Assembly: GCA_002811645.1 (NCBI GenBank)
Contig: PDIP01000045.1
Coordinates: forward strand, 91,801 to 155,800
DNA: 64,000 nucleotides
DNA from: Corallochytrium limacisporum Hawaii
Lineage: Eukaryota; Protista; Pluriformea
Reading direction: 5' to 3'
Shown here: piece by piece, positions 1 to 64,000 of the stretch
Layout of the letters: every line of letters starts with the position of its first letter
Position numbering within the stretch: the first letter of the stretch is position 1
The notes under the pieces: model-generated
What the model was told of the DNA's origin: nothing
Databases searched by the model: none
What the model saw: only the letters and a program-made list of their open reading frames with translations
Position numbers and translations under genes: made by a program

Positions 1-1360
1 ATCGTCTCCATCACGAATTTTGCAATTTTTTGTTGAACACCGGTTTTTCGAAATTCTGCACTTTTTTATTGAACAGAGGTTGGTACCAAGTAAGTTCATA
101 TAAAATGTATTGGAAATGCTTTTAAGGTGGTAGATATCAATAGGAAAGGGTGAGCAACAGGAACACCGAGGGAGGGCCAATGTGGCGGTGGAACATGTAC
201 GCTGACTCCGATCAGCATGGTCCGGCGCTCTGCAGTGTGATCGAATCTTTTGTAATGTACGTTGTGGTTCGTTGTCTACGTACACAACTAGCTGCGCATG
301 GAACGTGCGGGACCGGCGATACCGTAAGACATGGGCCTTCGTCCTCAAGCTCACTATCCCGTCCGAATGCGGCTGCGGTCAGCAGTTTGCGATACCGGTG
401 TATTGTGCGCAATGCAGAGTATCATCCCCAGGGGATTTTACTATGCTGTTGTGGTGTGATGGAGACGATGATGAGGAGACGGTGATGACGGTGCTGACCG
501 CCTACGAGCGAGACCAGAAACCCTGCACATTTAAGCCACTTCTCGCGCTGCAGGGCTACCGCCCAAGGAGCGAGCAATACCGATTGGTAAAAGGGGGGAG
601 GGGGGGGTTGGGGTTGGGGTGTAGCAGAGCGAGGAGATCCAGGCCTGGGACACTTGAACTTTTCTTCATCCTTTTTGCTGCTGTTGACTTTTTGTTTCCC
701 CCTTCCCCTCTCCTCCCACCCCGCAATTCCTTCCCCTTCCTCAAGGCATTCGGACTGACCCAGCCCCGTCCTCGAACCCCCCCCCCCCGGGGGGCGGCGG
801 ATTAGGACTGTAAAGAGTGCGGGTCTTTTGTGTGGCTTTTTTCTTCCTCTTTGCACAGGCGGGGCTCCCGTCCGTCACACTCACTTCGGACGGGTGTCTC
901 CAAATCATACTGACATGGGCCGTTCTGGATGTCAAGACCTTACCTGCCTGCGATGCTCAGTCTAGGTACACTTTTCAACAGCTCTTTCCAAGGGTATGGA
1001 CTCTATAGAGTTTGTGTTAGGCATTCGAGTCCCTTATCAGATCAGGGAAAATGCTGTTCCGAAATTTTTGTGAGCTCCATCAACACTCCTATTGTGTAAT
1101 AAGAAGATGAATTTGTGTCAGCGGGCTGCAACAATGGCGGTGATTGGATCCAGTGGTTGGGAGCGATCAGGCTGACATCGCTTCGCATGTACCTTCAATC
1201 CCAGGGGTGCACCACGCTCCTTGGCTGCGGAAGGCCATGGATGGTACGAGAGACTACAAATATTGCGATGGGCGCAGAATAGAAATTCCATCACGCTAGA
1301 GAGATACCTATCACAAGGATCTGCTGACCATAAGAGCGTACTCATCATAGATCATCCAAA

Positions 1361-1804
1361 ATGCTGAAATCTATTGGACTCACGCGCATGATCTCTGCGC
1401 GCATGGCCAACCGCGTTGGTGCACCCTATGCTCGCAGCATGGCTTCAGGCACTGGCACCACCTCCCGTAACCAGCCCCAGCCCGACAACGTAAACATGCC
1501 CACCGAGGAATTTTTCGAACTGGAGGAATCCGTCATCCGTGAGGAGCAGAGGCAGAACCGTAAACTCAGTCATGACTTTGATATGACAATGGAGGAGGCC
1601 TGGGAGTGGGAAGAGGAAGAGATGAGGGAGAGAGCTGATGACTCACTCGTTGGCGGACCATACACCGCATCTGAGGAGATGGTGAAGGCCGACAGGTCCT
1701 CCTTCGATCCTCTGCACAAGACAAAGCAAGCCAAGAAGCCTCGCCGTATGGGCAAGGATATGTCTACAGAAGAGGAATGGGAGTGGAACGAGAACAGAAA
1801 GTAA
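1361..1804 (+). CDS. Small hypothetical protein (147 aa) with probable mitochondrial presequence and acidic Trp/Glu-rich mature part
   Basis: ATG in caaaATG context. The N-terminus MLKSIGLTRMISARMANRVGAPYARSMAS is Arg/Ser/Ala-rich with no acidic residues. The rest contains repeated M(T/S/P)xEExxExxE segments. Confidence 0.75.
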   Translation: MLKSIGLTRMISARMANRVGAPYARSMASGTGTTSRNQPQPDNVNMPTEEFFELEESVIREEQRQNRKLSHDFDMTMEEAWEWEEEEMRERADDSLVGGPYTASEEMVKADRSSFDPLHKTKQAKKPRRMGKDMSTEEEWEWNENRK

Positions 1805-2185
1805 GGCGCTGCGCATATAGCAACTTTCCATTGCCCCGAATCCCACATTACTCTCTTACCCGATCTTTTCGGTGTTGCTAGTGCGCATCTTCACCAGTGA
1901 TAGAGAAGAAAAGGACAAAGTCATTCCTGCTGTTTGTGTAGCAGGCAAGCAACACCACCAGAAATAAGAAAATGAAAAAAAAAAGCGCCAAAACCCAGTT
2001 TGGATCCCGGACGTGAAGACTTTCGATACCAATTGCGCCGCTGGCACTGTAAACATTTGTTATATTTTATTCAGCTGCACTCGAAGTGTACGGGATAGGG
2101 GATTATGTTATAACCAATAGAACTTTGTTGCAAGGAAGTGCTACTATTCGCTTCAGAAAGAGCGGCTCTTGTATTTCCTTACGCT

Positions 2186-5014
2186 TCAATCGTCAAGGAA
2201 CTCAATGCTAAGGTCATCATCGGCCATGACAACGTCAACGTCATCTTCGATGTCGTCGTCGAAATCAATATCATCGTCATGGTCAATTTCATCGTCGTAG
2301 TAGGCTGGTACGGATCTGTCATACTCTGGACTGTCGATTAAGTCAGGCTCAGGGCCACTGGCACCTGATGCTTTGGGATCGAGCCTGACTTCGACCTTCT
2401 GGACTCTGATGGCACTCACGTACCGGTCCAAGGGAGGGGAAGCAGCCTCGATCTCACCTATGCTTTCCGCGACAATCTCGTCCTCTCCCATGCGTTCCTC
2501 GTCATTGTAGTTGGGTATGCTTGTGTCTTTCCGAAGGGCTCCGTCCAAAGTCCCTAGTTCATGATGCGCCACCTCAGCGGGGGCCTCCTCACGGGAAGCA
2601 GATAGACCGCGTGGCGATGTCCGAGGCACTTTCCTATCAGAAATGTCCATCAAAGGCCTGGCCATAGCTTTATGGCCAGCATCGGGGGTGAAGTCGGTCA
2701 AGAACGGCAAATCAGTGGCTGCTGAACTCGTGGTGGCTGTGATTGGGGCCGGTTTGATATTCACGGTTGCTGTTGGACTCTCTTTCAGCGGCGAGGGCAA
2801 AGTGGGAGCTTCAGTGGTTGCGAATGTGTCGCGTTCGGTCGGGCTCGGTTGCAACGGTTTGTCGCGGGAAGCCTGTTGGGCGTCGGTGGGTTGCGCGGGA
2901 ACAGTGATCGGCATGGACGAGAGCTCTCTGCTGGGAGGCGGAGCTGCCTCACTCACAGCCGGTTGAGGGGACTCCCAACGAACGGCTCGCTCCTTGGCGA
3001 CTTCGACATTCCCCCCCACAGCCATTAGTCCATCTTTGCGCAGAGCCATCATGAGCTTACGGGCATCATCCTCCAGCGCCTTTTGTTCCTGCGAAAGTTC
3101 TTCCATCTTTCCCCTGGATTCTGAGGTAGTACCCATAACAATGGCCTCAATGACATCGCCAGTCTCTTGTGCAAAGGCATCAAGCTCGGCACGAATCTTT
3201 GCAGACGAAGATGATTCGTTTAGAAGGGCAGACCTCTGTTTCATAGTGCCAGGTTCCCCTGTCTCCTCGCGTCGATGGTTCCGCTGCCGTAGTTGTACCT
3301 CAGTGGTCTGTTCCTGCAAGAAGCTTGAACTGGTGTTCATTGAGAAATCTGTTTCACAATCGTCTTCCGAGATGTACTTCGTGGACTTCATTGGCAGCTT
3401 GTGTATAAAGCTCAGACGCAGCCGTCCTATTTCGCCCTCAAGGCGGCGATTCTCTCCAAGTTCCCGACGCAGGCGTTCCTGTAGATCTTCGCATTTGGTC
3501 CTGTAGCGCTTCAGAGCATTGACAAGTTGCTGACCTCGCGACTCCGCTTCAGATTTGCGCTCCAGTTGACGCTGTTGTTCATTTACACGGTGGTTCAGCT
3601 CATCAATCTCGAGGTTTTTTCTGCGCACATCTGTAGATAGTTCATCCAATTTACGGGCGGGCTCCCGCAGGTGTGCAAATGTCAACAGCTGCCGTTCTGC
3701 CTCTTTACATTCCATGGTCAAAGCCTCGACACGCGTACTCAGAGCGATGTTTTCGGTCTCGAGTCGCGCATTCATGGCCTTCAGTGTCTCATTCTCAGCT
3801 GCCATCTCAGTAATGTGCTTTCTACGTTCCTTGAGGACCGTGGCCCTTTCATCCAAGTTCTCTTCCATACTTCTGAGCTCTCGCTCCTTCTGCGAGACCG
3901 CTTGCTCGCGCCCTTCCAACTTTAAGAGGAGATCACGCTCTTTCAGGCCCACTTGGGAGGAGATCTCATTGAGAACATTGGAGTACATGTCCGATGCCTT
4001 TGCCTCTTTCTCGCGAGCGCGATCCTCCCGCCATTTCAGTTGTTCACGCTCCGACAGGACCTGGGCATGTTCTATTTCTTGCTGGCGGCGAATAGTCTCG
4101 ACATCCCGCAGGGAGCGCTGGCGTAGCTCATAGAGATTCTTTTCCATTTCCTCCTCACGACGGCGCAGTTTTTGTTGCGTCTCTTCCTCCAGCAGGCGCA
4201 GGCGCTGCTGACGGTCACTATACTCCTTTTCGAGTGTCTCTCGGGTTGACCGCACCTTCTGATCGTAGCGCTGACGTTCTGCATCCTTCATTGCCTGCAG
4301 TTCATTACGACGCCAGCGTTCCAGGTCCCGCTCAGCACTTTCTTTGGCCACTTTGTCAGCATTCATTTGGTAGGCAGCCAGTCGCTCCTCCGCCAACTGC
4401 TCTCGATTGGTCTCCTCAGTCTCACTGCGGCGCCGAAACTCTTCGTCAAGCTCACGCAGTCGCTCTTCCAGCGCGCTGACGCCCCATGCCTGAGCTCTTC
4501 CGCCTGCGGTACCCTTAGGTGCAGGTTGAATGGCCAATTCTACCTTGGGATTCTCATTAGTCTGCTTAATCACGGACAACATGCGCAGGAGGAAGGACGA
4601 TTTGGCAGGTTCGTCCAGAGACAGTTCTGGGTTCAACAGTATTTCCTTTTGCTCGTCGGTGAACCCAAGATAGTTTACTACATCCTTTGCATCCACGAGG
4701 AGTCCGGCTGGCGTCCCGCACTCTGGCAAGAAAATCGCTCTTGTCTTCAGGTATCCTAGGTCCTTGCAGTGACCTGACAATAAAGAGTTTGCCATGCGAC
4801 CCAAGATCGACTTCTCTAGACCCTGACGTTTTTGATAGTTGTCTTCTTCCTGCAGCCAACCGGAACTCTGGCGATCAGCCATCGCGCGTACAACATGGCT
4901 GTGTATCTGGGAACGAATCTGTGTGATCACCGGGCTCGTTGACGTCAGGATGCGGGCCCTCACGTTCTCGTCCACCTGTAGATTCCGGTCGTGATCTATG
5001 GTGATGTCAGGCAT
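2186..5014 (-). CDS. OFD1: OFD1-like centriole/basal body protein (LisH-like N-terminus, long coiled coil, disordered acidic tail), 942 aa
   Basis: QIRSQIHSHVV...MANSLLSGHCKDLGYLKTRAIFLPECG matches the OFD1 LisH region. It is followed by ALEERLRELDEEF, EERLAAYQ and about 350 aa of heptad coiled coil. Confidence 0.75.
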   Translation of the reverse strand: MPDITIDHDRNLQVDENVRARILTSTSPVITQIRSQIHSHVVRAMADRQSSGWLQEEDNYQKRQGLEKSILGRMANSLLSGHCKDLGYLKTRAIFLPECGTPAGLLVDAKDVVNYLGFTDEQKEILLNPELSLDEPAKSSFLLRMLSVIKQTNENPKVELAIQPAPKGTAGGRAQAWGVSALEERLRELDEEFRRRSETEETNREQLAEERLAAYQMNADKVAKESAERDLERWRRNELQAMKDAERQRYDQKVRSTRETLEKEYSDRQQRLRLLEEETQQKLRRREEEMEKNLYELRQRSLRDVETIRRQQEIEHAQVLSEREQLKWREDRAREKEAKASDMYSNVLNEISSQVGLKERDLLLKLEGREQAVSQKERELRSMEENLDERATVLKERRKHITEMAAENETLKAMNARLETENIALSTRVEALTMECKEAERQLLTFAHLREPARKLDELSTDVRRKNLEIDELNHRVNEQQRQLERKSEAESRGQQLVNALKRYRTKCEDLQERLRRELGENRRLEGEIGRLRLSFIHKLPMKSTKYISEDDCETDFSMNTSSSFLQEQTTEVQLRQRNHRREETGEPGTMKQRSALLNESSSSAKIRAELDAFAQETGDVIEAIVMGTTSESRGKMEELSQEQKALEDDARKLMMALRKDGLMAVGGNVEVAKERAVRWESPQPAVSEAAPPPSRELSSMPITVPAQPTDAQQASRDKPLQPSPTERDTFATTEAPTLPSPLKESPTATVNIKPAPITATTSSAATDLPFLTDFTPDAGHKAMARPLMDISDRKVPRTSPRGLSASREEAPAEVAHHELGTLDGALRKDTSIPNYNDEERMGEDEIVAESIGEIEAASPPLDRYVSAIRVQKVEVRLDPKASGASGPEPDLIDSPEYDRSVPAYYDDEIDHDDDIDFDDDIEDDVDVVMADDDLSIEFLDD

Positions 5015-5264
5015 TGTGTTGCTTCACAGTAGTGTCCTAACGTAAAACGTTATGTTCGGCTCACATCTTCCAGTCTAACCGGCTTGCACTACTGTCTCAA
5101 GTGTTTAGGAAAGTTTTGATGTCGTTGTTGTCTGTTCAAGTGCTCTAAGGTCTACACGCCAGAGATGCCACCAATATGCACAGTCAGATGCATCATGAAG
5201 TACCCTTGGTCAGTGTAACAAAGCCCGTATACGCGAGGCAACGGGGAGAGTTTCCCCTTGCCCG

Positions 5265-5459
5265 TTTTGGCGGGCGGCAGACGGGGACGCCAAGCAAAAC
5301 GGAGGGCCCGGAGGGGTTAGGTTGGGTGTGTGAGGAGGGCGTGAAAGAAAGCCAAGGGGCACACAGAAGCAACAAAGGTAAGGCAAAGAAACTCCATTTT
5401 AATGTACACCCCGCCCCCTGGGGGGGGGGGAATTGCGGGTCGCCGTTTCGCGCCCAAAA
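5265..5459. promoter_or_regulatory. E2F-like sites upstream of OFD1-like gene
   Basis: TTTTGGCGGG at 5265-5274 and near-palindromic TTTCGCGCCCAAAA at 5446-5459, about 250 and 430 bp upstream of the ATG at 5014. Confidence 0.45.
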
Positions 5460-5683
5460 CACAGCACCTGAAGACGTGTGGGGACCGCTCACCCGTTTCC
5501 GGCACACAGAGGGGTGAAGAGTGGGTACTTGGGCCTTTCATTGTTTCGTTGTTTGATATGCGCGTCTCTGTATACAAATGTAACTACATATATTAATATT
5601 CACTTGATGGTACACATAGTGGAAGGGATCCCCCCACGAAAAGGGGGGGGGGTTGTTTCCAATGATCCTCTCCCTTGGACCCC

Positions 5684-8600
5684 CTACGGAACGGGGAAGT
5701 CGTCGGTAGGCAATGAACGGTAGTCATTGTCAGGGACCACGTCTTCGTGCAAAGTATCCATTTCATTCTCATCGCCAAGAGTACCGCTCTTGTCGGCGGC
5801 ATTGTCGTAGTCATCCGGGTCGAGAAGCTTGCTGTTCACATCCGAAACGTTGGCGGTGACCCTAATTCCGCTGTCAGTGGGCTCCATATACTCGTTAGTC
5901 TCTTCTGTTGGGACACCTACACGAGGTGTCTTATACCCACCATCCCTTGCTACATAGTCCAGCAGTTCGCGGCGCGCGAGCATCATGTACTCATGTCGAC
6001 GGCGAGTACTTTCAGTCTGCAAGGTGTCAATCTGGACACCGGCACGCTTCTGCTGCATCACAAGTTGCTGAAGCTGAGACAAAAGTTCTGCGAAAGTAGG
6101 ACGTTCGTCGGGGTCTAGGCGCCAGCACTGGAGCATCAAGTCATGCATGACCGGAGGGCAGCCCTCGGGCTTCGGAAGAGCATAGCCGGAGTCGATGGCA
6201 GCCACTACCTCCTCATTGCGCATGTCTTTGTACGGACGTTCTCCGTAGGAGTACATCTCCCAAAGCAGCACACCGAAACTCCAGACATCGGTCGCAGAGG
6301 AGAAGCGGCGGTATTTGAGCGCCTCAGGGGCTGTCCAACGCACAGGAATCTGTCCACCGCGAGTAATGTACTGGTCATCCTCCATCACGCGGCTCAGGCC
6401 AAAGTCTGCAACCTTGCAGATGTAACCTTCACCAACAAGAATGTTGCGGGCGGCCAAATCACGATGTACGAATGACTGGGATTCTAGGTAGCTCATGCCC
6501 TGGGCAATTTCCAGAGCCATGCACATCAACCGACTCACGCTTAGGTTTGCTGAATCGGTCTTCAGTACGTCACTCAGTGATCCTTTTTCCAACAGCTCTG
6601 TCACAATCATCTGCGGTTCTACCAATGTGGAAACACCGAAGAGCTGCACTATGTTCGGATGGCTGAACCGTTTCATCAGTTCTGCTTCCTCGAAGAAAGC
6701 AATTCGTTTTTCGTCGTCAGAATCTTGTTGCAACGTCTTGATGGCGACTGGAAGAGGTTCGTCACCATAGCCGAAGCCCATCCAGCGACCTTGCCAGACA
6801 TCACCAAAAGCTCCACTGCCGAGATGCTCATCAATCGTGATGCGATCACGTGGCAGTTCCCACTCTGGATCAATCACATGGCCAAGAGAGCCGTGCTGGT
6901 GCTTACCCACCGCAGACTGACGCATAGGAGAAGTTCCTTTAGGGGACATCGCCGCTAGTGCTTCTGGGGTGGTGTAGCTAGGGCCATGGAGTGGATGGTC
7001 ATAGTCACCAGGGTCACTGAGACCCTTCTGAACTGGAATGGGCTTGAATGACCCCATGCTGTGGTTCGACGACATTGGTGACCCATTGCTGTTGCGAGTG
7101 GCCGAGCCAGTGCGGCGCATGCGGCTAGACTGCGCCGCAGCAAGCGCTCCTGCGGCACCAAGAACAATACCAGAACGCAAGTATGGCTGACTGCGACTGC
7201 CGGCCTGGTGCCTGGCACGGGCCATCTTTCCACCATTAAATGTTCTGGAATGGCTCACAAAGACATCTTCCCTGGCCTCGGTATCTAAGTCTCCGAACGG
7301 TACGTCGTAAGCATTCGCACTGCCATTCATGGGTTTTTCACCCGGCGAGGGCATCGACAATTGACTATAGTTGCTGTTGTCCGAAGCCACCGTTCTGAGG
7401 GTGGCATGGCGATCACCAGTACGGCCATGCTCCAGAGAGTCATCCCCTTCGCCTGGGATGGCAATGGCGACGCCTCCATTAGCACTCTCTCCGCTGGTCC
7501 GGCCATTGGAGGGCGTGTCGTTTGTGTCGCTCTCATCCTTGACACTGCGGCGGCGCCTACGGTAAACCGCATAGACAATTCCACCAAGAACAAGCAGAGC
7601 TACTAGTGCGATGGTAACCGCAAACCACGTTTGATCAGTGACATTCGAGCTACCTCCATCGCTAGGGGAAACCTCTCCCCTACGCTCTAGGCAAACGTTG
7701 TCCGAAACTGGTACATTATAATCGCACGCCTTACATTGCGGTCCCGTATAAGAAGTCTGACACTGGCATTGGCCATTGGTCACATCGCAAATGGAATCTA
7801 CAGTTGACTCCAATTGACAATCACAGGCGACGCATAGAATTGACTCACCTGTTCCGCGATTCCAGAAACCCTTCTGGCACTGGTCGCAATTGTCGCCTGT
7901 GTATCCCTCCGCGCAAATTTGGCACTTATCGCCACTGAACTGCGTCTCACATTTACACTTACCTGACGAGTCACAAATGTCGCTTAAAGCCCGGTCTTCT
8001 ATACAATCACACGCACTGCAGGTTTGTGCATCAGCTCCCGATGGGAAGTAGCCATCGGCGCAATCGGCACAATTTGTACCCGTAAACATCTCTTGACACG
8101 TGTCACAGCGCCGTCCTGTGAACTGGAACATACATGTACAGTCTCCAGTCTCCTTGTCGCAAATAGTGCTAGTGCTACCCGTTGCGTCGCAGTTACAAGC
8201 CACGCAGACCTTTTCCCCTATAACAGTGTCTTGTGCGGCCCAATATCCGTCCGCACATTGATCGCATGAATCTCCTGTATAAGCATCAAGGCAGGAGCAT
8301 ACAACTCCAGCTCCATCAGGGTTCTCCCTTGTTGCGCACCCGTCTGCAGGAACGCACGGCTCATTCGCACCACCAGCCGCCCGTGTTCCGGTTGGATTGC
8401 ATGTTGTCAATAACCGGCACCCAGTTATCACGTCCGCACCTTGCTGTGGAACCGCACACTCACAGTACGTATCATCCGGGCAGTCTGCGACACAAAGCGG
8501 TTCTGAATCTGGATAGTTTATCCGACAACCATCTTCGTCCTCTTGGAAGCATTGGAAATAATCGCCGCATGTGACGTTTGCGAAAAATTCCCAGGGAGCA

Positions 8601-8779
8601 GTCGGGCCTCCCTCACGGGCCTGAGCTTCGCATGCGTTTTCGTCATTAACATCGGCGCAAAATGTCGTCGTCGTTGTTTCGCTAGTTGTTTGATAACAGC
8701 AAGCTGTTGCACCCGATACGCTTGCTGTCAAAGCAAGCAGACCGAAGACCAAAATGAGGATAAGTTTTATGTTCCCCAT
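5684..8779 (-). CDS. Receptor tyrosine kinase with laminin-type EGF ectodomain and Eph-like kinase domain (1031 aa from first ATG)
   Basis: First ATG at 8779 (agcATGg) begins a signal peptide (IKLILILVFGLLALTASVSG). Cys-rich LE repeats follow (e.g. CNCDATGSTSTICDKETGDCTCMFQFTGRRCDTC), then a TM helix WFAVTIALVALLVLGGIVYAVY and RRRRR. Kinase motifs: LGSGAFG, VAIK, HRDLAARN, DFG, PVRWTAPE, DVWSFG. Confidence 0.95.
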   Translation of the reverse strand: MGNIKLILILVFGLLALTASVSGATACCYQTTSETTTTTFCADVNDENACEAQAREGGPTAPWEFFANVTCGDYFQCFQEDEDGCRINYPDSEPLCVADCPDDTYCECAVPQQGADVITGCRLLTTCNPTGTRAAGGANEPCVPADGCATRENPDGAGVVCSCLDAYTGDSCDQCADGYWAAQDTVIGEKVCVACNCDATGSTSTICDKETGDCTCMFQFTGRRCDTCQEMFTGTNCADCADGYFPSGADAQTCSACDCIEDRALSDICDSSGKCKCETQFSGDKCQICAEGYTGDNCDQCQKGFWNRGTGESILCVACDCQLESTVDSICDVTNGQCQCQTSYTGPQCKACDYNVPVSDNVCLERRGEVSPSDGGSSNVTDQTWFAVTIALVALLVLGGIVYAVYRRRRRSVKDESDTNDTPSNGRTSGESANGGVAIAIPGEGDDSLEHGRTGDRHATLRTVASDNSNYSQLSMPSPGEKPMNGSANAYDVPFGDLDTEAREDVFVSHSRTFNGGKMARARHQAGSRSQPYLRSGIVLGAAGALAAAQSSRMRRTGSATRNSNGSPMSSNHSMGSFKPIPVQKGLSDPGDYDHPLHGPSYTTPEALAAMSPKGTSPMRQSAVGKHQHGSLGHVIDPEWELPRDRITIDEHLGSGAFGDVWQGRWMGFGYGDEPLPVAIKTLQQDSDDEKRIAFFEEAELMKRFSHPNIVQLFGVSTLVEPQMIVTELLEKGSLSDVLKTDSANLSVSRLMCMALEIAQGMSYLESQSFVHRDLAARNILVGEGYICKVADFGLSRVMEDDQYITRGGQIPVRWTAPEALKYRRFSSATDVWSFGVLLWEMYSYGERPYKDMRNEEVVAAIDSGYALPKPEGCPPVMHDLMLQCWRLDPDERPTFAELLSQLQQLVMQQKRAGVQIDTLQTESTRRRHEYMMLARRELLDYVARDGGYKTPRVGVPTEETNEYMEPTDSGIRVTANVSDVNSKLLDPDDYDNAADKSGTLGDENEMDTLHEDVVPDNDYRSLPTDDFPVP

Positions 8780-10240
8780 GCTGAGTCTTTGCGTATTTTC
8801 CGATATATGCGGGTTCACCACATTCTTGAAAGCATCTATACCATGACTTATTCAAATCAGTTTCTGATCACTTGGCTTTCCCGTGTTGCGTTCTGTCCCT
8901 AAATATTCTTTAGCCGTAGAATTTCCGAATGTATGTTATTTCTGGATATGGGTTATATGCGACGAAGTAATGAACACCCTCAAAAGTATATGTCGCCAAT
9001 AATAGTATTTGATTGTAAGTTAACGGGAAAAGTAATGATCTATCTAGAGTGAATTGTCAAGTACTTGTTCTCATGTAGGTTCATATTGACAGGGATTTCG
9101 ACCTTTCATGTGGCTTATGATCTATCATTCAATACATATAATTCTAGAACAAGTGAATACATTGAAACTATTCTTCTAACAATCTTCCAATCTACATAAT
9201 GTTGGAGACACTCGGGCATTCCATACGGTCATGAACTCTAGACATAAGAAATATAAACAGCGTGCGTACCCAAAAACTGTTCTCAAAAGAAGGGAAAAGG
9301 GCCTTACAAAGGGGACCAGCCCCCAAGAGATCACAGTATCTCTGGCCAGTTTCAAACAGACGCAAACTGTACCGATCGGCTGCCAAATCCCATATAGTAT
9401 GTACTGAAGTGCGTCCCCTCCCAGTTCCCTCCTTGGTGATTCATTTCTCCTTGCAGTCTATGTCAGAACGTTCCTTTTTCTGAAGCGAATTGCAGAGCAA
9501 ATTTTTCTTGAAGAGATAGCTGTAAATCATTGCTATATCCATTCATTAGGTACTCAATGGATTGGGCAAAAAAAACACCGGGAGAGGGAGGAGGTAGAGA
9601 GGGTTTGGAAACAGACGACGCTAGGGACGTGACGTTCGCCCTCTGCTCGGTTTCTTTCGTGTTCCTCGCCTCCCTTTCTGCGGTTCGCAGTCCCTCTGGT
9701 CTGCTTTCGTGCCATAGTGAGCTGCTGTGTGGAGCATCCGAAACATATTGCGAGACAATCTGGAACAAGGCAGGTATAGGGGAAGAGTGCCAGTCCCTGT
9801 ATGCGTGTCGTGTGGAGAGGGTGATGATCCTGGGACCAACCCGCTTGTGCTTAATCTACATTTCTCAAGAAGCAAAAATAAACCTATGTATCCACTATGC
9901 ACAAGCCATTAAGGATATTTGGAAAGGCCCGGCGGATAGAGAAATTATCGGGAACTATACGCGATGGGGAGACTCAGCAGCCGAAGGGGGGGGGGAAGGG
10001 AGACGGGCAGCGGGGAGGGATGCAACGGAAAGACAAGTCAGGCGACCAGAAGAACTAGCAGGGACAGCTTCGCAGGTCCTTCCTCCCGTTTGGAAGAAGC
10101 CAATGCTTGACCGGACTGGTCTCCAAAGCTCTATATATTGGGTACTGAAAAGTCACTAGCCGTTGTGGGAGAGGTGTTTCGAATGTGTTTCTGTGTGGGC
10201 GCGCAAAAACGTGCCTCAGTGAGCCGCGGGGGGGGGGGGG

Positions 10241-10336
10241 NNNNNNNNNNNNNNNNNNNNNNNNNNNNNNNNNNNNNNNNNNNNNNNNNNNNNNNNNNNN
10301 NNNNNNNNNNNNNNNNNNNNNNNNNNNNNNNNNNNN
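10241..10336. other. Assembly gap whose two flanks carry the same sequence
   Basis: N-run with cagtgagccgc followed by a G-run both immediately before (10217-10240) and immediately after (10337-10359). Confidence 0.95.
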
Positions 10337-13300
10337 CAGTGAGCCGCGGGGGGGGGGGGAGAGTGCAAACGAGATAGGCTAGAGCACCTGCTGTCCTCCC
10401 TATCTTCCCTTTCTGTTTCCTCCGACATAGGGACGCGGATAGTTGCCGATAATCAATGCGAGGGAGGGCTAGAAAGGAAGTCATCGTTCGAAGGCCTCGA
10501 ACAAATATAGACCTGGCTCGGTCTGGTGTGAAGCGTCCGCAGAGAATGAACATATATATTCATAGAATTTCTGTATACTTAATATGTCCCATTTGTTTCC
10601 GACATTACATAGATCTGAAACTGATCAGTCTGCAACCCTCGACCTCCGGGCTGCAAAGAGGTTTTTTGAAACATTTTCGGTTGACTCAGATTCAGAAGAT
10701 TGCTATGTGTGAGAGCGAAGGGGACACGCGTCCGGAAATGGCACGCCTCGCCAGCCACACGGAAAAAAGGAAAAAAAAGAATTGCGTTTGCTCTCTTATT
10801 TGCGGGGGTCAGCGGCTCTGTATGGTTAGGAAACAACCCTTCCCCACCACCCTCCCATTCTTCAATGGTTTCTTCCACAACCATCTCTCAATATGACACT
10901 TCGCCTTGGATTTAGGGGTGTTTTCCATAATTGTTGTCAGTTTCTCGTTCTTTGATGGGTCCGCTGACGGACACTAGCTGGAGAACCCGTCAATGATGGT
11001 CTCAACTGCTGCGCGCAGGCTTCCATTTTCCCTATACATTGACTATAAATTAATTTCATACTGCTGTCGATGCTTTGCGGTTTTGTACGTGCGCTCAGAG
11101 ACGGACCCGAGGCGGCTAATGATTGACCTTCTCCCCTTTGGTCTGTTTTCTCGTTCCTCGCATCTTTTCATTAAAGCTCGCATTTTTTCAGCAGAAGAGC
11201 ATACTATCAACATATAAAAAGTATAGTGGTAAAGGTGAAGGAAACAAAGCAAATGTCCCACGGGGGAGGAATAGGAGAGGGGGGAGAGGGGCCAAATTTT
11301 TTGTTGATGGATTTCGCAGTGGGCCCATAGGTGACCTCTCCTGCACCTTGCTCGCGCAACAGACGTAGCCGCCCTTCAGTTTCTTTCTGTTGACGTTTCC
11401 CTATAGACTTTTGTAGACTCCCTCACAAAGCAGCACGTATAGTTTTCGGAGGATTCTCATTCATTTTTGTTTGTACTGATGCAAGTAGCAGCTGGCTTCG
11501 TATTTTTTCTCGTTCAGGGGTGGACATCAGCTCAGCACTGAGATGACTGTGGCCGATGAACTTCGCCAATACCCCCGCTTCCTCCTATTCTTTCCAACAG
11601 GCGGTTACGCAGAAAATCGAGTGCCGCACACACCAACCACCGCGAAGTGCAGGACCAAATGGGCCTAAAATTTCCTTGGAAATGGAGAAAAAATGACCAA
11701 CTGCATGAAACATGTGGCTCAGTGCAACAGACCAACAACTAAGAAAATTGGAGATGCACACATACCCAAAAAAAAAACTTGCATGCTACTAGGTTTTCTT
11801 CCATATTTTCTCACTGTTCTGAAGTCACAGAGGTACCCTTCTCCGTAATCTCTGCTCTCCTTTTGAATCACTCCTGCCCCCCTCTCTGAGGATAAAAACA
11901 ACCACACTTTTGACTCTTTATGGAGAGCGGGGATGATTTTGATTAAATACAAGTGAAAGAGATGCAACAGCAAATGGGCACGCTACACTATAGAAAGCGA
12001 CAGTTTTACACGCGGCACACGCAAAGGGCCGAATGCCCATAAAAGGACCTGAGGATCCTCAATTTCCATAGTACGTAGCATTGGGAGAGGGTATCAAAAG
12101 ATAAATCAGAATTCTGCCCCTATCGTCGACACACAGGAGAATTCTTTTTATATGAGATTTTCTGGACAGCAAAAAAAAAAAGGAAAATAGAGGAGAGCCG
12201 ACGGGACCTATAGCAACCGCAGTGCACTCATTGACAGCGGAACACTGCAGACACTTTACACCGGAACCATAGTCCCACAGCGACCCGGGCTGTATCGAAG
12301 ACGCACTCTCACACACTCACGCATACCTTCGCCGAGAGAGAGGCGAGTCGTTGAGGAAAGACGGGGCCAAACTCCTACACGGCTCTTAAATGGTTAAAAA
12401 CGAGGGGTCTGTATCTCGATGGTATAAGAAATATGCTGATAATTCTCTATAGCCAGTGAGATGGACATGAGGCGGTGCTACTGCGGTTGGTGTCGGTGCG
12501 TTGTTGTGGCGGTGAGGTAGATACCGAAAACACAAATAGAACCCAGAGAAGAGCAGAGACGAAACCAAACACTCTAACTAAGTTGGTATTCAAAAGGGAG
12601 AGTAAAAAGCAAACGAACTGATCATACGGACGGGGCGGACGAAAGTGTTCTGATGGACTCATACTCAGAAAGCCGTAGACAACGTAGATATGACGCGCGG
12701 TGTTGCAAAAACATTCCAGGTTTGTTAGGTTTTACTTTGCGTTAGTCCAAGAATTAGTTTGGGAGACGGACGGTATCGCTGATTTCGTGTGCCCCTTTAA
12801 TTTTTTTCTTCTTCATTATCACGAGCCGCTATCATTCACGCTATACCTTTATATGCATCTCTGACACAAAATGATGCATCTCTGACCCTGTGGTCGCGTG
12901 TCTCTCGAGGGCAGTGTGCAATTCCTTTCTCGTACACTGACCACTTCGAAATTCGTTTTGAATGCTTCATATACAAAATGTGTGTCGCTCTATGGGTGCC
13001 GACGTGATTTGTCTGTACCCAGGGAAAAAGAAGAACAAATTTTCTCGCCTCGTGTTCCCGGAAAAGCCTTTTTGAGCAATGTTCCTTGCATCAGAGAAAA
13101 GAAGAAAGGGCGCAGACCAATGCCTGTTAGCGAAAAAGAAAGTGGCCGGGAAATCAGTAGGTGAATAGAACGGACGAATAAGGTCTTCGAGTAGGCACGC
13201 ACCCGGTTTCCCCTCTCAGTTGTACATCGGGGAACAGATAACTGGTTTCTCTATCGTACTGCCCGCGGATAAGGGAGGAACTTTATATGTCTAAAGTATG

Positions 13301-16300
13301 TTTCTCCGCCGGACATTTTGGACTTAAAGGGTTATGTTTGTCACTGGCAGACGCAGGAGTCGGCCTTCGATTTGTTTGCGCTTGGCGGGCTCGCCTAGAC
13401 ATCCCTGCTGCCTTTGACAACCGTGCCGCCTATACCAATTATACTGCCTAATTCAAATCACTCTCTCGCACCTTTCCTCCGTCCCCCATCCACTCCTGCA
13501 CCGACATGCTATTGGAATTCTCAAAAAATGATCCAAGCCCGTTCGAGAACGACAGCTCGATACCGCACCGATTCCAGGTTTTCCATAGAAATTTGCAGCT
13601 ATACAACTCCTTTTCAATTTGTTTGAACGCCACTGCCACTAACAGAATTGTCGAGAGCCGAACTCATTGCTCTCTGTCGCGCCTGCTGCTGGATAAAGGC
13701 AGCCACAGCATACCAATCGTGTTTATTTTTTTTTGCGTGTCTCCCGTCCTACAACCAAACAGATTGATAATGGACAACAGCCGAACCGAATTGCCGATGT
13801 CTCCTATTCACCATACTGCTTATTCGATCCAGTTTCGTATTCCCTGTACGAATGTAGTTCGATGTGATAGCAACACTATCGGGCACCGCGATCTCTGTTC
13901 GGTTTGTAGGGGGTTGTGCTCTGAGATGGCAGTCAGCGGGGCAGGGAGGCAAGCAGGGAATTTGCCCCCATTGTCCTTAGATTATTCAATGAGTTTCGTA
14001 TAGATTGGCTATCGGTGATGGAAGGTGAGGTATCGGGGAGAGATATGGTCTGTGGATGATTGAACCCCGTTCTTGTTCCCCGGAGCAGGTTTTTCTACAG
14101 CGCACGGGTACTGACACGACGTCGAATGTTTTTTCTCTGATGCGGACGATGATTCCTCCTTTTCTGCGGCTGATGGACGCCGATCCCCCCCCTCCTTCAT
14201 TGTGAGAAAAGTTCAAAAACATACTCAGTCGTAGGCTATGCGACGACGTGTACAGCAGAGCTTGCGGTCACCGCCATTCGGACTTGGTCTCCGTTGTGCT
14301 CATCCTTCCGACAAGCCCGGTGCTGCGGTGTGGTGGCTTTCTTGATCACCAACAGCAGGTTAGATCCGGGCACCCAAGAAAAAAAACACCCAATGAAAAA
14401 GTGCTGGCGTAATTCATTTTATCGATGTTGTTGCTTTTTCACTCCCGTAGCTGTCGCCCTTTTTCAGCTTGGTCTCCCTTGGCGTACTTCCAAAAGAAGT
14501 TATGTCGACGGCAAAGTGGCTGAACAGTGGTGCGCCTACGTAGTACTGGACATAAACATTGGGAGACTCCCGCGGAGAAAACGGTAAGAAACGGGGGCCA
14601 TGGGCAGGAATTGCAAATGACTGAGCGTGCAGCATCCGCGAGCACATTTATGTCTGCTGAAAGTACTCCGTTCTCTAGTCCTAGGACGGGTTGGTAACCC
14701 GTCATCATCAATTGCTACGTCTTCGTCCAATTTGAGTCATTGGAGAAAACGACATGTGTGTGCCAGTGCTGGTACATTGGCATGGGGAGATAAGACAATG
14801 GGATCGAGAACGATAGAAATTGGCTATCAAACGTGCAAGCCCCCTGAAACCATTCACTCGCCTCCAGCAAGGTGGTGAATTTCTCCTTGTGGGACCGATT
14901 TCTCAGGCTCAATTTGACACATAGCCCGCTTTCCGTATTTACGTGCAAAACCAAGTGCCAGAAATGTGTCTGGATCTCGCAGGTGTGTGTGTGTGACGAT
15001 GGCGGTCTTGATGTAGAACAGGAGGGGTTTAGCTCCCCTCCCCCCCACCCCAAGCATTGTCCGGATTTGGTTCCTTGCCTCAATTTGGTCCGCCTGTTCT
15101 TGAGTATTCCCTTCCTTTTTCTCCCTTCCGCCGCTCCCTTTCTCCAGCGGGTTCCTAGGCTTTTCAGTATAGGGAACCGTAGCAGAACGTAGGGGTAACA
15201 GTGCAACAGGGGCGAGCCACATGGCTTGGGAGACGGGTTCCTTGACTGCGAACTTCTTCCGTACAGCCGGTCTCGTGTGCTCGGGGGGGTACTGTGGTAA
15301 CCTTCTGCAAAATGCTGATGCAGAATTAGAATTGAACCGCACAGACGAGTAGATTCTGAAGACACACACAGTCACAGGTAGCGGAAGAATACTAAAAATC
15401 AAGGACACAAGCAAACGTGATTTGGGACGTAGGCCATGTGCAGACCCACTTGTGGTCTCTCCGTTATCTTTTCCACAACCCTGCCGGAAGATTGACTATC
15501 TCGCCTCCCACCTGAATGCATCCTCTTTGCCGACCTCCTTTTTCTAACTTTGGGCCACGCTGTCATTAAACTTCTATGGAATTTTCTTGTGAAGGAGGAG
15601 ATCCCTGTGAGCTACAAATTGTGGAAACGCAAATCAAAAAAACCGAAAGCAACATTTGAAATTTATTTTCGTTGACCTTATTTTTTACCATTCACTAAGT
15701 ACTGCGTGCCCGAGCAGATTGGCAGACACAGCTCGAGAATACTATGTATGACACCCAAAATGGTCTTGTCCTTGTGCTCGGCATGAGTTTAGAGGGCCGA
15801 TTTCCTGGTCAGGACATCAGACTAATATTCATTACGCTAGGGATAAAGTCTATATAAAGAAAATATCTAGGAGGCAGCAGCGGATAGGGGGAATAAAGAG
15901 AAAGTCTGCACTTCAGGTTTTGCGGTTGGCAGTCTGAACGCCACAATCACATATGTTACATATGGGTCGAGAGTGAGTGATGGGAAAAAAGAACCAGAGA
16001 CATTGCCTGCTGTCTTAGGGCAGAGGCTTGTTGCAAAAGTCAGAGAACCTTAGCATAGCAGTCTGGGATACTGAAAGTGATATAATACAAATACTATGGA
16101 AACCGATCGAGGGCGGGCCGTACGCAAGAACTTGACACCAAGAAACGGAAAAAGAAGAAAGACGGTGTCCTATGTATTACCGTTCTCCCCTCGTCGTCGC
16201 GTTCTGGAGCTTGCTATTGATACGCTACGAATTTCGGGAAAATGTACGAAGTTGTCTGTCATAGTTTAAACAATTTGCTTCTTGTGGAGAAATTTTCTGC

Positions 16301-19268
16301 CCCACGATTGACTATGTTTGCGGGGTATGTGGAAAAGTATGGTAACTCGCCTAGATTGCATAATAGTAATTGCTTAATATCGTTCTCCAAACGTGAAAAG
16401 TGTATATGCTCACCAAGCAATTAATTGGATCTGACCAAATATGTTGTGTTATCGGCGTTTTGTGAGCCTTCTTCCATTGTTTCCAAAATTTTGCCCTCCC
16501 TTCCCCTCGTTTTTTTTTTCCTGGAACCATTCCTTCTTTCGTATGTGAAATTGGCGGAATACGTGAAGTGCTCGAATTTCTTCCGACCGCTCCCAGTCAC
16601 GTCGGAGAGCACGCAACGTGCCCAGAGAACATAGTTTCAATGTCACTTCAATTTCCCTTCCGCATGTCTCCGAGTGATTTGAGCGTGAACACATGAATGT
16701 TCAATACCGGCAAGTGGAGAGGATGCTTACCCCATTCAAGGAAATCCGAAACTGGCAGGCTGGAACTTTGGAAATTCCTGCACTTGATATCATTTCCCAA
16801 TGGGCTGATCTCTCTTCATTCTTGAATTCATGACAGAATAACTGAAGACGGGGATTGTCGGAATAGAAGAATGGTTTCACACTCAGAAGAGACTATCACT
16901 CCTCGCTTCAGATTCAATTCTCACAACAACTTGGACCGCCAACACACACTGCTGGGAGAATACAAATGATGCGCTTTTAATTCATTGCATACCGGAGATT
17001 GAAAAGATTATCCTCCTTTCGAGCAAAAGGAACTGAATGTGTACATTCTGCAAACGGAACGAGTGAAGCAACACTTTGGTTTGAATCGAGTACCACGGTC
17101 TCGTGTTCGTTCCTTTCATTATATAAAGTCAATAGGAAAAAGAAGGGAAGCCGTATCTCCATATCTAATAAATTTGAACGAAGACAAGGGACACCACCGA
17201 ATTAAAAAAAAAATCCCAAAAAAAGTTTAGGCTGCGAATGATGTCCATGCCTTCCCCACCCTGATCAATTTGAGCAACACTTCCACTAGCAAAGTCAAAA
17301 GGACCATATGCTCAAGTTTCAAATGAGGCACCAAGACTCCTCCGTTCGTTTGACTCCCTCCCATTAGTCTGTTTCGTACACAGCGATCGATTTCCTTGCT
17401 GTTGTCCGTTTTGGCTGAAATTAGTCTCGTGTGTCCCAGGCCTTGTGTGACACTTTATGCTCGGAACGTTTGGCCTGCATCCCTGCCCAACTGAGCGATC
17501 CTATGCCTTACTTTGGACAACAGTCAGTCGCGGTGGCGCGGTGTTAACAATACCGGATTCAGCACAGTATGTTGTAGCGTTCATGGAGCACGGGCCACAC
17601 ACACCCCATCAACAGACCCCGGCGCAGACACAGCGGCAGTGTCGGTCAGAATGGCCCGGGCGCAGTAACGCTGCTTCCGCGGTGAAACTGCCACTGACTA
17701 GTGGTGACACAGAAGCTCAAGCAGAGATTTTTGTTTTTCTTCAATGGCAAGACAGCTGGAACACTTTTGGTACTCCCTTGAGATTTTGATTACCCTCTTT
17801 TTCTCAGGTTCTTACCGTTTTGGCCATAGATCCCGGTCCTATTCTCTCTTATTTTCCAAAACGGCCTGTCCCTCGGTCCTGCCCTCTGCTTAGTTTTTGC
17901 TTAGTTTGGCTTAGATCCTGGCGCACAGGAACGTCACAGATGTAGAATATGGAAGCGAAGGGGATTATGGGAGAGAATTGCAAATAACGACAGGTACCGT
18001 GTGGCCGGAGGTGATTCCGCCAATGGTATTGCGCCAATACGCCCACCGGTCTTATGCCGTATTCGTTCTCTCGCTATCCATGTGTAACTTAACTTACAAG
18101 AGCAGTTAAACCTCATGCATTGGTGTGCCAATGCTGCTGTTGCTGTTGAAGGCTGCTGTATGAGCGATGGAATGATGCCGCCATGAGGTGGAACTTCTTG
18201 CTTCCAAGCTGCCATCTCTTGTATGCTTGAGATGTTGAAGTTCACGGTGGCCGTCCGTGACGACCGGACCGAACGATAGTAGCCCTTGGTTGCTGATGGG
18301 ATGTGCCGTCTGTTTCTGTACTTTGAGACAGATTAGATCTCTGTGCATCGTGTCTTTGATGTGACCTGTGTCCCGCTGCTGGGATCCGGGTGCCGTCATT
18401 GTGTACACTGCCTAGATCTGTCAAGTTTTTGAAGGCTCGAAATCTGGGTACTCGCAACACTCTGGTTTAAGGAGTCAAGGTGCACTCAACCGGGGTCCCA
18501 TTCCAATAAGCAACACATTGATCCAAACTTCGAATCACCGGACCCAATAGGTTACCGGCAGCTACACCATCCAGCGCTATCATTATCAGTGGTGTCGTTC
18601 ATCATGAATCCCAGATCTCGAGCATGTATACCATACCTGGAGGTTTTATGAGGCCATCCACTATCGTCATCACCGATCCATCCATCCAAATGGCCATAGA
18701 AGCCAAATCTGGTTGCGGATTCAAAGCCGAACACCCCCACTGACCGACCAAACGGAGATCTGTGGCTCTTATGGCAAAGAATGAATGGAGCCTAAGCAAC
18801 AACCACTGATCGTCATTTTTTTGGCATCGTTTGATAGCGCGGGGTCCAAGATCACGGACACGCCGGCTTTCTTGGTCGCTCCTGCTTCCTGCCAACGTGC
18901 GTGTGTGCTTCCACCGAGTGGACCCATTGCTACAGTCTACCAAACACGGGTGGCGCAAATCACCACCCACCACTCCCGCGCTTCCCCCCCCCCTTCCCTG
19001 TAATTGCGGAAGCCCAAATTAATGGCCGTACGCTTAAGGGCTCCTAGTCTCCTTTCTTCAGCCGAATTCCGCAGATTCACATGAGAGCGTGTGAGGCTGG
19101 AATAATTTGTGGAGAGTGAAAGCAGTGGCTGAGCTGGCGATCGGCAGATGGGTCACCGGGACCCCTACACAATCGTGTGTACGCGTGAGTCTGGCTTGGT
19201 GAGTCTTTTGTCTTACTACTGTTGGCTTCCGCCCCCCCACGGAAGGAAAGAAAAAAGGGGGGCCGGGG

Positions 19269-19490
19269 NNNNNNNNNNNNNNNNNNNNNNNNNNNNNNNN
19301 NNNNNNNNNNNNNNNNNNNNNNNNNNNNNNNNNNNNNNNNNNNNNNNNNNNNNNNNNNNNNNNNNNNNNNNNNNNNNNNNNNNNNNNNNNNNNNNNNNNN
19401 NNNNNNNNNNNNNNNNNNNNNNNNNNNNNNNNNNNNNNNNNNNNNNNNNNNNNNNNNNNNNNNNNNNNNNNNNNNNNNNNNNNNNNNNNN
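19269..19490. other. Assembly gap flanked by G-runs
   Basis: N-run between ...aaggggggccgggg and gggggaagaagggggc. Confidence 0.95.
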
Positions 19491-19743
19491 GGGGGAAGAA
19501 GGGGGCGGTGTTTACGGGCTGCGATTGCGTGGGCCCACCACCGGCCCCACTCAAAGTAGGTCAAATGTGCAGACCGTATTCTAGTGCCCAAGTTTGGCTG
19601 TGTTGCATTTGTACAACTGTGATCTTCGATGATTGTGAAAATGGGGGCAGACTAGTTATCCTTTTTATGTATTCCTTCTGTGTACGCTCTCCAATATCTT
19701 CAACAGTGGGCTGTGCATCCGTTTCCTTCGCTGGTTGCAACAC

Positions 19744-21003
19744 CTAGTGCATGACTTGGCCCGAAGGATTGCGCTGCTGCGTTTTGCGCGAGTTGTACTT
19801 CATGGTCCGATTCGACGTCACTGTGAAGGGTTCGGCATCTAGTAACAACAGACCACCGCTGGCAAGGTCCACACGCGATCGTGCTGAGGTTGCCGATGTG
19901 TCTTCCATGCTTGTAGCGAGCGATGACCGCAGCAAACGACCGCCTCTTGTCCGCGGATGGACTCCAGGCCCTGGCCTACACATGGTGCCTCTGGCCTTGA
20001 CATCACCAATCGTGGCTGTTGGCAGCGTCTTTAGTGACCTGAGCTTCCCGTTGGTGCCCTGGCTGGCATTGCTGCCAAAGCTCTTATGATGTTCCGAGCT
20101 ACTGCTGTCACTCGCTCTGAGGGCAGTCACAGCTGGTGAGGATTTCGACGGTCCATCTGGGCAGTCACTGTCCCGACCGCCTTCGCCTCCCAAAAAACCG
20201 CCAATGTGTCGGCCTTCAGTATGAAATCCGACCAGCTGGTTCTGTTCCGGTTGATCTGCATTATGTTGAGACGGTCCCGGAGAAATCCTTGACCTTCCAT
20301 TGGCAACCGGTAGCCCGGCCCAGCGGACCCCATGTGAATGACGAGTTTCTCGAAGGGCAGTACAGCTTGCGCTGAAGCCAGACGGTGGTTGGGAGGGTTC
20401 GAAGATCTGACGCGGGACCTGCCTGCGGATTGACAAACCGGTGGCATAGCGCTGCTGCCGTTCGCGGATGGCCAGATTCTGCGGGACGTTACGAGTTGGA
20501 ACATCAGCCACGGTCAGACCGAGTGTACCGGCGTCGTCAACCTGTGCGTGGCCAGTGACAAGGACCTGTTGATCTTTAGCCTTGGCGACATCATTCACGG
20601 TGACGGAACCCAGGCTGTGAGCGGTACTGGTAAACGGCGACCCTGAAGAATTTGAGTGATTGGACGAAGTCATGGCCATGCGATTCAGGGCCGCCCGAGA
20701 ATAATCGATGGCCCGAGTCTGCACCCACACAGCCATGCCGTGCTCCTGGAGAGCCCGCATGTTTTCGATCCGCTGCACAGCCTGGCGCACCACCTCATGT
20801 TCCTCGTCCGTGACTTGCTTGGTGTCAATTAGGCGCAGCTTTGGGTTCCGGTAGATCAGGATGCTTGCGAGCGACCTTCTCCGCGACGTGTGTCTCGATG
20901 GATGTGACTTGAGCAGCATCACGTCCCTGTCGACACTGATCCCCCGGGTCGAGACTCTCAAGGTAAACGACCTGGGACAGGGGCTTAGTCCGAACGGGTC
21001 CAC
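19744..21003 (-). CDS. Hypothetical protein or 5'-degraded gene with LRRcap-like motif and Ser/Gly/Arg-rich disordered C-terminus
   Basis: 419-codon open frame, first ATG at 20919. ILIYRNPKLRLIDTKQVTDEE resembles the LRRcap consensus. The frame is closed upstream by TAG in ctttag|gtg, and no intact LRR exon is visible. Confidence 0.45.
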   Translation of the reverse strand: MDPFGLSPCPRSFTLRVSTRGISVDRDVMLLKSHPSRHTSRRRSLASILIYRNPKLRLIDTKQVTDEEHEVVRQAVQRIENMRALQEHGMAVWVQTRAIDYSRAALNRMAMTSSNHSNSSGSPFTSTAHSLGSVTVNDVAKAKDQQVLVTGHAQVDDAGTLGLTVADVPTRNVPQNLAIRERQQRYATGLSIRRQVPRQIFEPSQPPSGFSASCTALRETRHSHGVRWAGLPVANGRSRISPGPSQHNADQPEQNQLVGFHTEGRHIGGFLGGEGGRDSDCPDGPSKSSPAVTALRASDSSSSEHHKSFGSNASQGTNGKLRSLKTLPTATIGDVKARGTMCRPGPGVHPRTRGGRLLRSSLATSMEDTSATSARSRVDLASGGLLLLDAEPFTVTSNRTMKYNSRKTQQRNPSGQVMH

Positions 21004-21460
21004 CTAAAGCTTTCCACTGTTGATGCGCTGTGCTGCTATGTGCTCTATTGCGCGTGCACATTGAATTTTACCCCAGGTAGATACCGGACGGACTACTCCC
21101 TGATGCCAAGTGCTCTAGTGTCCAAGGCTGCAGCCCCTGCCGTATGCATGTGTGTTGGAGATTGGCTGCCGCTGTGTAGCACAATGGACGTTGGCCGGCC
21201 TGCGGGAGCGTGCTGTGAGGCGCCCCTTCCAACCCCCTGTCCCCTCAGCGTGCTCACGAAATCGCGGGTTTGCAAAGATCAATAACATATTGATTCATAT
21301 AGACATATCCGAAGTTACTACCAGTCTGTTAAACTACTGGAGTCGGGTGTGATGTTGTATTGATTGTATAAGATGGCTCCCCCACATTCGGTACCAAAGT
21401 GCCGAAATATCAATATCTACTACACTCAGAAAATAACATTGTACTCTCTTAAGTATTGAT

Positions 21461-22996
21461 CTATTTGTCAACCCCCTCTGGCTCCGGGTCATCAGGGGCA
21501 CCGTCATCATCGCCGTCCATAACCTCTTCTTCGTCTCCATCATCCTTGCCGTTGCTACCTGAGCCCGCTTTATTTTTCTTCTCAGGCTCCTCATCAGGAG
21601 CAACCTCCAGGTGGGCAGGACGCTGCTGGTTGGCTGGCCACCCTTCCAGCTGATGGATGTGGAGACACCGTAGCCAGTCGCGGAACGGAAAGTCTTCCGT
21701 CTCTGCCTTGATGATAGGGGCCCAGATGTACTTTGCCTTGAATGCTTCCAGTTTATCATCCACATCGCCAAACTCCAGATTCATTCTCCCGTCCTTGGCA
21801 CCAAATTTCTTGTTGTACTTTTCGAAGAAAACTTTGTCTAGAATCAACCCCAATCCGGGCACGCGCGGCAGAGCGAATTTGGTGTGCTTGTCAAACGTGC
21901 GAGGCAGCTGGTTGGCTTTGCAGATGCCATGGGTCACCATCAATGCCGTACCAAGCATCTTACGAATGTGATGCAGCATGAAAGACTGACCCTTTACCGT
22001 AAATACGACAAATTCGAGCTCATTCCGAACAAACGGTTCACTAATGTCAAATCTGTGAATGTAGCGACGAACAGAGGGATCTGTGCCGGCCAGGCGGGAT
22101 GTGTAGTTGTGGAAGTTGTGCACGCCCTGGAACTTGCGCAGGGCGTCTCGCATAATATCAAGGTTTTCTTTGGAGACTCGGAATCCACGCAGCTCGTCTA
22201 ATGCAATTTCCTGGATTGCTTGACCCCTCCAACACTTTAGGGCGTAGGTGGGCATTATGTACTGATACTGACGGCTGTCGCACCACTGTCTCGCCCTGAA
22301 ACCCTTCGTAACCTTGCGTGCACCGAAGATACGGATTTGCTCCGGAAGTTTACCGTTGATTTGCTCAATGAATGAATCATCCCAGCGAAGGCGCATGCTA
22401 CAGATTTGCCCTGCGGCACTCACACCCTTATCCGTCCGAGCACTCCGATTCCATTTGAGCTGGAACGGATCTCGATACTGCTCCTTATTGATGACACCCG
22501 CAGCAAGCATTGCGCTGAAGAGCTCGTTCTCGATGCTTGGAACGTTCGGGTTGCGCTGCATGCCCGAGTAGGCCGAACCGTTGTAGGCCATGATAAATCC
22601 AATCTTCATTTTCGGGAATCGGTTTCCTTCTTCATCGAATGCTTTCTCAGGAGCTGCCTTTTCGCCTTCCGCCCATGGCCCGGCAGCATGCTCGTGGCTC
22701 TTCTTCTTCCTCCACGCCGGTACATTTGGATCCTCCGGGTATGGTTGCCCGGTCTCTGTGTTTTCCACAGCCTGCCGCTTTGCGGGTGGATCTTCAGCAA
22801 CTACGGCTTCGCGCTTTCCATCTGTATCTCCCATCCTATTCTGAATCAGTGCTGCCTGCGACCGAAGGAGTGCTTCTCGCCTGGCAAGCTTTCTCTCAAG
22901 CACTAATTTTCCCTCGTGTACGAGTGCTTTGATGTGACCCTGGATTTCCGGGTACTGGCGAAGCGTCGGAAGTGCTGCCTTAAATCTCCAAGCCAT
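21461..22996 (-). CDS. PUS1: tRNA pseudouridine synthase, TruA family (Pus1)
   Basis: YNGSAYSGMQRNP, catalytic ARTDKGVSA, FRARQWCDSRQYQYIMP, FQGVHNFHNYT, GQSFMLHHIRKM, PRVPGLGLIL. Confidence 0.93.
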   Translation of the reverse strand: MAWRFKAALPTLRQYPEIQGHIKALVHEGKLVLERKLARREALLRSQAALIQNRMGDTDGKREAVVAEDPPAKRQAVENTETGQPYPEDPNVPAWRKKKSHEHAAGPWAEGEKAAPEKAFDEEGNRFPKMKIGFIMAYNGSAYSGMQRNPNVPSIENELFSAMLAAGVINKEQYRDPFQLKWNRSARTDKGVSAAGQICSMRLRWDDSFIEQINGKLPEQIRIFGARKVTKGFRARQWCDSRQYQYIMPTYALKCWRGQAIQEIALDELRGFRVSKENLDIMRDALRKFQGVHNFHNYTSRLAGTDPSVRRYIHRFDISEPFVRNELEFVVFTVKGQSFMLHHIRKMLGTALMVTHGICKANQLPRTFDKHTKFALPRVPGLGLILDKVFFEKYNKKFGAKDGRMNLEFGDVDDKLEAFKAKYIWAPIIKAETEDFPFRDWLRCLHIHQLEGWPANQQRPAHLEVAPDEEPEKKNKAGSGSNGKDDGDEEEVMDGDDDGAPDDPEPEGVDK

Positions 22997-23347
22997 GTAT
23001 TTCCTAGGACCATTCTAGACATGGGCGGATCATTCACCAATCGTTTCTCTCTCTGCTTCAGCTAAGCCCATGTATTACGCACAGACAAGAGAAGCCTCAA
23101 ATACCTTGGAAGTAAAGATTAGTATCGAAAACAAAGTAAAATGGTAAGAGGCACTCGGCCGAAACACCTCATAGCATTGTAATCACTACACAGCGCACCC
23201 ACGAGGCGGGCTCAAAGCCGACCCCGGGCGGGGAGAGGGCAGCGCGCACGGCAGGGGCGGAGGGTAGGGGGGGATGGGATCGCAGGCAGCGCTGAAGGAT
23301 ACTGACATGGACTATGATTTCTTTAATTTGATACTGAATGAACGCTA

Positions 23348-24598
23348 TTATGCCATGTAAATCTGGGCAACGCCGACAAAGGCACCGAGGACGCCACCGA
23401 TGAGAATGAGCTTCCATTCGTCCTGCTCGAAGACGGGGTGCAAGACGCGCTCGTAGCGTTCTGGCGGTAGATCGGCCAGAGCTTTGTGAATGGTAGGCTG
23501 CAGTGCAAGTGCCTTGTCGGCATAATCTTTGATGAGGGGGATACCATTGGGTAAATCCGCGATGACAAGATCCATCATTTCCTTCTTAGATTTCTCGTAT
23601 TCTTCGTCACCAATGGTACGGCGCATTATGTCGTTGGCTGGCAGAGCATCCATGGTCTTTCCCAGCTCCCGGAAAATCAGCTTGTGCAAACGATCTCTAT
23701 GAGGACCCAGGGTGATCGCCTTCAACATTCGCTCAGCGGTCATAACCTCCTCGCACACAACAAGCGAGTACTGATATGAGACTTCGGGCTGCCGCTTGAT
23801 GAACAGGCCCTGAAGCGGGTATCCACAGATGTTCCTGGGGTGGATGGGCAGGAAAATAACCTTCAGTGCAATATAGTTGGTGAGGTAGCCTATCGCAAAA
23901 CCAGTAATCGGGAACCACCAGTACTTGGCATCCGGATAGTCAGCCAAAAAGGACAAGACAACCAGATAGAAGACAGTAAATACAATGCCGAGAGCACCGC
24001 CAACCCAGAACCCGGACCGCTCCAAGAACCGCAGTTCCTTGTAGCCGAGCCGCTCGAACATATCAACAAGCAGACCGGGCTTGGCGCTGAAAATTTCGAC
24101 AACCATGTCTCGCAGATCGTAGAAGCTAAGAGGATCGTTGCGGATCTCGTCCATGACTTTCTGGATCAAATCAGGGACATCTTGGCGCAAGTCCTCAAAA
24201 ATATTCTGCTTGTCTTTTTCGTTCAGCGCCGCCCAAACCGCAGGCAGACGCTTGGAAATGACCTCATCCATGGCCTTCTTCAAAAGGTAGTCTCCACGGG
24301 GAGCCAGATGGACCGCAACTTGTTCAGCATCCAATCGTTGGATAATGTCCTTGGGGTTAATGAGCTCCAACATAGTGTCGGTAGCAATATTGGCCATGAA
24401 GACTGCCTTGTAGGGAACAATGCCCTGCCATCCGAACCCGCAGTTATCGAAAGGTGCTACACCGAAGGGTTTCCCGATGCCAAAGAACTTAATAGGGTAG
24501 AAGCAAAGACGGATACCGACGACATTGGTAAGGTAGCCGACAATACCAGATATCAATGGCAGACATATATATGAGATTACGGTCACAGCGTCAACCAT
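23348..24598 (-). CDS. DUF445-like membrane protein with internal duplication (416 aa from ATG 24598)
   Basis: GYLTN...F.PI...GWQGIVP, a second GYLTN...FLPI...LQGLFIKRQ, and C-terminal VFEQDEWKLILIGGVLGAFVG. The upstream in-frame extension runs through CA/GT microsatellites and is not credible as coding. Confidence 0.8.
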   Translation of the reverse strand: MVDAVTVISYICLPLISGIVGYLTNVVGIRLCFYPIKFFGIGKPFGVAPFDNCGFGWQGIVPYKAVFMANIATDTMLELINPKDIIQRLDAEQVAVHLAPRGDYLLKKAMDEVISKRLPAVWAALNEKDKQNIFEDLRQDVPDLIQKVMDEIRNDPLSFYDLRDMVVEIFSAKPGLLVDMFERLGYKELRFLERSGFWVGGALGIVFTVFYLVVLSFLADYPDAKYWWFPITGFAIGYLTNYIALKVIFLPIHPRNICGYPLQGLFIKRQPEVSYQYSLVVCEEVMTAERMLKAITLGPHRDRLHKLIFRELGKTMDALPANDIMRRTIGDEEYEKSKKEMMDLVIADLPNGIPLIKDYADKALALQPTIHKALADLPPERYERVLHPVFEQDEWKLILIGGVLGAFVGVAQIYMA

Positions 24599-24608
24599 GT
24601 TGACGACT

Positions 24609-24834
24609 GTGTGTGTGTGTGTCTGTCTCTCTGTGTATATAAGTGTGTGCGCTCTATAGGTCTGACGAACCCTGCACGCCTCAACTACCTTAAGAACGGC
24701 CAGAGTCTCAAGTAGCTGGGTAGCTCTTCCAGCAAGAAAGTCGATCGCACATAGATATTCTGCAATCCGCCACATTATGCGGCTCGCCAGAGTGTACCAT
24801 GAAGTGCCCCAAACTGCGTGTGTGTGTGTGTGTG
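24609..24834. repeat. Short (TG)n microsatellites upstream of the DUF445 gene
   Basis: TG dinucleotide runs at about 24609-24622 and 24817-24834; a CA-rich run also lies at about 25616-25640. Confidence 0.8.
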
Positions 24835-26874
24835 CACGCTCGTTCGATGGCACTTTCCATATTTTCTGCACGTCCGGCTGGGTACACACCCAATCTCGGG
24901 GACCCAGACGTCAACTGGGTCCACTGCCACAGGAACTACTCGCCGCACTGCAGCCAATGGGTCCCTTTTTTTTTTTGCCCAAGCCATCTTGTTCGGTTTT
25001 TGTCTGCGACTGACAACCGGTTCCGAGATAAAGGGGCTTTGGCGGGCCGGGGGAGCGCACCGCGGGAAGAGAAGGAAGGAAGGTTTAGGGAAATAAAAAG
25101 GAAGGAGAAAGGCGAAGGGGGGGGGGAAGGGGACAAGCAAGGCAGAGAGAGCTTGCAGGAAAGGGGGGAGCGGCCAAGCGGGCCAATTCTGGCTACTTTC
25201 ATCGATTGCGCTCCCGGCCCATCATGACCTGACACCCCCCCCCCCTTTGCACGTCAGCCATTTGTTGCGTACGGCAGATAACGAACATCCTGGAGTGAGT
25301 TTTAATTCTGTGTTTTCTTCTATTTTTCTCAACGTTTGCAAAAAATCTTATCGTCGTTTGTCTCATTTTCCTGGACGTGGCCCCACTCCCTTCCCCTTTT
25401 CTCCCTTGTCCACCCGATGGATTCCAAAGCTGTTCTCTAACGCTCCATATTGCGCATTGCCGACCTGTGGATGATGGGACACGATCACCGTTACCTGTTT
25501 TCTGTTTCTTTTCTTGGGTCCCTTTTGTCTACACAGTTTTCCCTTTTGTTTCCCTTGGTCAGTTTTTGGTCATACTCAGTCGCACGCATACACGCGTACA
25601 AAGCCGCGGTTTGCTACACACACACACGCACACACGCACGACCCGGGGGCGGGAGTTCGTCAGTTTTTGCCTTGTCGCCTCCCCACAGCGGGAACGCCTT
25701 GTGGTGCGAGAGTGGGCACCAGGATCGGGTCGGCAGTAAGAAAAGAGGAAACCACGGGTACACAGCGGAAAACAGGGGAACAAGAGAAAAAAAGGGGAAA
25801 GGAAAAAGGGGGAAGGCAGGTCTGAGTATAAAACACACGTACCAACGAAATCAGAGTGTTGGTATTTGGAGAAAATGGAACCTGGGCCCCGCCGCCCACC
25901 TGCCCTTCCTTTTAGCCCACCACCCGCTTCGTCGCCGTCGTCGCTCGGGTTCTTGGGACCTGTTCGCAAGGGGTTAACACAGTTTCATTATGAATTTCTC
26001 AGGTGGGAGCGTATCGCTGTGGCAAAGGGGACGGAAAATATTGATTGTATACATCATTGCGCATGGCCAGTGGCTGGTTCTTTGTCGATCAATATTATGT
26101 GCGTCCTGCGACAGTTCAGTACATTCAGTATTGAGGTCGGTGGGTTGCTGGGGGAGACCGTGTGCAGTCATTCCACAAGCGAGGGAGTCTTGTTTTAACA
26201 CCCCCCCACCTCACCCCAGGGCACCCCCCCCGGGGGGGGGGGGTTCTTCGGGGAAGGGGGGAAAAGCGCTGTGTGCCGGCAGAACCCGTAATGGCTGTGC
26301 AGCATTGTCGTCATTCATTCCTGGCGTTAGAGGCGTGGTTATGATTACGGACTCTGGTATTCACGTACAAAAATTCATTATCCAATAAAGGGTTTGAGGA
26401 GAATGACAAGAACCATGTGTGGAAAACATGAGTGCGTATCAGGGGATATGGTACAACACAGAGTATGCCTAGATCAGTGCCAGGCGGGAAACCGGTACCA
26501 CGGCAGTCTCCGCCGTGATTGCGACGACTAGACAAGGAACGGAATCAGGTGCTAGCGAGGCTAGAGACCGAGCTGGTTTTACTTCATGATCATGCTGCCC
26601 GGGAGGAGATGGCAATGCTGGCAAAGAGCGATACCGGAGGTTGGCCTCGCGGTAGTAGTTGTTCCTTTTACGTTAACTCCAGTGTGTTGACTACTGCAAT
26701 CTATAGGATTTGGAAGGCACAGCATCGGCCGGAAGCAAGCAGGTCTTGTAGGACTGCCACATAAGAGTAAATTGACCATGATTTTCAGTTTTATGGATTT
26801 ATGACGAATATTGGTTAGTCTGATATGATGTGATGGGGTGTTTGTGATTTTCAATGTATGGGCGGGTATAATGA

Positions 26875-29800
26875 TCAGTTCTTGCTGCGCAGACGAGAAG
26901 AGCGGCGGACAGGAGCTGCCTCGGCATCGTCTTTCACAGTGGCGGCCTTCTTGGGAGCAGAGGCTTTTTTGGGAGCGGCACGCTTTTTGGCGGTGGGCTT
27001 CTCTTCCTCCTTGACGTCTTCCTTCTCGGCGACCATCTTGCTGGCGGACCGCTTCTTGCCTACAGTCGAGGTCTTTTTGGCAGTGGTGCGCGTGGTTTTG
27101 CTCGTCTTGGCGGATTTCTTGGCCTCGTCTTCCTCGTCAATCTCAGTGACAGTCTCAAAAGTCTTCTTTTCGACAGTTTCGGAGAAACTGACGTGTTTGG
27201 TGTTGCTGGTCTCCTTCTTTGTGGTAGCACCACGGGAACGGGTGGTGCGTTTGGTCAAAGGCTTCTTCTCTTCGGCCACAGACTCGTGAATGGCTTCGAC
27301 CGCTTTGGCGGCTGCACGGCGAGTGGTACGCCGCTTACGCTTCTCCTCAACCTCGGGTTCCTCGTCCTCATCAAGTGTCACTGCCTTGGCACGCTTACGA
27401 GAAGCACGCTTGGGCTTGTCCTCTTCTTCCGGCTCCTGCTGGAGCAGCTCAGCGATAGCCAAGGCAGCAGCAGCATCAGCTACGTTCTCCTCAGGTTGCT
27501 CCTGCTTCTCCACTTGGAGCTGCAGGTTGGCCAAGACCTCTTCGGTTGCGGCCTGCACTACCTCATCGGGAACTGTACGCAGTTTGAACCGTCCAGACTG
27601 AATCTCGTCGCGGACAGGAGTGGACAAACTCTTCTTGTAGACCTTGTTGAGCGTTTTACCCTCCTTGATAGATTTGCGGGTGGGAGTGTCGAGACTCGCC
27701 CTCATGACCTTCGTCAGCTTCTTGCCCTCCTTGATGGATACACGGCACGGAGTGTTCAGGCTCTTCTTCAAAACCTTGTTGAGCTCGCAACCATTTGCAA
27801 TTTGTTCCTTGAGAGGGGTTTGCATCTTTTGAATGGTCTCCTCCGCCTTTGGCTCCTCGGCCTCGACCTCTTCCTTCAGATCTACCATAGCAGGCACCGA
27901 CTTGAGAGCCAACTTTTTCTCCTTAATCTCTTCACGGATTGGAGTCGACAAACTCTTCTTGTAAACCTTGGTCAGACTCTTCCCTTCCTTGATGGAGTCA
28001 CGGGTAGGCGTATCCAGACTCTTCTTCAAAACAGCGGTCAGCTGCTTACCCTCCTTGATAGACTCACGGCAGGGTGTGTTGAGGCTCTTCTTCATAACAG
28101 CGGTCAGCTGCTTACCCTCCTTGATAGACTTACGGCAAGGTGTGTTAAGGCTCTTCTTCATGACGGCCGTCAACTTCTTGCCGGCACGAATGGACTCACG
28201 AGCAGGTGTGTTGAGGCTCTTCTTGAGCACAGGATTCAATTTCACCTCCTGGTCCTCGATGGCCTGTTTCAATGGAGTAGCAATCTTCTTGGTTTCCTGC
28301 TCTCCTTCGGCAGTAGGCTCTTCGTCCACCTCAGGCAGCTGGCGTACAGAGCGGAGCTTGCGGCGAGGCTCCTCGCTGCGCAACTCCTCGCGGATGGGTG
28401 TACTGAGGCTCTTCTTCATTGTAGGCTTCAATTCCTTACCAGCCTTGATGGCGTTCCGAGTGGGAGTATCCAAGCTCTTCTTCATGACCGTCGTCAACTT
28501 CTTGCCAGTTTTGATTGATTCGCGAGTGGGAGTGTCCAAACTCCTTTTCATGACTTTAGTAAGCTTCTTACCTTGCTTGATGGAGTCGCGGCAAGGAGTG
28601 TCTAGGCTCTTTTTCATCACAGGCTGCAATTCTTTGCCGCCGGCCTGAATGGCGTCACGAGTGGGAGTATCCAATGCCTTCTTCATAACCTTGGTAAGTT
28701 GTCTGCCCTCCTTAATGGATTCGCGACAAGGCGTGTTAAGGCTCTTTTTCATCACTGGTTTCAGTTGCTTCTTGGTGGTAGATGCCTCCAGTTGCTGGCG
28801 CATCGGAGAAGCCAAGCGAGCGCTGCGGCGGACGGGCGATTGATTGGGCGAATCCACATCCATTGGCTCAGGATTCTGAGGACTCACGGTTTGGTTCACG
28901 GCGTCGACACAAATTTCCTCCGTGGGTTCTGCCATTTGCTCTTTCTCAGCTTCTTCAGTGTCATGCTGAGGTTCCACATCCTCCTCATCAAGAGCTTGCA
29001 TTACCAGGCGCTTCTCCTTAGCGGCACGAATCTGTTTCTTCAGGGGGGTTGTGAGCACACGGCGGTACAAACTGGTCTCTTCGCGTTCACTGCGAATAGA
29101 CGCACGCTCTAAAAGGTCGTCGTCCATGATGTCGTTGGTGATGTCCTCAATTTTGCCCTTGGAACCGCTCTTCGGGGTCGCCAATTTTTTCTTCAGAGAC
29201 GCAGGCATCACGGCAGAGTATACAGGTGCTGGGGAAGAGGGCTCCATACTTTCAGTGCTCTTCTTCAGAGCAAAATTGCCACCGTTGATTTCCTTACGGG
29301 CAGGTGTGGGGAGCGCCTTCTTGTACTGGCTGCGCAGTCTCACATTCTTGGCCTCGATGTCCCTTTTCAATGGGCTGTTCAGAGCCCGGCGAACAACTTT
29401 CTTAATGTCAGCGCCCTTCACAGTAGGGCTGTGGACCTTGCCATCCTCTTCCATGAAGCTAGCAGCAAGTTCCTTTTCAAGCCTGCGCTGGCGCGTCCGG
29501 CTCATCATAGTCCCAGTGCGCTCGATATCCTGGCGCATTGGCGTAGGCATACGGCGGCGACTAGGGCTCAGGATACTCTGGCCTGTGCTGGAACGTCCCG
29601 GTGCCTTCAGTCCACGCTTTGTGGGGGAGTCAGGAGGCATGTTCTTGTCAAACTCCTGAGGAGCGAGTTTGTCCTGAGGGTACCAAGTGACCGACTTGGA
29701 AGGTGAGGAGGGAGCAGCGGTGTCGTCGTCATCGCCGAAGTCAATGAGATCACCCTGCACTTCCTCAACAATGGCCTCATGGACAATTTGCTTAACTTCC

Positions 29801-30540
29801 TCAACCTTGGTGGTCACAGGAGTGGTAGGCTTGGATTTCTTGTTGGCACTGGCCCTGCGACTGGAGCGACCACTTGGACTGGGCAGAGGGTCGTCCGGCG
29901 TACGCATGCCGTCATTCATAAGATCAAAATCACCTCCATCATTCACGTCAACCAGGTCTTCGTCACCTTCCTTGCGTCCAAAGTTCGCCAAACTCGCAAA
30001 GTCAGGGCTGTTGGATGCCGTGTGCTGTCCTAAGGGCTTGCGCTGCTTTGGGGTACCTGCACGGGCGGGTGACTTCGTAACAGCAGGACTGGCGCCAGCA
30101 TTTTCTTCATTGCCTCCGTTAAGTACTGCGTATAGCTCAATTAGCAGCGGACGGTCACCAATCGTGACAACATCCTCATGCTTTAGCATTACCTTGTCCA
30201 CAATCGGACGCTCGTTCACATATGTCTTGGCCGAGCTATCAAGAGGTTCCAGGAACAGGGCCTTCTTACCACTGTCGGTACGGTCAACGTAGAATTGACA
30301 GTGGAAAGGCTGGACATCACCCTTCTTGACCTGCACAGAGCAATCTTCGGAGCTACCGCAGGTGGTTGGTTCATGGAGCTTGGACAAAATGTCCAGGCAA
30401 ACGGCAGTGCGCTTCTTGGACTTCTTCTTCAGACCAGTCAGCTTTGCAAAGGGCTGCAGCGCAGCCCTCGCAGGGGTTGTGGACCTTGAGCGCCGCTTAG
30501 GCGAACTCAATGGACTGCCAAGAAAGCTCAACACGTTCAT
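26875..30540 (-). CDS. Ki-67-like protein: FHA domain, Ki-67/RepoMan-type PP1-binding motif, tandem 22-aa TPx(R/K) repeats, basic C-terminal tail (1221 aa)
   Basis: First ATG at 30540 (aaacATG). The FHA ends VMLKHEDVVTIGDRPLLIE (human Ki-67 VRLKHGDVITIIDRSFRYE). KSVTWYPQDKLAPQEFDKNMPPDSPTKRG aligns with Ki-67 RRVSFGGHLRPELFDENLPPNTPLKRG. A repeat array and a K/A/T-rich tail follow. Confidence 0.85.
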   Translation of the reverse strand: MNVLSFLGSPLSSPKRRSRSTTPARAALQPFAKLTGLKKKSKKRTAVCLDILSKLHEPTTCGSSEDCSVQVKKGDVQPFHCQFYVDRTDSGKKALFLEPLDSSAKTYVNERPIVDKVMLKHEDVVTIGDRPLLIELYAVLNGGNEENAGASPAVTKSPARAGTPKQRKPLGQHTASNSPDFASLANFGRKEGDEDLVDVNDGGDFDLMNDGMRTPDDPLPSPSGRSSRRASANKKSKPTTPVTTKVEEVKQIVHEAIVEEVQGDLIDFGDDDDTAAPSSPSKSVTWYPQDKLAPQEFDKNMPPDSPTKRGLKAPGRSSTGQSILSPSRRRMPTPMRQDIERTGTMMSRTRQRRLEKELAASFMEEDGKVHSPTVKGADIKKVVRRALNSPLKRDIEAKNVRLRSQYKKALPTPARKEINGGNFALKKSTESMEPSSPAPVYSAVMPASLKKKLATPKSGSKGKIEDITNDIMDDDLLERASIRSEREETSLYRRVLTTPLKKQIRAAKEKRLVMQALDEEDVEPQHDTEEAEKEQMAEPTEEICVDAVNQTVSPQNPEPMDVDSPNQSPVRRSARLASPMRQQLEASTTKKQLKPVMKKSLNTPCRESIKEGRQLTKVMKKALDTPTRDAIQAGGKELQPVMKKSLDTPCRDSIKQGKKLTKVMKRSLDTPTRESIKTGKKLTTVMKKSLDTPTRNAIKAGKELKPTMKKSLSTPIREELRSEEPRRKLRSVRQLPEVDEEPTAEGEQETKKIATPLKQAIEDQEVKLNPVLKKSLNTPARESIRAGKKLTAVMKKSLNTPCRKSIKEGKQLTAVMKKSLNTPCRESIKEGKQLTAVLKKSLDTPTRDSIKEGKSLTKVYKKSLSTPIREEIKEKKLALKSVPAMVDLKEEVEAEEPKAEETIQKMQTPLKEQIANGCELNKVLKKSLNTPCRVSIKEGKKLTKVMRASLDTPTRKSIKEGKTLNKVYKKSLSTPVRDEIQSGRFKLRTVPDEVVQAATEEVLANLQLQVEKQEQPEENVADAAAALAIAELLQQEPEEEDKPKRASRKRAKAVTLDEDEEPEVEEKRKRRTTRRAAAKAVEAIHESVAEEKKPLTKRTTRSRGATTKKETSNTKHVSFSETVEKKTFETVTEIDEEDEAKKSAKTSKTTRTTAKKTSTVGKKRSASKMVAEKEDVKEEEKPTAKKRAAPKKASAPKKAATVKDDAEAAPVRRSSRLRSKN
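27571..28749 (-). repeat. Coding tandem repeat, ~66-bp (22-aa) unit, 16 copies in three blocks
   Basis: Unit KKSL(N/D/S)TP(C/T/I)R(E/D/K)SIKEGK(K/Q)LT(K/A)V(M/L/Y). Two near-identical 66-nt copies lie at about 28021-28152. Confidence 0.95.
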
Positions 30541-31005
30541 GTTTGTGTGAATGCTGATTCCCAATCTTACGATTCTTTACCCGAAATGTCTTTTTCGCTT
30601 CCTCCCGAATCCCCGTGGAGTACTTCTTTCTTGCCCATCCACGACCTCAGATCCCTAATTATTCTCTCTCTACCTCCAAATACCTTCTAGGTTGCTAAGT
30701 CTTAGCGTCTACCATGTCAATAGCCCGAACACAATCTTTGGCTACTGTGCTCATCTTAACTGCCTTGCTACAATGAGACCCGACGGACGGGTCTTTCCCG
30801 GTCTTCACCAAAGGAGCTCTCTGTACGTAAACCTGTACTGTGCCTATTTACTGTGCTGTGTGCACTTTTGAGACCCTCCTCATGAACTAACAAGGAAAAA
30901 TCGTCTCAAGGCCCGGCACAGATCAGTTGCAGTGTGCACAAAAATATTATCGGTACATATCGGGTACTTAAGCCGTGAATCCAAGACATGCCCACCAGTC
31001 TGTAA

Positions 31006-31174
31006 CCGCCAAAAGAATGGGCACCTCGCGCCGGCTTCCTCCGCGAAATATTGCCCAGCGTTTTCCATAGCGAGTGGGTGCCAGATCCACCCTTGGCCCC
31101 TTCCCCTTCTCTATGGGGGGGTCTCCGCCACCGGTAACCCCGCTTGCCCTATCTCAAATTTTCGGCGCCAAAAA
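31006..31174 (-). promoter_or_regulatory. Cluster of three E2F-like sites, one followed by a CHR-like hexamer, upstream of the Ki-67-like gene
   Basis: Minus strand: TTTTGGCGG (31014-31006), TTTCGCGG (31048-31041), TTTTTGGCGCCG-AAAA-TTTGAG (31174-31153). Confidence 0.55.
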
Positions 31175-31502
31175 TAAAGCGGAACTAACCGGGTCCTCTC
31201 GCTTTCCGAAGTTCTCGTAAGGACTGGCTGCAGTATATACAGTGCTGCCCGGGGGAGAATACCACCGGTAGAAAACACATACTTTGGCGAGGACCGTGGC
31301 TTGATGTCAAGACGAGGCGGAGGCGAGGCAGTATTGTCCCTTGGTGCGCCGTGTGCTCGGACACTCTTGCAATTGTCTCAAGCTCGCGAGGCAGGAGATG
31401 CATGTATGCACACGCTAAAACGAAGAGTAGGTCCTCACATCTGTTCCAGATGTACGTACGGTGGGATGCTCTATTCTATGTATTTGTATATTGTTACAAC
31501 GG

Positions 31503-34500
31503 TTACACTGACTGGTCAACACCACGTTGGGGCATGGGCATGTTCTGAACACGCACATTGTCCATATTGTCCGCGTTGATGCCACGAATGTCCTGGGGAG
31601 TGATGATAATAAATTGACGATGATCGCGACGTTCGGCAGCACGGACCAGGATGTTGAGGGCCTTAATGCGGTTGATAGTGTCCATAAAGACATCAAATTC
31701 GTCGAGGATATGGAAGGGAGTTTCCTGCGTAGACCAGAGAGACACAACGAATGACACAGTGGCCATACTCTTCTCACCGCCCGACAGCTGACTCACTTCG
31801 CGGAATGCATTGTCTTGGCCGTTCTGCATGAGAATCTTGATGGTCCTCTCCGCGGCATTGATTCGCAATTTCGCCACGTAGTTAGCCTGGGATGCAGACT
31901 GCTGGAAGAGCTGATCAATGCGGTCTCGCGCAACATTTGCAATCGAATGAAATTTCTGTTTCCGCTTTTCATACATGTCCGGAAGAACTCCGTGAAGATT
32001 GCGCAGCTTTGTGTAGATTGAGTTCATATCCTCGTATTCATGTTTCATGGTGTCGTAGGTCTGCAAGATGTCATTGATCTCGTCAGCAGATGGTGCATGC
32101 TCTAGGTCATCGACGATGTTCTGGATGTCTGTCCTCACCATGTCGGGATCACGAACGGTTGAGGGTTCCTCCCCAGGATCCTTAAACTCTCTATGCAGCT
32201 TCTCTGTCGCTTGTTCAGCCTTTTGAGTTGCCCGCTCCAACTTTTTCCGGTGTTCGTCCAAAACACTACCGATCTCGTCTACTTTCTTGAGCTCCGCAGC
32301 ATGTTCGGTCTTCTTTGCCTTGATCCGATTCTTTAGATCTGTCATACGTTCATGGATACTTTGCCGCTGATCACTGATATCCGGTGCAGAGTTCACCGTC
32401 TGTTGAACCCTTTGAGTAGCCTCTTCCGTTTTTCTTCGAGCTTCTCTGAGATGCACCCTAGCTTCGTCGATTCGAGAGTGCAGATTCTCTAAACGGCGTT
32501 GGGCAACACGGAGGTTTTCTTCTTCTTCGGCGTTCGCACTATCAATTCCTGTCATGAGGAAGTCTTGAAGCTGCTGTACCTCCGCGCTAAGATCACGTCG
32601 TCTTTTCTGTTCCTCATCGTACTTACGGTCTAATTCAACCATCTCACCCTCGGCCTGTTCTTTTTGAGATCGGCTGGATTGTGTGATCCTCTCCTGTTCT
32701 TTGACATTCTCCTCGGCCTGTGCAACCTCTCCCTGCAGCTCCTCGAGACTACCTGCCCCAGTGCCTGCCCAGCAAGCAGGCAATGATCCGGAATGCTGAT
32801 AGGACATGTACTGAGCGGCCTGAACCTGATCACCTGTGTGCAAGAAAGCAATTAGTCTTTTGGACCTGTGCCGATCAACAAACTCTTGAGCAGCCGTGCG
32901 TTCCGGAATGGCAAAAGCACTGGCAAGGGGGGTGTTGTCGATGAAGACAGTCAAAATCAATCGCTTCTCAAATACGTCACACTTAAAGTCAAGCAGATCG
33001 AGCATGGGCTTATATCCCTGGACACGTGTGATCTTTGATGAAGGGTCCTTAACAGATTCAAACGGTCGGGAAAGAACTCTCGGGCGTTCTGAGGGATCAA
33101 GCTTCAGTTTCTTAAAGATCTGATCCAAAACCTTGGCGTCCTTGCTCGAGTTGACGATGTAGTGCGAAGGAAGGACAGGGTGCGCGTGGTGAAAAGCCTT
33201 GGCATATTCTGGCTCTTGGATCTCGAAATGGCGCCCGATGGGACCGACAGGCGAGCGACTGAAAGCGTTCTTCTGTCTGTCTATCTCCGCAAGAATTTTT
33301 TCAGTGTGCTGGCCAAACCTGAGCAAGGTGTTCCTTTGTGACTGCTTGCGAACCTTCAGGTCCTTCACCAACGTTTCCTTTAACGCGCGCAACTCCCTGA
33401 GCTTATCGTTCGCATCCCGGAAGGAATCTGAGTATGCTCTTGCCTTTTCTTCACAGCGTTGTCGGTCCAATTCCAGTTGATTGACAATATCTTCGACACT
33501 GGCTAGTTGTGTGCGAACGTCTCGAAGATTCTCTTCCGCTGTAGCACGCTGCTGGTTACCACTATTCTGTGCGATACTCTGTTGACGGGACTCAACCTCT
33601 CGGAGCACAATATCGTGATTATGTTGAAGATCATTCAAGGTCTCTTCTTCTTGCTGCTTCTTCCTGGCGGCAAGCCTCGCCTCCTGCTTAACCTGCCGAA
33701 GCTCTTGCTGGTGCTGCTCTTCTTGTTCAGCAAGGTATTGAGCCTGCTGCCTTTCTGAATTCATCTGGTCTTCGAACTCACTGATCTCAGCCACCAAACG
33801 ATTGACCTCCTCATTGGCATTCATCTGTTCATTCTCTCCCTTCTCTTGTCGGCTTCGTAGCTCACGACATCTCTTCACATACTTCATCAACTCAGACCAC
33901 GCGAGCTCTAATTGAAGATCACCCAGTCGGGTCCTATTCCGAGCGACAGACTCAATCTTCTCAACCTTCCTCTCTTCTTCCCTTACTAGTTCCCGCATAT
34001 TCTGCAATCGCCCATCACGATCTTGAAGCTTCGCCTCTAGGCGTTGTGTACATGCGTCGATATTTGTGAGTTTCTCCATTAACAAGTCCAGTAGAGAGGC
34101 AGACCCAAAGAGATCGTACATGCCACGTTCACCTGCATTAGCCAAGAAATCCCTTGCCTTCTCTTGTGTGAGAACGGCAGCTGGGTTATCAACCATAATA
34201 TTGAAGTGGTCAAGGATCTCGTTCAGGTCCCTCTTCGACTTTGACACAATCGGGAATCGCGGCGCGGAATTGTTTTCAGGACGTTTCTCATCAATTTTTC
34301 GTTCGTATTTCATTATTTTGAATCCTCCCTGCCCATCTGCAGAAATATCTCTCTGCACAACAATAGCATCGCCATATTCATGGTATTTGTATGGATTGCC
34401 ATTACCATCATTGTCAATCACAATCTGAACCACAGCTCGACGACAACCATGTTTGACCAGATTTCGAATAGACTCTGCACGGGCCGTTTCCTTCGCACGC

Positions 34501-34829
34501 GCCCCGAAACAAATTTGTAACGCGGTCACAATCGCACTCTTACCGCTGCCGTTGGGGCCCAAGACGAAAGTGATCTTCTTCCCGAACTCCATGGTAAAAT
34601 GTGAGTGGCACATGAAGTTCCAGACCTCAATGCGCCACAGCTTCCCGGAATGCTTCTCAGAATCTTGCTTCTGAGTTAGTGAGCCCGTTTGTGTCTGTGA
34701 TAGTCCTTCGTTCTCAATCCTTGCCTTTTTCTTCCCGCGTGACCGCGAGGAAGACTGTGTCACCTCTTCTATGCTATGGGCCACCATCTTCCCTTGGTCA
34801 CTGATGACCCCCTGCCCACTTCTTTGCAT
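31503..34829 (-). CDS. SMC6: Structural maintenance of chromosomes protein 6 (1108 aa)
   Basis: NFMCH, Walker A GPNGSGKSAIVTAL, coiled coil-hinge (PVGPIG)-coiled coil, signature LSGGEKS, and the SMC6-type Walker B/D-loop PFHILDEFDVFMD. Confidence 0.93.
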   Translation of the reverse strand: MQRSGQGVISDQGKMVAHSIEEVTQSSSRSRGKKKARIENEGLSQTQTGSLTQKQDSEKHSGKLWRIEVWNFMCHSHFTMEFGKKITFVLGPNGSGKSAIVTALQICFGARAKETARAESIRNLVKHGCRRAVVQIVIDNDGNGNPYKYHEYGDAIVVQRDISADGQGGFKIMKYERKIDEKRPENNSAPRFPIVSKSKRDLNEILDHFNIMVDNPAAVLTQEKARDFLANAGERGMYDLFGSASLLDLLMEKLTNIDACTQRLEAKLQDRDGRLQNMRELVREEERKVEKIESVARNRTRLGDLQLELAWSELMKYVKRCRELRSRQEKGENEQMNANEEVNRLVAEISEFEDQMNSERQQAQYLAEQEEQHQQELRQVKQEARLAARKKQQEEETLNDLQHNHDIVLREVESRQQSIAQNSGNQQRATAEENLRDVRTQLASVEDIVNQLELDRQRCEEKARAYSDSFRDANDKLRELRALKETLVKDLKVRKQSQRNTLLRFGQHTEKILAEIDRQKNAFSRSPVGPIGRHFEIQEPEYAKAFHHAHPVLPSHYIVNSSKDAKVLDQIFKKLKLDPSERPRVLSRPFESVKDPSSKITRVQGYKPMLDLLDFKCDVFEKRLILTVFIDNTPLASAFAIPERTAAQEFVDRHRSKRLIAFLHTGDQVQAAQYMSYQHSGSLPACWAGTGAGSLEELQGEVAQAEENVKEQERITQSSRSQKEQAEGEMVELDRKYDEEQKRRRDLSAEVQQLQDFLMTGIDSANAEEEENLRVAQRRLENLHSRIDEARVHLREARRKTEEATQRVQQTVNSAPDISDQRQSIHERMTDLKNRIKAKKTEHAAELKKVDEIGSVLDEHRKKLERATQKAEQATEKLHREFKDPGEEPSTVRDPDMVRTDIQNIVDDLEHAPSADEINDILQTYDTMKHEYEDMNSIYTKLRNLHGVLPDMYEKRKQKFHSIANVARDRIDQLFQQSASQANYVAKLRINAAERTIKILMQNGQDNAFREVSQLSGGEKSMATVSFVVSLWSTQETPFHILDEFDVFMDTINRIKALNILVRAAERRDHRQFIIITPQDIRGINADNMDNVRVQNMPMPQRGVDQSV

Positions 34830-35094
34830 CTCTTGAAGTTAGAAGTCATGCAACAGCGCGGTTCGTAACCGCATACAGTTTCATAAACATGATATTTATA
34901 CCAGTACCAGCTTCGGACAGGAATCTGAGCTCAAACTCAAACGGGAAACTTGGGCTCCTCAGCGCCGCCCGCCACGTCAGGTCCCACGAGAAAGATGAGC
35001 TTGGGATCCATGTTTTGCCGGGAAGGGCGGGTTTCCTGTGCAGGCCACCGGGTCAAGAAGAAAAGTGGCTGTCTCAGAGCGGCAGATTCGAAGG

Positions 35095-35121
35095 CTCAAA
35101 CTTTCCTTTCGCGCGCAAAAA
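35095..35121 (-). promoter_or_regulatory. Palindromic E2F-like site plus CHR-like hexamer upstream of SMC6
   Basis: Minus strand TTTTTGCGCGCGAAA-GGAAAG-TTTGAG, about 280 bp upstream of the ATG. Confidence 0.5.
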
Positions 35122-37906
35122 TCATGAGAGCACATTCACTATGGAAAACACCAACCTACCCCGTCGTCTTCACCCGCGTTTACCCCCTCGCCAGAGCGCA
35201 AAGGGGGTCCCAATTATTAGTTGCCTCACCCCGTTTGTGGCCAATTGATCAACAGGGAAAGGTGTACCTTTATACACGATCGATTTTCTAACAAATGCAT
35301 GAAAATTCAGAGTTGAGGAACTACTGCTGTAGTAAAATTAGGGAGGGAGAAGCAAACAGGTGGAGGGGGAGGGCCCATCACACCGTAGTTAGAAATGACC
35401 CAGCAGAAATTTTAGATCGAAAACACCTCCGCCCCCAAATGCAGGCAGTTGCATGCACACGTAACGAAAACCAGGTAGGTCGGGGGAGCGCCCTTTTCTG
35501 AGAAACACCCTTTACTATGGTTTTTCTGAGCAATAGGAATATGGCAACGGGGCCAGAAATGACGGGCGGAAAGACGCCAAAGTCAAAAGGGACGCGACCA
35601 ATTGCATTGTAGCTTGGCAGCTGCGCAAGGGAAACAGATCGAAAGAAATGAACATCTTCCGCAGGCGTCACTGCACCACACCTCTTCAGATAATTCCATA
35701 CAAAAGGTATGTGTAGTTGCCAGAGCGAAGGATGTCTCCCTTTCCTTCGCTAAAGATTCTGTGCTGTCGGGGAGTTGTCTTCCCCTACACTGTGCACTCT
35801 GCTGAGGAATGCAACAGCAACGACTTGTCCTAACTAGTCTGCATGTGCGGGGGCGTAGAAGGGGTACACAGACTTACGCCGAAGAGGAGGATGCGTTTCA
35901 GCTGGACTCTTGCGATGGGCATGGCGCGTATGAATAAGTGCGCTCTTTGGCATTGTGCTATGATGGATGGCAACAAACAGGCTTACAGGCGGTCCGCCTT
36001 GTACCACACTTTCTTGAGAGAATGATGCTCGCCAGACCCAGGCCTCCTCCTCTGTGTGTTGTCTGTGGGTACGTCATTTGACCGAGTAATTGAGGCACCA
36101 ATGAAGATACCATATTTTTCGTATGATTCCTCGAGTATAATTCAAACAGTAGCTTATAATGTGAAATCCCGGTGAGCTTGGTAACTTTGGACACATGAGA
36201 GATCGATTGTGGTTTACGGCGATTATGACAGTCCTGAGGAGCACAGCTCTTTCTCTACTGGTCCATCACTCTCCGTGACAATTGTTCCACATGCCGGCTG
36301 CAATGTCGGAGCCTGTACGCATGATCGCCTTCCCAACGTTTTTGGTGCTCGCAGGATGTTGTTGCCATGCTCGTGTTCACATGGAAGAAGGACTTGTGTG
36401 GTCAGTTGCCAATGCAATGATAGGTTCTCCCTATGCTTGCATTTTTTCTCACTTCGTACTCCCTTTCCCTCCCTTCAGTGTGCGTGCATAGGGGAGTTTC
36501 TAACCTGTTCCGAAACCAATGCAGACGCACATGGATTGTGGACTGGCTGGGAGGAACGCGGGCACACCAGCAGGTAGGAATGCCTTGGTTTCAGCAGCGG
36601 AACAGAAAGTAGAGGTCCACAACCTGCCTTTGAAGTGGAAGAATCTGGGAACGATTTTGCGGAACAGACCGGGCCATAATGTGGTGATGTTGATTAACAG
36701 TGTAAGTGTTTTGGTAAATCCATCCATAGTCATCCTACAATGTGCCCCATCTTTCATGCCAAGCAATTGGTGTGAACCTTGGACAAGGGGTAGCCCTGGA
36801 ATGAGCGAGAGTATCCACTACGACCGCACTGGACCGATCAAAACAAAGCAAACCAGTCCATTTTCTGCTTTCATTGTAGCTTACACCATTGCAATTTCCA
36901 ATCCATTGCCCGGCGATGCGCATGCGCTACTCCTCGCCCTTTCGATGACTCGAACAAGCAGCACAGGAAACGCTTGCGCTGCGTGCCACCGTTCTAATAC
37001 CCTTGTCTTCGTATAGTTTTTGCCGTCCGAATGGGGTTTGACGCTGACGTCCGCAGGTGTTGCGACAAGCGGTCGAAAAGCCAATCTATCGTCCAGTGAC
37101 AGCGCTGTTGTAGGCAACAAGCAGCAATGTGCAGTGTTCCACCGCTCATTGTTTAAGATTCAATATGGACTTTGGAGAAAGTGATGAAGACAGAAGAAAA
37201 TACGCTTTCCTCTCCAGGTGCTTCTTTAAGCAGAGCTGGGTGGCAAGTGGTTTATTCAGCATTACGTTTTGCACGCACTCCCAGCAGGTCCATTAGCAGG
37301 ATCAGAGCGTGTTCGTTCACACACCTTCACCGCCGGAATAGCAAAAGGAAACATGTTCTAGGATCTCAGCGTTGTTGCTGCGCACATTTGCACCTCACAC
37401 AGCATGCACACGATCCACACGCTGCGTGCCAAAAATTCAGAAATATGAACGAAAAGTGGAAACAGGAGAGGAAGGGGCAAGCGAGAGAAGGGGGAAAGAA
37501 TTTTGACTGATACAGTATGGGAAGTGTGACTATCCCTACTCCCCTCCGCCCCATCGTCAAGGGTTCCACCCCATTCCGACGGCGCACAATCCCAGCTCCT
37601 GCGCTATCATTCTCCACTTGGGCTGAACGCGTTTCCCAGAGTGTTTTCATCGTATCCACGGAATGCAGCCGCATATCGTAGAGAAGGTCAGCGCTCTCGT
37701 TTGTACTGCAATATGTGTACCCTTTAGATACTTGAGCTCGGCCTCATAGGTATATATGGAGGAGCAATAGAACGTGATCGTCTATATGGTTGGATATCCC
37801 CCACACGGTGCCTACAGTCTTACAGTGAGCCAAGGGAAGTCGCGATAGTAAAGCTCAAAACATGTTCGTCTAAGACTACTTTTGATCATATCAAAACATA
37901 CTCAAA

Positions 37907-38920
37907 ATGCCGGGGGACCGTGTAGAGATTCTAAACAGCCGCTGGGAGGTGCACAGTGCGCGAATTGGTTCTGGCGTTTACGGTACCGTTCTGCATGGTA
38001 TGGATCAGAGAACTGGTCAACCTGTTGCTGTGAAAAGGCTCCGTTGCAGCGAATGGAGTGACCAGCCAGGATCTCAAACACAAGTGTGTGGTATTCCACA
38101 ATTGGTTGTTCGTGAAATCGCTCTGCTGAAGCGACTTCGTCACCACAACCTGGTATCACTACTGGATGTGGTATATAGTGCCAATGGTAGCGTGACGTCC
38201 GCAGACTCCAGCGTTTCCCTCGTCTTTGAATACGCTGAAGAGGATCTGTCTGGATTTCTCAAGCGAACTGGGAACCCAGGAGTTCCACTGAATACCATTA
38301 GAAAATTTGCATACCAACTCTTCGATGCGCTAAGGTACTGTCACATGTGCAGCATCGTTCACAGAGACGTGAAACCTGCCAATATTCTGGTGTCTCAAGG
38401 AAATAATATCAAGTTGGCAGACTTTGGTATGGCTGCTGCTAGCAACGCCGGCCGTGTTATGACTCCTGGGCTTGTCACACTCTTCTACAGGGCCCCTGAA
38501 GTTCTGATCGGTAAGAACTATGACAACTGTGTGGACGTATGGGCGGCTGCGGCCGTTATCGCCGAGCTGGCCATCGGTGATCCGTTCTTTAAGATGCCAG
38601 GTCAACACAGTGAACAGCAGCAACTGATTGCCATATATCTCATGCTTGGGCCCCCGAACCAGTCGTTCTTCCGTGCGTTCAACATCACCTTCCACAATAT
38701 GCAGTCGAGATACACTCCGCAACAACAGGCTGTGCTCGCCGGCAACCGTATTGCTGTCTGTGACCGATTGGGCGGTGAGGGCTGGGACCTCTTGGCATCC
38801 ATCTTCCGATGGAATCCCGACGAGCGTTTGACTGCGGCAACTGCGCTAGCACATCCTTTCTTAAGGCTTGACCAACATGTAAGTCGACGCTCTTCGGACA
38901 GCGGTAATTATGACATGTAG
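37907..38920 (+). CDS. Cyclin-dependent kinase, CDK4/6-like (337 aa)
   Basis: IGSGVYGTV, VAVK, cyclin helix GIPQLVVREIALLKRL, SLVFEY, PGVPLNTI, HRDVKPANIL, DFG, T-loop MTPGLVTLFYRAPEVL. Confidence 0.85.
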   Translation: MPGDRVEILNSRWEVHSARIGSGVYGTVLHGMDQRTGQPVAVKRLRCSEWSDQPGSQTQVCGIPQLVVREIALLKRLRHHNLVSLLDVVYSANGSVTSADSSVSLVFEYAEEDLSGFLKRTGNPGVPLNTIRKFAYQLFDALRYCHMCSIVHRDVKPANILVSQGNNIKLADFGMAAASNAGRVMTPGLVTLFYRAPEVLIGKNYDNCVDVWAAAAVIAELAIGDPFFKMPGQHSEQQQLIAIYLMLGPPNQSFFRAFNITFHNMQSRYTPQQQAVLAGNRIAVCDRLGGEGWDLLASIFRWNPDERLTAATALAHPFLRLDQHVSRRSSDSGNYDM

Positions 38921-39490
38921 ATCGTCGAGCATCAAAACAGCATTCATCGCTGGCCCTAAACCCATGTTTCATTAGTCAAATCAAATATAGTTCATTGAGG
39001 GGAGTCGAAACCCCGTAGTAATCGAAACACATCAACAGACAACCGATCCTACTGTACGTCCTCGTTACTTTTCACAAGCTTGCTGGTCGTCACACCACTG
39101 GCCCCTTCCCCCCCTCCCCGGCCAAAAAGGGGCGGCGTCATCGTAGGGAATTATTGATCATTTGAGGGTGCTCCCGGCCAGTTAATTTTGTGACGACCCC
39201 CTTCCCTCAAATTCCACCCAGCCAACCCAACCCCTTCCACGGCCCCCGTGCGGGACACAGGGGGGCGGGGTAGTCCCACCGGGTCCCACGAACCCTGGTA
39301 GTGAGACTCCGTTTCTGTGGCTATTTAGTCTACGCGAAACAAAACACAAGTCATCTGACCCTGCGAACGGCCACAGCGTGCGATATATCGTTTCAGATCA
39401 CAGTTTCATATTCGTTTGCTCCAGCAATAGGTTTGTGCAGAGTGCAGACATGCGGCATCGTTGATCTCAAACAGCACTGACACCGATAGA

Positions 39491-41548
39491 ATGTCGGAAA
39501 TACAAGACACAATGGATATTGAGGAACCGCGAACAAACTTTGGCTGGTTTAGAAAATGTTTTAGATCTGACTATGAGGCACTTGAACGAGATGAAACCGA
39601 GCACGAGAAGGGGCTTGAAGGGAATTCAAGGAACGGGTTCAACCTATTGTTCTTCTCCAGGCTCAGGCGAATCGGTACGGTGTTATTAGGCAAAATTGAA
39701 AGTGACAATAATCTAAATGATTATCAATGGGCAAACATTCCGATTCTGGGTACTATGCTAGCAAAGCACCCAGTATGGTTGATTACTTTGCTGATCGGAT
39801 TCAACATTCTCACTGAAGTAGTCATATACTTTGTGGGTCTCATTCCATCGCAATTCTACAAGGTTCTTGGGGAAAGAGATACCTCTGCATTTACACAATT
39901 GTTCCTCTATTCCATGATGCTTATTCTCTGTGTGTCACTTGCAGAGGCATTCAAGATATTTTTTGCTGGCGTCATCAAGGTTAGTTGGAGGGGAAGACTG
40001 TGTACAGTTCTCAATCAGGGATTCTTTGCGCGAAGTGTCTTGTATCCTGCTCTTACTTTCCAAGACAGTCCTGTTCGCGATGCAGACCAACGAATGACGC
40101 AGGATGCCGATCGCTTGACAGATTCACTTAGTGAATTGGTCATGAAGACGGCGGTGGTGCCCATAGTAATCATCTACTATTCCATCCGAACCGGAACTCT
40201 GTTGGGGACATATGGTGTGGTCATAATTTATCTTTGGTTTGCCATTACCACTGCAATGAATAAGTGGCTCATCTCCCCAATTGTTGCTAGAGTTTATGTC
40301 CAGGAACGATTGGAAGGTGAGTACCGTTTTACCCATATGCATGTTCGACGGAACGCAGAAAGTGTCGCACTGGCGGAATGTGAGGAACGAGAAGGAAAGC
40401 TGGCAAATCAGCAACTGTACGATCTTCTGAGTGTGCAACAATCCATTGTCAATCGGGAATTGCCTGTGAACATTTCAATCAAGTGGTTTGACTATGCTGG
40501 TGGGATTTTTACCTATGTCATTGTCGGACTACCCCTGTTGATCGGTAAATATGAAGATATGAATGCGGCTGAAATTTCGGAATTCATTGCGAAGAGCGCC
40601 TTTATGACAATGTATCTAATCAATACTTTCAGCAAGTGGGTTGATGTCAGCGCAAAGTTTTCTCAGAGTGCTGGCTATGTTCATCGCGTTGGCGAATTCC
40701 TAGAGCAAGTTGAAATGCGTTTTTCGAAGCACGACATCGTACCTGCCCACTATTTTAGCGAAGAAGAGGGCGCATCGGGAACCGTCCTACTATCTAGTAA
40801 GGGTTCCAGCGTGCTGCTAAGCCCTGCTGACAAAGACAACATTGTCTTTGAAGACGTGGGTGTACAGATACCATCGAGTGGCAAGGTTGTAGTGTCAAGC
40901 TTCTTCATGAGCGTGGAACGTGGCGCGTCGACCCTCATAACAGGACCAAGTGGTAAGGGTAAAACCTCCTTACTTCGGGCTGCGAGTGGCCTCTGGCCCC
41001 TTTCAAGTGGAAAGATTCAGATGCCAATCGGTTTCAACTATGTCCAATTCATGTCGCAGAGTCCTTACCTGACTTTTGGTACACTAAGAACACAATTAAT
41101 CTTTCCATATCATGACAGTAATAGGAGCTTCATGAATCACATTGCAAAACATCGCTGGGCACAGAAGAACTACTCATCGAGTGTACTCGGTACAACTGGA
41201 GCAACATACGCACTTGATGCGGTCACCACAGAGGCTCTCAGAAGGCTGGACCTACTTGACCACTATCGCTCCTTGGCCAATAGCAGTGATGACAGCGCTA
41301 TCCTCAACTATGATGCGGGACAGAGCTGGGAGTCAATACAATCTCCCGGTCAGCTGCAATTGCTTGGCTTTGCACGCTTGTTTGTCCAGTGTCCGCGATA
41401 CGTCTTCCTCGATGAATCCAGTAGCCACATTGACGAGGAAATGGAAGCCGTAGTGTACGCTACTTGCCGTGACCTTGGCATCACAGTAATCAGCCTGGGT
41501 CACCGCAGCAGTCTGCGTCAACATCACAGCAACATAGTGGAAATCTGA
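39491..41548 (+). CDS. ABCD4: ABC transporter subfamily D half-transporter, ABCD4-like
   Basis: First ATG at 39491. DADQRMTQD, EGEYRFTHMHVRRNAESVA (EAA motif), Walker A GPSGKGKTS, signature SPGQLQLLGFARLF (ABCD4-type SPG), Walker B VFLDES, H-loop SLGHR. Confidence 0.85.
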   Translation: MSEIQDTMDIEEPRTNFGWFRKCFRSDYEALERDETEHEKGLEGNSRNGFNLLFFSRLRRIGTVLLGKIESDNNLNDYQWANIPILGTMLAKHPVWLITLLIGFNILTEVVIYFVGLIPSQFYKVLGERDTSAFTQLFLYSMMLILCVSLAEAFKIFFAGVIKVSWRGRLCTVLNQGFFARSVLYPALTFQDSPVRDADQRMTQDADRLTDSLSELVMKTAVVPIVIIYYSIRTGTLLGTYGVVIIYLWFAITTAMNKWLISPIVARVYVQERLEGEYRFTHMHVRRNAESVALAECEEREGKLANQQLYDLLSVQQSIVNRELPVNISIKWFDYAGGIFTYVIVGLPLLIGKYEDMNAAEISEFIAKSAFMTMYLINTFSKWVDVSAKFSQSAGYVHRVGEFLEQVEMRFSKHDIVPAHYFSEEEGASGTVLLSSKGSSVLLSPADKDNIVFEDVGVQIPSSGKVVVSSFFMSVERGASTLITGPSGKGKTSLLRAASGLWPLSSGKIQMPIGFNYVQFMSQSPYLTFGTLRTQLIFPYHDSNRSFMNHIAKHRWAQKNYSSSVLGTTGATYALDAVTTEALRRLDLLDHYRSLANSSDDSAILNYDAGQSWESIQSPGQLQLLGFARLFVQCPRYVFLDESSSHIDEEMEAVVYATCRDLGITVISLGHRSSLRQHHSNIVEI

Positions 41549-42077
41549 TTACGCTGAAAGGTTTTGTCAGATTAAAGGTCGACAATTCAATACATGTATT
41601 ATGTGTCATCCAGCCATAAATGATCGGACTGGCCCAAACTTACGTTATGGCACCACACTGGCCCTCCCCCAACGCACTCTTGCAGAAGGGGACTGGAGAA
41701 ATTGATTTGTCCAGGAGCGCCTCCCACCCGGGAAAGGGGCGCCCACTCCCGCGGTCCTTCTCCGGCTTCCCTCTCCCGCTCCAAATGTTTCACTTTCCGT
41801 TGCCATTGGCTGGAACCAAAACCGGGGGGGTCTCACGACCGAACGCGCTTGCTGCAGCGTCGCTATTGCCCATAGCCCTTCTGCCGTGCCAACGTATTTC
41901 ATACCTCCTCCTCACCTAAGGACAAGTACTTTTTCTGATATTAGTTCAAAACCATGAGAACTTAACTCGGAGATCAATAAAGGCGTTAGTGTGAAGTTAT
42001 ACGGAAGACGCCAATATGTAGTTCAAGTGCAGCGGGAACTTAAACCGCATTTCAAGTTCACCATTCAACAAACCAAG

Positions 42078-44414
42078 ATGATAAAGCTTCCTCTTGATAA
42101 AGTGGAACGAAAATATGATCCCACGCAGGACAAGGAAGACCAGGAAGCAGAAGACATCGAAAAGAGCTTCTTGCAGGGTGGGCTCTCGGAACAGGACAAC
42201 CACCTTAACTCCAAAGACGAGGAGGCTGCCGTTAGCCACAATACAGGCGCGGGAGTTGTTGACGGAGACGATGCTGAAATCGATGATCATGAATTAGAAG
42301 ATCTGGAATATTGTGAAGAAGCGGATGATGAATTCGAAAACGATAGTACAAGTTTTGGAAGGCTTCCTTTCAGCAACGAATCGTCCACAAGTAGCGCTAT
42401 CTTGACAGACAATTACGCACATATGATAGATCAAAAAACATTAGAGTACACAGCGAAGAACAAAGCAATTGGACGAGAAGAGCGGCAGGCACCGACGGCT
42501 CTTGATGCTGACCTTGCGGACTTCACTTTTGAAATCCAGAGTGGGGCCGGGCGCCTTCGTAAGAATTCTTTCATGGACGATGAGAGCCTCTTGCAGAGGA
42601 ATCCGTCCACGGAATCACACCCCAGAGAAGATGAAGTGGCCAAAATCTATTCGAAAGTCCGCGGAAAGCAGCCATTGGTGCCACTGAGAAGCGTTCCGAT
42701 GCGTGAGCTTAGTGCAGAAGATAGGAACATAGAGATTGAGTTTGGAATGCACCACAGTAGACCGCAACGACTTCGCAGACCGAGTCAAGAATCAGGTGAT
42801 CTTCAAGCTGAGCTTACAGACTATCTAGCAAGCATTGACAACGACCCCTATATGGCGAATCATGTAAGTGAAGCAAGTGGAATCGGTGGGGTGGGTATAG
42901 ATGTCTTTGATCCAAATCCGAAACCTGCATTGATAGATCGCACAAATCACCTCTTTGGTGAGGGTGATGTGGACCTGGTAAGAAATTACCTGCGGACCAT
43001 TGCATCGCAAAGCTCGCGGGCAAGACGGGCTGATGCACCAATCTTGGTGGTACCGATGGATTGGAAAGCGGCACGCGTGGCCGCGGAGGCAACCGGGTCC
43101 GCCCATGGATCAGTGTACCGTGCATTTGAGAACCCGAACGTTGCTGAACGTATTGAATCATTGGACAGATACGGAGAGCCAGCGCGGTGCGGTACCTTAT
43201 ACATCATTCCTGGCGATGGACAATCAGGGGATGGTGGGGCGATGGCCGGCCACTCCAGCAATTTTGGATCGCGAGGTCAGGACCTGGACGATGATACGCC
43301 CATTCGAGGTGAAGCCATTGGACCACCACATGGTCACCAACGCCTGGCTGGCCTTATCAGCCATGGTCACGTCTCGCAGACAGGGCCCGAACTTCATCAC
43401 TCCATGCTCCGAAAGGTGCCAATTGAGCGCATTATCTCGGCACGTCACGAAGATCACTCAATCGCGGAAGACATGGGACTGACAAATTCACAGAGTCAAT
43501 GTGACCAGAATACGAGCCGCAGCGTGTCTGTACTACCTCTCAATATGCAGCTAAGCAATGCGACGGATGTGAGCGCAGATATTAGCAGCGGTGGCGGTAG
43601 TGGACAGATTCCCAGTAGCGAGGGTGAACGTGCCACTGTGACGCCAGAGATGCCAAACCCTCAACGCAGCACCGCGCCAGCGACCATGAGCACGACAAGT
43701 GCTTCTCTTCCGTCCATGAGCGGGCCGCCATTGGCACTCCCACCACTGACGTTAAAATCATCAGGCAGTGGAGGCCAGGGTACACTTCATGGCGACCCCT
43801 CTTCAGATATTATTGGCCTGGGCAGCGGCAATACCGGCCCGCAAAGTAGCGGAAGCATTGTAGGGCAACAGCATCAGAACCAGAACCAGGCACCCATCAC
43901 TAGTATCATGAAGCAACCTCAGTCAGTATCGCACCCGATGGTGGCCTCTCGGAGATGGAACAACAATTCCAATTCCCAGGAGATGGCTTTGCGGTACACA
44001 GGTGCGTCGGTTGACACGAAGTGGACATTAAGCGGTGAGACACCTCGGAATGACCTGCCAAAGCGCAGACTTACCGACGACTCCACTGTGCCGCCAGACC
44101 TTGGTATGGATTCTAATCCAGTCGGCCTCGAGGCAACCTTGTCCACTACCGCTCACGACCAAGAGCTTCAGCACCCCGTCTTTCAAGAGCCGAAGCTCAA
44201 CGATGTAAGGCTAAACTCCGTGGTCACGTCTACTGGTGGTGGTGGAGGAAGTGGAAGTATTACGGCGCGGTCTAAGCGGTCCTACGAGGCGGGCGACTTT
44301 CTCGAATGGTGCAAAGAACAGGAGGAGTTGTTACGTGAACTTCATGTTGGCAACCAACCCCACAATCACACCCCCGCAGCAGCAATTCAACGGTCATCCC
44401 TCCCGGGCGGCTGA
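42078..44414 (+). CDS. Hypothetical, largely disordered acidic/Ser-Gly-rich protein (778 aa from first ATG)
   Basis: Long uninterrupted ORF, ATG in caagATG context, no recognisable domain. Short possibly folded segments lie in the centre and near the C-terminus (YEAGDFLEWCKEQEELLRELH). Confidence 0.75.
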   Translation: MIKLPLDKVERKYDPTQDKEDQEAEDIEKSFLQGGLSEQDNHLNSKDEEAAVSHNTGAGVVDGDDAEIDDHELEDLEYCEEADDEFENDSTSFGRLPFSNESSTSSAILTDNYAHMIDQKTLEYTAKNKAIGREERQAPTALDADLADFTFEIQSGAGRLRKNSFMDDESLLQRNPSTESHPREDEVAKIYSKVRGKQPLVPLRSVPMRELSAEDRNIEIEFGMHHSRPQRLRRPSQESGDLQAELTDYLASIDNDPYMANHVSEASGIGGVGIDVFDPNPKPALIDRTNHLFGEGDVDLVRNYLRTIASQSSRARRADAPILVVPMDWKAARVAAEATGSAHGSVYRAFENPNVAERIESLDRYGEPARCGTLYIIPGDGQSGDGGAMAGHSSNFGSRGQDLDDDTPIRGEAIGPPHGHQRLAGLISHGHVSQTGPELHHSMLRKVPIERIISARHEDHSIAEDMGLTNSQSQCDQNTSRSVSVLPLNMQLSNATDVSADISSGGGSGQIPSSEGERATVTPEMPNPQRSTAPATMSTTSASLPSMSGPPLALPPLTLKSSGSGGQGTLHGDPSSDIIGLGSGNTGPQSSGSIVGQQHQNQNQAPITSIMKQPQSVSHPMVASRRWNNNSNSQEMALRYTGASVDTKWTLSGETPRNDLPKRRLTDDSTVPPDLGMDSNPVGLEATLSTTAHDQELQHPVFQEPKLNDVRLNSVVTSTGGGGGSGSITARSKRSYEAGDFLEWCKEQEELLRELHVGNQPHNHTPAAAIQRSSLPGG

Positions 44415-44466
44415 CACGACACACTCCTCGGTGACATTAAACCTGATTACCATGTTTCTGTATTGT

Positions 44467-47400
44467 TCATAATCTGTCCCCTAGACCAACCAACTGCTGC
44501 AGCAGAGACCACCGGATCTCTTCCAGTTGCGCTTTGGTCGCATCAATGTGCTGCTTTGCAGCAAGACTGCGGATGTGATCATCCATGACGAGCTCACAAC
44601 GCCGAATGGGGAATGATCGCGGATTGATACAGCTTACAGCGTCCTTGTAGATTGCAATGTGAACTCTACGGGCATCGGTAACGTCAATCTCAGCCTTGAC
44701 CAAGATCAAACTTTCAATCATACGCACAATGCCACGGCTCATATGGTGTCGGTCCAACTCAGCCAACACCAAGTGACGCGTGTCCGCCACAAAGATCATG
44801 GCTTTCGGCCGAACATTCTGACCCGGACCGTAGAAGGTACATTGAATTAATTCCGCGTTCGAGAGATCAATAGCAGACCCTTCACCGAGTGTCGCGCTGC
44901 GCACGATGGTGTCCCCAAGCGGTCCAAGGATCGGATCGGCGACGGAGAATTCAAACTGCCGCGGATCCACTGCACCGACCTGACGAGCCGACGACGAAGC
45001 ACTGCCGTCCCCGCGATCTCGGCTCCGTGACCGTCCTGCGCCTGGGAGGGCAGCTATACCATTTCGACCGCGACGATTCGTTTGGGCAGAGGAAGAGCGC
45101 AACTGCGAAGCTCGCAGGTTCGCAGCAGCCGACCGACGGATGCCCGGGGGTCCCCCTCCACTGCTGCCGCTGGCAGCACTGCCCCCCGCGCTGCCACCTG
45201 TTGTGCCAGGAGCAAGACCGCTACCACCACCACCGCTTCGATTGGATGCCCCACTGGGAATATCGTTGTCGCTATCCTCATTCAGGCCCGAACCAGTGAC
45301 GCCATTCGCTCCGTTCTGGCTGCTTGCTCCGTATGAGAGCCAGAGATCAAGGGAGCGAACCGCCAAAAAGGTCCATATCGTCTCCTCCATGTGTCTATAT
45401 GTGTCCGTATCCTCACCGAGGGTTGCAGCCGCATTTTTCTTTTCCTTCTGAAGCTGCCAAGAGCTCTTAGCTCCGTAGCAAACAACGGATGGCTCGTGCA
45501 GCAGGCTGTCAACCGAAGGCGTATTGATCACCACCTGCGTGTCGGCATCCACGCGACACAGACGATCGAAGCACTCCTGGACCAGTACCCGGCTTCCGCC
45601 AAAGCTTTCAATGGTATCGGATACCATCCAACGGGCAGCTTCTACAATACTACGCCACTGTTCGGCCTGCTCGGATGTTACGCTCACTGCTGCTCCACCG
45701 GAGGACGAGAGATTGGACCGCGTTGATGACTGCGTGTCTTGCTGTGCAGACCCAGCGGAATCACGAACACCCTTACTGTCCGCAGAGGAGGCTGATGGAT
45801 AGTGCTTGTACACAACTCCGCTGGGTAGCAGTTCCTTCAGCAGACTGAGAGCAAACGCCGCCGTCTGCTTGCGTATGCCACCATCAGCAGAGCAACGGCG
45901 CTCCAGGATATCTAGCAGTAGAGTAATCGCTCCGCCACTAGTATCCGATGTCTTTCCTTCAGTCAGGTCCATATCCGCAAGCTGATGTGTCAATTGAGCA
46001 GCATGATCAGTTTTGATGACATCCGGCGTGGCTTTCTTTTTGGGCACCTGCAGTGACAGATGTTCGTACTGTGTCGCGGTTGAGGTCTGTAAATCGGCGC
46101 TTACACTGCGTCGGTGGAGCGATGATTGACGAACCGGCCCCGGAGGCCGCTCCACCGCACCCACGTTACTTACTTCAGAAGAGATGTCCGACTTCCTTTG
46201 CACAAGAATGTTTTCACCCGTTGTCAGCTGCCCGAGGAGCTGCGAACTCACTGCCAACTTGGAGGGGGCAAGACCAGCATTTAAAAGCCCCGCGGTCGGC
46301 GAATAGGGTGATGTTACCACACGCCACAGAAGCATCAGTGCGCACAGGGATCCAGTGTCTAAACCCATGCGGCGGGCTATGCTTTGGGACGTGTCCAGTG
46401 AAGTGAGGTCCTGCCTGCTATGGCTTTGAGTGACATCATTGATCACACGCAGCAATGCCTCATAGTACGGATAGGGTCTGATCGGACCAACAGCTGCGTC
46501 GCCATCGTATGTGTCGGCCTGGAAGTCATCCAGTTTCTTTGTATTTTCTGAATGTCGGCTCAGAATTGCATCATTCTCCTGTCTCTTTTCCATGGCCTGC
46601 AGGGTAGGATTATCAGCGCCACCCGCAACGCGGCCAGGACTCTTCTGGTACAGGTATTCCGCCGGACTCGTACTGCTCGTCCGCAATGACCGCATTGCCT
46701 GCACAATTGTTTGCTTCGGATGTGTGAAGGATGCGGCAGAACTAAATGACGCTGACCGCGTGAGCTCCAATCTCTGCACACCACTCACCTCTCTGTTCGC
46801 CCGCTTCTTTGCGTTCGAAGTCAGCTCATGCCCGAGCATGATGCTATTCAACTGTCTCAATAGTGGGCGGTATGTAAATGAATTCATGATTAGTGTGATG
46901 ATAAAGGCAGCTGTTGAAGGACTCACTCGGTCATCCCGCATGGTTCCCGTTGCATCGATTCCTTTTTTCAGGTCCGCCAAACTCTCAAAGTACAATGGTA
47001 CGATAAGTTGATTGAGCAAATAGTACTGCAAAAGAGCTGTTACCCGATCTATGCGAAGGCTGAGTATGTCGTTCAGGTACAGAAATTGGTCCTCATGCTC
47101 CGCCATGTAATCTTTCAATCGCTCATACTTCGCAGTCGGTTGCATACTCTGCCGCATCACCAGTCCATCCATTTCCATGGTCAAATTCCCGAGATACCAA
47201 ACCAAATTACTAAAATATGGATTGGCCGTCCGGCTCACAATGAACTCCCGCATGGGCTTGCTGTCCACTTTAAACACATTCAGTGCAATGGTACGCACTG
47301 CGATCCGAACCATCCTTTCGCTGTGGTTGAAAAACTTGATTGCCTCCGTATACAACGGGAAGTCCTTAAGGTGCTCATTGAAGAAGAAGTGTATGGTCGT

Positions 47401-47865
47401 CGCGTCCAACCGTAGACTCAAGCTTTTCAGGAAACTAATATAATACGCAAGAATCTCGTCGTCTCCGACATCAAAATCGTGCGTGATAATGTCATTGATA
47501 TGGTTATTGCTGAGCAAGAAATATACCGATGTTGCACTTTTAGTGTTCTCAAACAGAATACTCAATGACTGAAGCATTTGAATTTTGACATATGGCCCCG
47601 TCTTTTGGTCTAAGATTCGTAGAAAGAATTGGAACAACCGTTTCTCTAAAAAGTAGTCGAAGATTCTCGGATCATTCTGGTCGCCCCAGATCAACAGTTC
47701 CGTGATCTGCTGTAGGCACTCAACCAGGGCATCTTTCTCCTGGTCCGACGGGTACGGAATTCCCGAAAGTCTTTGCAAGACCCCGTGAAGGTATTGTAAG
47801 TTTTCCAATGAGAGCGGCTCTCGTCTGGGGCCATTCCCAATGACCAATCGTTGTATGAAGGACAT
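44467..47865 (-). CDS. CLEC16A: CLEC16A/GOP-1/TT9 family endolysosomal protein (FPL domain), 1132 aa
   Basis: SLENLQYL, ITELLIWGDQND, FDYFLEK, SVYFLLSNNHINDII, YYISFLKSLSLRL, DFPLYTEAIKFFNHSERMVRIAVRT, and C-terminal MDDHIRSLAAKQ. Confidence 0.92.
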   Translation of the reverse strand: MSFIQRLVIGNGPRREPLSLENLQYLHGVLQRLSGIPYPSDQEKDALVECLQQITELLIWGDQNDPRIFDYFLEKRLFQFFLRILDQKTGPYVKIQMLQSLSILFENTKSATSVYFLLSNNHINDIITHDFDVGDDEILAYYISFLKSLSLRLDATTIHFFFNEHLKDFPLYTEAIKFFNHSERMVRIAVRTIALNVFKVDSKPMREFIVSRTANPYFSNLVWYLGNLTMEMDGLVMRQSMQPTAKYERLKDYMAEHEDQFLYLNDILSLRIDRVTALLQYYLLNQLIVPLYFESLADLKKGIDATGTMRDDRVSPSTAAFIITLIMNSFTYRPLLRQLNSIMLGHELTSNAKKRANREVSGVQRLELTRSASFSSAASFTHPKQTIVQAMRSLRTSSTSPAEYLYQKSPGRVAGGADNPTLQAMEKRQENDAILSRHSENTKKLDDFQADTYDGDAAVGPIRPYPYYEALLRVINDVTQSHSRQDLTSLDTSQSIARRMGLDTGSLCALMLLWRVVTSPYSPTAGLLNAGLAPSKLAVSSQLLGQLTTGENILVQRKSDISSEVSNVGAVERPPGPVRQSSLHRRSVSADLQTSTATQYEHLSLQVPKKKATPDVIKTDHAAQLTHQLADMDLTEGKTSDTSGGAITLLLDILERRCSADGGIRKQTAAFALSLLKELLPSGVVYKHYPSASSADSKGVRDSAGSAQQDTQSSTRSNLSSSGGAAVSVTSEQAEQWRSIVEAARWMVSDTIESFGGSRVLVQECFDRLCRVDADTQVVINTPSVDSLLHEPSVVCYGAKSSWQLQKEKKNAAATLGEDTDTYRHMEETIWTFLAVRSLDLWLSYGASSQNGANGVTGSGLNEDSDNDIPSGASNRSGGGGSGLAPGTTGGSAGGSAASGSSGGGPPGIRRSAAANLRASQLRSSSAQTNRRGRNGIAALPGAGRSRSRDRGDGSASSSARQVGAVDPRQFEFSVADPILGPLGDTIVRSATLGEGSAIDLSNAELIQCTFYGPGQNVRPKAMIFVADTRHLVLAELDRHHMSRGIVRMIESLILVKAEIDVTDARRVHIAIYKDAVSCINPRSFPIRRCELVMDDHIRSLAAKQHIDATKAQLEEIRWSLLQQLVGLGDRL

Positions 47866-48354
47866 TTCTCCCTATGCTTACTTGCTTGTCACCCCATGGC
47901 GACTACGTAGGCGTTCGGGTCCCTTACATTATTCTCAGTCAGTCCAGTTTCAGTTCCTCACATGTTCTTGATCGCTATCGAAATGGACCTTCAGGGACAG
48001 GCTCGCGGTCTTTATCCCAAAATCAACCGAACAGATGTTTCGCCGTACGGGAAATTGCCGCTAGATTGAAAGCTGCAGCGTTCCAAACCTTTGCTGTGAC
48101 CTGCACTCTTAGGTACCTACGAGCTTTTGATACATACAGCTTACATTCAAACATGAATTCTCCACGCGAAACGCAGACTGTTGATGTAACAGAAGATGTT
48201 CTGCGTCATCACTCGTCTACGTAACCTCGTCTGCTTTGCGAGACCCGCCCGGCCTCGTCCCAACTCCCGCCCGCTTCCTCCCCTGTCAAACAGCAACCGT
48301 ACCTTTTGCACCGACTGCTGCCCCCACTTCCCCAAAATTTTGTCCCCCCCCCCC

Positions 48355-48495
48355 NNNNNNNNNNNNNNNNNNNNNNNNNNNNNNNNNNNNNNNNNNNNNN
48401 NNNNNNNNNNNNNNNNNNNNNNNNNNNNNNNNNNNNNNNNNNNNNNNNNNNNNNNNNNNNNNNNNNNNNNNNNNNNNNNNNNNNNNNNNNNNNNN
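48355..48495. other. Assembly gap between a C-run and a C7G11 dyad
   Basis: N-run preceded by a C-run and followed by cagCCCCCCCGGGGGGGGGGGctg. Confidence 0.95.
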
Positions 48496-49706
48496 CAGCC
48501 CCCCCGGGGGGGGGGGCTGGGAGGGGGTTCACTCACAGCAGCAGCAAGCTCTCCATTTTTCCTTTCCTGCTGTTGCCCTCCCCCCGTTTCTCCCCCTTTA
48601 CCTCGTAGCTCCGTGATGATTGACGGGGAATTTCCACCACTACAACACCAACGGCAACACGAAGCGGCACGTATAAAGCCTTCGTCTGGGGAAGGGGCAT
48701 GGTGTGGTTCTCGTCGGTTGTTCATGTCTTGAGTGCTATTGACGACGTTTGCAGAATGCATTGATGGGTTTGCTATCGATGTGCATGTGAGTGTACATGT
48801 GCGTGTGTGTGCATAAACATCTCTTCTTCAACTTGATGTGTGCTAGTAGGGACGATCCTTCATTCTTTCCCGTTCAAAAGTGCGAGGGCTGGTTTCGACC
48901 ACTACAAACAACCTAGAGCGAGCGCCACCGATGTCCAGTGCAGAGTGTGGATAGATGGATAACGATCCGGTGGAACACACTGACGTGGAGTGGTTACCGA
49001 TGCGGCCCCCTCGAGAGCGTGAGTTTCGAATTACTGCTGATACACACACACAGAAACATGCAGAGCATGCTCATCGATTGAGCACACTACTTATGGGTTC
49101 TTCATACATTCGGCTTGCATAGAGTCACCTGCAGAGATCCCGTGCTTCCAGCGTACCGACGGGGTGGCTGGCTGGCTTTGGGCCCCAGCCTTATCGACGA
49201 TCAATTTTATCTTAGTATTGATTCACAGTCCGAAACCAAGAGAAATTTCATATCCCAATCGCGTCGGGTTTCGCGAGAGAAAACATCATTGGACCTTCGT
49301 CGTCCCTACCCACTGGTATGCAGGTTTCGGTCCGGCAGGGGGCCCGTTGTCAGTGTTTTGCCTTTCAGGGAGAATCCGCTGCTGCCAACGAATCTGCATA
49401 TCCTGCAATATTAGCGTGAAACGGACGCTTCTGTCCATTCCAGTTGGGTGCTGCGGGCGAAGATCACAATGAGGGGTGCAGGGAGCATGGTGCAATGCGT
49501 TTCATCGGTAGATTTGGAGTGTACGTGTCATGTACGCGTTCCCGGAATAGATACTTGAAACCCCACTTGGTTGCGAAGAGATTGCGATAGCTTTCATGTT
49601 GATACGATCGAATACTCCTAGTAGGCAGCGACAAAGGTAGTGGCGGAATGAAGGGAAGATAAGCTTGAATAGAAACATTACTATTAGTTTGTAGTGCCTC
49701 TTTACT

Positions 49707-50858
49707 ATGCCTGAAGAGGATAAGAACAGCGATACCGCGAACGCCATTGAGCAGGAAGCAAACGACGTGGCCCAAGAGACGGTCATGGAGGCCGAGGGTA
49801 GCGCTGCTGAGGAACCCGCTGGGGAGCCTGCTTCGAAGCAGGACGAAGATTCTGGAGATGCTAAGGGTGGAAAAGATGGAGAAGAAAAAGGTGACGAAGG
49901 CGGAGACGCTGAAGACCAACCTAAGAGTCATGCCTTCGAGGGAGATCATACAACAACCCCATTTGGCAGCCAGTATGACATGAAGGAGGAAGTGGAAAAA
50001 GTGAACGCCGAAGTTGCCGCCCTCCGCATACAGAGCCCCATGGCGGAGGAGGATGAGGAAGATGTGGAGGATGATGAGGCTGCAGAAGACAGAGGTGTTT
50101 CTTCAAGTGAAGTCACACAGACACAGTCTACAGAGGATCACACTGGTGGCGTACGTCTGGGCGCATCAAATGAAAACATCCGGAAAATCACGATCGATAA
50201 ACTACCTAAAGAACGGATCGGATTCATGGTAACCGAGAGTAGCTCCCGTGCACCTTTGCCAACCGTTTTCGTATCGCATGTCTTTCCCAATGGTCCGGCT
50301 GCGCGAAATGGAGAATTGCATGTTGGGGACCTCCTGCTGGAAGTAAACGGCGCCAGTGTTGTGGGCCTACCCTTCGAAGCAACTATCGACATCATCCGCA
50401 AGCTCAGTCTCGGGAGATTCGTTACTTTAACTTTGTTACAGATCCCAGCCAGTGTAACCTGCCGCGTCCAGAAAACTAGCGATGATGACATCTTGGGGAT
50501 TGACGTTTTGGACGGTGAGATCACACACGTACTAAAGGGAAGCCTTGCGGCGAAGGCCGAGATCCCAGTGGGAACTCGCATTGCAGAAATCAACGGCATG
50601 AACATGGTGAACAGAGGCCACGTTGAGATTATAGAGGCACTGAGGGAGCACGCAGACGATCTCGAACTGAAGCTCATGCCGATCCACCTGTACGATCTGA
50701 TGACAGCAAACCTGGATACGCAGAAGCATATCATGAGCCAGATCCGGGCAAGCTCCGGAAGTTTCTCAGATCGTGGCAGTTTAAGCAACACCGCCAGTGA
50801 AACACGGGCCAGCGTGACAGAGTCCAACACCAAACCAGCGCCAGGCGACAGCCAATAA
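49707..50858 (+). CDS. Tandem-PDZ protein resembling the PDZ1-PDZ2 supramodule of Mint/X11/LIN-10 (APBA), without a PTB domain
   Basis: ERIGFMVTES...LPTVFVSHVFPNGPAARNGELHVGD...VNGASVVGLP, then LGIDVLDGEITHVLKGSLA...VGTRIAEING...LKLMPIHLYDLMT (Mint1: MKTMPAAMYRLLT). The N-terminus is acidic. Confidence 0.8.
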   Translation: MPEEDKNSDTANAIEQEANDVAQETVMEAEGSAAEEPAGEPASKQDEDSGDAKGGKDGEEKGDEGGDAEDQPKSHAFEGDHTTTPFGSQYDMKEEVEKVNAEVAALRIQSPMAEEDEEDVEDDEAAEDRGVSSSEVTQTQSTEDHTGGVRLGASNENIRKITIDKLPKERIGFMVTESSSRAPLPTVFVSHVFPNGPAARNGELHVGDLLLEVNGASVVGLPFEATIDIIRKLSLGRFVTLTLLQIPASVTCRVQKTSDDDILGIDVLDGEITHVLKGSLAAKAEIPVGTRIAEINGMNMVNRGHVEIIEALREHADDLELKLMPIHLYDLMTANLDTQKHIMSQIRASSGSFSDRGSLSNTASETRASVTESNTKPAPGDSQ

Positions 50859-53800
50859 ACCAATATAAAAACTTTGCAGGTGAATGGGCTAATACAGACC
50901 GTCGGTATATGTAATTAGAATCCGCTATCATCCTCATTTCTCACCTATTCCAAAGCAAAAGTATTGGTCTATTTTTAGATAAAGTATATTACATACCGAA
51001 AATTTGTAAATTACAAAGATCCGGTATCTTAGAATTAATGATTGATGAAAGATGTTTCTTATAATATCCGGGCGCTGTATTCAGATCCTCCCAGGGTTCC
51101 ACCATGTGGGTCCCTTAGGTTGCGAATAAAGGAACGTTCCGCCGCCACAGCCACTCCCATGAAAACCAGCCTAAGCTGTCCCTTTCGCCCTATTCCCTGC
51201 CCACCAAGACTTTCTTAATAATGGAAGGTCACTTCTTGCACAACATGATAACACTATCTATCTGCCTCGTCAGTATACGATACGATACGACTATCGTGCA
51301 TGGTGTTGAGCAAGCGCCACTACAGGAAGATTGCCACCCCTCATTCGGGCGAGCCCTGGGAGACTTCAATACGAACTCAGTACCTTGCACAAGTCTTTTG
51401 GCGTGTGTGGGACTTCTATAGCCCCACGGACCAGTGCTTTGCTAATTTTAAACCCCGGTTGCCCGACAGCAACCGCGTACGAGCGGCAGTTAACCGGAGA
51501 CTAGACGAAGCTGACATCAATACTAGCAGCACTGGCCGGGTATGCGGTGACCGTACTGGTCCTAACCAACTGTTAAAATGCCGAAGCTTAATCAGTGTGC
51601 CATAACGCACCACCGTTGACGGAGTCAGTTGGGAACACGAGCAGGCTTGGTCCCCTCCCTTTCCTTTGCCTAAAAATCGTAGGCGCTAAACATTGGTATT
51701 CATACGGCATGCTATGTCAATGTTGCAACGAGGAGGATACCCAGTGGTATTACTGGTGCCGGCCTTGTGTAGTTCGGCACCAAATTCATTCTTGTTTCCT
51801 ATTTTTACTCTCCGTCCTCTGTTTCTTTTTGTTGTGTAAACAGGGAGTCCAAATTGAAAACGCAGCTAAGATACCTTCCGTTTGCGCAACGGTTAGAGAA
51901 GAAAGCAAAAAAGAAACCCAAGGAAAACAGATGATCCCCGTCCCCTTATTTGCGCCTTCCAAGTTCCAAAGCGCTTCTCTCTACAGTTAATCAAGTTGCG
52001 TACCATCTCCTCCTCCAACCACACCAGACAGCGCGCGAGAACAAAGGGTAAGCGGATCTTTAGTTGGAAGTGGTAGTGAACAACATCTTGGGTTTGAGTG
52101 GTAGTGGGCCTGGCGTTTCTACTTTTCCTTCTATCCGCGAGAACCTAGCCGTACTGTCAAGAACAGAATGATTCTTCACATAACTGCAAGGATCACATCC
52201 AAAAAACCATGGCACAGGCCCATCTTTGCATGTTTGCTTCGAACTTCCCTGGGTGTTTGATCAAAACCTGAGAGCTCCAGTTTAGGTGTAATGTGATTTC
52301 CCGATATCCATCTCCCTGAACATGTTCGGACATCCTAATCAATGCTGCCGTGAATTAGTTTGGAGTTGAAGCATGAAAGACACAAACACCGATGACCAGC
52401 GCAACCAGATCGGATGGTCAGCAGTAGAGGTGTTGCCGTTGCGAGAGCACCCAATACGCAGGGTTTCGAAACAATTCATGTGATCACAGGAAAGACGTCC
52501 CCTCAGAGGGACATTCCTATTTGCTAGCTGACAAGTAACAGCAACCGCCGCATCGCGTAGACACATAAACTAAACTCGGCCTCGCCGGGCCTCAAGCCCC
52601 ACCCAACTTACGCTGTGCTGTGTAAGTTCGCCCGGTGTCATTAGTTTTGCAATCAATTCACTTGGACCGCTGAGACGCAAAGCACTATCGGAACTGCATA
52701 CTGTAGCCACCCATAAAAAAACACGTACCAGTAGCCCAGCAAAATCATTATCTCCAAAAACACATGAAAGGAAAAGAGGGGGGGTGAGGGGTGGCAGAAA
52801 GAAGCAAAGCAACAACGAAGAATATGGGGGAGGGACTATGCTACCCTTTCGTACGACAATTCAGACCGTCTGGACCAATAGAGAGAGGCTTCGATGGTGA
52901 CCAATCGCTGCACACCGGTATTTTTACACACAGCGGACAACGGGCAGATTGGGATCTCTAGCTGAGCTCTGGCTGGAGCAGCGGGCGGGCTTGTTGGCAC
53001 TGTGACTATGAAACCCCGCTGAGCACATGGGCGCACTTCCCCTCCTGTCGATCACTCCCAGTGCGCCAAGCGGCGCATTGTTGTACATTCGGCACCGCCG
53101 CAAGAGAAAGGGGGGCAACGGTTCCGTGCTGTTGACTCTACCACGGTTTCCTGTGTATCATTTCCCGAGTGAGATAGTCTGTTCCATTTCCATTGAAGAC
53201 GCGGAAATGAAAAAAGCCCAGAGCAATACTCCCAGAGGGCGAGACAGTACCGGGGGAATAATTTGGTTTGGACGCCACCCATGAGCCCTTTGGCTGTCGC
53301 AGACTCGAACTGGTCACGAATCGGTCGAGAACCCAGATCCAGTATAAGCATATGTAGTCATATGATCATTGCCAACCTATGACAGAATGGAAGCAGGGGT
53401 ATCTGGGTACAGCGAGAATGCTAACAGGTTGATGCTTCTATCCCCTCGTGTCGTAGTTCAGAAGACGAAAGAGAATGAATGAACTGGATCAAAAAAGAGA
53501 TGACTTACGCCTGCAGCCTACATAGTACTGCCAGTTCGCCCTGAGCGAGCAAGCAACACACGTGCGTGGTTTCTGTTGGGTTTTGATCTTCCATTTCACA
53601 GTGCCTTGCGGTGAAACGGTGAAGTGAGTACGGCATCGTCCACTATCGCATATATGATCAAACGGAAACACTAGACATCGCACTCATTGCTCACGATGAT
53701 CACGACAGACCAAGAGCTCACTCACGTTTCCCAAAGGGAGACAAGAGATAACATTGTGTATGGGAGTTTCAGCATGGTGCACGATGCTCTCGTTTAGTCA

Positions 53801-54277
53801 CCATTTCCATTGTGTAATGAGCGTACATCGCCGCATATTGTTGTGAATACTCCGGATGGGCAGCGCTTGCTGCGCCGGGAAGGGGGGGTCGTGTGGGACA
53901 TATAGGCCTGGATATAAATGGATCCACGCGGTGGTTTTCCACGCACATAGTTATAGAATGACAATGCTAGTGATCACAGATCACAGAGGAAACTGACGAC
54001 AAACCAGCAGAATTGTACAGCAAGCATAAATTGGGACTGCGACGACCGCATGCGCTTTCACTGAAAAATCGTAAAACCCGCAAGGCAGCGACTTCGAGGA
54101 GAGACGCAGCGCCATACAATACCTAGACTAGGAAACCGGAGGGAATGTGTGGTGGTGTGTTCAGCATACAGCGAGCTGATTGCGGGATCAGATGCGCGGG
54201 GTGTCCCTTTTGGTAATGAGGGCATATGCGCCACCTCCTCTTTCGTTCCTTTTGCAGCTGCGAGCGCATGTGGTCGG

Positions 54278-54350
54278 CCCTTCCCCAAAGGGGAACGTCC
54301 CCCCAGAAACGTCCTTCTTCCCCCCCTTCCCCAAAGGGGAACGTCCCCCC
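54278..54350 (+). repeat. 27-bp direct repeat (2 copies), each containing a TTCCCC-AAA-GGGGAA hairpin
   Basis: cccttccccaaaggggaacgtcccccc at 54278-54304 and 54324-54350. Confidence 0.85.
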
Positions 54351-55684
54351 AAAAACCCCCTTCTTCCCCCCCCCCCCCAATCTTTTGTGCTCGTCTACTA
54401 AGAATACGCCTTGTGGATACTGACAAACGGAAGAGAGGAGCCATGTACATTGAACTGCCCTGCATTCCTGTCCAAGGTGTGTGCGCGTGTGGACATAGCG
54501 GATGGTGAAATTGCTTGCGGTGTGGCGTTCACAGAAAGGCCGCTGAGCAAATCAAATGAAGCATACACCCATCACCACCTGGCCACATCCACCATGGTGC
54601 ACTCTATACGTTTGTGCGGCATAAACTGAGTGCCGTGTGCATGCTTGCACCCTGTATCAAACTTCTCACGTCCACCTTCCTATGTCTTTTTTTTTTCGAT
54701 GGGCATGTGCGCTCGTGACGGCGTTCGTCGGTAAGGAGTTCGCGTACTGGACAGTTCCGTTCGTTCTATCTACACTTTCGCAGGTCAGCAAAGCAGATCA
54801 AAAGCGCGGGATTTTTTTTCGCTTTCGCGATTTTTTTGCCACCGCGGAATAAACAGATCGACGGAGAGGGGAATCGCAAAGGAACGCCAGTGTGTGGAGT
54901 ACGGGAGGAAGAGGAGAAGAAAAAAATATGAGGAAAAGTTGGAGCGACACGAACACACACGCAGCAAAACCAGAATCAGAAGCCGTTCCTACACCCACCA
55001 GGGAAGAGTTGAGAGAAAAGGCAAGGGAAAGTAACCAATATAAAACATCCGAGCCGCCACTACCCAGTGACGCGGACAATCGCCAGCAGAGAAACAGGAG
55101 TCATCGACGGACGATATCGCAAACCTCGGAAGAACCGAAGTGGACAAAGGAAAAAATGGGCAAAAACCCTTCCCCCCCCCTTCCCTCTTCGTCCCCCCAA
55201 AATGAAATGAGAACAGCAGAATCTGATAGCCATTTGTATCCCATGGCGTTGTACCCTCCATTTTCAAGCTTTCGCTTATTCGGAAGCGGGTGGAAATGCC
55301 AACCGAAAGCGGTTCCCTGGAGAAGCGCGAGGGAGAGACACAAGGGCGGGAAAGGGTAGCGAAGCGAAGAGCCCCGGCGATAAAGAAAAAAAGGAAAAGG
55401 GAAAAATAACCCCAACCTTGAGTCTTCGGGTGTCCATTTCATGTTTGTTACGCCGTGACTTTTTTCTTTCCTTTTAATTTCCTGCGGCGGCTGGTCGGTT
55501 TTTCTTTTTCTTATATCTGGACTCCAAATTTCTACTTTTCTGAGATTCTCCTCATTGGTTCACTATGCACAACAGGTTTTTTACTGGATTCTTCTTGGCC
55601 CGGTGGTTAAGGTGTGCGTTCTTTATTCTCCCTTTTGCTTCTGTTCCTCCCGGAGGGGGGGGGAAGAGGGTGGGATCCATCCCC

Positions 55685-55902
55685 NNNNNNNNNNNNNNNN
55701 NNNNNNNNNNNNNNNNNNNNNNNNNNNNNNNNNNNNNNNNNNNNNNNNNNNNNNNNNNNNNNNNNNNNNNNNNNNNNNNNNNNNNNNNNNNNNNNNNNNN
55801 NNNNNNNNNNNNNNNNNNNNNNNNNNNNNNNNNNNNNNNNNNNNNNNNNNNNNNNNNNNNNNNNNNNNNNNNNNNNNNNNNNNNNNNNNNNNNNNNNNNN
55901 NN
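55685..55902. other. Assembly gap in C-rich sequence
   Basis: N-run flanked by C-rich sequence on both sides. Confidence 0.95.
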
Positions 55903-55965
55903 CTCCTCCTCCCCGGCCCTTCCCTTTCTCCTCTTCCCCCGCCCCACCCCCCAACCAACGGCTTC

Positions 55966-55980
55966 CCTCTCTCTGTCTCA

Positions 55981-56014
<34 letters not shown>

Positions 56015-56119
56015 GTCTCACTCTCTGTCTCTGTCTCTGTCTCTCGCTCTCTCTGTCTCTCTCTCTGTCTCTCTCTCTCTGTCTCTCTCTCTGTCTCTCT
56101 CTCTCGCTCGCTCTCTCTC
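55966..56119 (+). repeat. Compound (CT)n/(CTGT)n microsatellite
   Basis: About 150 bp of ctctctgtctct... upstream of the 704-aa gene. Confidence 0.95.
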
Positions 56120-56861
56120 CCCACCGTCCCCAGTTGCAAGCCTTCCCTCCTTGCCCCGTTGGCTGGCAATGTGGCGCTGAAAAAATCATCTCATTGACTG
56201 GGCATTGTGGCACGCACACGCCGCACGCACACAGAGCAGAGATCAGCAAAAGGTGACCAGATGGTGGGCGTTCTGTCGGGAGAGTGCGTGTGCGGTCTAC
56301 TGATGTACCGTCTACCACTGTTTGCGCATTGCTGGGTGTGCAATGTGGTATCCACTCGTTTGTCCTCAGTAGAATTTTTGGAATTGAGATAAAATTATGC
56401 GATCGAGATCTCGATCTGGGTACTTCACACGGTGCCGTATGTTGAGGTAGAGCGCCAGAAACTCGCCAGTTCCTATGACGTTCCTTTGCACGGAACTGAC
56501 TACACCGGTTACTATAAACTAGTTGTTCAGGGTTGGATATATGGCCCTCGGTTTTAAAGCTTTATCTTGACAAAAGTGACAAATGAACACGAACCACTAG
56601 ACTTTGTAAAGAACGGCACAAACGCCAATAGTAGTCACAGTTGTCATTTATCATTCATACATAATAGCAGACATCACATCAGCATTCATCGCGAACACAG
56701 CATTATTTCATTACCGCAGGAGTAGATATCAGAGGGAAAGGCAAATATGACATTATAAATTTGGTCGAAACTCAGCTTCGTTAAGTCCAATTGGGAATCA
56801 CACTCTTTGCCCGGCCCTTCTATTTCTCCTGCTATAACCAACATAACCCCGACCGATCCAA

Positions 56862-58976
56862 ATGCTTGGAGACCACCAAATTGACAGTGGAATTGGCACA
56901 GGACCTTCAGAGCCATTCGCAATGGGGTTCATGCCACCTCCTCCGGGATCGGACCAGATCATGAACCAAGATCGGGACGCGCAGCTTCTGGATCTAATCA
57001 AGCGCAGTTCGCTGCATTTGCCGCGCTACATTCAGGATGCTATCAAAGCAGCAAAATATTATGAATGCATTACATCGTTCCACATGGCAGTCATTGACGA
57101 TGAACAATGTGAACAGGCAGTTCAACAATTGGAGGAAGGACTAAGTGAAGAATTACCCTACCTCAAAGATGTCTGGCGCCAAGAATTTCCGGATTTGTAT
57201 CAGCGCTGGAGTGAGCGCGGTAAGCCGACGAAGATCAAATTCACCACCCCTGGTCATCGGCGATCGTTAGCTCATTTCTTCTTCAATGCTGCACGTCTGG
57301 TTAACGCATCATCGTTCGGTGCACCCAACCGCACCGGATCAACCGGTCCGCAGCAGACCAATTCACAGGTCACCAGCCCCGCAGGCGACAGCACCAAGAA
57401 CGGATCCAGCAACGGCGACGCGGTGCCCACAACTAACAATGCACGTGGTAACAATGGATCATACCATCTGACGGCTAGTGCCAACGCCGCAGCCGCCGCC
57501 GCTGCAATGAGCAGTGCCGCCGCCGCTGGTGGTCCGGTTGGGCCTCACGGTTACTTCGGAGGCTACGGTGCACCTGCTGCCGCTGGCCTGCCCGGTGGCA
57601 TGGTAAATGGTGCACACTACGGCACTGCAGCTGCAGCCGCCGGACCTGCCACCCGTGGCATGCGCGGTGCCAATGGCCTTGTCGGCCTTGACGGTGGTCA
57701 TCCCGACGGCGGCGTGTCGCACTTTAACTTCCCTCCTCTGCCCTACGGACAACAAAGGTCAGCAAGCGACTATGAAGCCGCCGCTGCGGCCGCTGCAGCT
57801 GCTTCCGACTCTAGTGCCAAAAACCGTGCGGGCAACCGCAGTGACGGTGGCCGTGCTGGTCCTGGCTATGCCATCCCTGGTCATCCAGACATCTACAACG
57901 ATCTCAATGACTTTTATGGTGCTGCTGCCGGCCGCCCAGCTGTTGGTCAGCACAAGTCCAAGGATGGCCGTCGTGGCTCCGAAAATCCCTCTCAGCAGGA
58001 TGCAAACGTGCCGTCCAGTGCACACCGGCGCAAGGATAGTGGTATTGATGATGGTCAGCAATCCACCGCTGACCAACCGCCGGGCATGGACGTCCACAGT
58101 GTGGACGAGCCCACTGGAATGAAGAGCACCCGCGACTCTGCGTCCAACCGCCTGTTGCAGGGCAAGCCCAATGGTCCGGCTTCCCTCGCCAACGAAACGG
58201 CGCAGTCCTTGCAGCATCAGCGCCGGGGATCAACTGCCTCCCATACCAGCCACTACACTGACAGTAACAATGGCTCCCAGGCCGACGAAGTTCTGAGTCG
58301 CAAGCGTGGTCGCGCAGGGGCCAAGGCTCCTGCTGGGCAGAGCAAGATGGGCAAGACTGCTTCTGCAAAGGGTAAACGGGCCAAGGATGGAGAAAACAAT
58401 TTCCACATGATGGCTGCGGATGCCAAGCCGTCCCATATCCAGAACAAGAAGGAAGGACAGATCAGCAAGGATGAGGTGCTAAAAATGCTCAGAGAATCCA
58501 TCGCCCGCTGGAAACATCGTATCGGAAACAAGCCAGAGACCGCAGTCGAAGAAGGCCTTGACTACGATATTATTCTGGAGGATGACACTGCCCGCCACTA
58601 CAACCTCTTTGTCGGAATTAAGTGTCGTCTTTGCGACCGCGTGTGCCGTTTGAGCTGGGCCTCTAACCAACGGCCCAACCTTGGCAATTACACCAGTGGT
58701 CACCTCGTGCGTTGCTGGCCGAAGCGCGGCCACACTGCCGAGAATCGCGCCACTGACCAGATTGCATCCTTTGCCAGCAGCATCCATAAAATGGCGGCAT
58801 CTGCCGCAGGTGGCCACACCTACAACAATGGCGTGGACCTCTATAAGGCCACAGACTCCACTGGCGGTATGCGTCGAGGAGACTTTGGCGAGGAAGAGGG
58901 AGCATCTGGCTCCGCCGACCAGTGGGATGGTATCCGTGCTGGCATGCAAAACGATATCCTGATGACGAGATACTGA
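56862..58976 (+). CDS. Hypothetical nuclear protein, putative transcription regulator with C-terminal CxxC...HxxxC zinc finger (704 aa)
   Basis: Helical N-terminal domain, poly-Ala/Gly low-complexity middle, NLS-like SRKRGR and KGKRAK, and IKCRLCDRVCRLSW...NLGNYTSGHLVRCW. The start ATG has a weak context, so a later ATG is possible. Confidence 0.7.
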   Translation: MLGDHQIDSGIGTGPSEPFAMGFMPPPPGSDQIMNQDRDAQLLDLIKRSSLHLPRYIQDAIKAAKYYECITSFHMAVIDDEQCEQAVQQLEEGLSEELPYLKDVWRQEFPDLYQRWSERGKPTKIKFTTPGHRRSLAHFFFNAARLVNASSFGAPNRTGSTGPQQTNSQVTSPAGDSTKNGSSNGDAVPTTNNARGNNGSYHLTASANAAAAAAAMSSAAAAGGPVGPHGYFGGYGAPAAAGLPGGMVNGAHYGTAAAAAGPATRGMRGANGLVGLDGGHPDGGVSHFNFPPLPYGQQRSASDYEAAAAAAAAASDSSAKNRAGNRSDGGRAGPGYAIPGHPDIYNDLNDFYGAAAGRPAVGQHKSKDGRRGSENPSQQDANVPSSAHRRKDSGIDDGQQSTADQPPGMDVHSVDEPTGMKSTRDSASNRLLQGKPNGPASLANETAQSLQHQRRGSTASHTSHYTDSNNGSQADEVLSRKRGRAGAKAPAGQSKMGKTASAKGKRAKDGENNFHMMAADAKPSHIQNKKEGQISKDEVLKMLRESIARWKHRIGNKPETAVEEGLDYDIILEDDTARHYNLFVGIKCRLCDRVCRLSWASNQRPNLGNYTSGHLVRCWPKRGHTAENRATDQIASFASSIHKMAASAAGGHTYNNGVDLYKATDSTGGMRRGDFGEEEGASGSADQWDGIRAGMQNDILMTRY

Positions 58977-59154
58977 AACCAGCAAGAAAGTGTCGTACAA
59001 ATGTCTATCAACACCTATTTACAATAACTATACACTTGACAGGGTAAATATGTCTTAAGAGCATCATCATAGCGGCAACTAACTGATAAAGGACTAGTGT
59101 AGCTATGTATTTCAGGGATTCTTTAGTTCGTGGAAAATTGCCTAGAGTCGTCAT

Positions 59155-60717
59155 TCATGGTCCTCGTGGCACGACCTTATCGAGCCAGAGGCCGATAGTG
59201 GAGCCAAGAACAAGACCACTATTCAGGAAGAACGCACTGATGCTACCGGCATGGTGGCGATCACGGTGATGACACCGTTCACTGGCCATCATGATCGCCA
59301 AGGACCCAGTATGGCCATTAGTGAAGCCAATAATGGCAGAGAACAGCACGCTCCAGACATCGTGCGTAAACACCCTGGCCATGACGCACAGGGCAATGGC
59401 CGGCACCAGTAGCATGCGGATCAGACCAACAATCCAGAGGGTTTTGTAGTTCAGACCAAGTCGGTAGTGCATGGTCAGCCGTCCAATGGTATCAAACACA
59501 CTCACTGTCGTGAGCAGGATGAGAGGCCACCAGTGGTTGTCGTTAAGTTCCGGGAACTGGTGGCTTTGAATCTCGGAGACCAATGGAGGCCACGCTGCGA
59601 GGGTCGTGGTAAAGATCAATAGCACCAGCATCTGGCTACTGAACGTGTGCCGCATCACCTGCCATAGGGTCATCGGTGGGGGCTTTTTGCGTCCTCCCGG
59701 AGACCGTGACGGAGAAGGTGCCACAACAGGCCGTCGACTGTGTGAAGAACCTCCTGAACCGGAGCTAGAGCCGGACACCCGCGAAAGGTACGCCTTCCGC
59801 CGTGTCTCGTCGCCGCGCTGAGCGCCTGGTCGTTCTAAAGCGGTCCCATCGTTATTCGCATTGGGAGCGGATAGCAAGGGTGTCCGTTCGGTGTTGTTGT
59901 CTTCATCTGACACCGCCGTAGAAGCTCCGACTTCCTCGTCTTCCTCGTCTTCATCAATTTCCTCAAGGCATTCCTTGGCGATGGGCAGATTAATCAGCAC
60001 AAAGTACAGAACCAAACAAACTAAGACGGTAGCAGATCCGCAGTAGAAATAGAGCAGCGATGAAAGCACCGTCTTGTTTGGAGGAAAGGCGATCTTGGTT
60101 GCATCTCGGTAAAGACTGCCGATCAGAGTGCTGACACCGATACCGACCTGTAGGCTTTGCTGGAAGGCCGGTGGGAACTTGGAGGTCATGGCAATCATGC
60201 TCGAGTCCAGGAACGCCGTAACGATGGCAATAACTCCCGTAGCTGCCATGATGGTAATGTAATTTGTGTGCTCATCAAAATGGAAGAAGTAGCTGCTGGG
60301 GATGAAAGCGAGCACCAACACCTGTCCGGCAAACCCACCGACAATGCGGAAAGTAAAGCTAAGCCGATCGCCTCCCAAGAACGTTAGCCCGAATAGAGCG
60401 ACCAAATTGCTGTACATAAACATGGCGGTGATATCAAAGTCCATTGCTTTGTCTGGGAACAAGTATGCCCAGTAGTCCACTGGCTGGGTCAGCGCACTAA
60501 ATGGGAACAGGTATCCGATTCCAAGACACACAAACAGAATCGCTCCGATCTTTTCATCCCATGCTTTCGGCTGTGGCGTCTCTGGCGTCGAATAATCGAT
60601 CTCCCCCGCGCTTATGTAACCTGGATCCTCCTGTGTGTGTAGAGCATGACGGTGATAGTGGTTGTAGTCCTGGTTCAGAGCCTCCTGGTAAGGCTCTGTG
60701 TGGCGGTGTTCTCGCAT
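59155..60717 (-). CDS. Equilibrative nucleoside transporter (SLC29/ENT family), 520 aa
   Basis: LGIGYLFPFSALTQPVDYW, about 11 hydrophobic segments with a large loop after TM6, FDTIGR, GFTNGH, AG.ISAFFLNSGLVLGS. Confidence 0.9.
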   Translation of the reverse strand: MREHRHTEPYQEALNQDYNHYHRHALHTQEDPGYISAGEIDYSTPETPQPKAWDEKIGAILFVCLGIGYLFPFSALTQPVDYWAYLFPDKAMDFDITAMFMYSNLVALFGLTFLGGDRLSFTFRIVGGFAGQVLVLAFIPSSYFFHFDEHTNYITIMAATGVIAIVTAFLDSSMIAMTSKFPPAFQQSLQVGIGVSTLIGSLYRDATKIAFPPNKTVLSSLLYFYCGSATVLVCLVLYFVLINLPIAKECLEEIDEDEEDEEVGASTAVSDEDNNTERTPLLSAPNANNDGTALERPGAQRGDETRRKAYLSRVSGSSSGSGGSSHSRRPVVAPSPSRSPGGRKKPPPMTLWQVMRHTFSSQMLVLLIFTTTLAAWPPLVSEIQSHQFPELNDNHWWPLILLTTVSVFDTIGRLTMHYRLGLNYKTLWIVGLIRMLLVPAIALCVMARVFTHDVWSVLFSAIIGFTNGHTGSLAIMMASERCHHRDRHHAGSISAFFLNSGLVLGSTIGLWLDKVVPRGP

Positions 60718-62128
60718 GATGACTTGCCTTCTGGGGCGTCAGAGGACAAAACCACAGGTTTCTTGTTCCATACGAACTCCCCAGAAGGACCAACTTACGT
60801 TCACCGCGCGCGTAGGTGTCTCAAATAGAAAGACAATGCTTTGCATAGGCCGCACTCAAGCCTGTCAACCTTCCCATTGGTGTAAAAATTAGGTTCCAGA
60901 CTCCGCAATCGCGTCCTCCTCCCCAGCCCAAGCGGTCCTCACACTGGTCAGTGGAGGTGCCTTGGTGCTGCGAAAAGCTGAGCACGGTACGGGGTGTTAC
61001 CCAGAGCAAGAGAGCAGAGGGTGCTTTACTTTATTCGTCAGATTCGCCACCGTTGGAAACAGGGAAGAGAGTCGCACATCACGGAATACCAACTGAGTGT
61101 GTGTTCCACCAACACAAGTTATGAATTTCCTACGGGCCCGGCCTGTATTGTGAATGGATGAAGATTTGGGACGTGAATTCTTCTTACTGATGGAGGACTT
61201 GAGTACGAAGTCTGGGTGTGCATTCTGAGCGGGACATTGCCCATTGACATGCATCGATACCGACTGATGGCCAGCCAGTATCTTTGAGGGCACACATATA
61301 TACAATGCACGCGCAAGTTGCACTAGCACGGAGACTGCTAACCATCGCACGCAACGTCGCTCGTCGCATACCCAGTTTGACGTATTGATCATTCATCATG
61401 TTGATGCCGGTTCACAGGCAGAACGACATTTGCCTTGCACCCTCCCATCGCAACCCTTGGCTCCCTCCCTCCCTTCTCCCCCCCTCCCCTTGGGGGGCGG
61501 AGGGTGTCCTGGGCCGTAATCTTAAGCATCCGCCCCCTGGGCGGAACTACACTAATTTTTTATGGAGAAAAAAAAAGTTAACAGCACCGTGACCGGACCG
61601 TGTCTCTCCGCACGGGAGGAGGAGACGCCAGAATGTGCCCATTCGTTCAAAAACGACCCTTTCCGTTGTTCTCCTTATACTTTTTCCTCCTTTGGTGGGC
61701 AGTCCGTATTCTCTTCTTCATACATTCAGTAAGGGAAACGCTTCTGGCTAAGTGTCGTCCAGTTCTGAGCACCAGGGCGAACTGCAAAAGCGCAGAGGGG
61801 ACCTAAATGGCGACCGAAAAAAAAGTTCAATAATGCACTGAACCCCCATCAATACTCATTTTTCGAATTCACAATCCTCCCAAAGTCCCCGAGGAACACA
61901 GCGGCGGACCAAGGCGAGAATAAAGGGGGGGTGTGTTGAAGAGGTTCTCTAAAAAGCCCCCCGGGGGGGGGGTTCTCCTCTCCGAGTGAGCGAAGCTGGG
62001 AGGAGAGGGGCGGCCGCTTTACATAGTAAATGTACCGATTGTATTTTTGATCGCAAAGACGGACGCACGCAAGGCCCGCGCTTCAACGTAAATTTTCTAC
62101 TTTTGGGCCCCCCTTCTGCTGTTATCAA

Positions 62129-62267
62129 TTTTTGGCGGGAGTGCAGGGGGCTTCGTGGGTAGCCTAGCGCTGGGGCTGTGTGTATGCGCAGCGCCCCGGG
62201 GAGTGTGCTGGGTAGGGGAACAGAACGCGGGGCAACCCCTGCCAAAACACACAGCGAAAGGTTTGAA
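62129..62267 (+). promoter_or_regulatory. E2F site and CHR element upstream of UBE2S
   Basis: TTTTTGGCGGGA at 62129-62140 and exact CHR TTTGAA at 62262-62267. Confidence 0.5.
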
Positions 62268-62587
62268 ATTCAGAACGGGCCCGGGAGACCGGTGCTCCAG
62301 GGCCTCGAACACGGCGGCGTCGAAAGGCCAGGGAGAGTGTGCCGGGTACGGGCGGGCGAAGAGACTGTGCTCAGAAACAAAGTAACTAAGCATGTCTGCA
62401 TTTACTCGCTCCCGGACATGCGGTGCGTGTCGTAGTGATAGCGGTTGCGACGATCAAGTGCACCATGACACGGGTATGTTGCGGTATTCGGCTACTTTGC
62501 ACGCTGCACCTGTGCAAGAGCGAGATCATGACCTAAAGCGCCGTATGGGTGTTGTAGTAAAGCTCGTCCGGAAAGCACTGAAAGACT

Positions 62588-63169
62588 ATGTCCTCGAAGA
62601 ACGAGAATCTGCCGCCTTCCGTCATTCGCCGGATTGCCGGTGAATTGAAGGGGTTGGCCACGGGACAAATTGACTGCGTTAAGGTCCAGATGAATGAAGA
62701 AGACATTACAGATTTCCGCGCCACCATTGTTGGTCCCCCGGGAACACCGTATGAGGGAGGACACTTCAAGCTGCGTCTCTCGTTCACGTCAGAATATCCT
62801 CAGGCACCGCCCAAAGCACATTTCTTGACCAAGATCTTCCATCCCAACGTAGCCGCCGATGGTGAGGTCTGTGTCAACACCTTAAAAAGGGACTGGAAAT
62901 CAGATCTCGGCATCGCACACATCCTAGTGGTACTGAAATGCCTTCTGATCCACCCAAATCCGGAATCCGCTCTCAATGAGGAAGCTGGCAAGATGATCTT
63001 AGAGTCATACGACGAATTTGCAAAGCGGGCCAAGCTTATGACAGAGATTCATGCCAAATCCAAGACCGCTCCTCAGGCAGCAGGTGCCAGCGGCACAGCT
63101 CCCCTTGGCACCAAGGTTCCCGCCCAGAAGAAGGCTGCAGACAAAAAGAAGCAGATGAGGCGTTTGTAA
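62588..63169 (+). CDS. UBE2S: Ubiquitin-conjugating enzyme E2 S (APC/C K11-chain elongating E2)
   Basis: [27 protein letters not shown], catalytic [29 protein letters not shown], and basic C-terminal KKQMRRL (LRRL-type tail). Confidence 0.95.
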
Positions 63170-63310
63170 GAAGACTGCCTTCTGAAACAACACGACAACC
63201 ACATTCATAGCATCAAACATAAACCAACCATAGCTGTGCAGGTATCACAGCAGGGTTGAAAGGTCAAAATCTCTCCTCCTTGAGCTTAAATGCGAGTAAT
63301 TCTTTATTTT

Positions 63311-64000
63311 CTATTCCTCCTTTACTTCGGTCTTGTCATCCCAAACCTCGTACAACACCACCGCCTGCGGGATGTCGTTTTCGTTGTCGAAAAGTGAGTC
63401 GTAATCCAAGCGTTGAACGGACGTGAACGTATCCTTGAGCAATCGCAAGAATGCTTCCCAAACAGTGTGATCACGCAGCTCGCTGCAAATGAACGTGCGA
63501 GTCTTTCCGGGGGTGTGCGATTCCCGCAAAGTCTGCACCAGCTGTGTCAGGTATGTCTCACTGAACACACAGTCCGCTGCAAGCACATAGTCCCAGTGTT
63601 TCTTCTTAACTTCTTCTCCGTAGTACTTCAGTCGTTTCAATGACTGGCAGAGGTTCGCCCCAAATGAGCTCCTCCACCCGTGTATTCTTTAATTTGTTTG
63701 CCTTGACATTGGCTCGTAATAGATTTAGGACCTGCTCCTGGTCCGTAAGCACTGTCTCTCCGGCTTCAAGCAACTTATCGCACACAAGTCCGCATAACCC
63801 ACAACCAGCTCCCAATTCCAGGACAGTCGTCTTTTCATTGAATGTCAATGCAGATGTCTTCCCGAATTTGTCAAGATAGTACGTCAGTACCAGTGCAGCA
63901 TCCCATAGCCAACCTCCGGTCATGCCTTCCTCGTTGTTGATATCTCGATGCTGCTTGAGCACAACGCTCTGGCCACCCACGGAGAAGTTTACCTCATCTT
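63311..64000 (-). CDS. METTL21/EFM-family (Methyltransf_16) protein lysine methyltransferase, 5'-partial, with a +1 frame break near 63605-63644
   Basis: First frame, open to the window end: TGGWLWDAALVL, VLELGAGCGLCG, VLTDQ, LIWG. Second frame: DYVLAADCVF...ELRD. The two halves of one domain lie in different frames. Confidence 0.85.

Follow-up and report, generated by a model that had tools for sequence, protein, structure and literature searches.

The closest described relatives of the protein considered here differ in size, in repeats and in function. Human Ki-67 (MKI67), with 3256 aa, has an FHA domain, a PP1 site, TP repeats of about 120 aa carrying FKELF and a basic tail, and phosphorylation of its S/T-P sites reverses its charge. 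Bridgin/Ki-67 homologues were reported in fungi and amoebozoa in 2021, and the only functionally characterised non-animal member is bridgin (Bgi1, 1295 aa) of Cryptococcus neoformans, a kinetochore protein which also combines an FHA domain, a PP1 site, repeats and a basic tail, but whose middle region is acidic (pI 4.65) and built of Glu-rich 8-aa repeats (PMC7794384). For Corallochytrium limacisporum, the gene Clim_g3504 stands in the 'Bridgin/KI-67' row of the source data for Fig. 1 of Shah et al. (2024), as an identifier with no accompanying analysis (PMC11153136 supplement). A preprint of June 2026 treats the Ki-67 of Capsaspora and Monosiga and describes the disordered part as lacking sequence conservation and the function of the repeats as unknown (bioRxiv 10.64898/2026.06.18.733134). 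A 'pre-metazoan Ki-67' is therefore already known, and the view of the preliminary description that this locus is a surprise which newly dates the family is not supported (PMC7794384; PMC11153136; bioRxiv 10.64898/2026.06.18.733134).

The window analysed here is a stretch of 64,000 nucleotides from C. limacisporum Hawaii (contig PDIP01000045.1), an organism with a genome of 24.1 Mb. It contains an uninterrupted ORF at 26875-30540 (-), with its ATG at 30540, which encodes in a single exon a protein of 1221 aa (pI 9.68, 40 S/T-P sites) with the order FHA domain, PP1 site, TP repeats and basic tail. The gene is apparently transcribed, since contigs from two runs, whose status as RNA is a guess, span about 26430-30610 without intron joints, and the same contigs give zero coverage across the intergenic positions 30675-31422; the extent of the putative transcript contig is 26427-30614 (-), the true ends and the strand not being shown by contigs. 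The ORF is under purifying selection between strains, with 13 of its 15 coding SNPs synonymous. The run X4, from the second strain, has an extra 66-bp repeat unit at 28429-28484 (-), where the joint steps back 56 bases and includes 10 added letters.

Three separate profiles built from the Ki-67 proteins of other species, for the FHA domain, the PP1 site and the repeat, each have this ORF as their best or only match in the whole genome. These separate and non-circular reciprocal profiles show orthology: the ORF is almost certainly a member of the Ki-67/bridgin family, and the only orthologue that this unicellular holozoan has. Every general feature of Ki-67 listed in the 2026 preprint is found in it (bioRxiv 10.64898/2026.06.18.733134). 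Clim_g3504 is very probably the same gene, because no other locus of the genome matches all three profiles. The earlier identification of a Ki-67-family member in a non-animal, intron-poor genome thus stands, while the RepoMan label does not: RepoMan/CDCA2 has in common only a PP1 segment of about 40 aa (PMC5005033), that is, the RVxF and KiR-SLiM segment and nothing more, and the presence of a Ki-67-type FHA domain and of repeats indicates that the Corallochytrium protein is not RepoMan.

The N-terminal FHA domain named in the preliminary description is confirmed. It lies at 30136-30444 (-), aa ~33-135; Pfam PF00498 matches aa 59-128 (44.4 bits, E 2e-11), the best PDB sequence matches are Ki-67 FHA domains, and the AF2 model fits FHA folds, the fold search confirming an FHA domain without being able to rank subfamilies (Ki-67 came 7th). 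In the ESM Atlas, the N-terminal part of the protein leads to FHA clusters below 0.9. A Ki-67 FHA profile built without the query ranks the ORF first in the genome (E 3e-12; next 7e-4), so that the match to the Ki-67 FHA is reciprocal. The phylogenetic check proposed earlier gave a weak result: maximum-likelihood trees place the Corallochytrium FHA outside the animal and choanoflagellate Ki-67 clade, but grouping with Ki-67 is not rejected (AU p = 0.33). Both trees, the first with and the second without the very long-branched FHA domains L004 and L005 of the same genome, are poorly resolved; they rest on ~109 columns, with an outgroup biased to query-like FHAs and with close unicellular or fungal orthologues absent. 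In the alignment, the canonical phosphothreonine-binding Arg (G-R) is replaced by Ser and the Ser of S-x-x-H by Gln, two residues in which the domain differs from the Ki-67 of the sponge Oscarella (XP_065828196.1), the cnidarian Sanderia (EP00794_P005604) and the choanoflagellate Mylnosiga (EP00047_P024096), and the domain probably no longer reads phosphothreonine. The genome has no match to hNIFK_binding over the cut-off.

Downstream of the FHA domain, the putative PP1-binding segment (aa 282-310) lies exactly at the position given earlier, 29611-29697 (-). Its RVxF-type word KSVTW (aa 282-286) fits the RVxF pattern of the 2026 preprint (bioRxiv 10.64898/2026.06.18.733134) and is followed by a divergent KiR-SLiM, of which nine of the 14 defined positions are matched; when the protein was shuffled 2000 times, this score was never reached. 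The site is the most divergent among the family members compared (9/14 against 10-13), and its hairpin carries an insertion of two residues relative to Oscarella, Sanderia and Mylnosiga. Pfam PP1_bind gives the ORF 14.3 bits, below the curated cut-off of 27, and has no match in the whole genome, so that this part of the earlier expectation failed; the sole PDB match of the segment is nevertheless the Ki-67 peptide 5j28_C (E 0.026), and a profile of the PP1 site made from homologues only has a single match in the genome, this ORF (E 1e-5), and so detects no second gene with such a site. In the PP1s of C. limacisporum, the residue that we mapped to R20 of PP1-gamma is likewise basic.

The long internal array of TP-rich repeats was confirmed, and it connects the protein with the Ki-67 of non-bilaterian animals and choanoflagellates. 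At 27568-28749 (-), aa 598-991, it consists of 16 repeats with a period of 22 aa in three blocks (6+6+4), with the consensus KKSLxTPxRxSIKxGKxLxxV, a net charge of +45 and one full CDK consensus site (S/T-P-x-K/R) in each copy. About five degenerate TP-repeat copies (T333, S389, T412, T498, S578) lie upstream in a disordered linker at 28750-29560 (-); the central region is basic (pI 9.5-10), and its repeats are predicted to be disordered from their composition and the AF2 pTM of 0.23. A repeat HMM made from the ORF finds 17 copies in Oscarella Ki-67 (265 bits) and 21 in Sanderia (199 bits), compared with at most 16 bits in shuffled controls, including shuffles with the TP sites fixed; it also finds seven in Mylnosiga, and in the other direction a repeat profile made only from the Ki-67 of other species picks the Corallochytrium ORF. 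The 22-aa repeat of Corallochytrium, the more degenerate of the two, and the 21-aa repeat found in the Ki-67 of sponges, cnidarians and choanoflagellates are in all likelihood homologous; these Ki-67 proteins also share with the Corallochytrium protein the domain order, a KiR-type PP1 segment and a basic pI. The ancestral holozoan Ki-67 may have carried a conserved 21-22-aa repeat kept in Corallochytrium, choanoflagellates, sponges and cnidarians; the homologues tested from bilaterians and tunicates gave no match to it. Other Ki-67 elements are missing: the FKELF-type motif has no regex match in the ORF, sequence evidence for the LR domain of human Ki-67 is absent from it, the SAP domain of Mylnosiga and the GLKRL-x-KTP motif of cnidarian Ki-67 do not occur in it, and a profile made for the invertebrate form of GLKRL-x-KTP, a motif similar to the human Ki-67 motif, has no match in the genome, a weak negative. 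The ESM Atlas gave no usable match for the repeats, and the array's Pfam matches to TFX_C, ATP-synt_ab_C, SAVED, Asp23 and COMPASS-Shg1 were dismissed as summed-score artefacts of the repeats.

The Lys/Arg-rich C-terminal region (aa 1041-1221; 26878-27420 (-)) agrees with the preliminary description in its pI of 10.1 and net charge of +21, but is of mixed charge rather than purely basic. It lacks S/T-P sites, has another RVxF-like word, at aa 1115, and ends in an RRSSRL-type sequence, as do several homologues. By analogy, it may bind chromatin.

From this architecture we infer that the most likely function, with a somewhat better than even chance, is that of a coat on mitotic chromatin which is switched by CDK and recruits PP1. 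The protein, long, disordered and basic, would be held on chromatin by its basic tail; in mitosis, CDK1 would phosphorylate the TP site of every repeat, full S/T-P phosphorylation shifting the computed net charge from +66 to -14, and this charge flip would turn the protein into an extended, repulsive brush on the chromosomes during open mitosis. When the cell leaves mitosis, PP1 would be recruited by the RVxF/KiR segment, the TP sites would be dephosphorylated and the coat might become adhesive while the nucleus reassembles. We count in favour of such a coat the open mitosis of C. limacisporum and the presence of BAF, the basic middle region of the sponge and cnidarian type, unlike the acidic one of bridgin, and the basic residue of its PP1s at the mapped R20; against it count the divergent PP1 site below the cut-off, the FHA domain outside the Ki-67 clade and the lack of a GLKRL-x-KTP profile match.

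Presence of the orthologue does not by itself imply a perichromosomal role, because it occurs also in species with closed mitosis, e.g., Amoebidium, and the claim that the chromosome-periphery function is dated by this gene is not supported, bridgin being a kinetochore linker. The main rival to the chromosome coat is indeed a bridgin-like linker, recruited to the outer kinetochore via the FHA domain and the disordered region and gripping centromeric chromatin with its tail, which would offset a reduced CCAN. We consider this possible though unlikely. Bridgin has the same order of FHA domain, PP1 site, repeats and basic tail, and the loss of linkers in basidiomycetes correlates with its retention (PMC7794384); the table of Shah et al. 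(2024) lists no CENP-T/W/H/I/K/L/M/Q in C. limacisporum, but lists CENP-C and CENP-U as present, and absences in such tables may be detection failures (PMC11153136). The Corallochytrium protein moreover has animal-type 22-aa repeats in a basic middle. That it is an FHA protein from outside the family whose low-complexity features are convergent, or that the contig is an animal contaminant, is highly improbable and largely refuted: the FHA tree without nesting among Ki-67s and the sub-threshold PP1 motif would fit, but three separate regions, correctly ordered, all indicate one family, the repeat homology is far above shuffled controls, the window is gene-dense, intron-poor and recovered in three studies of one organism, and the proteins of its neighbouring genes occur in EukProt, where they lack relatives at 90%. 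A search for Wnt came up empty, which is uninformative.

The repeats might form a CDK-gated tandem array of WH2-like actin-binding motifs, linking chromatin and PP1 to (nuclear) actin, which would fit either localisation. For the Corallochytrium protein this seems quite unlikely; actin binding by the 21-22-aa repeat somewhere in the Ki-67 family is unlikely, if less so. The family consensus has the L-x3-I-x2-G-x2-L-[RK]-x-T spacing of the WH2 motifs of N-WASP, WASP, WIP, MIM, Spire and INF2, with L(-4), I, L(+6) and T(+9) corresponding to WIP L36/I40/L46/T49. Five of the six top PDB matches of a family repeat profile made without Corallochytrium are peptides of N-WASP (E 7e-5), N-WASP again, MIM, WASP and INF2, and N-WASP, Spire and MIM make up the top four when the ORF is included, while a control profile of the other Ki-67 motif retrieves no WH2. 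In two homologues, the summed score exceeds the cut-off of Pfam WH2, but summed array scores also yield plainly spurious families, and single-repeat E-values are weak. The Corallochytrium repeats themselves match no WH2 in Pfam, in the PDB or in their own genome. The family keeps three of the four hydrophobic anchors together with R/K and T, whereas in Corallochytrium I, L and V are retained and the first L is mostly missing: C, T or A occupies the WIP L36 position in 86% of its copies, which are more degenerate than the family consensus, and the residue following the Leu is often Thr instead of a basic one. Unlike in WH2, the second Leu (WIP L37) is R/K in all species, a TP CDK site stands at the helix start and the period of 21-22 aa falls short of the 28 aa that separate the WH2s of N-WASP; AF2, at low confidence, places another short helix where the LKKT-like part lies. 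Neither the repeat homology nor the WH2 likeness is described in the literature searched; a search for Ki-67 with WH2, covering the literature incompletely, returned nothing relevant.

Ki-67 before animals has been published; what is left to gain here is a test organism and a conserved repeat. Since Corallochytrium is transfectable and has an open mitosis and a reduced CCAN, it can serve to test whether the ancestral job of the family was that of a chromosome coat, as in Ki-67, or of a kinetochore linker, as in bridgin. One repeat type kept from a protist to sponges and cnidarians, with a WH2-like consensus, allows a cheap and direct test of repeat function; if the repeats are truly WH2-like actin-binding motifs, each helix starting at a CDK site, early Ki-67 would have linked chromatin and PP1 to actin under the control of the cell cycle.

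The single open frame at window positions 26875-30540 on the minus strand, which encodes 1221 aa counted from the first ATG, is a genuine Ki-67/bridgin orthologue. Among the candidates scored, the Ki-67-like protein of the jellyfish Sanderia was the sole full-length match (E 4e-33), and the representative search returned further matches to Ki-67-named proteins of Oscarella, Taenia and a spider. Profiles of the FHA domain, the PP1 site and the repeat were built without the query and then run against the genome. The FHA profile ranked this gene first (E 3e-12; runner-up, 7e-4), the PP1-site profile matched this gene only (E 1e-5), and all 14 matches of the repeat profile lay inside it. The weak point of the orthology case is the FHA tree, in which a short alignment lacking ichthyosporean and fungal orthologues, with an outgroup chosen by likeness to the query, placed the query outside the clade formed by ten Ki-67s of animals and choanoflagellates; forced inclusion was not rejected (AU p = 0.33).

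[quoted passage not shown] In this family an Arg and a Ser bind phospho-threonine; since the alignment places Ser and Gln at these positions in the query, its FHA probably does not read phosphopeptides. Four other FHA genes occur in the genome (L001, L002, L004, L005).

The Ki-67-type PP1 segment had been placed exactly, at window 29697-29611 (aa 282-310). Only one PDB entry matched it, the Ki-67 peptide in complex with PP1 (5j28_C, E 0.026), and it scored 14.3 bits with Pfam PP1_bind, under the cut-off of 27. Of the 14 positions that define KiR-SLiM, the PP1-binding motif common to Ki-67 and RepoMan (positions as in PMC5005033), the query retains 9, a value reached by none of 2000 shuffles; homologues hold 10-13. 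Because Ki-67 and RepoMan are alike over only about 40 aa, the suggested RepoMan identity is the wrong label. CDK sites S279 and S305 flank and interrupt the segment, and CDK could therefore gate PP1 binding. PP1 proteins of this genome have Arg or Lys at the position mapped, via the human sequence, to the determinant of Ki-67 isoform preference. Two equal-scoring PP1 copies (L022 and L023; G000:C251:5934 + and 43814 -) are separated by about 38 kb and point in opposite directions, either an inverted duplication or an assembly artefact, and a third copy lies on C242. The environmental proteins P0005 and P0007 each have two KiR-SLiM-like PP1 segments.

The TP-repeat array and basic tail were likewise borne out: sixteen 22-aa repeats in three blocks (aa 598-991) each contain a full CDK consensus site, and the last 181 aa have a pI of 10.1 (whole protein, 9.68). 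An HMM of the query repeats found 17 copies in Oscarella (265 bits) and 21 in Sanderia (199 bits), against at most 16 bits in shuffled controls, including those with TP sites held fixed. It also matched each of the 46 proteins that the sponge array had additionally retrieved, among them Geodia and the choanoflagellate Mylnosiga, and nothing in the tunicate, spider or tapeworm proteins. A June 2026 preprint gives repeat lengths (Monosiga 21x21+, Amphimedon 23x19) and describes the disordered part as lacking sequence conservation (10.64898/2026.06.18.733134); we found no description, in the papers searched, of a repeat conserved among Corallochytrium, sponge, cnidarian and choanoflagellate Ki-67s. 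In cnidarian proteins this 21-22-aa repeat is accompanied by a GLKRL-x-KTP motif, which is similar to the last part of the human Ki-67 motif (human protein: PMC8354752); in the cnidarian-type P0001 and P0056, a 21-aa TPLR..I..G..LRKT repeat comes before it in the series. Tapeworm and tunicate proteins show the GLKRL-x-KTP kind alone. The query has the 21-22-aa kind alone, which suggests that this kind is the older. In choanoflagellate and similar environmental Ki-67s (P0065 from Mylnosiga, P0063, L026:3696-4895) the C-terminal region contains SAP DNA-binding domains; the window's protein has none.

Against the PDB, the query-free family repeat profile gave WH2 (actin-binding) peptides as five of its top six matches (N-WASP, E 7e-5; N-WASP, MIM, WASP and INF2), and Spire appeared once the query was added, whereas a control profile of the GLKRL-x-KTP motif gave no WH2 peptides. 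The repeat consensus has the spacing of WIP L36, I40, L46 and T49; among 218 distinct homologue repeats, 97% have a hydrophobic residue at the first of these positions, the second is Ile by construction, 95% have Leu at the third and 75% Thr at the fourth. Against a WH2 reading stand Arg/Lys at the position of WIP L37, a period of only 21-22 aa and weak single-repeat E-values. Pfam WH2 was passed in two homologues by summed score alone, and spurious families score equally high. The query's own repeats had no WH2 match and mostly Cys, Thr or Ala at the first Leu position. The WH2 likeness of the family repeat, of which the papers searched gave no description, is a lead rather than a result. Three canonical WH2 motifs, presumably WIP-like and WASP-like, occur elsewhere in the genome (L006-L008).

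Elsewhere in the window, a receptor-type tyrosine kinase with five laminin-EGF repeats (5684-8821, minus strand) is of a kind typical of holozoan receptor kinase expansions. A single-exon SMC-family gene (31503-34829, minus strand), which we take to be SMC6-like, lies directly upstream of the Ki-67/bridgin gene and is probably a chance neighbour. The membrane-protein-like ORF at 23348-24889 (minus strand) weakly matches DUF445 (E 0.04), a mostly bacterial family, and long ORFs of 419-942 aa (2186-5014, 19744-21003, 41991-44414, 56862-58976) had no credible Pfam match. Loose ends of several DNA contigs coincide with an imperfect C-run/G-run inverted repeat (26214-26253), which is possibly a dispersed repeat; a CT-rich microsatellite lies at 55967-56119, and a tandem duplication of 46 bp at 54278-54380.

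Read data comprised DNA runs of 2017 and two runs of 2015 whose RNA status is a guess. Both putative RNA runs span the ORF, show no intron joints there and are missing from the upstream intergenic stretch. One of them (X4) represents a second strain, which differs by 15 coding SNPs (13 synonymous) and an additional 66-bp repeat unit at 28429-28484, so that repeat copy number varies between strains. The exact 1221-aa sequence was absent from the protein collection searched, although seven neighbours were present as exact EukProt entries, without relatives at 90% identity; the public gene model may have another start or another structure. The source organism is very probably Corallochytrium limacisporum, whose genome was published in 2017 as 24.1 Mb in size and reduced in intron content (PMC5560861).

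From human Ki-67 (PMC8354752) and the anatomy of the query protein, we lean towards a chromosome-coat/PP1 mechanism. The basic tail would hold chromatin, and in mitosis CDK1 would phosphorylate the TP of every repeat. Full S/T-P phosphorylation shifts the computed net charge from +66 to -14, which would fit an extended brush keeping chromosomes apart during mitosis, which is open, with centrioles, in C. limacisporum (PMC11153136); at mitotic exit the RVxF/KiR segment would recruit PP1 and the coat would then collapse. The rival, which we rate as less likely, is a bridgin-like kinetochore linker; the scored absence of many CCAN (inner-kinetochore) subunits in C. limacisporum speaks for it and the basic, animal-type middle region against it. 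Orthologues exist in species with closed mitosis, and presence of an orthologue alone therefore does not date the perichromosomal function; the preliminary description had inferred that such a gene would place the module before animals.

Ki-67 has been named as the metazoan homologue of bridgin, a kinetochore linker of fungi built of an FHA, a PP1 site, repeats and a basic tail (Sridhar et al. 2021, PMC7794384), and a review added Amoebozoa (PMC9252888). 'Bridgin/KI-67' orthologues were listed for Monosiga, Salpingoeca, Capsaspora, several ichthyosporeans, Spizellomyces, Dictyostelium, Physarum and, as Clim_g3504, Corallochytrium (Shah et al. 2024, PMC11153136). The Ki-67-like proteins treated in the June 2026 preprint range from those of tunicates to those of Capsaspora, Monosiga, fungi and Thecamonas, and Corallochytrium is not among the Table 1 entries consulted (10.64898/2026.06.18.733134). 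With such homologues published, the idea of a pre-metazoan Ki-67 is correct in outline and not new. Since this gene has very probably been catalogued already, as Clim_g3504, the finding in its original form is known. The Ki-67/bridgin family is older than Holozoa, and its conserved WH2-like repeat is a side result open to test.

What the first reader, a model, noticed from the sequence alone, without database searches (positions are those of the whole stretch)
27571..28749. Sixteen tandem repeats, each coupling a full CDK site to a WH2-like motif: candidate cell-cycle-switched actin-binding array
Seen: 16 units of about 22 aa. Every unit has T-P-x-(R/K) (TPCR, TPTR, TPIR, TPLK, TPAR, TPVR). 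In most units this is followed by I-x-x-G-x(2,3)-L-x-x-V, e.g. SIKEGKKLTKV, EIQSGRFKLRTV, AIQAGGKELQPV. About five more degenerate copies lie upstream (e.g. NSPLKRDIEAKNVRLRSQ, PTPARKEINGGNFALKKS). Established: S/T-P-x-K/R is the optimal CDK site. WH2 motifs end in a helix, I-x-x-G and an LKKV-like segment (WIP DISKGKKLKKT), and tandem WH2 arrays nucleate or sequester actin. The unit does not resemble the vertebrate FKELF Ki-67 motif. Inference: CDK phosphorylation and a PP1 recruited in cis could toggle a multivalent actin-binding or charge-brush array on a chromatin-tethered protein. I know of no described system like this. Caveat: the usual WH2 LL positions are here (C/T/I/L/V/A)-(R/K), so the WH2 match is partial.
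Basis: partly seen in the sequence, partly recalled or inferred. Interest (0 to 1): 0.85.

Follow-up and report, generated by a model that had tools for sequence, protein, structure and literature searches.

The report
Ancient CDK-gated WH2-like Ki-67 repeat
This single-celled relative of animals has a version of the cell-division protein Ki-67 carrying 16 copies of an old repeat, also found in sponge, jellyfish and protist Ki-67 but not in the vertebrate ones tested, that joins a cell-cycle phosphorylation site to a motif resembling known actin binders; actin binding itself is untested.

Summary
In detail: 16 units of about 22 aa, all with T-P-x-R/K, in an intronless 1221-aa ORF (30540-26875, minus). 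The protein is a Ki-67-family member (FHA, RVxW plus KiR-SLiM PP1 site, basic disordered body). The repeat is not a local oddity. The same 21-24-aa unit occurs in Ki-67-type proteins of sponges, cnidarians, choanoflagellates and Plasmodiophora, between the PP1 site and the Ki-67 motifs, where vertebrates have the charged patch; six vertebrate Ki-67s lack it. Units are under purifying selection (dN/dS 0.09). The WH2 likeness is more than chance: repeat profiles retrieve mainly WH2 peptides from the PDB, and this genome's own WH2 scores like a repeat unit (permutation P 2e-4). Units that lost the CDK site keep the hydrophobic, I, G, L-K/R-x-T core. Against: the second leucine of WH2's LL is R/Q, the helix is short, this genome's units fall below the Pfam WH2 cut-off and are degenerate, and binding was not tested. 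Best reading: a CDK1/PP1-switched basic brush whose units are also specific binding motifs, actin being the likeliest partner (about 45%). A 2026 preprint reports non-vertebrate Ki-67 but not this repeat. The scan had noted this gene only on this same DNA.

The parts
26875..30540 (-). Ki-67-family gene, 1221 aa, intronless, single copy, pI 9.7
   Evidence: ORF; contigs of two runs cover it without joints for introns; one locus in the genome; profile with relatives retrieves vertebrate Ki-67 at E 1e-15 to 1e-21
30136..30366 (-). FHA domain, Ki-67 type but lacking the phospho-Thr-binding Arg (GR to GS) and Ser (SxxH to QxxH)
   Evidence: Pfam FHA E 2.3e-11; best PDB match Ki-67 FHA, E 0.004; alignment with relatives that keep R and S
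29599..29697 (-). PP1 docking site: RVxF variant KSVTW followed by KiR-SLiM-like FDxxMPPDSPTKRG, with CDK sites at aa 279 and 305
   Evidence: Pfam PP1_bind weak, E 0.033; match to Ki-67 peptide of PP1 complex 5J28; 11/19 identical to fish Ki-67; motif definition PMC5005033
28753..29562 (-). Five looser upstream copies of the repeat (aa 333, 389, 412, 492-514, 578), dispersed
   Evidence: repeat HMM scores 11-22 bits for four of them; own-genome search; for aa 578
28336..28752 (-). Repeat block 1, six units (aa 597-735); site of the extra unit in the second strain
27886..28296 (-). Repeat block 2, six units (aa 749-885)
   Evidence: AlphaFold2 model of five units: 7-residue helices on an extended string, pTM 0.17
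27571..27837 (-). Repeat block 3, four units (aa 902-990)
26878..27561 (-). C-terminal tail: acidic stretch, then basic T/R/K-rich region ending in RRSSRL; inferred chromatin tether like the Ki-67 LR domain; second RVxF (KHVSF, 27184-27198)
   Evidence: sequence and charge; no Pfam match; tether role is inference; choanoflagellate-type relatives carry SAP DNA-binding domains here instead

Best explanation
A Ki-67 orthologue of a unicellular holozoan that keeps an ancient repeat array. Each unit is L/M-x-T-P-h-R/K-x-E/A-I-x-x-G-x-x-L-K/R-x-T: a threonine CDK site capping a short amphipathic helix, followed by a WH2-type extended segment. Shown: architecture, conservation, selection, WH2-like sequence. 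Inferred from known pathways: the basic tail holds the protein on chromatin; in mitosis cyclin B-CDK1-Cks1 phosphorylates the threonines processively (95% Thr, 21-24 aa apart) and also blocks the PP1 site; 16 phosphates cancel most of the array's +44 charge; at exit PP1 docked in cis strips them and the array turns on. [quoted passage not shown]
For: Family membership. Repeat in 40+ relatives at 50% clustering, named ones Hydra, Sanderia, Corticium, Oscarella, Ephydatia, Barroeca, Mylnosiga, Plasmodiophora. Sequence-specific selection: dN/dS 0.09 among ten units, with L, T, P, R, I, G, L invariant over several codons. Profile of CDK-type units: all 4 PDB hits are WH2; profile of TP-less units: N-WASP, MIM, WIP, WASP, INF2, WAVE1. 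Genome's own WIP-like WH2 scores 16.9 bits on a matrix made only from repeat units, background maximum 5.2 of 9556 windows, column-permutation P 2e-4. 65 in-register units without a CDK site keep hydrophobic -4 (97%), G (65%), K/R (71%), T/V (69%). Some relatives hold canonical LL units in register and one passes the Pfam WH2 whole-protein cut-off. Two helix hydrophobics four apart suffice in a shorter WH2-like helix (PMC10907219); ciboulot has a Lys at the equivalent -3 position pairing with E167 (numbering from PMC3464195). Only pThr docks Cks1 (PMC4230602); Cks1 and an actin with intact cleft are in the genome.
Against: No binding test or complex model could be run. Position -3 is R/K (or Q when the CDK site is lost; L only 8%), whereas every canonical WH2 seen here has L there. 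Predicted helix is 7 residues. No unit of this gene matches Pfam WH2 near its cut-off; position -4 is C/T/A in 11 of 16 and L-K/R holds in 4 of 16. About a quarter of family units have P instead of G-x. Single-unit PDB E-values are only 0.02-1, and profile-profile probability against three genomic WH2s was 3%. The first half also resembles the UBM ubiquitin-binding helix. The array's position and charge are enough to explain a role without actin.
Confidence: 0.45

Rival explanations
1. Charge brush only: the array is the ancestral form of the vertebrate Ki-67 charged patch. CDK1 phosphorylation neutralises it in early mitosis; dephosphorylation exposes basic charge, and RNA-dependent condensation clusters chromosomes. 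I, G and L only set spacing or kinase/phosphatase docking, and the WH2 likeness is convergence of a helix-Gly cap.
For: Array lies between KiR-SLiM and the CD/Ki-67 motifs in ten relatives, net +39 to +80; vertebrates have +17 to +103 there with no repeats. [quoted passage not shown] Vertebrates do without the repeat.
Against: A charge function does not need invariant I, G, L at fixed spacing from sponges to Rhizaria, kept even in units without a CDK site, nor does it predict the order-specific WH2 match.
Confidence: 0.28
2. A CDK-gated binding motif for a partner other than conventional actin: microtubules or a spindle protein, an actin-related protein, a phosphatase such as PP2A-B55, or ubiquitin (UBM-like first half).
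For: Three units occur in an ASPM-like IQ-repeat fragment (P0039), which points to the spindle. L-P-x-x-h-Q/R-x-E-I matches the Pol iota UBM at E 0.009. Conserved polar -3 and acidic/small -1 suggest a surface not identical to WH2.
Against: UBM needs a preceding hydrophobic, acidic helix; here that stretch is K-rich (own knowledge). No other PDB or Pfam family matches the second half; WH2 is the only family hit by several units.
Confidence: 0.22
3. Neutral repeat expansion in a disordered linker, without specific function.
For: Copy number differs between two strains and ranges from about 4 to 37 across relatives.
Against: dN/dS 0.09 among units; same consensus in lineages separated by the deepest eukaryotic splits sampled.
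Confidence: 0.05

Closest known systems
Ki-67 / Repo-Man family (FHA PF00498 + PP1_bind PF15276), including non-vertebrate Ki-67-like proteins of bioRxiv 10.64898/2026.06.18.733134
   Same: N-terminal FHA, RVxF plus KiR-SLiM, long basic disordered body with repeats and many CDK sites, basic tail.
   Different: Repeat is a 22-aa TPxR-I-G-L unit, not the 122-aa K167R/FKELF unit; no Ki-67 motif or CD motif in this copy; FHA has lost R and S. The preprint states the disordered part has no sequence conservation, and has no mention of WH2, actin or this organism.
Vertebrate Ki-67 charged patch (human 496-681; bioRxiv 10.1101/2023.11.23.568026)
   Same: Same place in the protein, strongly basic, phospho-switched.
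   Different: The patch works by charge and has no such repeat; this array has a conserved hydrophobic pattern.
WH2 motif (PF02205; WASP, WIP, MIM, INF2) and multi-repeat beta-thymosins (ciboulot); tandem WH2 nucleators Spire, Cobl, VopL (own knowledge)
   Same: Hydrophobic at -4, I at 0, G at +3, L at +6, K/R at +7, T/V at +9, identical spacing; helix then extended chain; tandem copies.
   Different: L at -3 replaced by R/K/Q; T-P caps the helix and makes a CDK site inside the motif; period 21-24 aa is tighter than in known tandem WH2 nucleators (own knowledge); nuclear or chromosomal host protein.
UBM ubiquitin-binding motif (Pol iota, PDB 2KWV)
   Same: L-P-x-x-hydrophobic-Q-x-E-I helix start.
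   Different: First UBM helix absent; units are basic rather than acidic.

Membership tests
Ki-67 family | N-terminal FHA of Ki-67 type | tested here: met
   Pfam FHA 2.3e-11; Ki-67 FHA is best PDB hit though narrowly ahead of Dun1; best of two genomic matches to the family FHA profile (profile includes the query)
Ki-67 family | FHA phospho-Thr-binding residues (G-R, S-x-x-H) | tested here: not met
   R and S replaced in this copy, kept in sponge, choanoflagellate, jellyfish and Plasmodiophora relatives
Ki-67 family | RVxF followed by KiR-SLiM FDxxLP(P/A)N(T/S)PL(R/K)(R/K)Gx(T/S)P | tested here: met
   KSVTW then FDKNMPPDSPTKRG; divergent, below Pfam cut-off; relatives with the same repeat score far over cut-off
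Ki-67 family | Large, basic, disordered, repeat-containing, CDK-site rich | tested here: met
   pI 9.7, net +66, 40 S/T-P of which 28 full sites; no tertiary fold for the array
Ki-67 family | Vertebrate Ki-67 motif (D-L-x-G-h-x-x-L-F-x-T-P) and CD motif | tested here: not met
   absent in this copy; present downstream of the same array in sponge and other relatives
Ki-67 family | Localisation to the mitotic chromosome periphery; PP1 binding | not testable with these tools
   needs imaging and binding assays
WH2 motif | Pfam WH2 score over the curated cut-off (23.1 bits) | tested here: not met
   no unit of this gene; best block 9.8 bits; true genomic WH2s 27-48 bits; relative P0038 31.3 bits summed, best single unit 21.1
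WH2 motif | Two helix hydrophobics four residues apart | tested here: inconclusive
   met in the family (94-97% at -4, I at 0); in this gene -4 is I/L/V in 5 and C/T/A in 11 of 16
WH2 motif | LL pair (hydrophobic at -3) | tested here: not met
   R/K in CDK units, Q 52% and L 8% in TP-less units; ciboulot domain 1 is a precedent for K here
WH2 motif | G then LKKT/V-like segment six residues after the I | tested here: met
   I-to-L distance 6 in 414 of 452 units; family L-[RK]-x-[TV]; this gene mostly L-T/N-K/A-V
WH2 motif | Binds G-actin in the subdomain 1/3 cleft | not testable with these tools
   structure tool folds single chains only
UBM ubiquitin-binding motif | Helix-L-P-helix with hydrophobic, acidic first helix | tested here: not met
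   only the second helix matches; preceding positions are K/R/T

The most novel reading that the evidence does not exclude
Ancestral eukaryotic Ki-67 is a chromosome-tethered, multivalent WH2-type actin binder with a CDK site built into each unit and its own PP1 dock, so that actin is gathered or nucleated on chromosome surfaces only at mitotic exit; vertebrates kept the charge and lost the motif.
Probability: 0.38. Interest if true: 0.9.

Novelty: new variant of a known kind. Interest (0 to 1): 0.7.

Why it matters
Ki-67's disordered body is held to be conserved in charge pattern, not in sequence, and its repeats have no known partner. A sequence-conserved repeat shared by sponges, cnidarians, choanoflagellates, this holozoan and a rhizarian gives a new marker for finding Ki-67 outside vertebrates, suggests what the vertebrate charged patch replaced, and hands over short peptides for a one-week binding test. 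If the partner is actin, it would be a WH2 variant with a built-in CDK switch and a direct link between the mitotic chromosome coat and actin, bearing on how actin assembles around chromatin at mitotic exit. If not, the conserved motif still calls for an unknown partner.

Tried and rejected
Pfam on the whole protein and on single units: no WH2 over cut-off; ATP-synt_ab_C, TFX_C, YjfB and similar weak hits rejected as summed repeat noise. Folded-solenoid reading rejected: pTM 0.17, no Foldseek match. Assembly artefact rejected. ESM Atlas gave nothing for two arrays. Word-index searches were poor on this low-complexity query, so the taxon list is a lower bound and absence from non-vertebrate bilaterians is not shown. 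Four phmmer hits (P0033, P0034, P0044, P0047) were unrelated repeats and were dropped. The idea that TP-less units revert to LL was tested and not upheld (8 of 52 hydrophobic, P 0.06). Pfam Thymosin, PP1_bind and hNIFK_binding own-genome searches were blank or below cut-off and prove nothing. Paper searches found no link between Ki-67 and WH2 or a CDK1-gated WH2. No contig taken for human was fetched; no spliced model was needed.

Full report
Observation. The stretch lies in an intronless ORF on the minus strand, 30540-26875, 1221 aa. Five looser copies lie upstream. The disordered part has 26 full CDK sites against 2.6 in shuffles. Contigs of two public runs, probably RNA, cover the ORF with no intron joint and stop near its ends; the second strain has one more 66-nt unit and 13 of 15 coding differences are silent. 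The gene is single copy in a 24.1-Mb, 286-contig genome. That size, the lack of introns and a receptor-type tyrosine kinase nearby fit the unicellular holozoan Corallochytrium limacisporum; this name rests on my memory, not on a tool.

The host protein. It has an FHA domain (Pfam E 2.3e-11) whose best solved relative is the Ki-67 FHA, and a second match to the Ki-67 peptide in the PP1 complex 5J28. That stretch reads KSVTW then FDKNMPPDSPTKRG, an RVxF variant plus the KiR-SLiM that PMC5005033 found only in Ki-67 and Repo-Man. A profile of this protein and 14 relatives retrieves bird and fish Ki-67 at E 1e-15 to 1e-21. It is basic (pI 9.7) with a basic tail. I file it as a divergent Ki-67-family member (about 93%). 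It lacks the vertebrate Ki-67 and CD motifs, and its FHA has lost the phospho-Thr-binding Arg and Ser that its relatives keep.

The repeat is ancient. phmmer with the array over 1.84 billion representatives gave 47 hits, 43 with the same 21-24-aa unit. Named ones are Hydra, Sanderia, the sponges Corticium, Oscarella and Ephydatia (the first two sponge proteins named Ki-67-like by NCBI), the choanoflagellates Barroeca and Mylnosiga, and Plasmodiophora brassicae, a rhizarian. Most of those scanned carry FHA and/or PP1_bind far over cut-off; several unicellular-type ones add SAP domains. Consensus: K-x-L/M-x-T-P-L/V/I-R/K-x-E/A-I-x-x-G-x-x-L-R/K-x-T. Copy number runs from about 4 to 37. Six vertebrate Ki-67s have no unit. 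Where the downstream CD or Ki-67 motif is present, the array lies between it and the KiR-SLiM, the place of the vertebrate charged patch that drives RNA-dependent chromosome clustering after dephosphorylation (bioRxiv 10.1101/2023.11.23.568026). Many hits are unnamed metagenome proteins, so I cannot say whether invertebrate bilaterians have it.

The sequence is selected, not just the charge. Among ten regular units of this gene dN/dS is 0.09, and L, T, P, R, I, G and L are invariant over several codons. In relatives, 65 non-redundant in-register units have lost the CDK site yet keep hydrophobic -4 (97%), G (65%), K/R +7 (71%) and T/V +9 (69%), as well as the CDK units do (I and L were the anchors there). 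So the core is a motif in its own right and the CDK site is laid over it. AlphaFold2 models five units as 7-residue helices on an extended string with no packing (pTM 0.17), the shape of short linear motifs.

Is it WH2? For: a profile of 119 units finds four PDB sequences, all WH2 peptides; a profile of TP-less units finds N-WASP, MIM, WIP, WASP, INF2 and WAVE1, over both helix and LKKT parts. WH2 is the only Pfam family hit by several units. A matrix made only from CDK-type units of relatives scores this genome's own WIP-like WH2 at 16.9 bits, as high as most of this gene's units, against a background maximum of 5.2 and a column-permutation P of 2e-4. Canonical LL units sit in register in a few relatives, and P0038 passes the Pfam whole-protein cut-off. 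I also recall that the first repeats of actobindin and worm tetrathymosin have M at -8, L at -4 and a non-hydrophobic -3, like the TP-less units; I could not check this. Against: -3 goes to Q, not L, when freed; no unit of this gene nears the Pfam cut-off; -4 is C/T/A in 11 of 16 and L-K/R holds in 4 of 16; single-unit E-values are weak; hhalign against three genomic WH2s gave 3% (tiny template); and the first half also matches a UBM helix. It fails formal WH2 membership but may work like one.

Mechanism. Shown: parts, order, conservation, selection. From known pathways: CDK1 phosphorylates S/T-P-x-K/R; only pThr docks Cks1 for processive N-to-C runs (PMC4230602), which fits 95% Thr and the fixed spacing; Cks1 is in the genome; CDK1 and Aurora B sites in the PP1 motif block PP1 until exit (PMC5005033), and this copy has CDK sites at aa 279 and 305. 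Sixteen phosphates would cancel most of the array's +44. Inferred: at exit PP1 in cis turns the array on as a basic patch, and each unit becomes free to bind its partner; a phosphate three residues before the Arg would compete with E167 of actin, whose cleft and acidic residues are intact here. Whether bound actin would be nucleated or sequestered cannot be told. I put actin at about 45%, charge alone at 28%, another partner at 22%.

Novelty. Ki-67 outside vertebrates is reported: PMC4032110 aligns animal homologues including Ciona, and bioRxiv 10.64898/2026.06.18.733134 extends it to sponges, insects, fungi and protists. That preprint says the part beyond the FHA has no sequence conservation and never mentions WH2, actin or this organism. 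Searches of the held library found no Ki-67-WH2 link and no CDK1-gated WH2; subscription journals are not covered. The conserved repeat is therefore a new variant within a known family, with a real chance of a new mechanism. Earlier scan notes on this same DNA had flagged the Ki-67 likeness, the block structure and the degenerate FHA; none reported the family-wide conservation.

Limits. No complex model or binding test was possible; the structure tool folds single natural chains, and I did not build a fusion. Unit statistics count sequences, not independent events, and sponges and cnidarians dominate.

Noticed in passing
L006:4-762 (P0039, metagenome contig): Three units of the same repeat sit directly before IQ motifs and an ASPM-like C-terminus (source name: abnormal spindle-like microcephaly-associated protein); the repeat may also occur in a spindle-pole protein. 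The contig cuts off the start.
   Followed up: partly
window 30136-30366: The FHA has lost the Arg and Ser that bind phospho-Thr, unlike all relatives aligned; no clear NIFK FHA-binding segment was found in the genome (below cut-off, not proof).
   Followed up: partly
P0022, P0042, P0011, P0002, P0007, P0046: Choanoflagellate and other Ki-67-type relatives carry 2-4 SAP DNA-binding domains at the C-terminus, a likely alternative chromatin tether to the LR domain.
   Followed up: no
P0062 (Plasmodiophora brassicae): Ki-67-type FHA and nine dispersed units, but no PP1 motif by pattern or Pfam; spacing irregular (36-250 aa).
   Followed up: partly
window 28429-28484: A second strain has one extra 66-nt unit here: live copy-number variation.
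   Followed up: yes
window 27571-28752: Each block opens with a TPLK-type unit and closes with an LSTP(I/V)R unit that has the best L-K/R-x-V tail; the LNKVYKK unit type is shared with a choanoflagellate.
   Followed up: partly
window 31503-34829 and 37907-38920: SMC5/6-type gene and a protein kinase next to the Ki-67 gene; no evidence gathered that the neighbourhood is conserved.
   Followed up: no
window 23348-24598: DUF445-like membrane protein (weak Pfam hit, E 0.016).
   Followed up: no
window 5684-8821: Tyrosine-kinase-type receptor with laminin EGF repeats, consistent with a holozoan.
   Followed up: no
window 26890-26907, 27184-27198, 28813-28830: Two RRSxRL motifs and a second RVxF (KHVSF) in the same protein.
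   Followed up: partly
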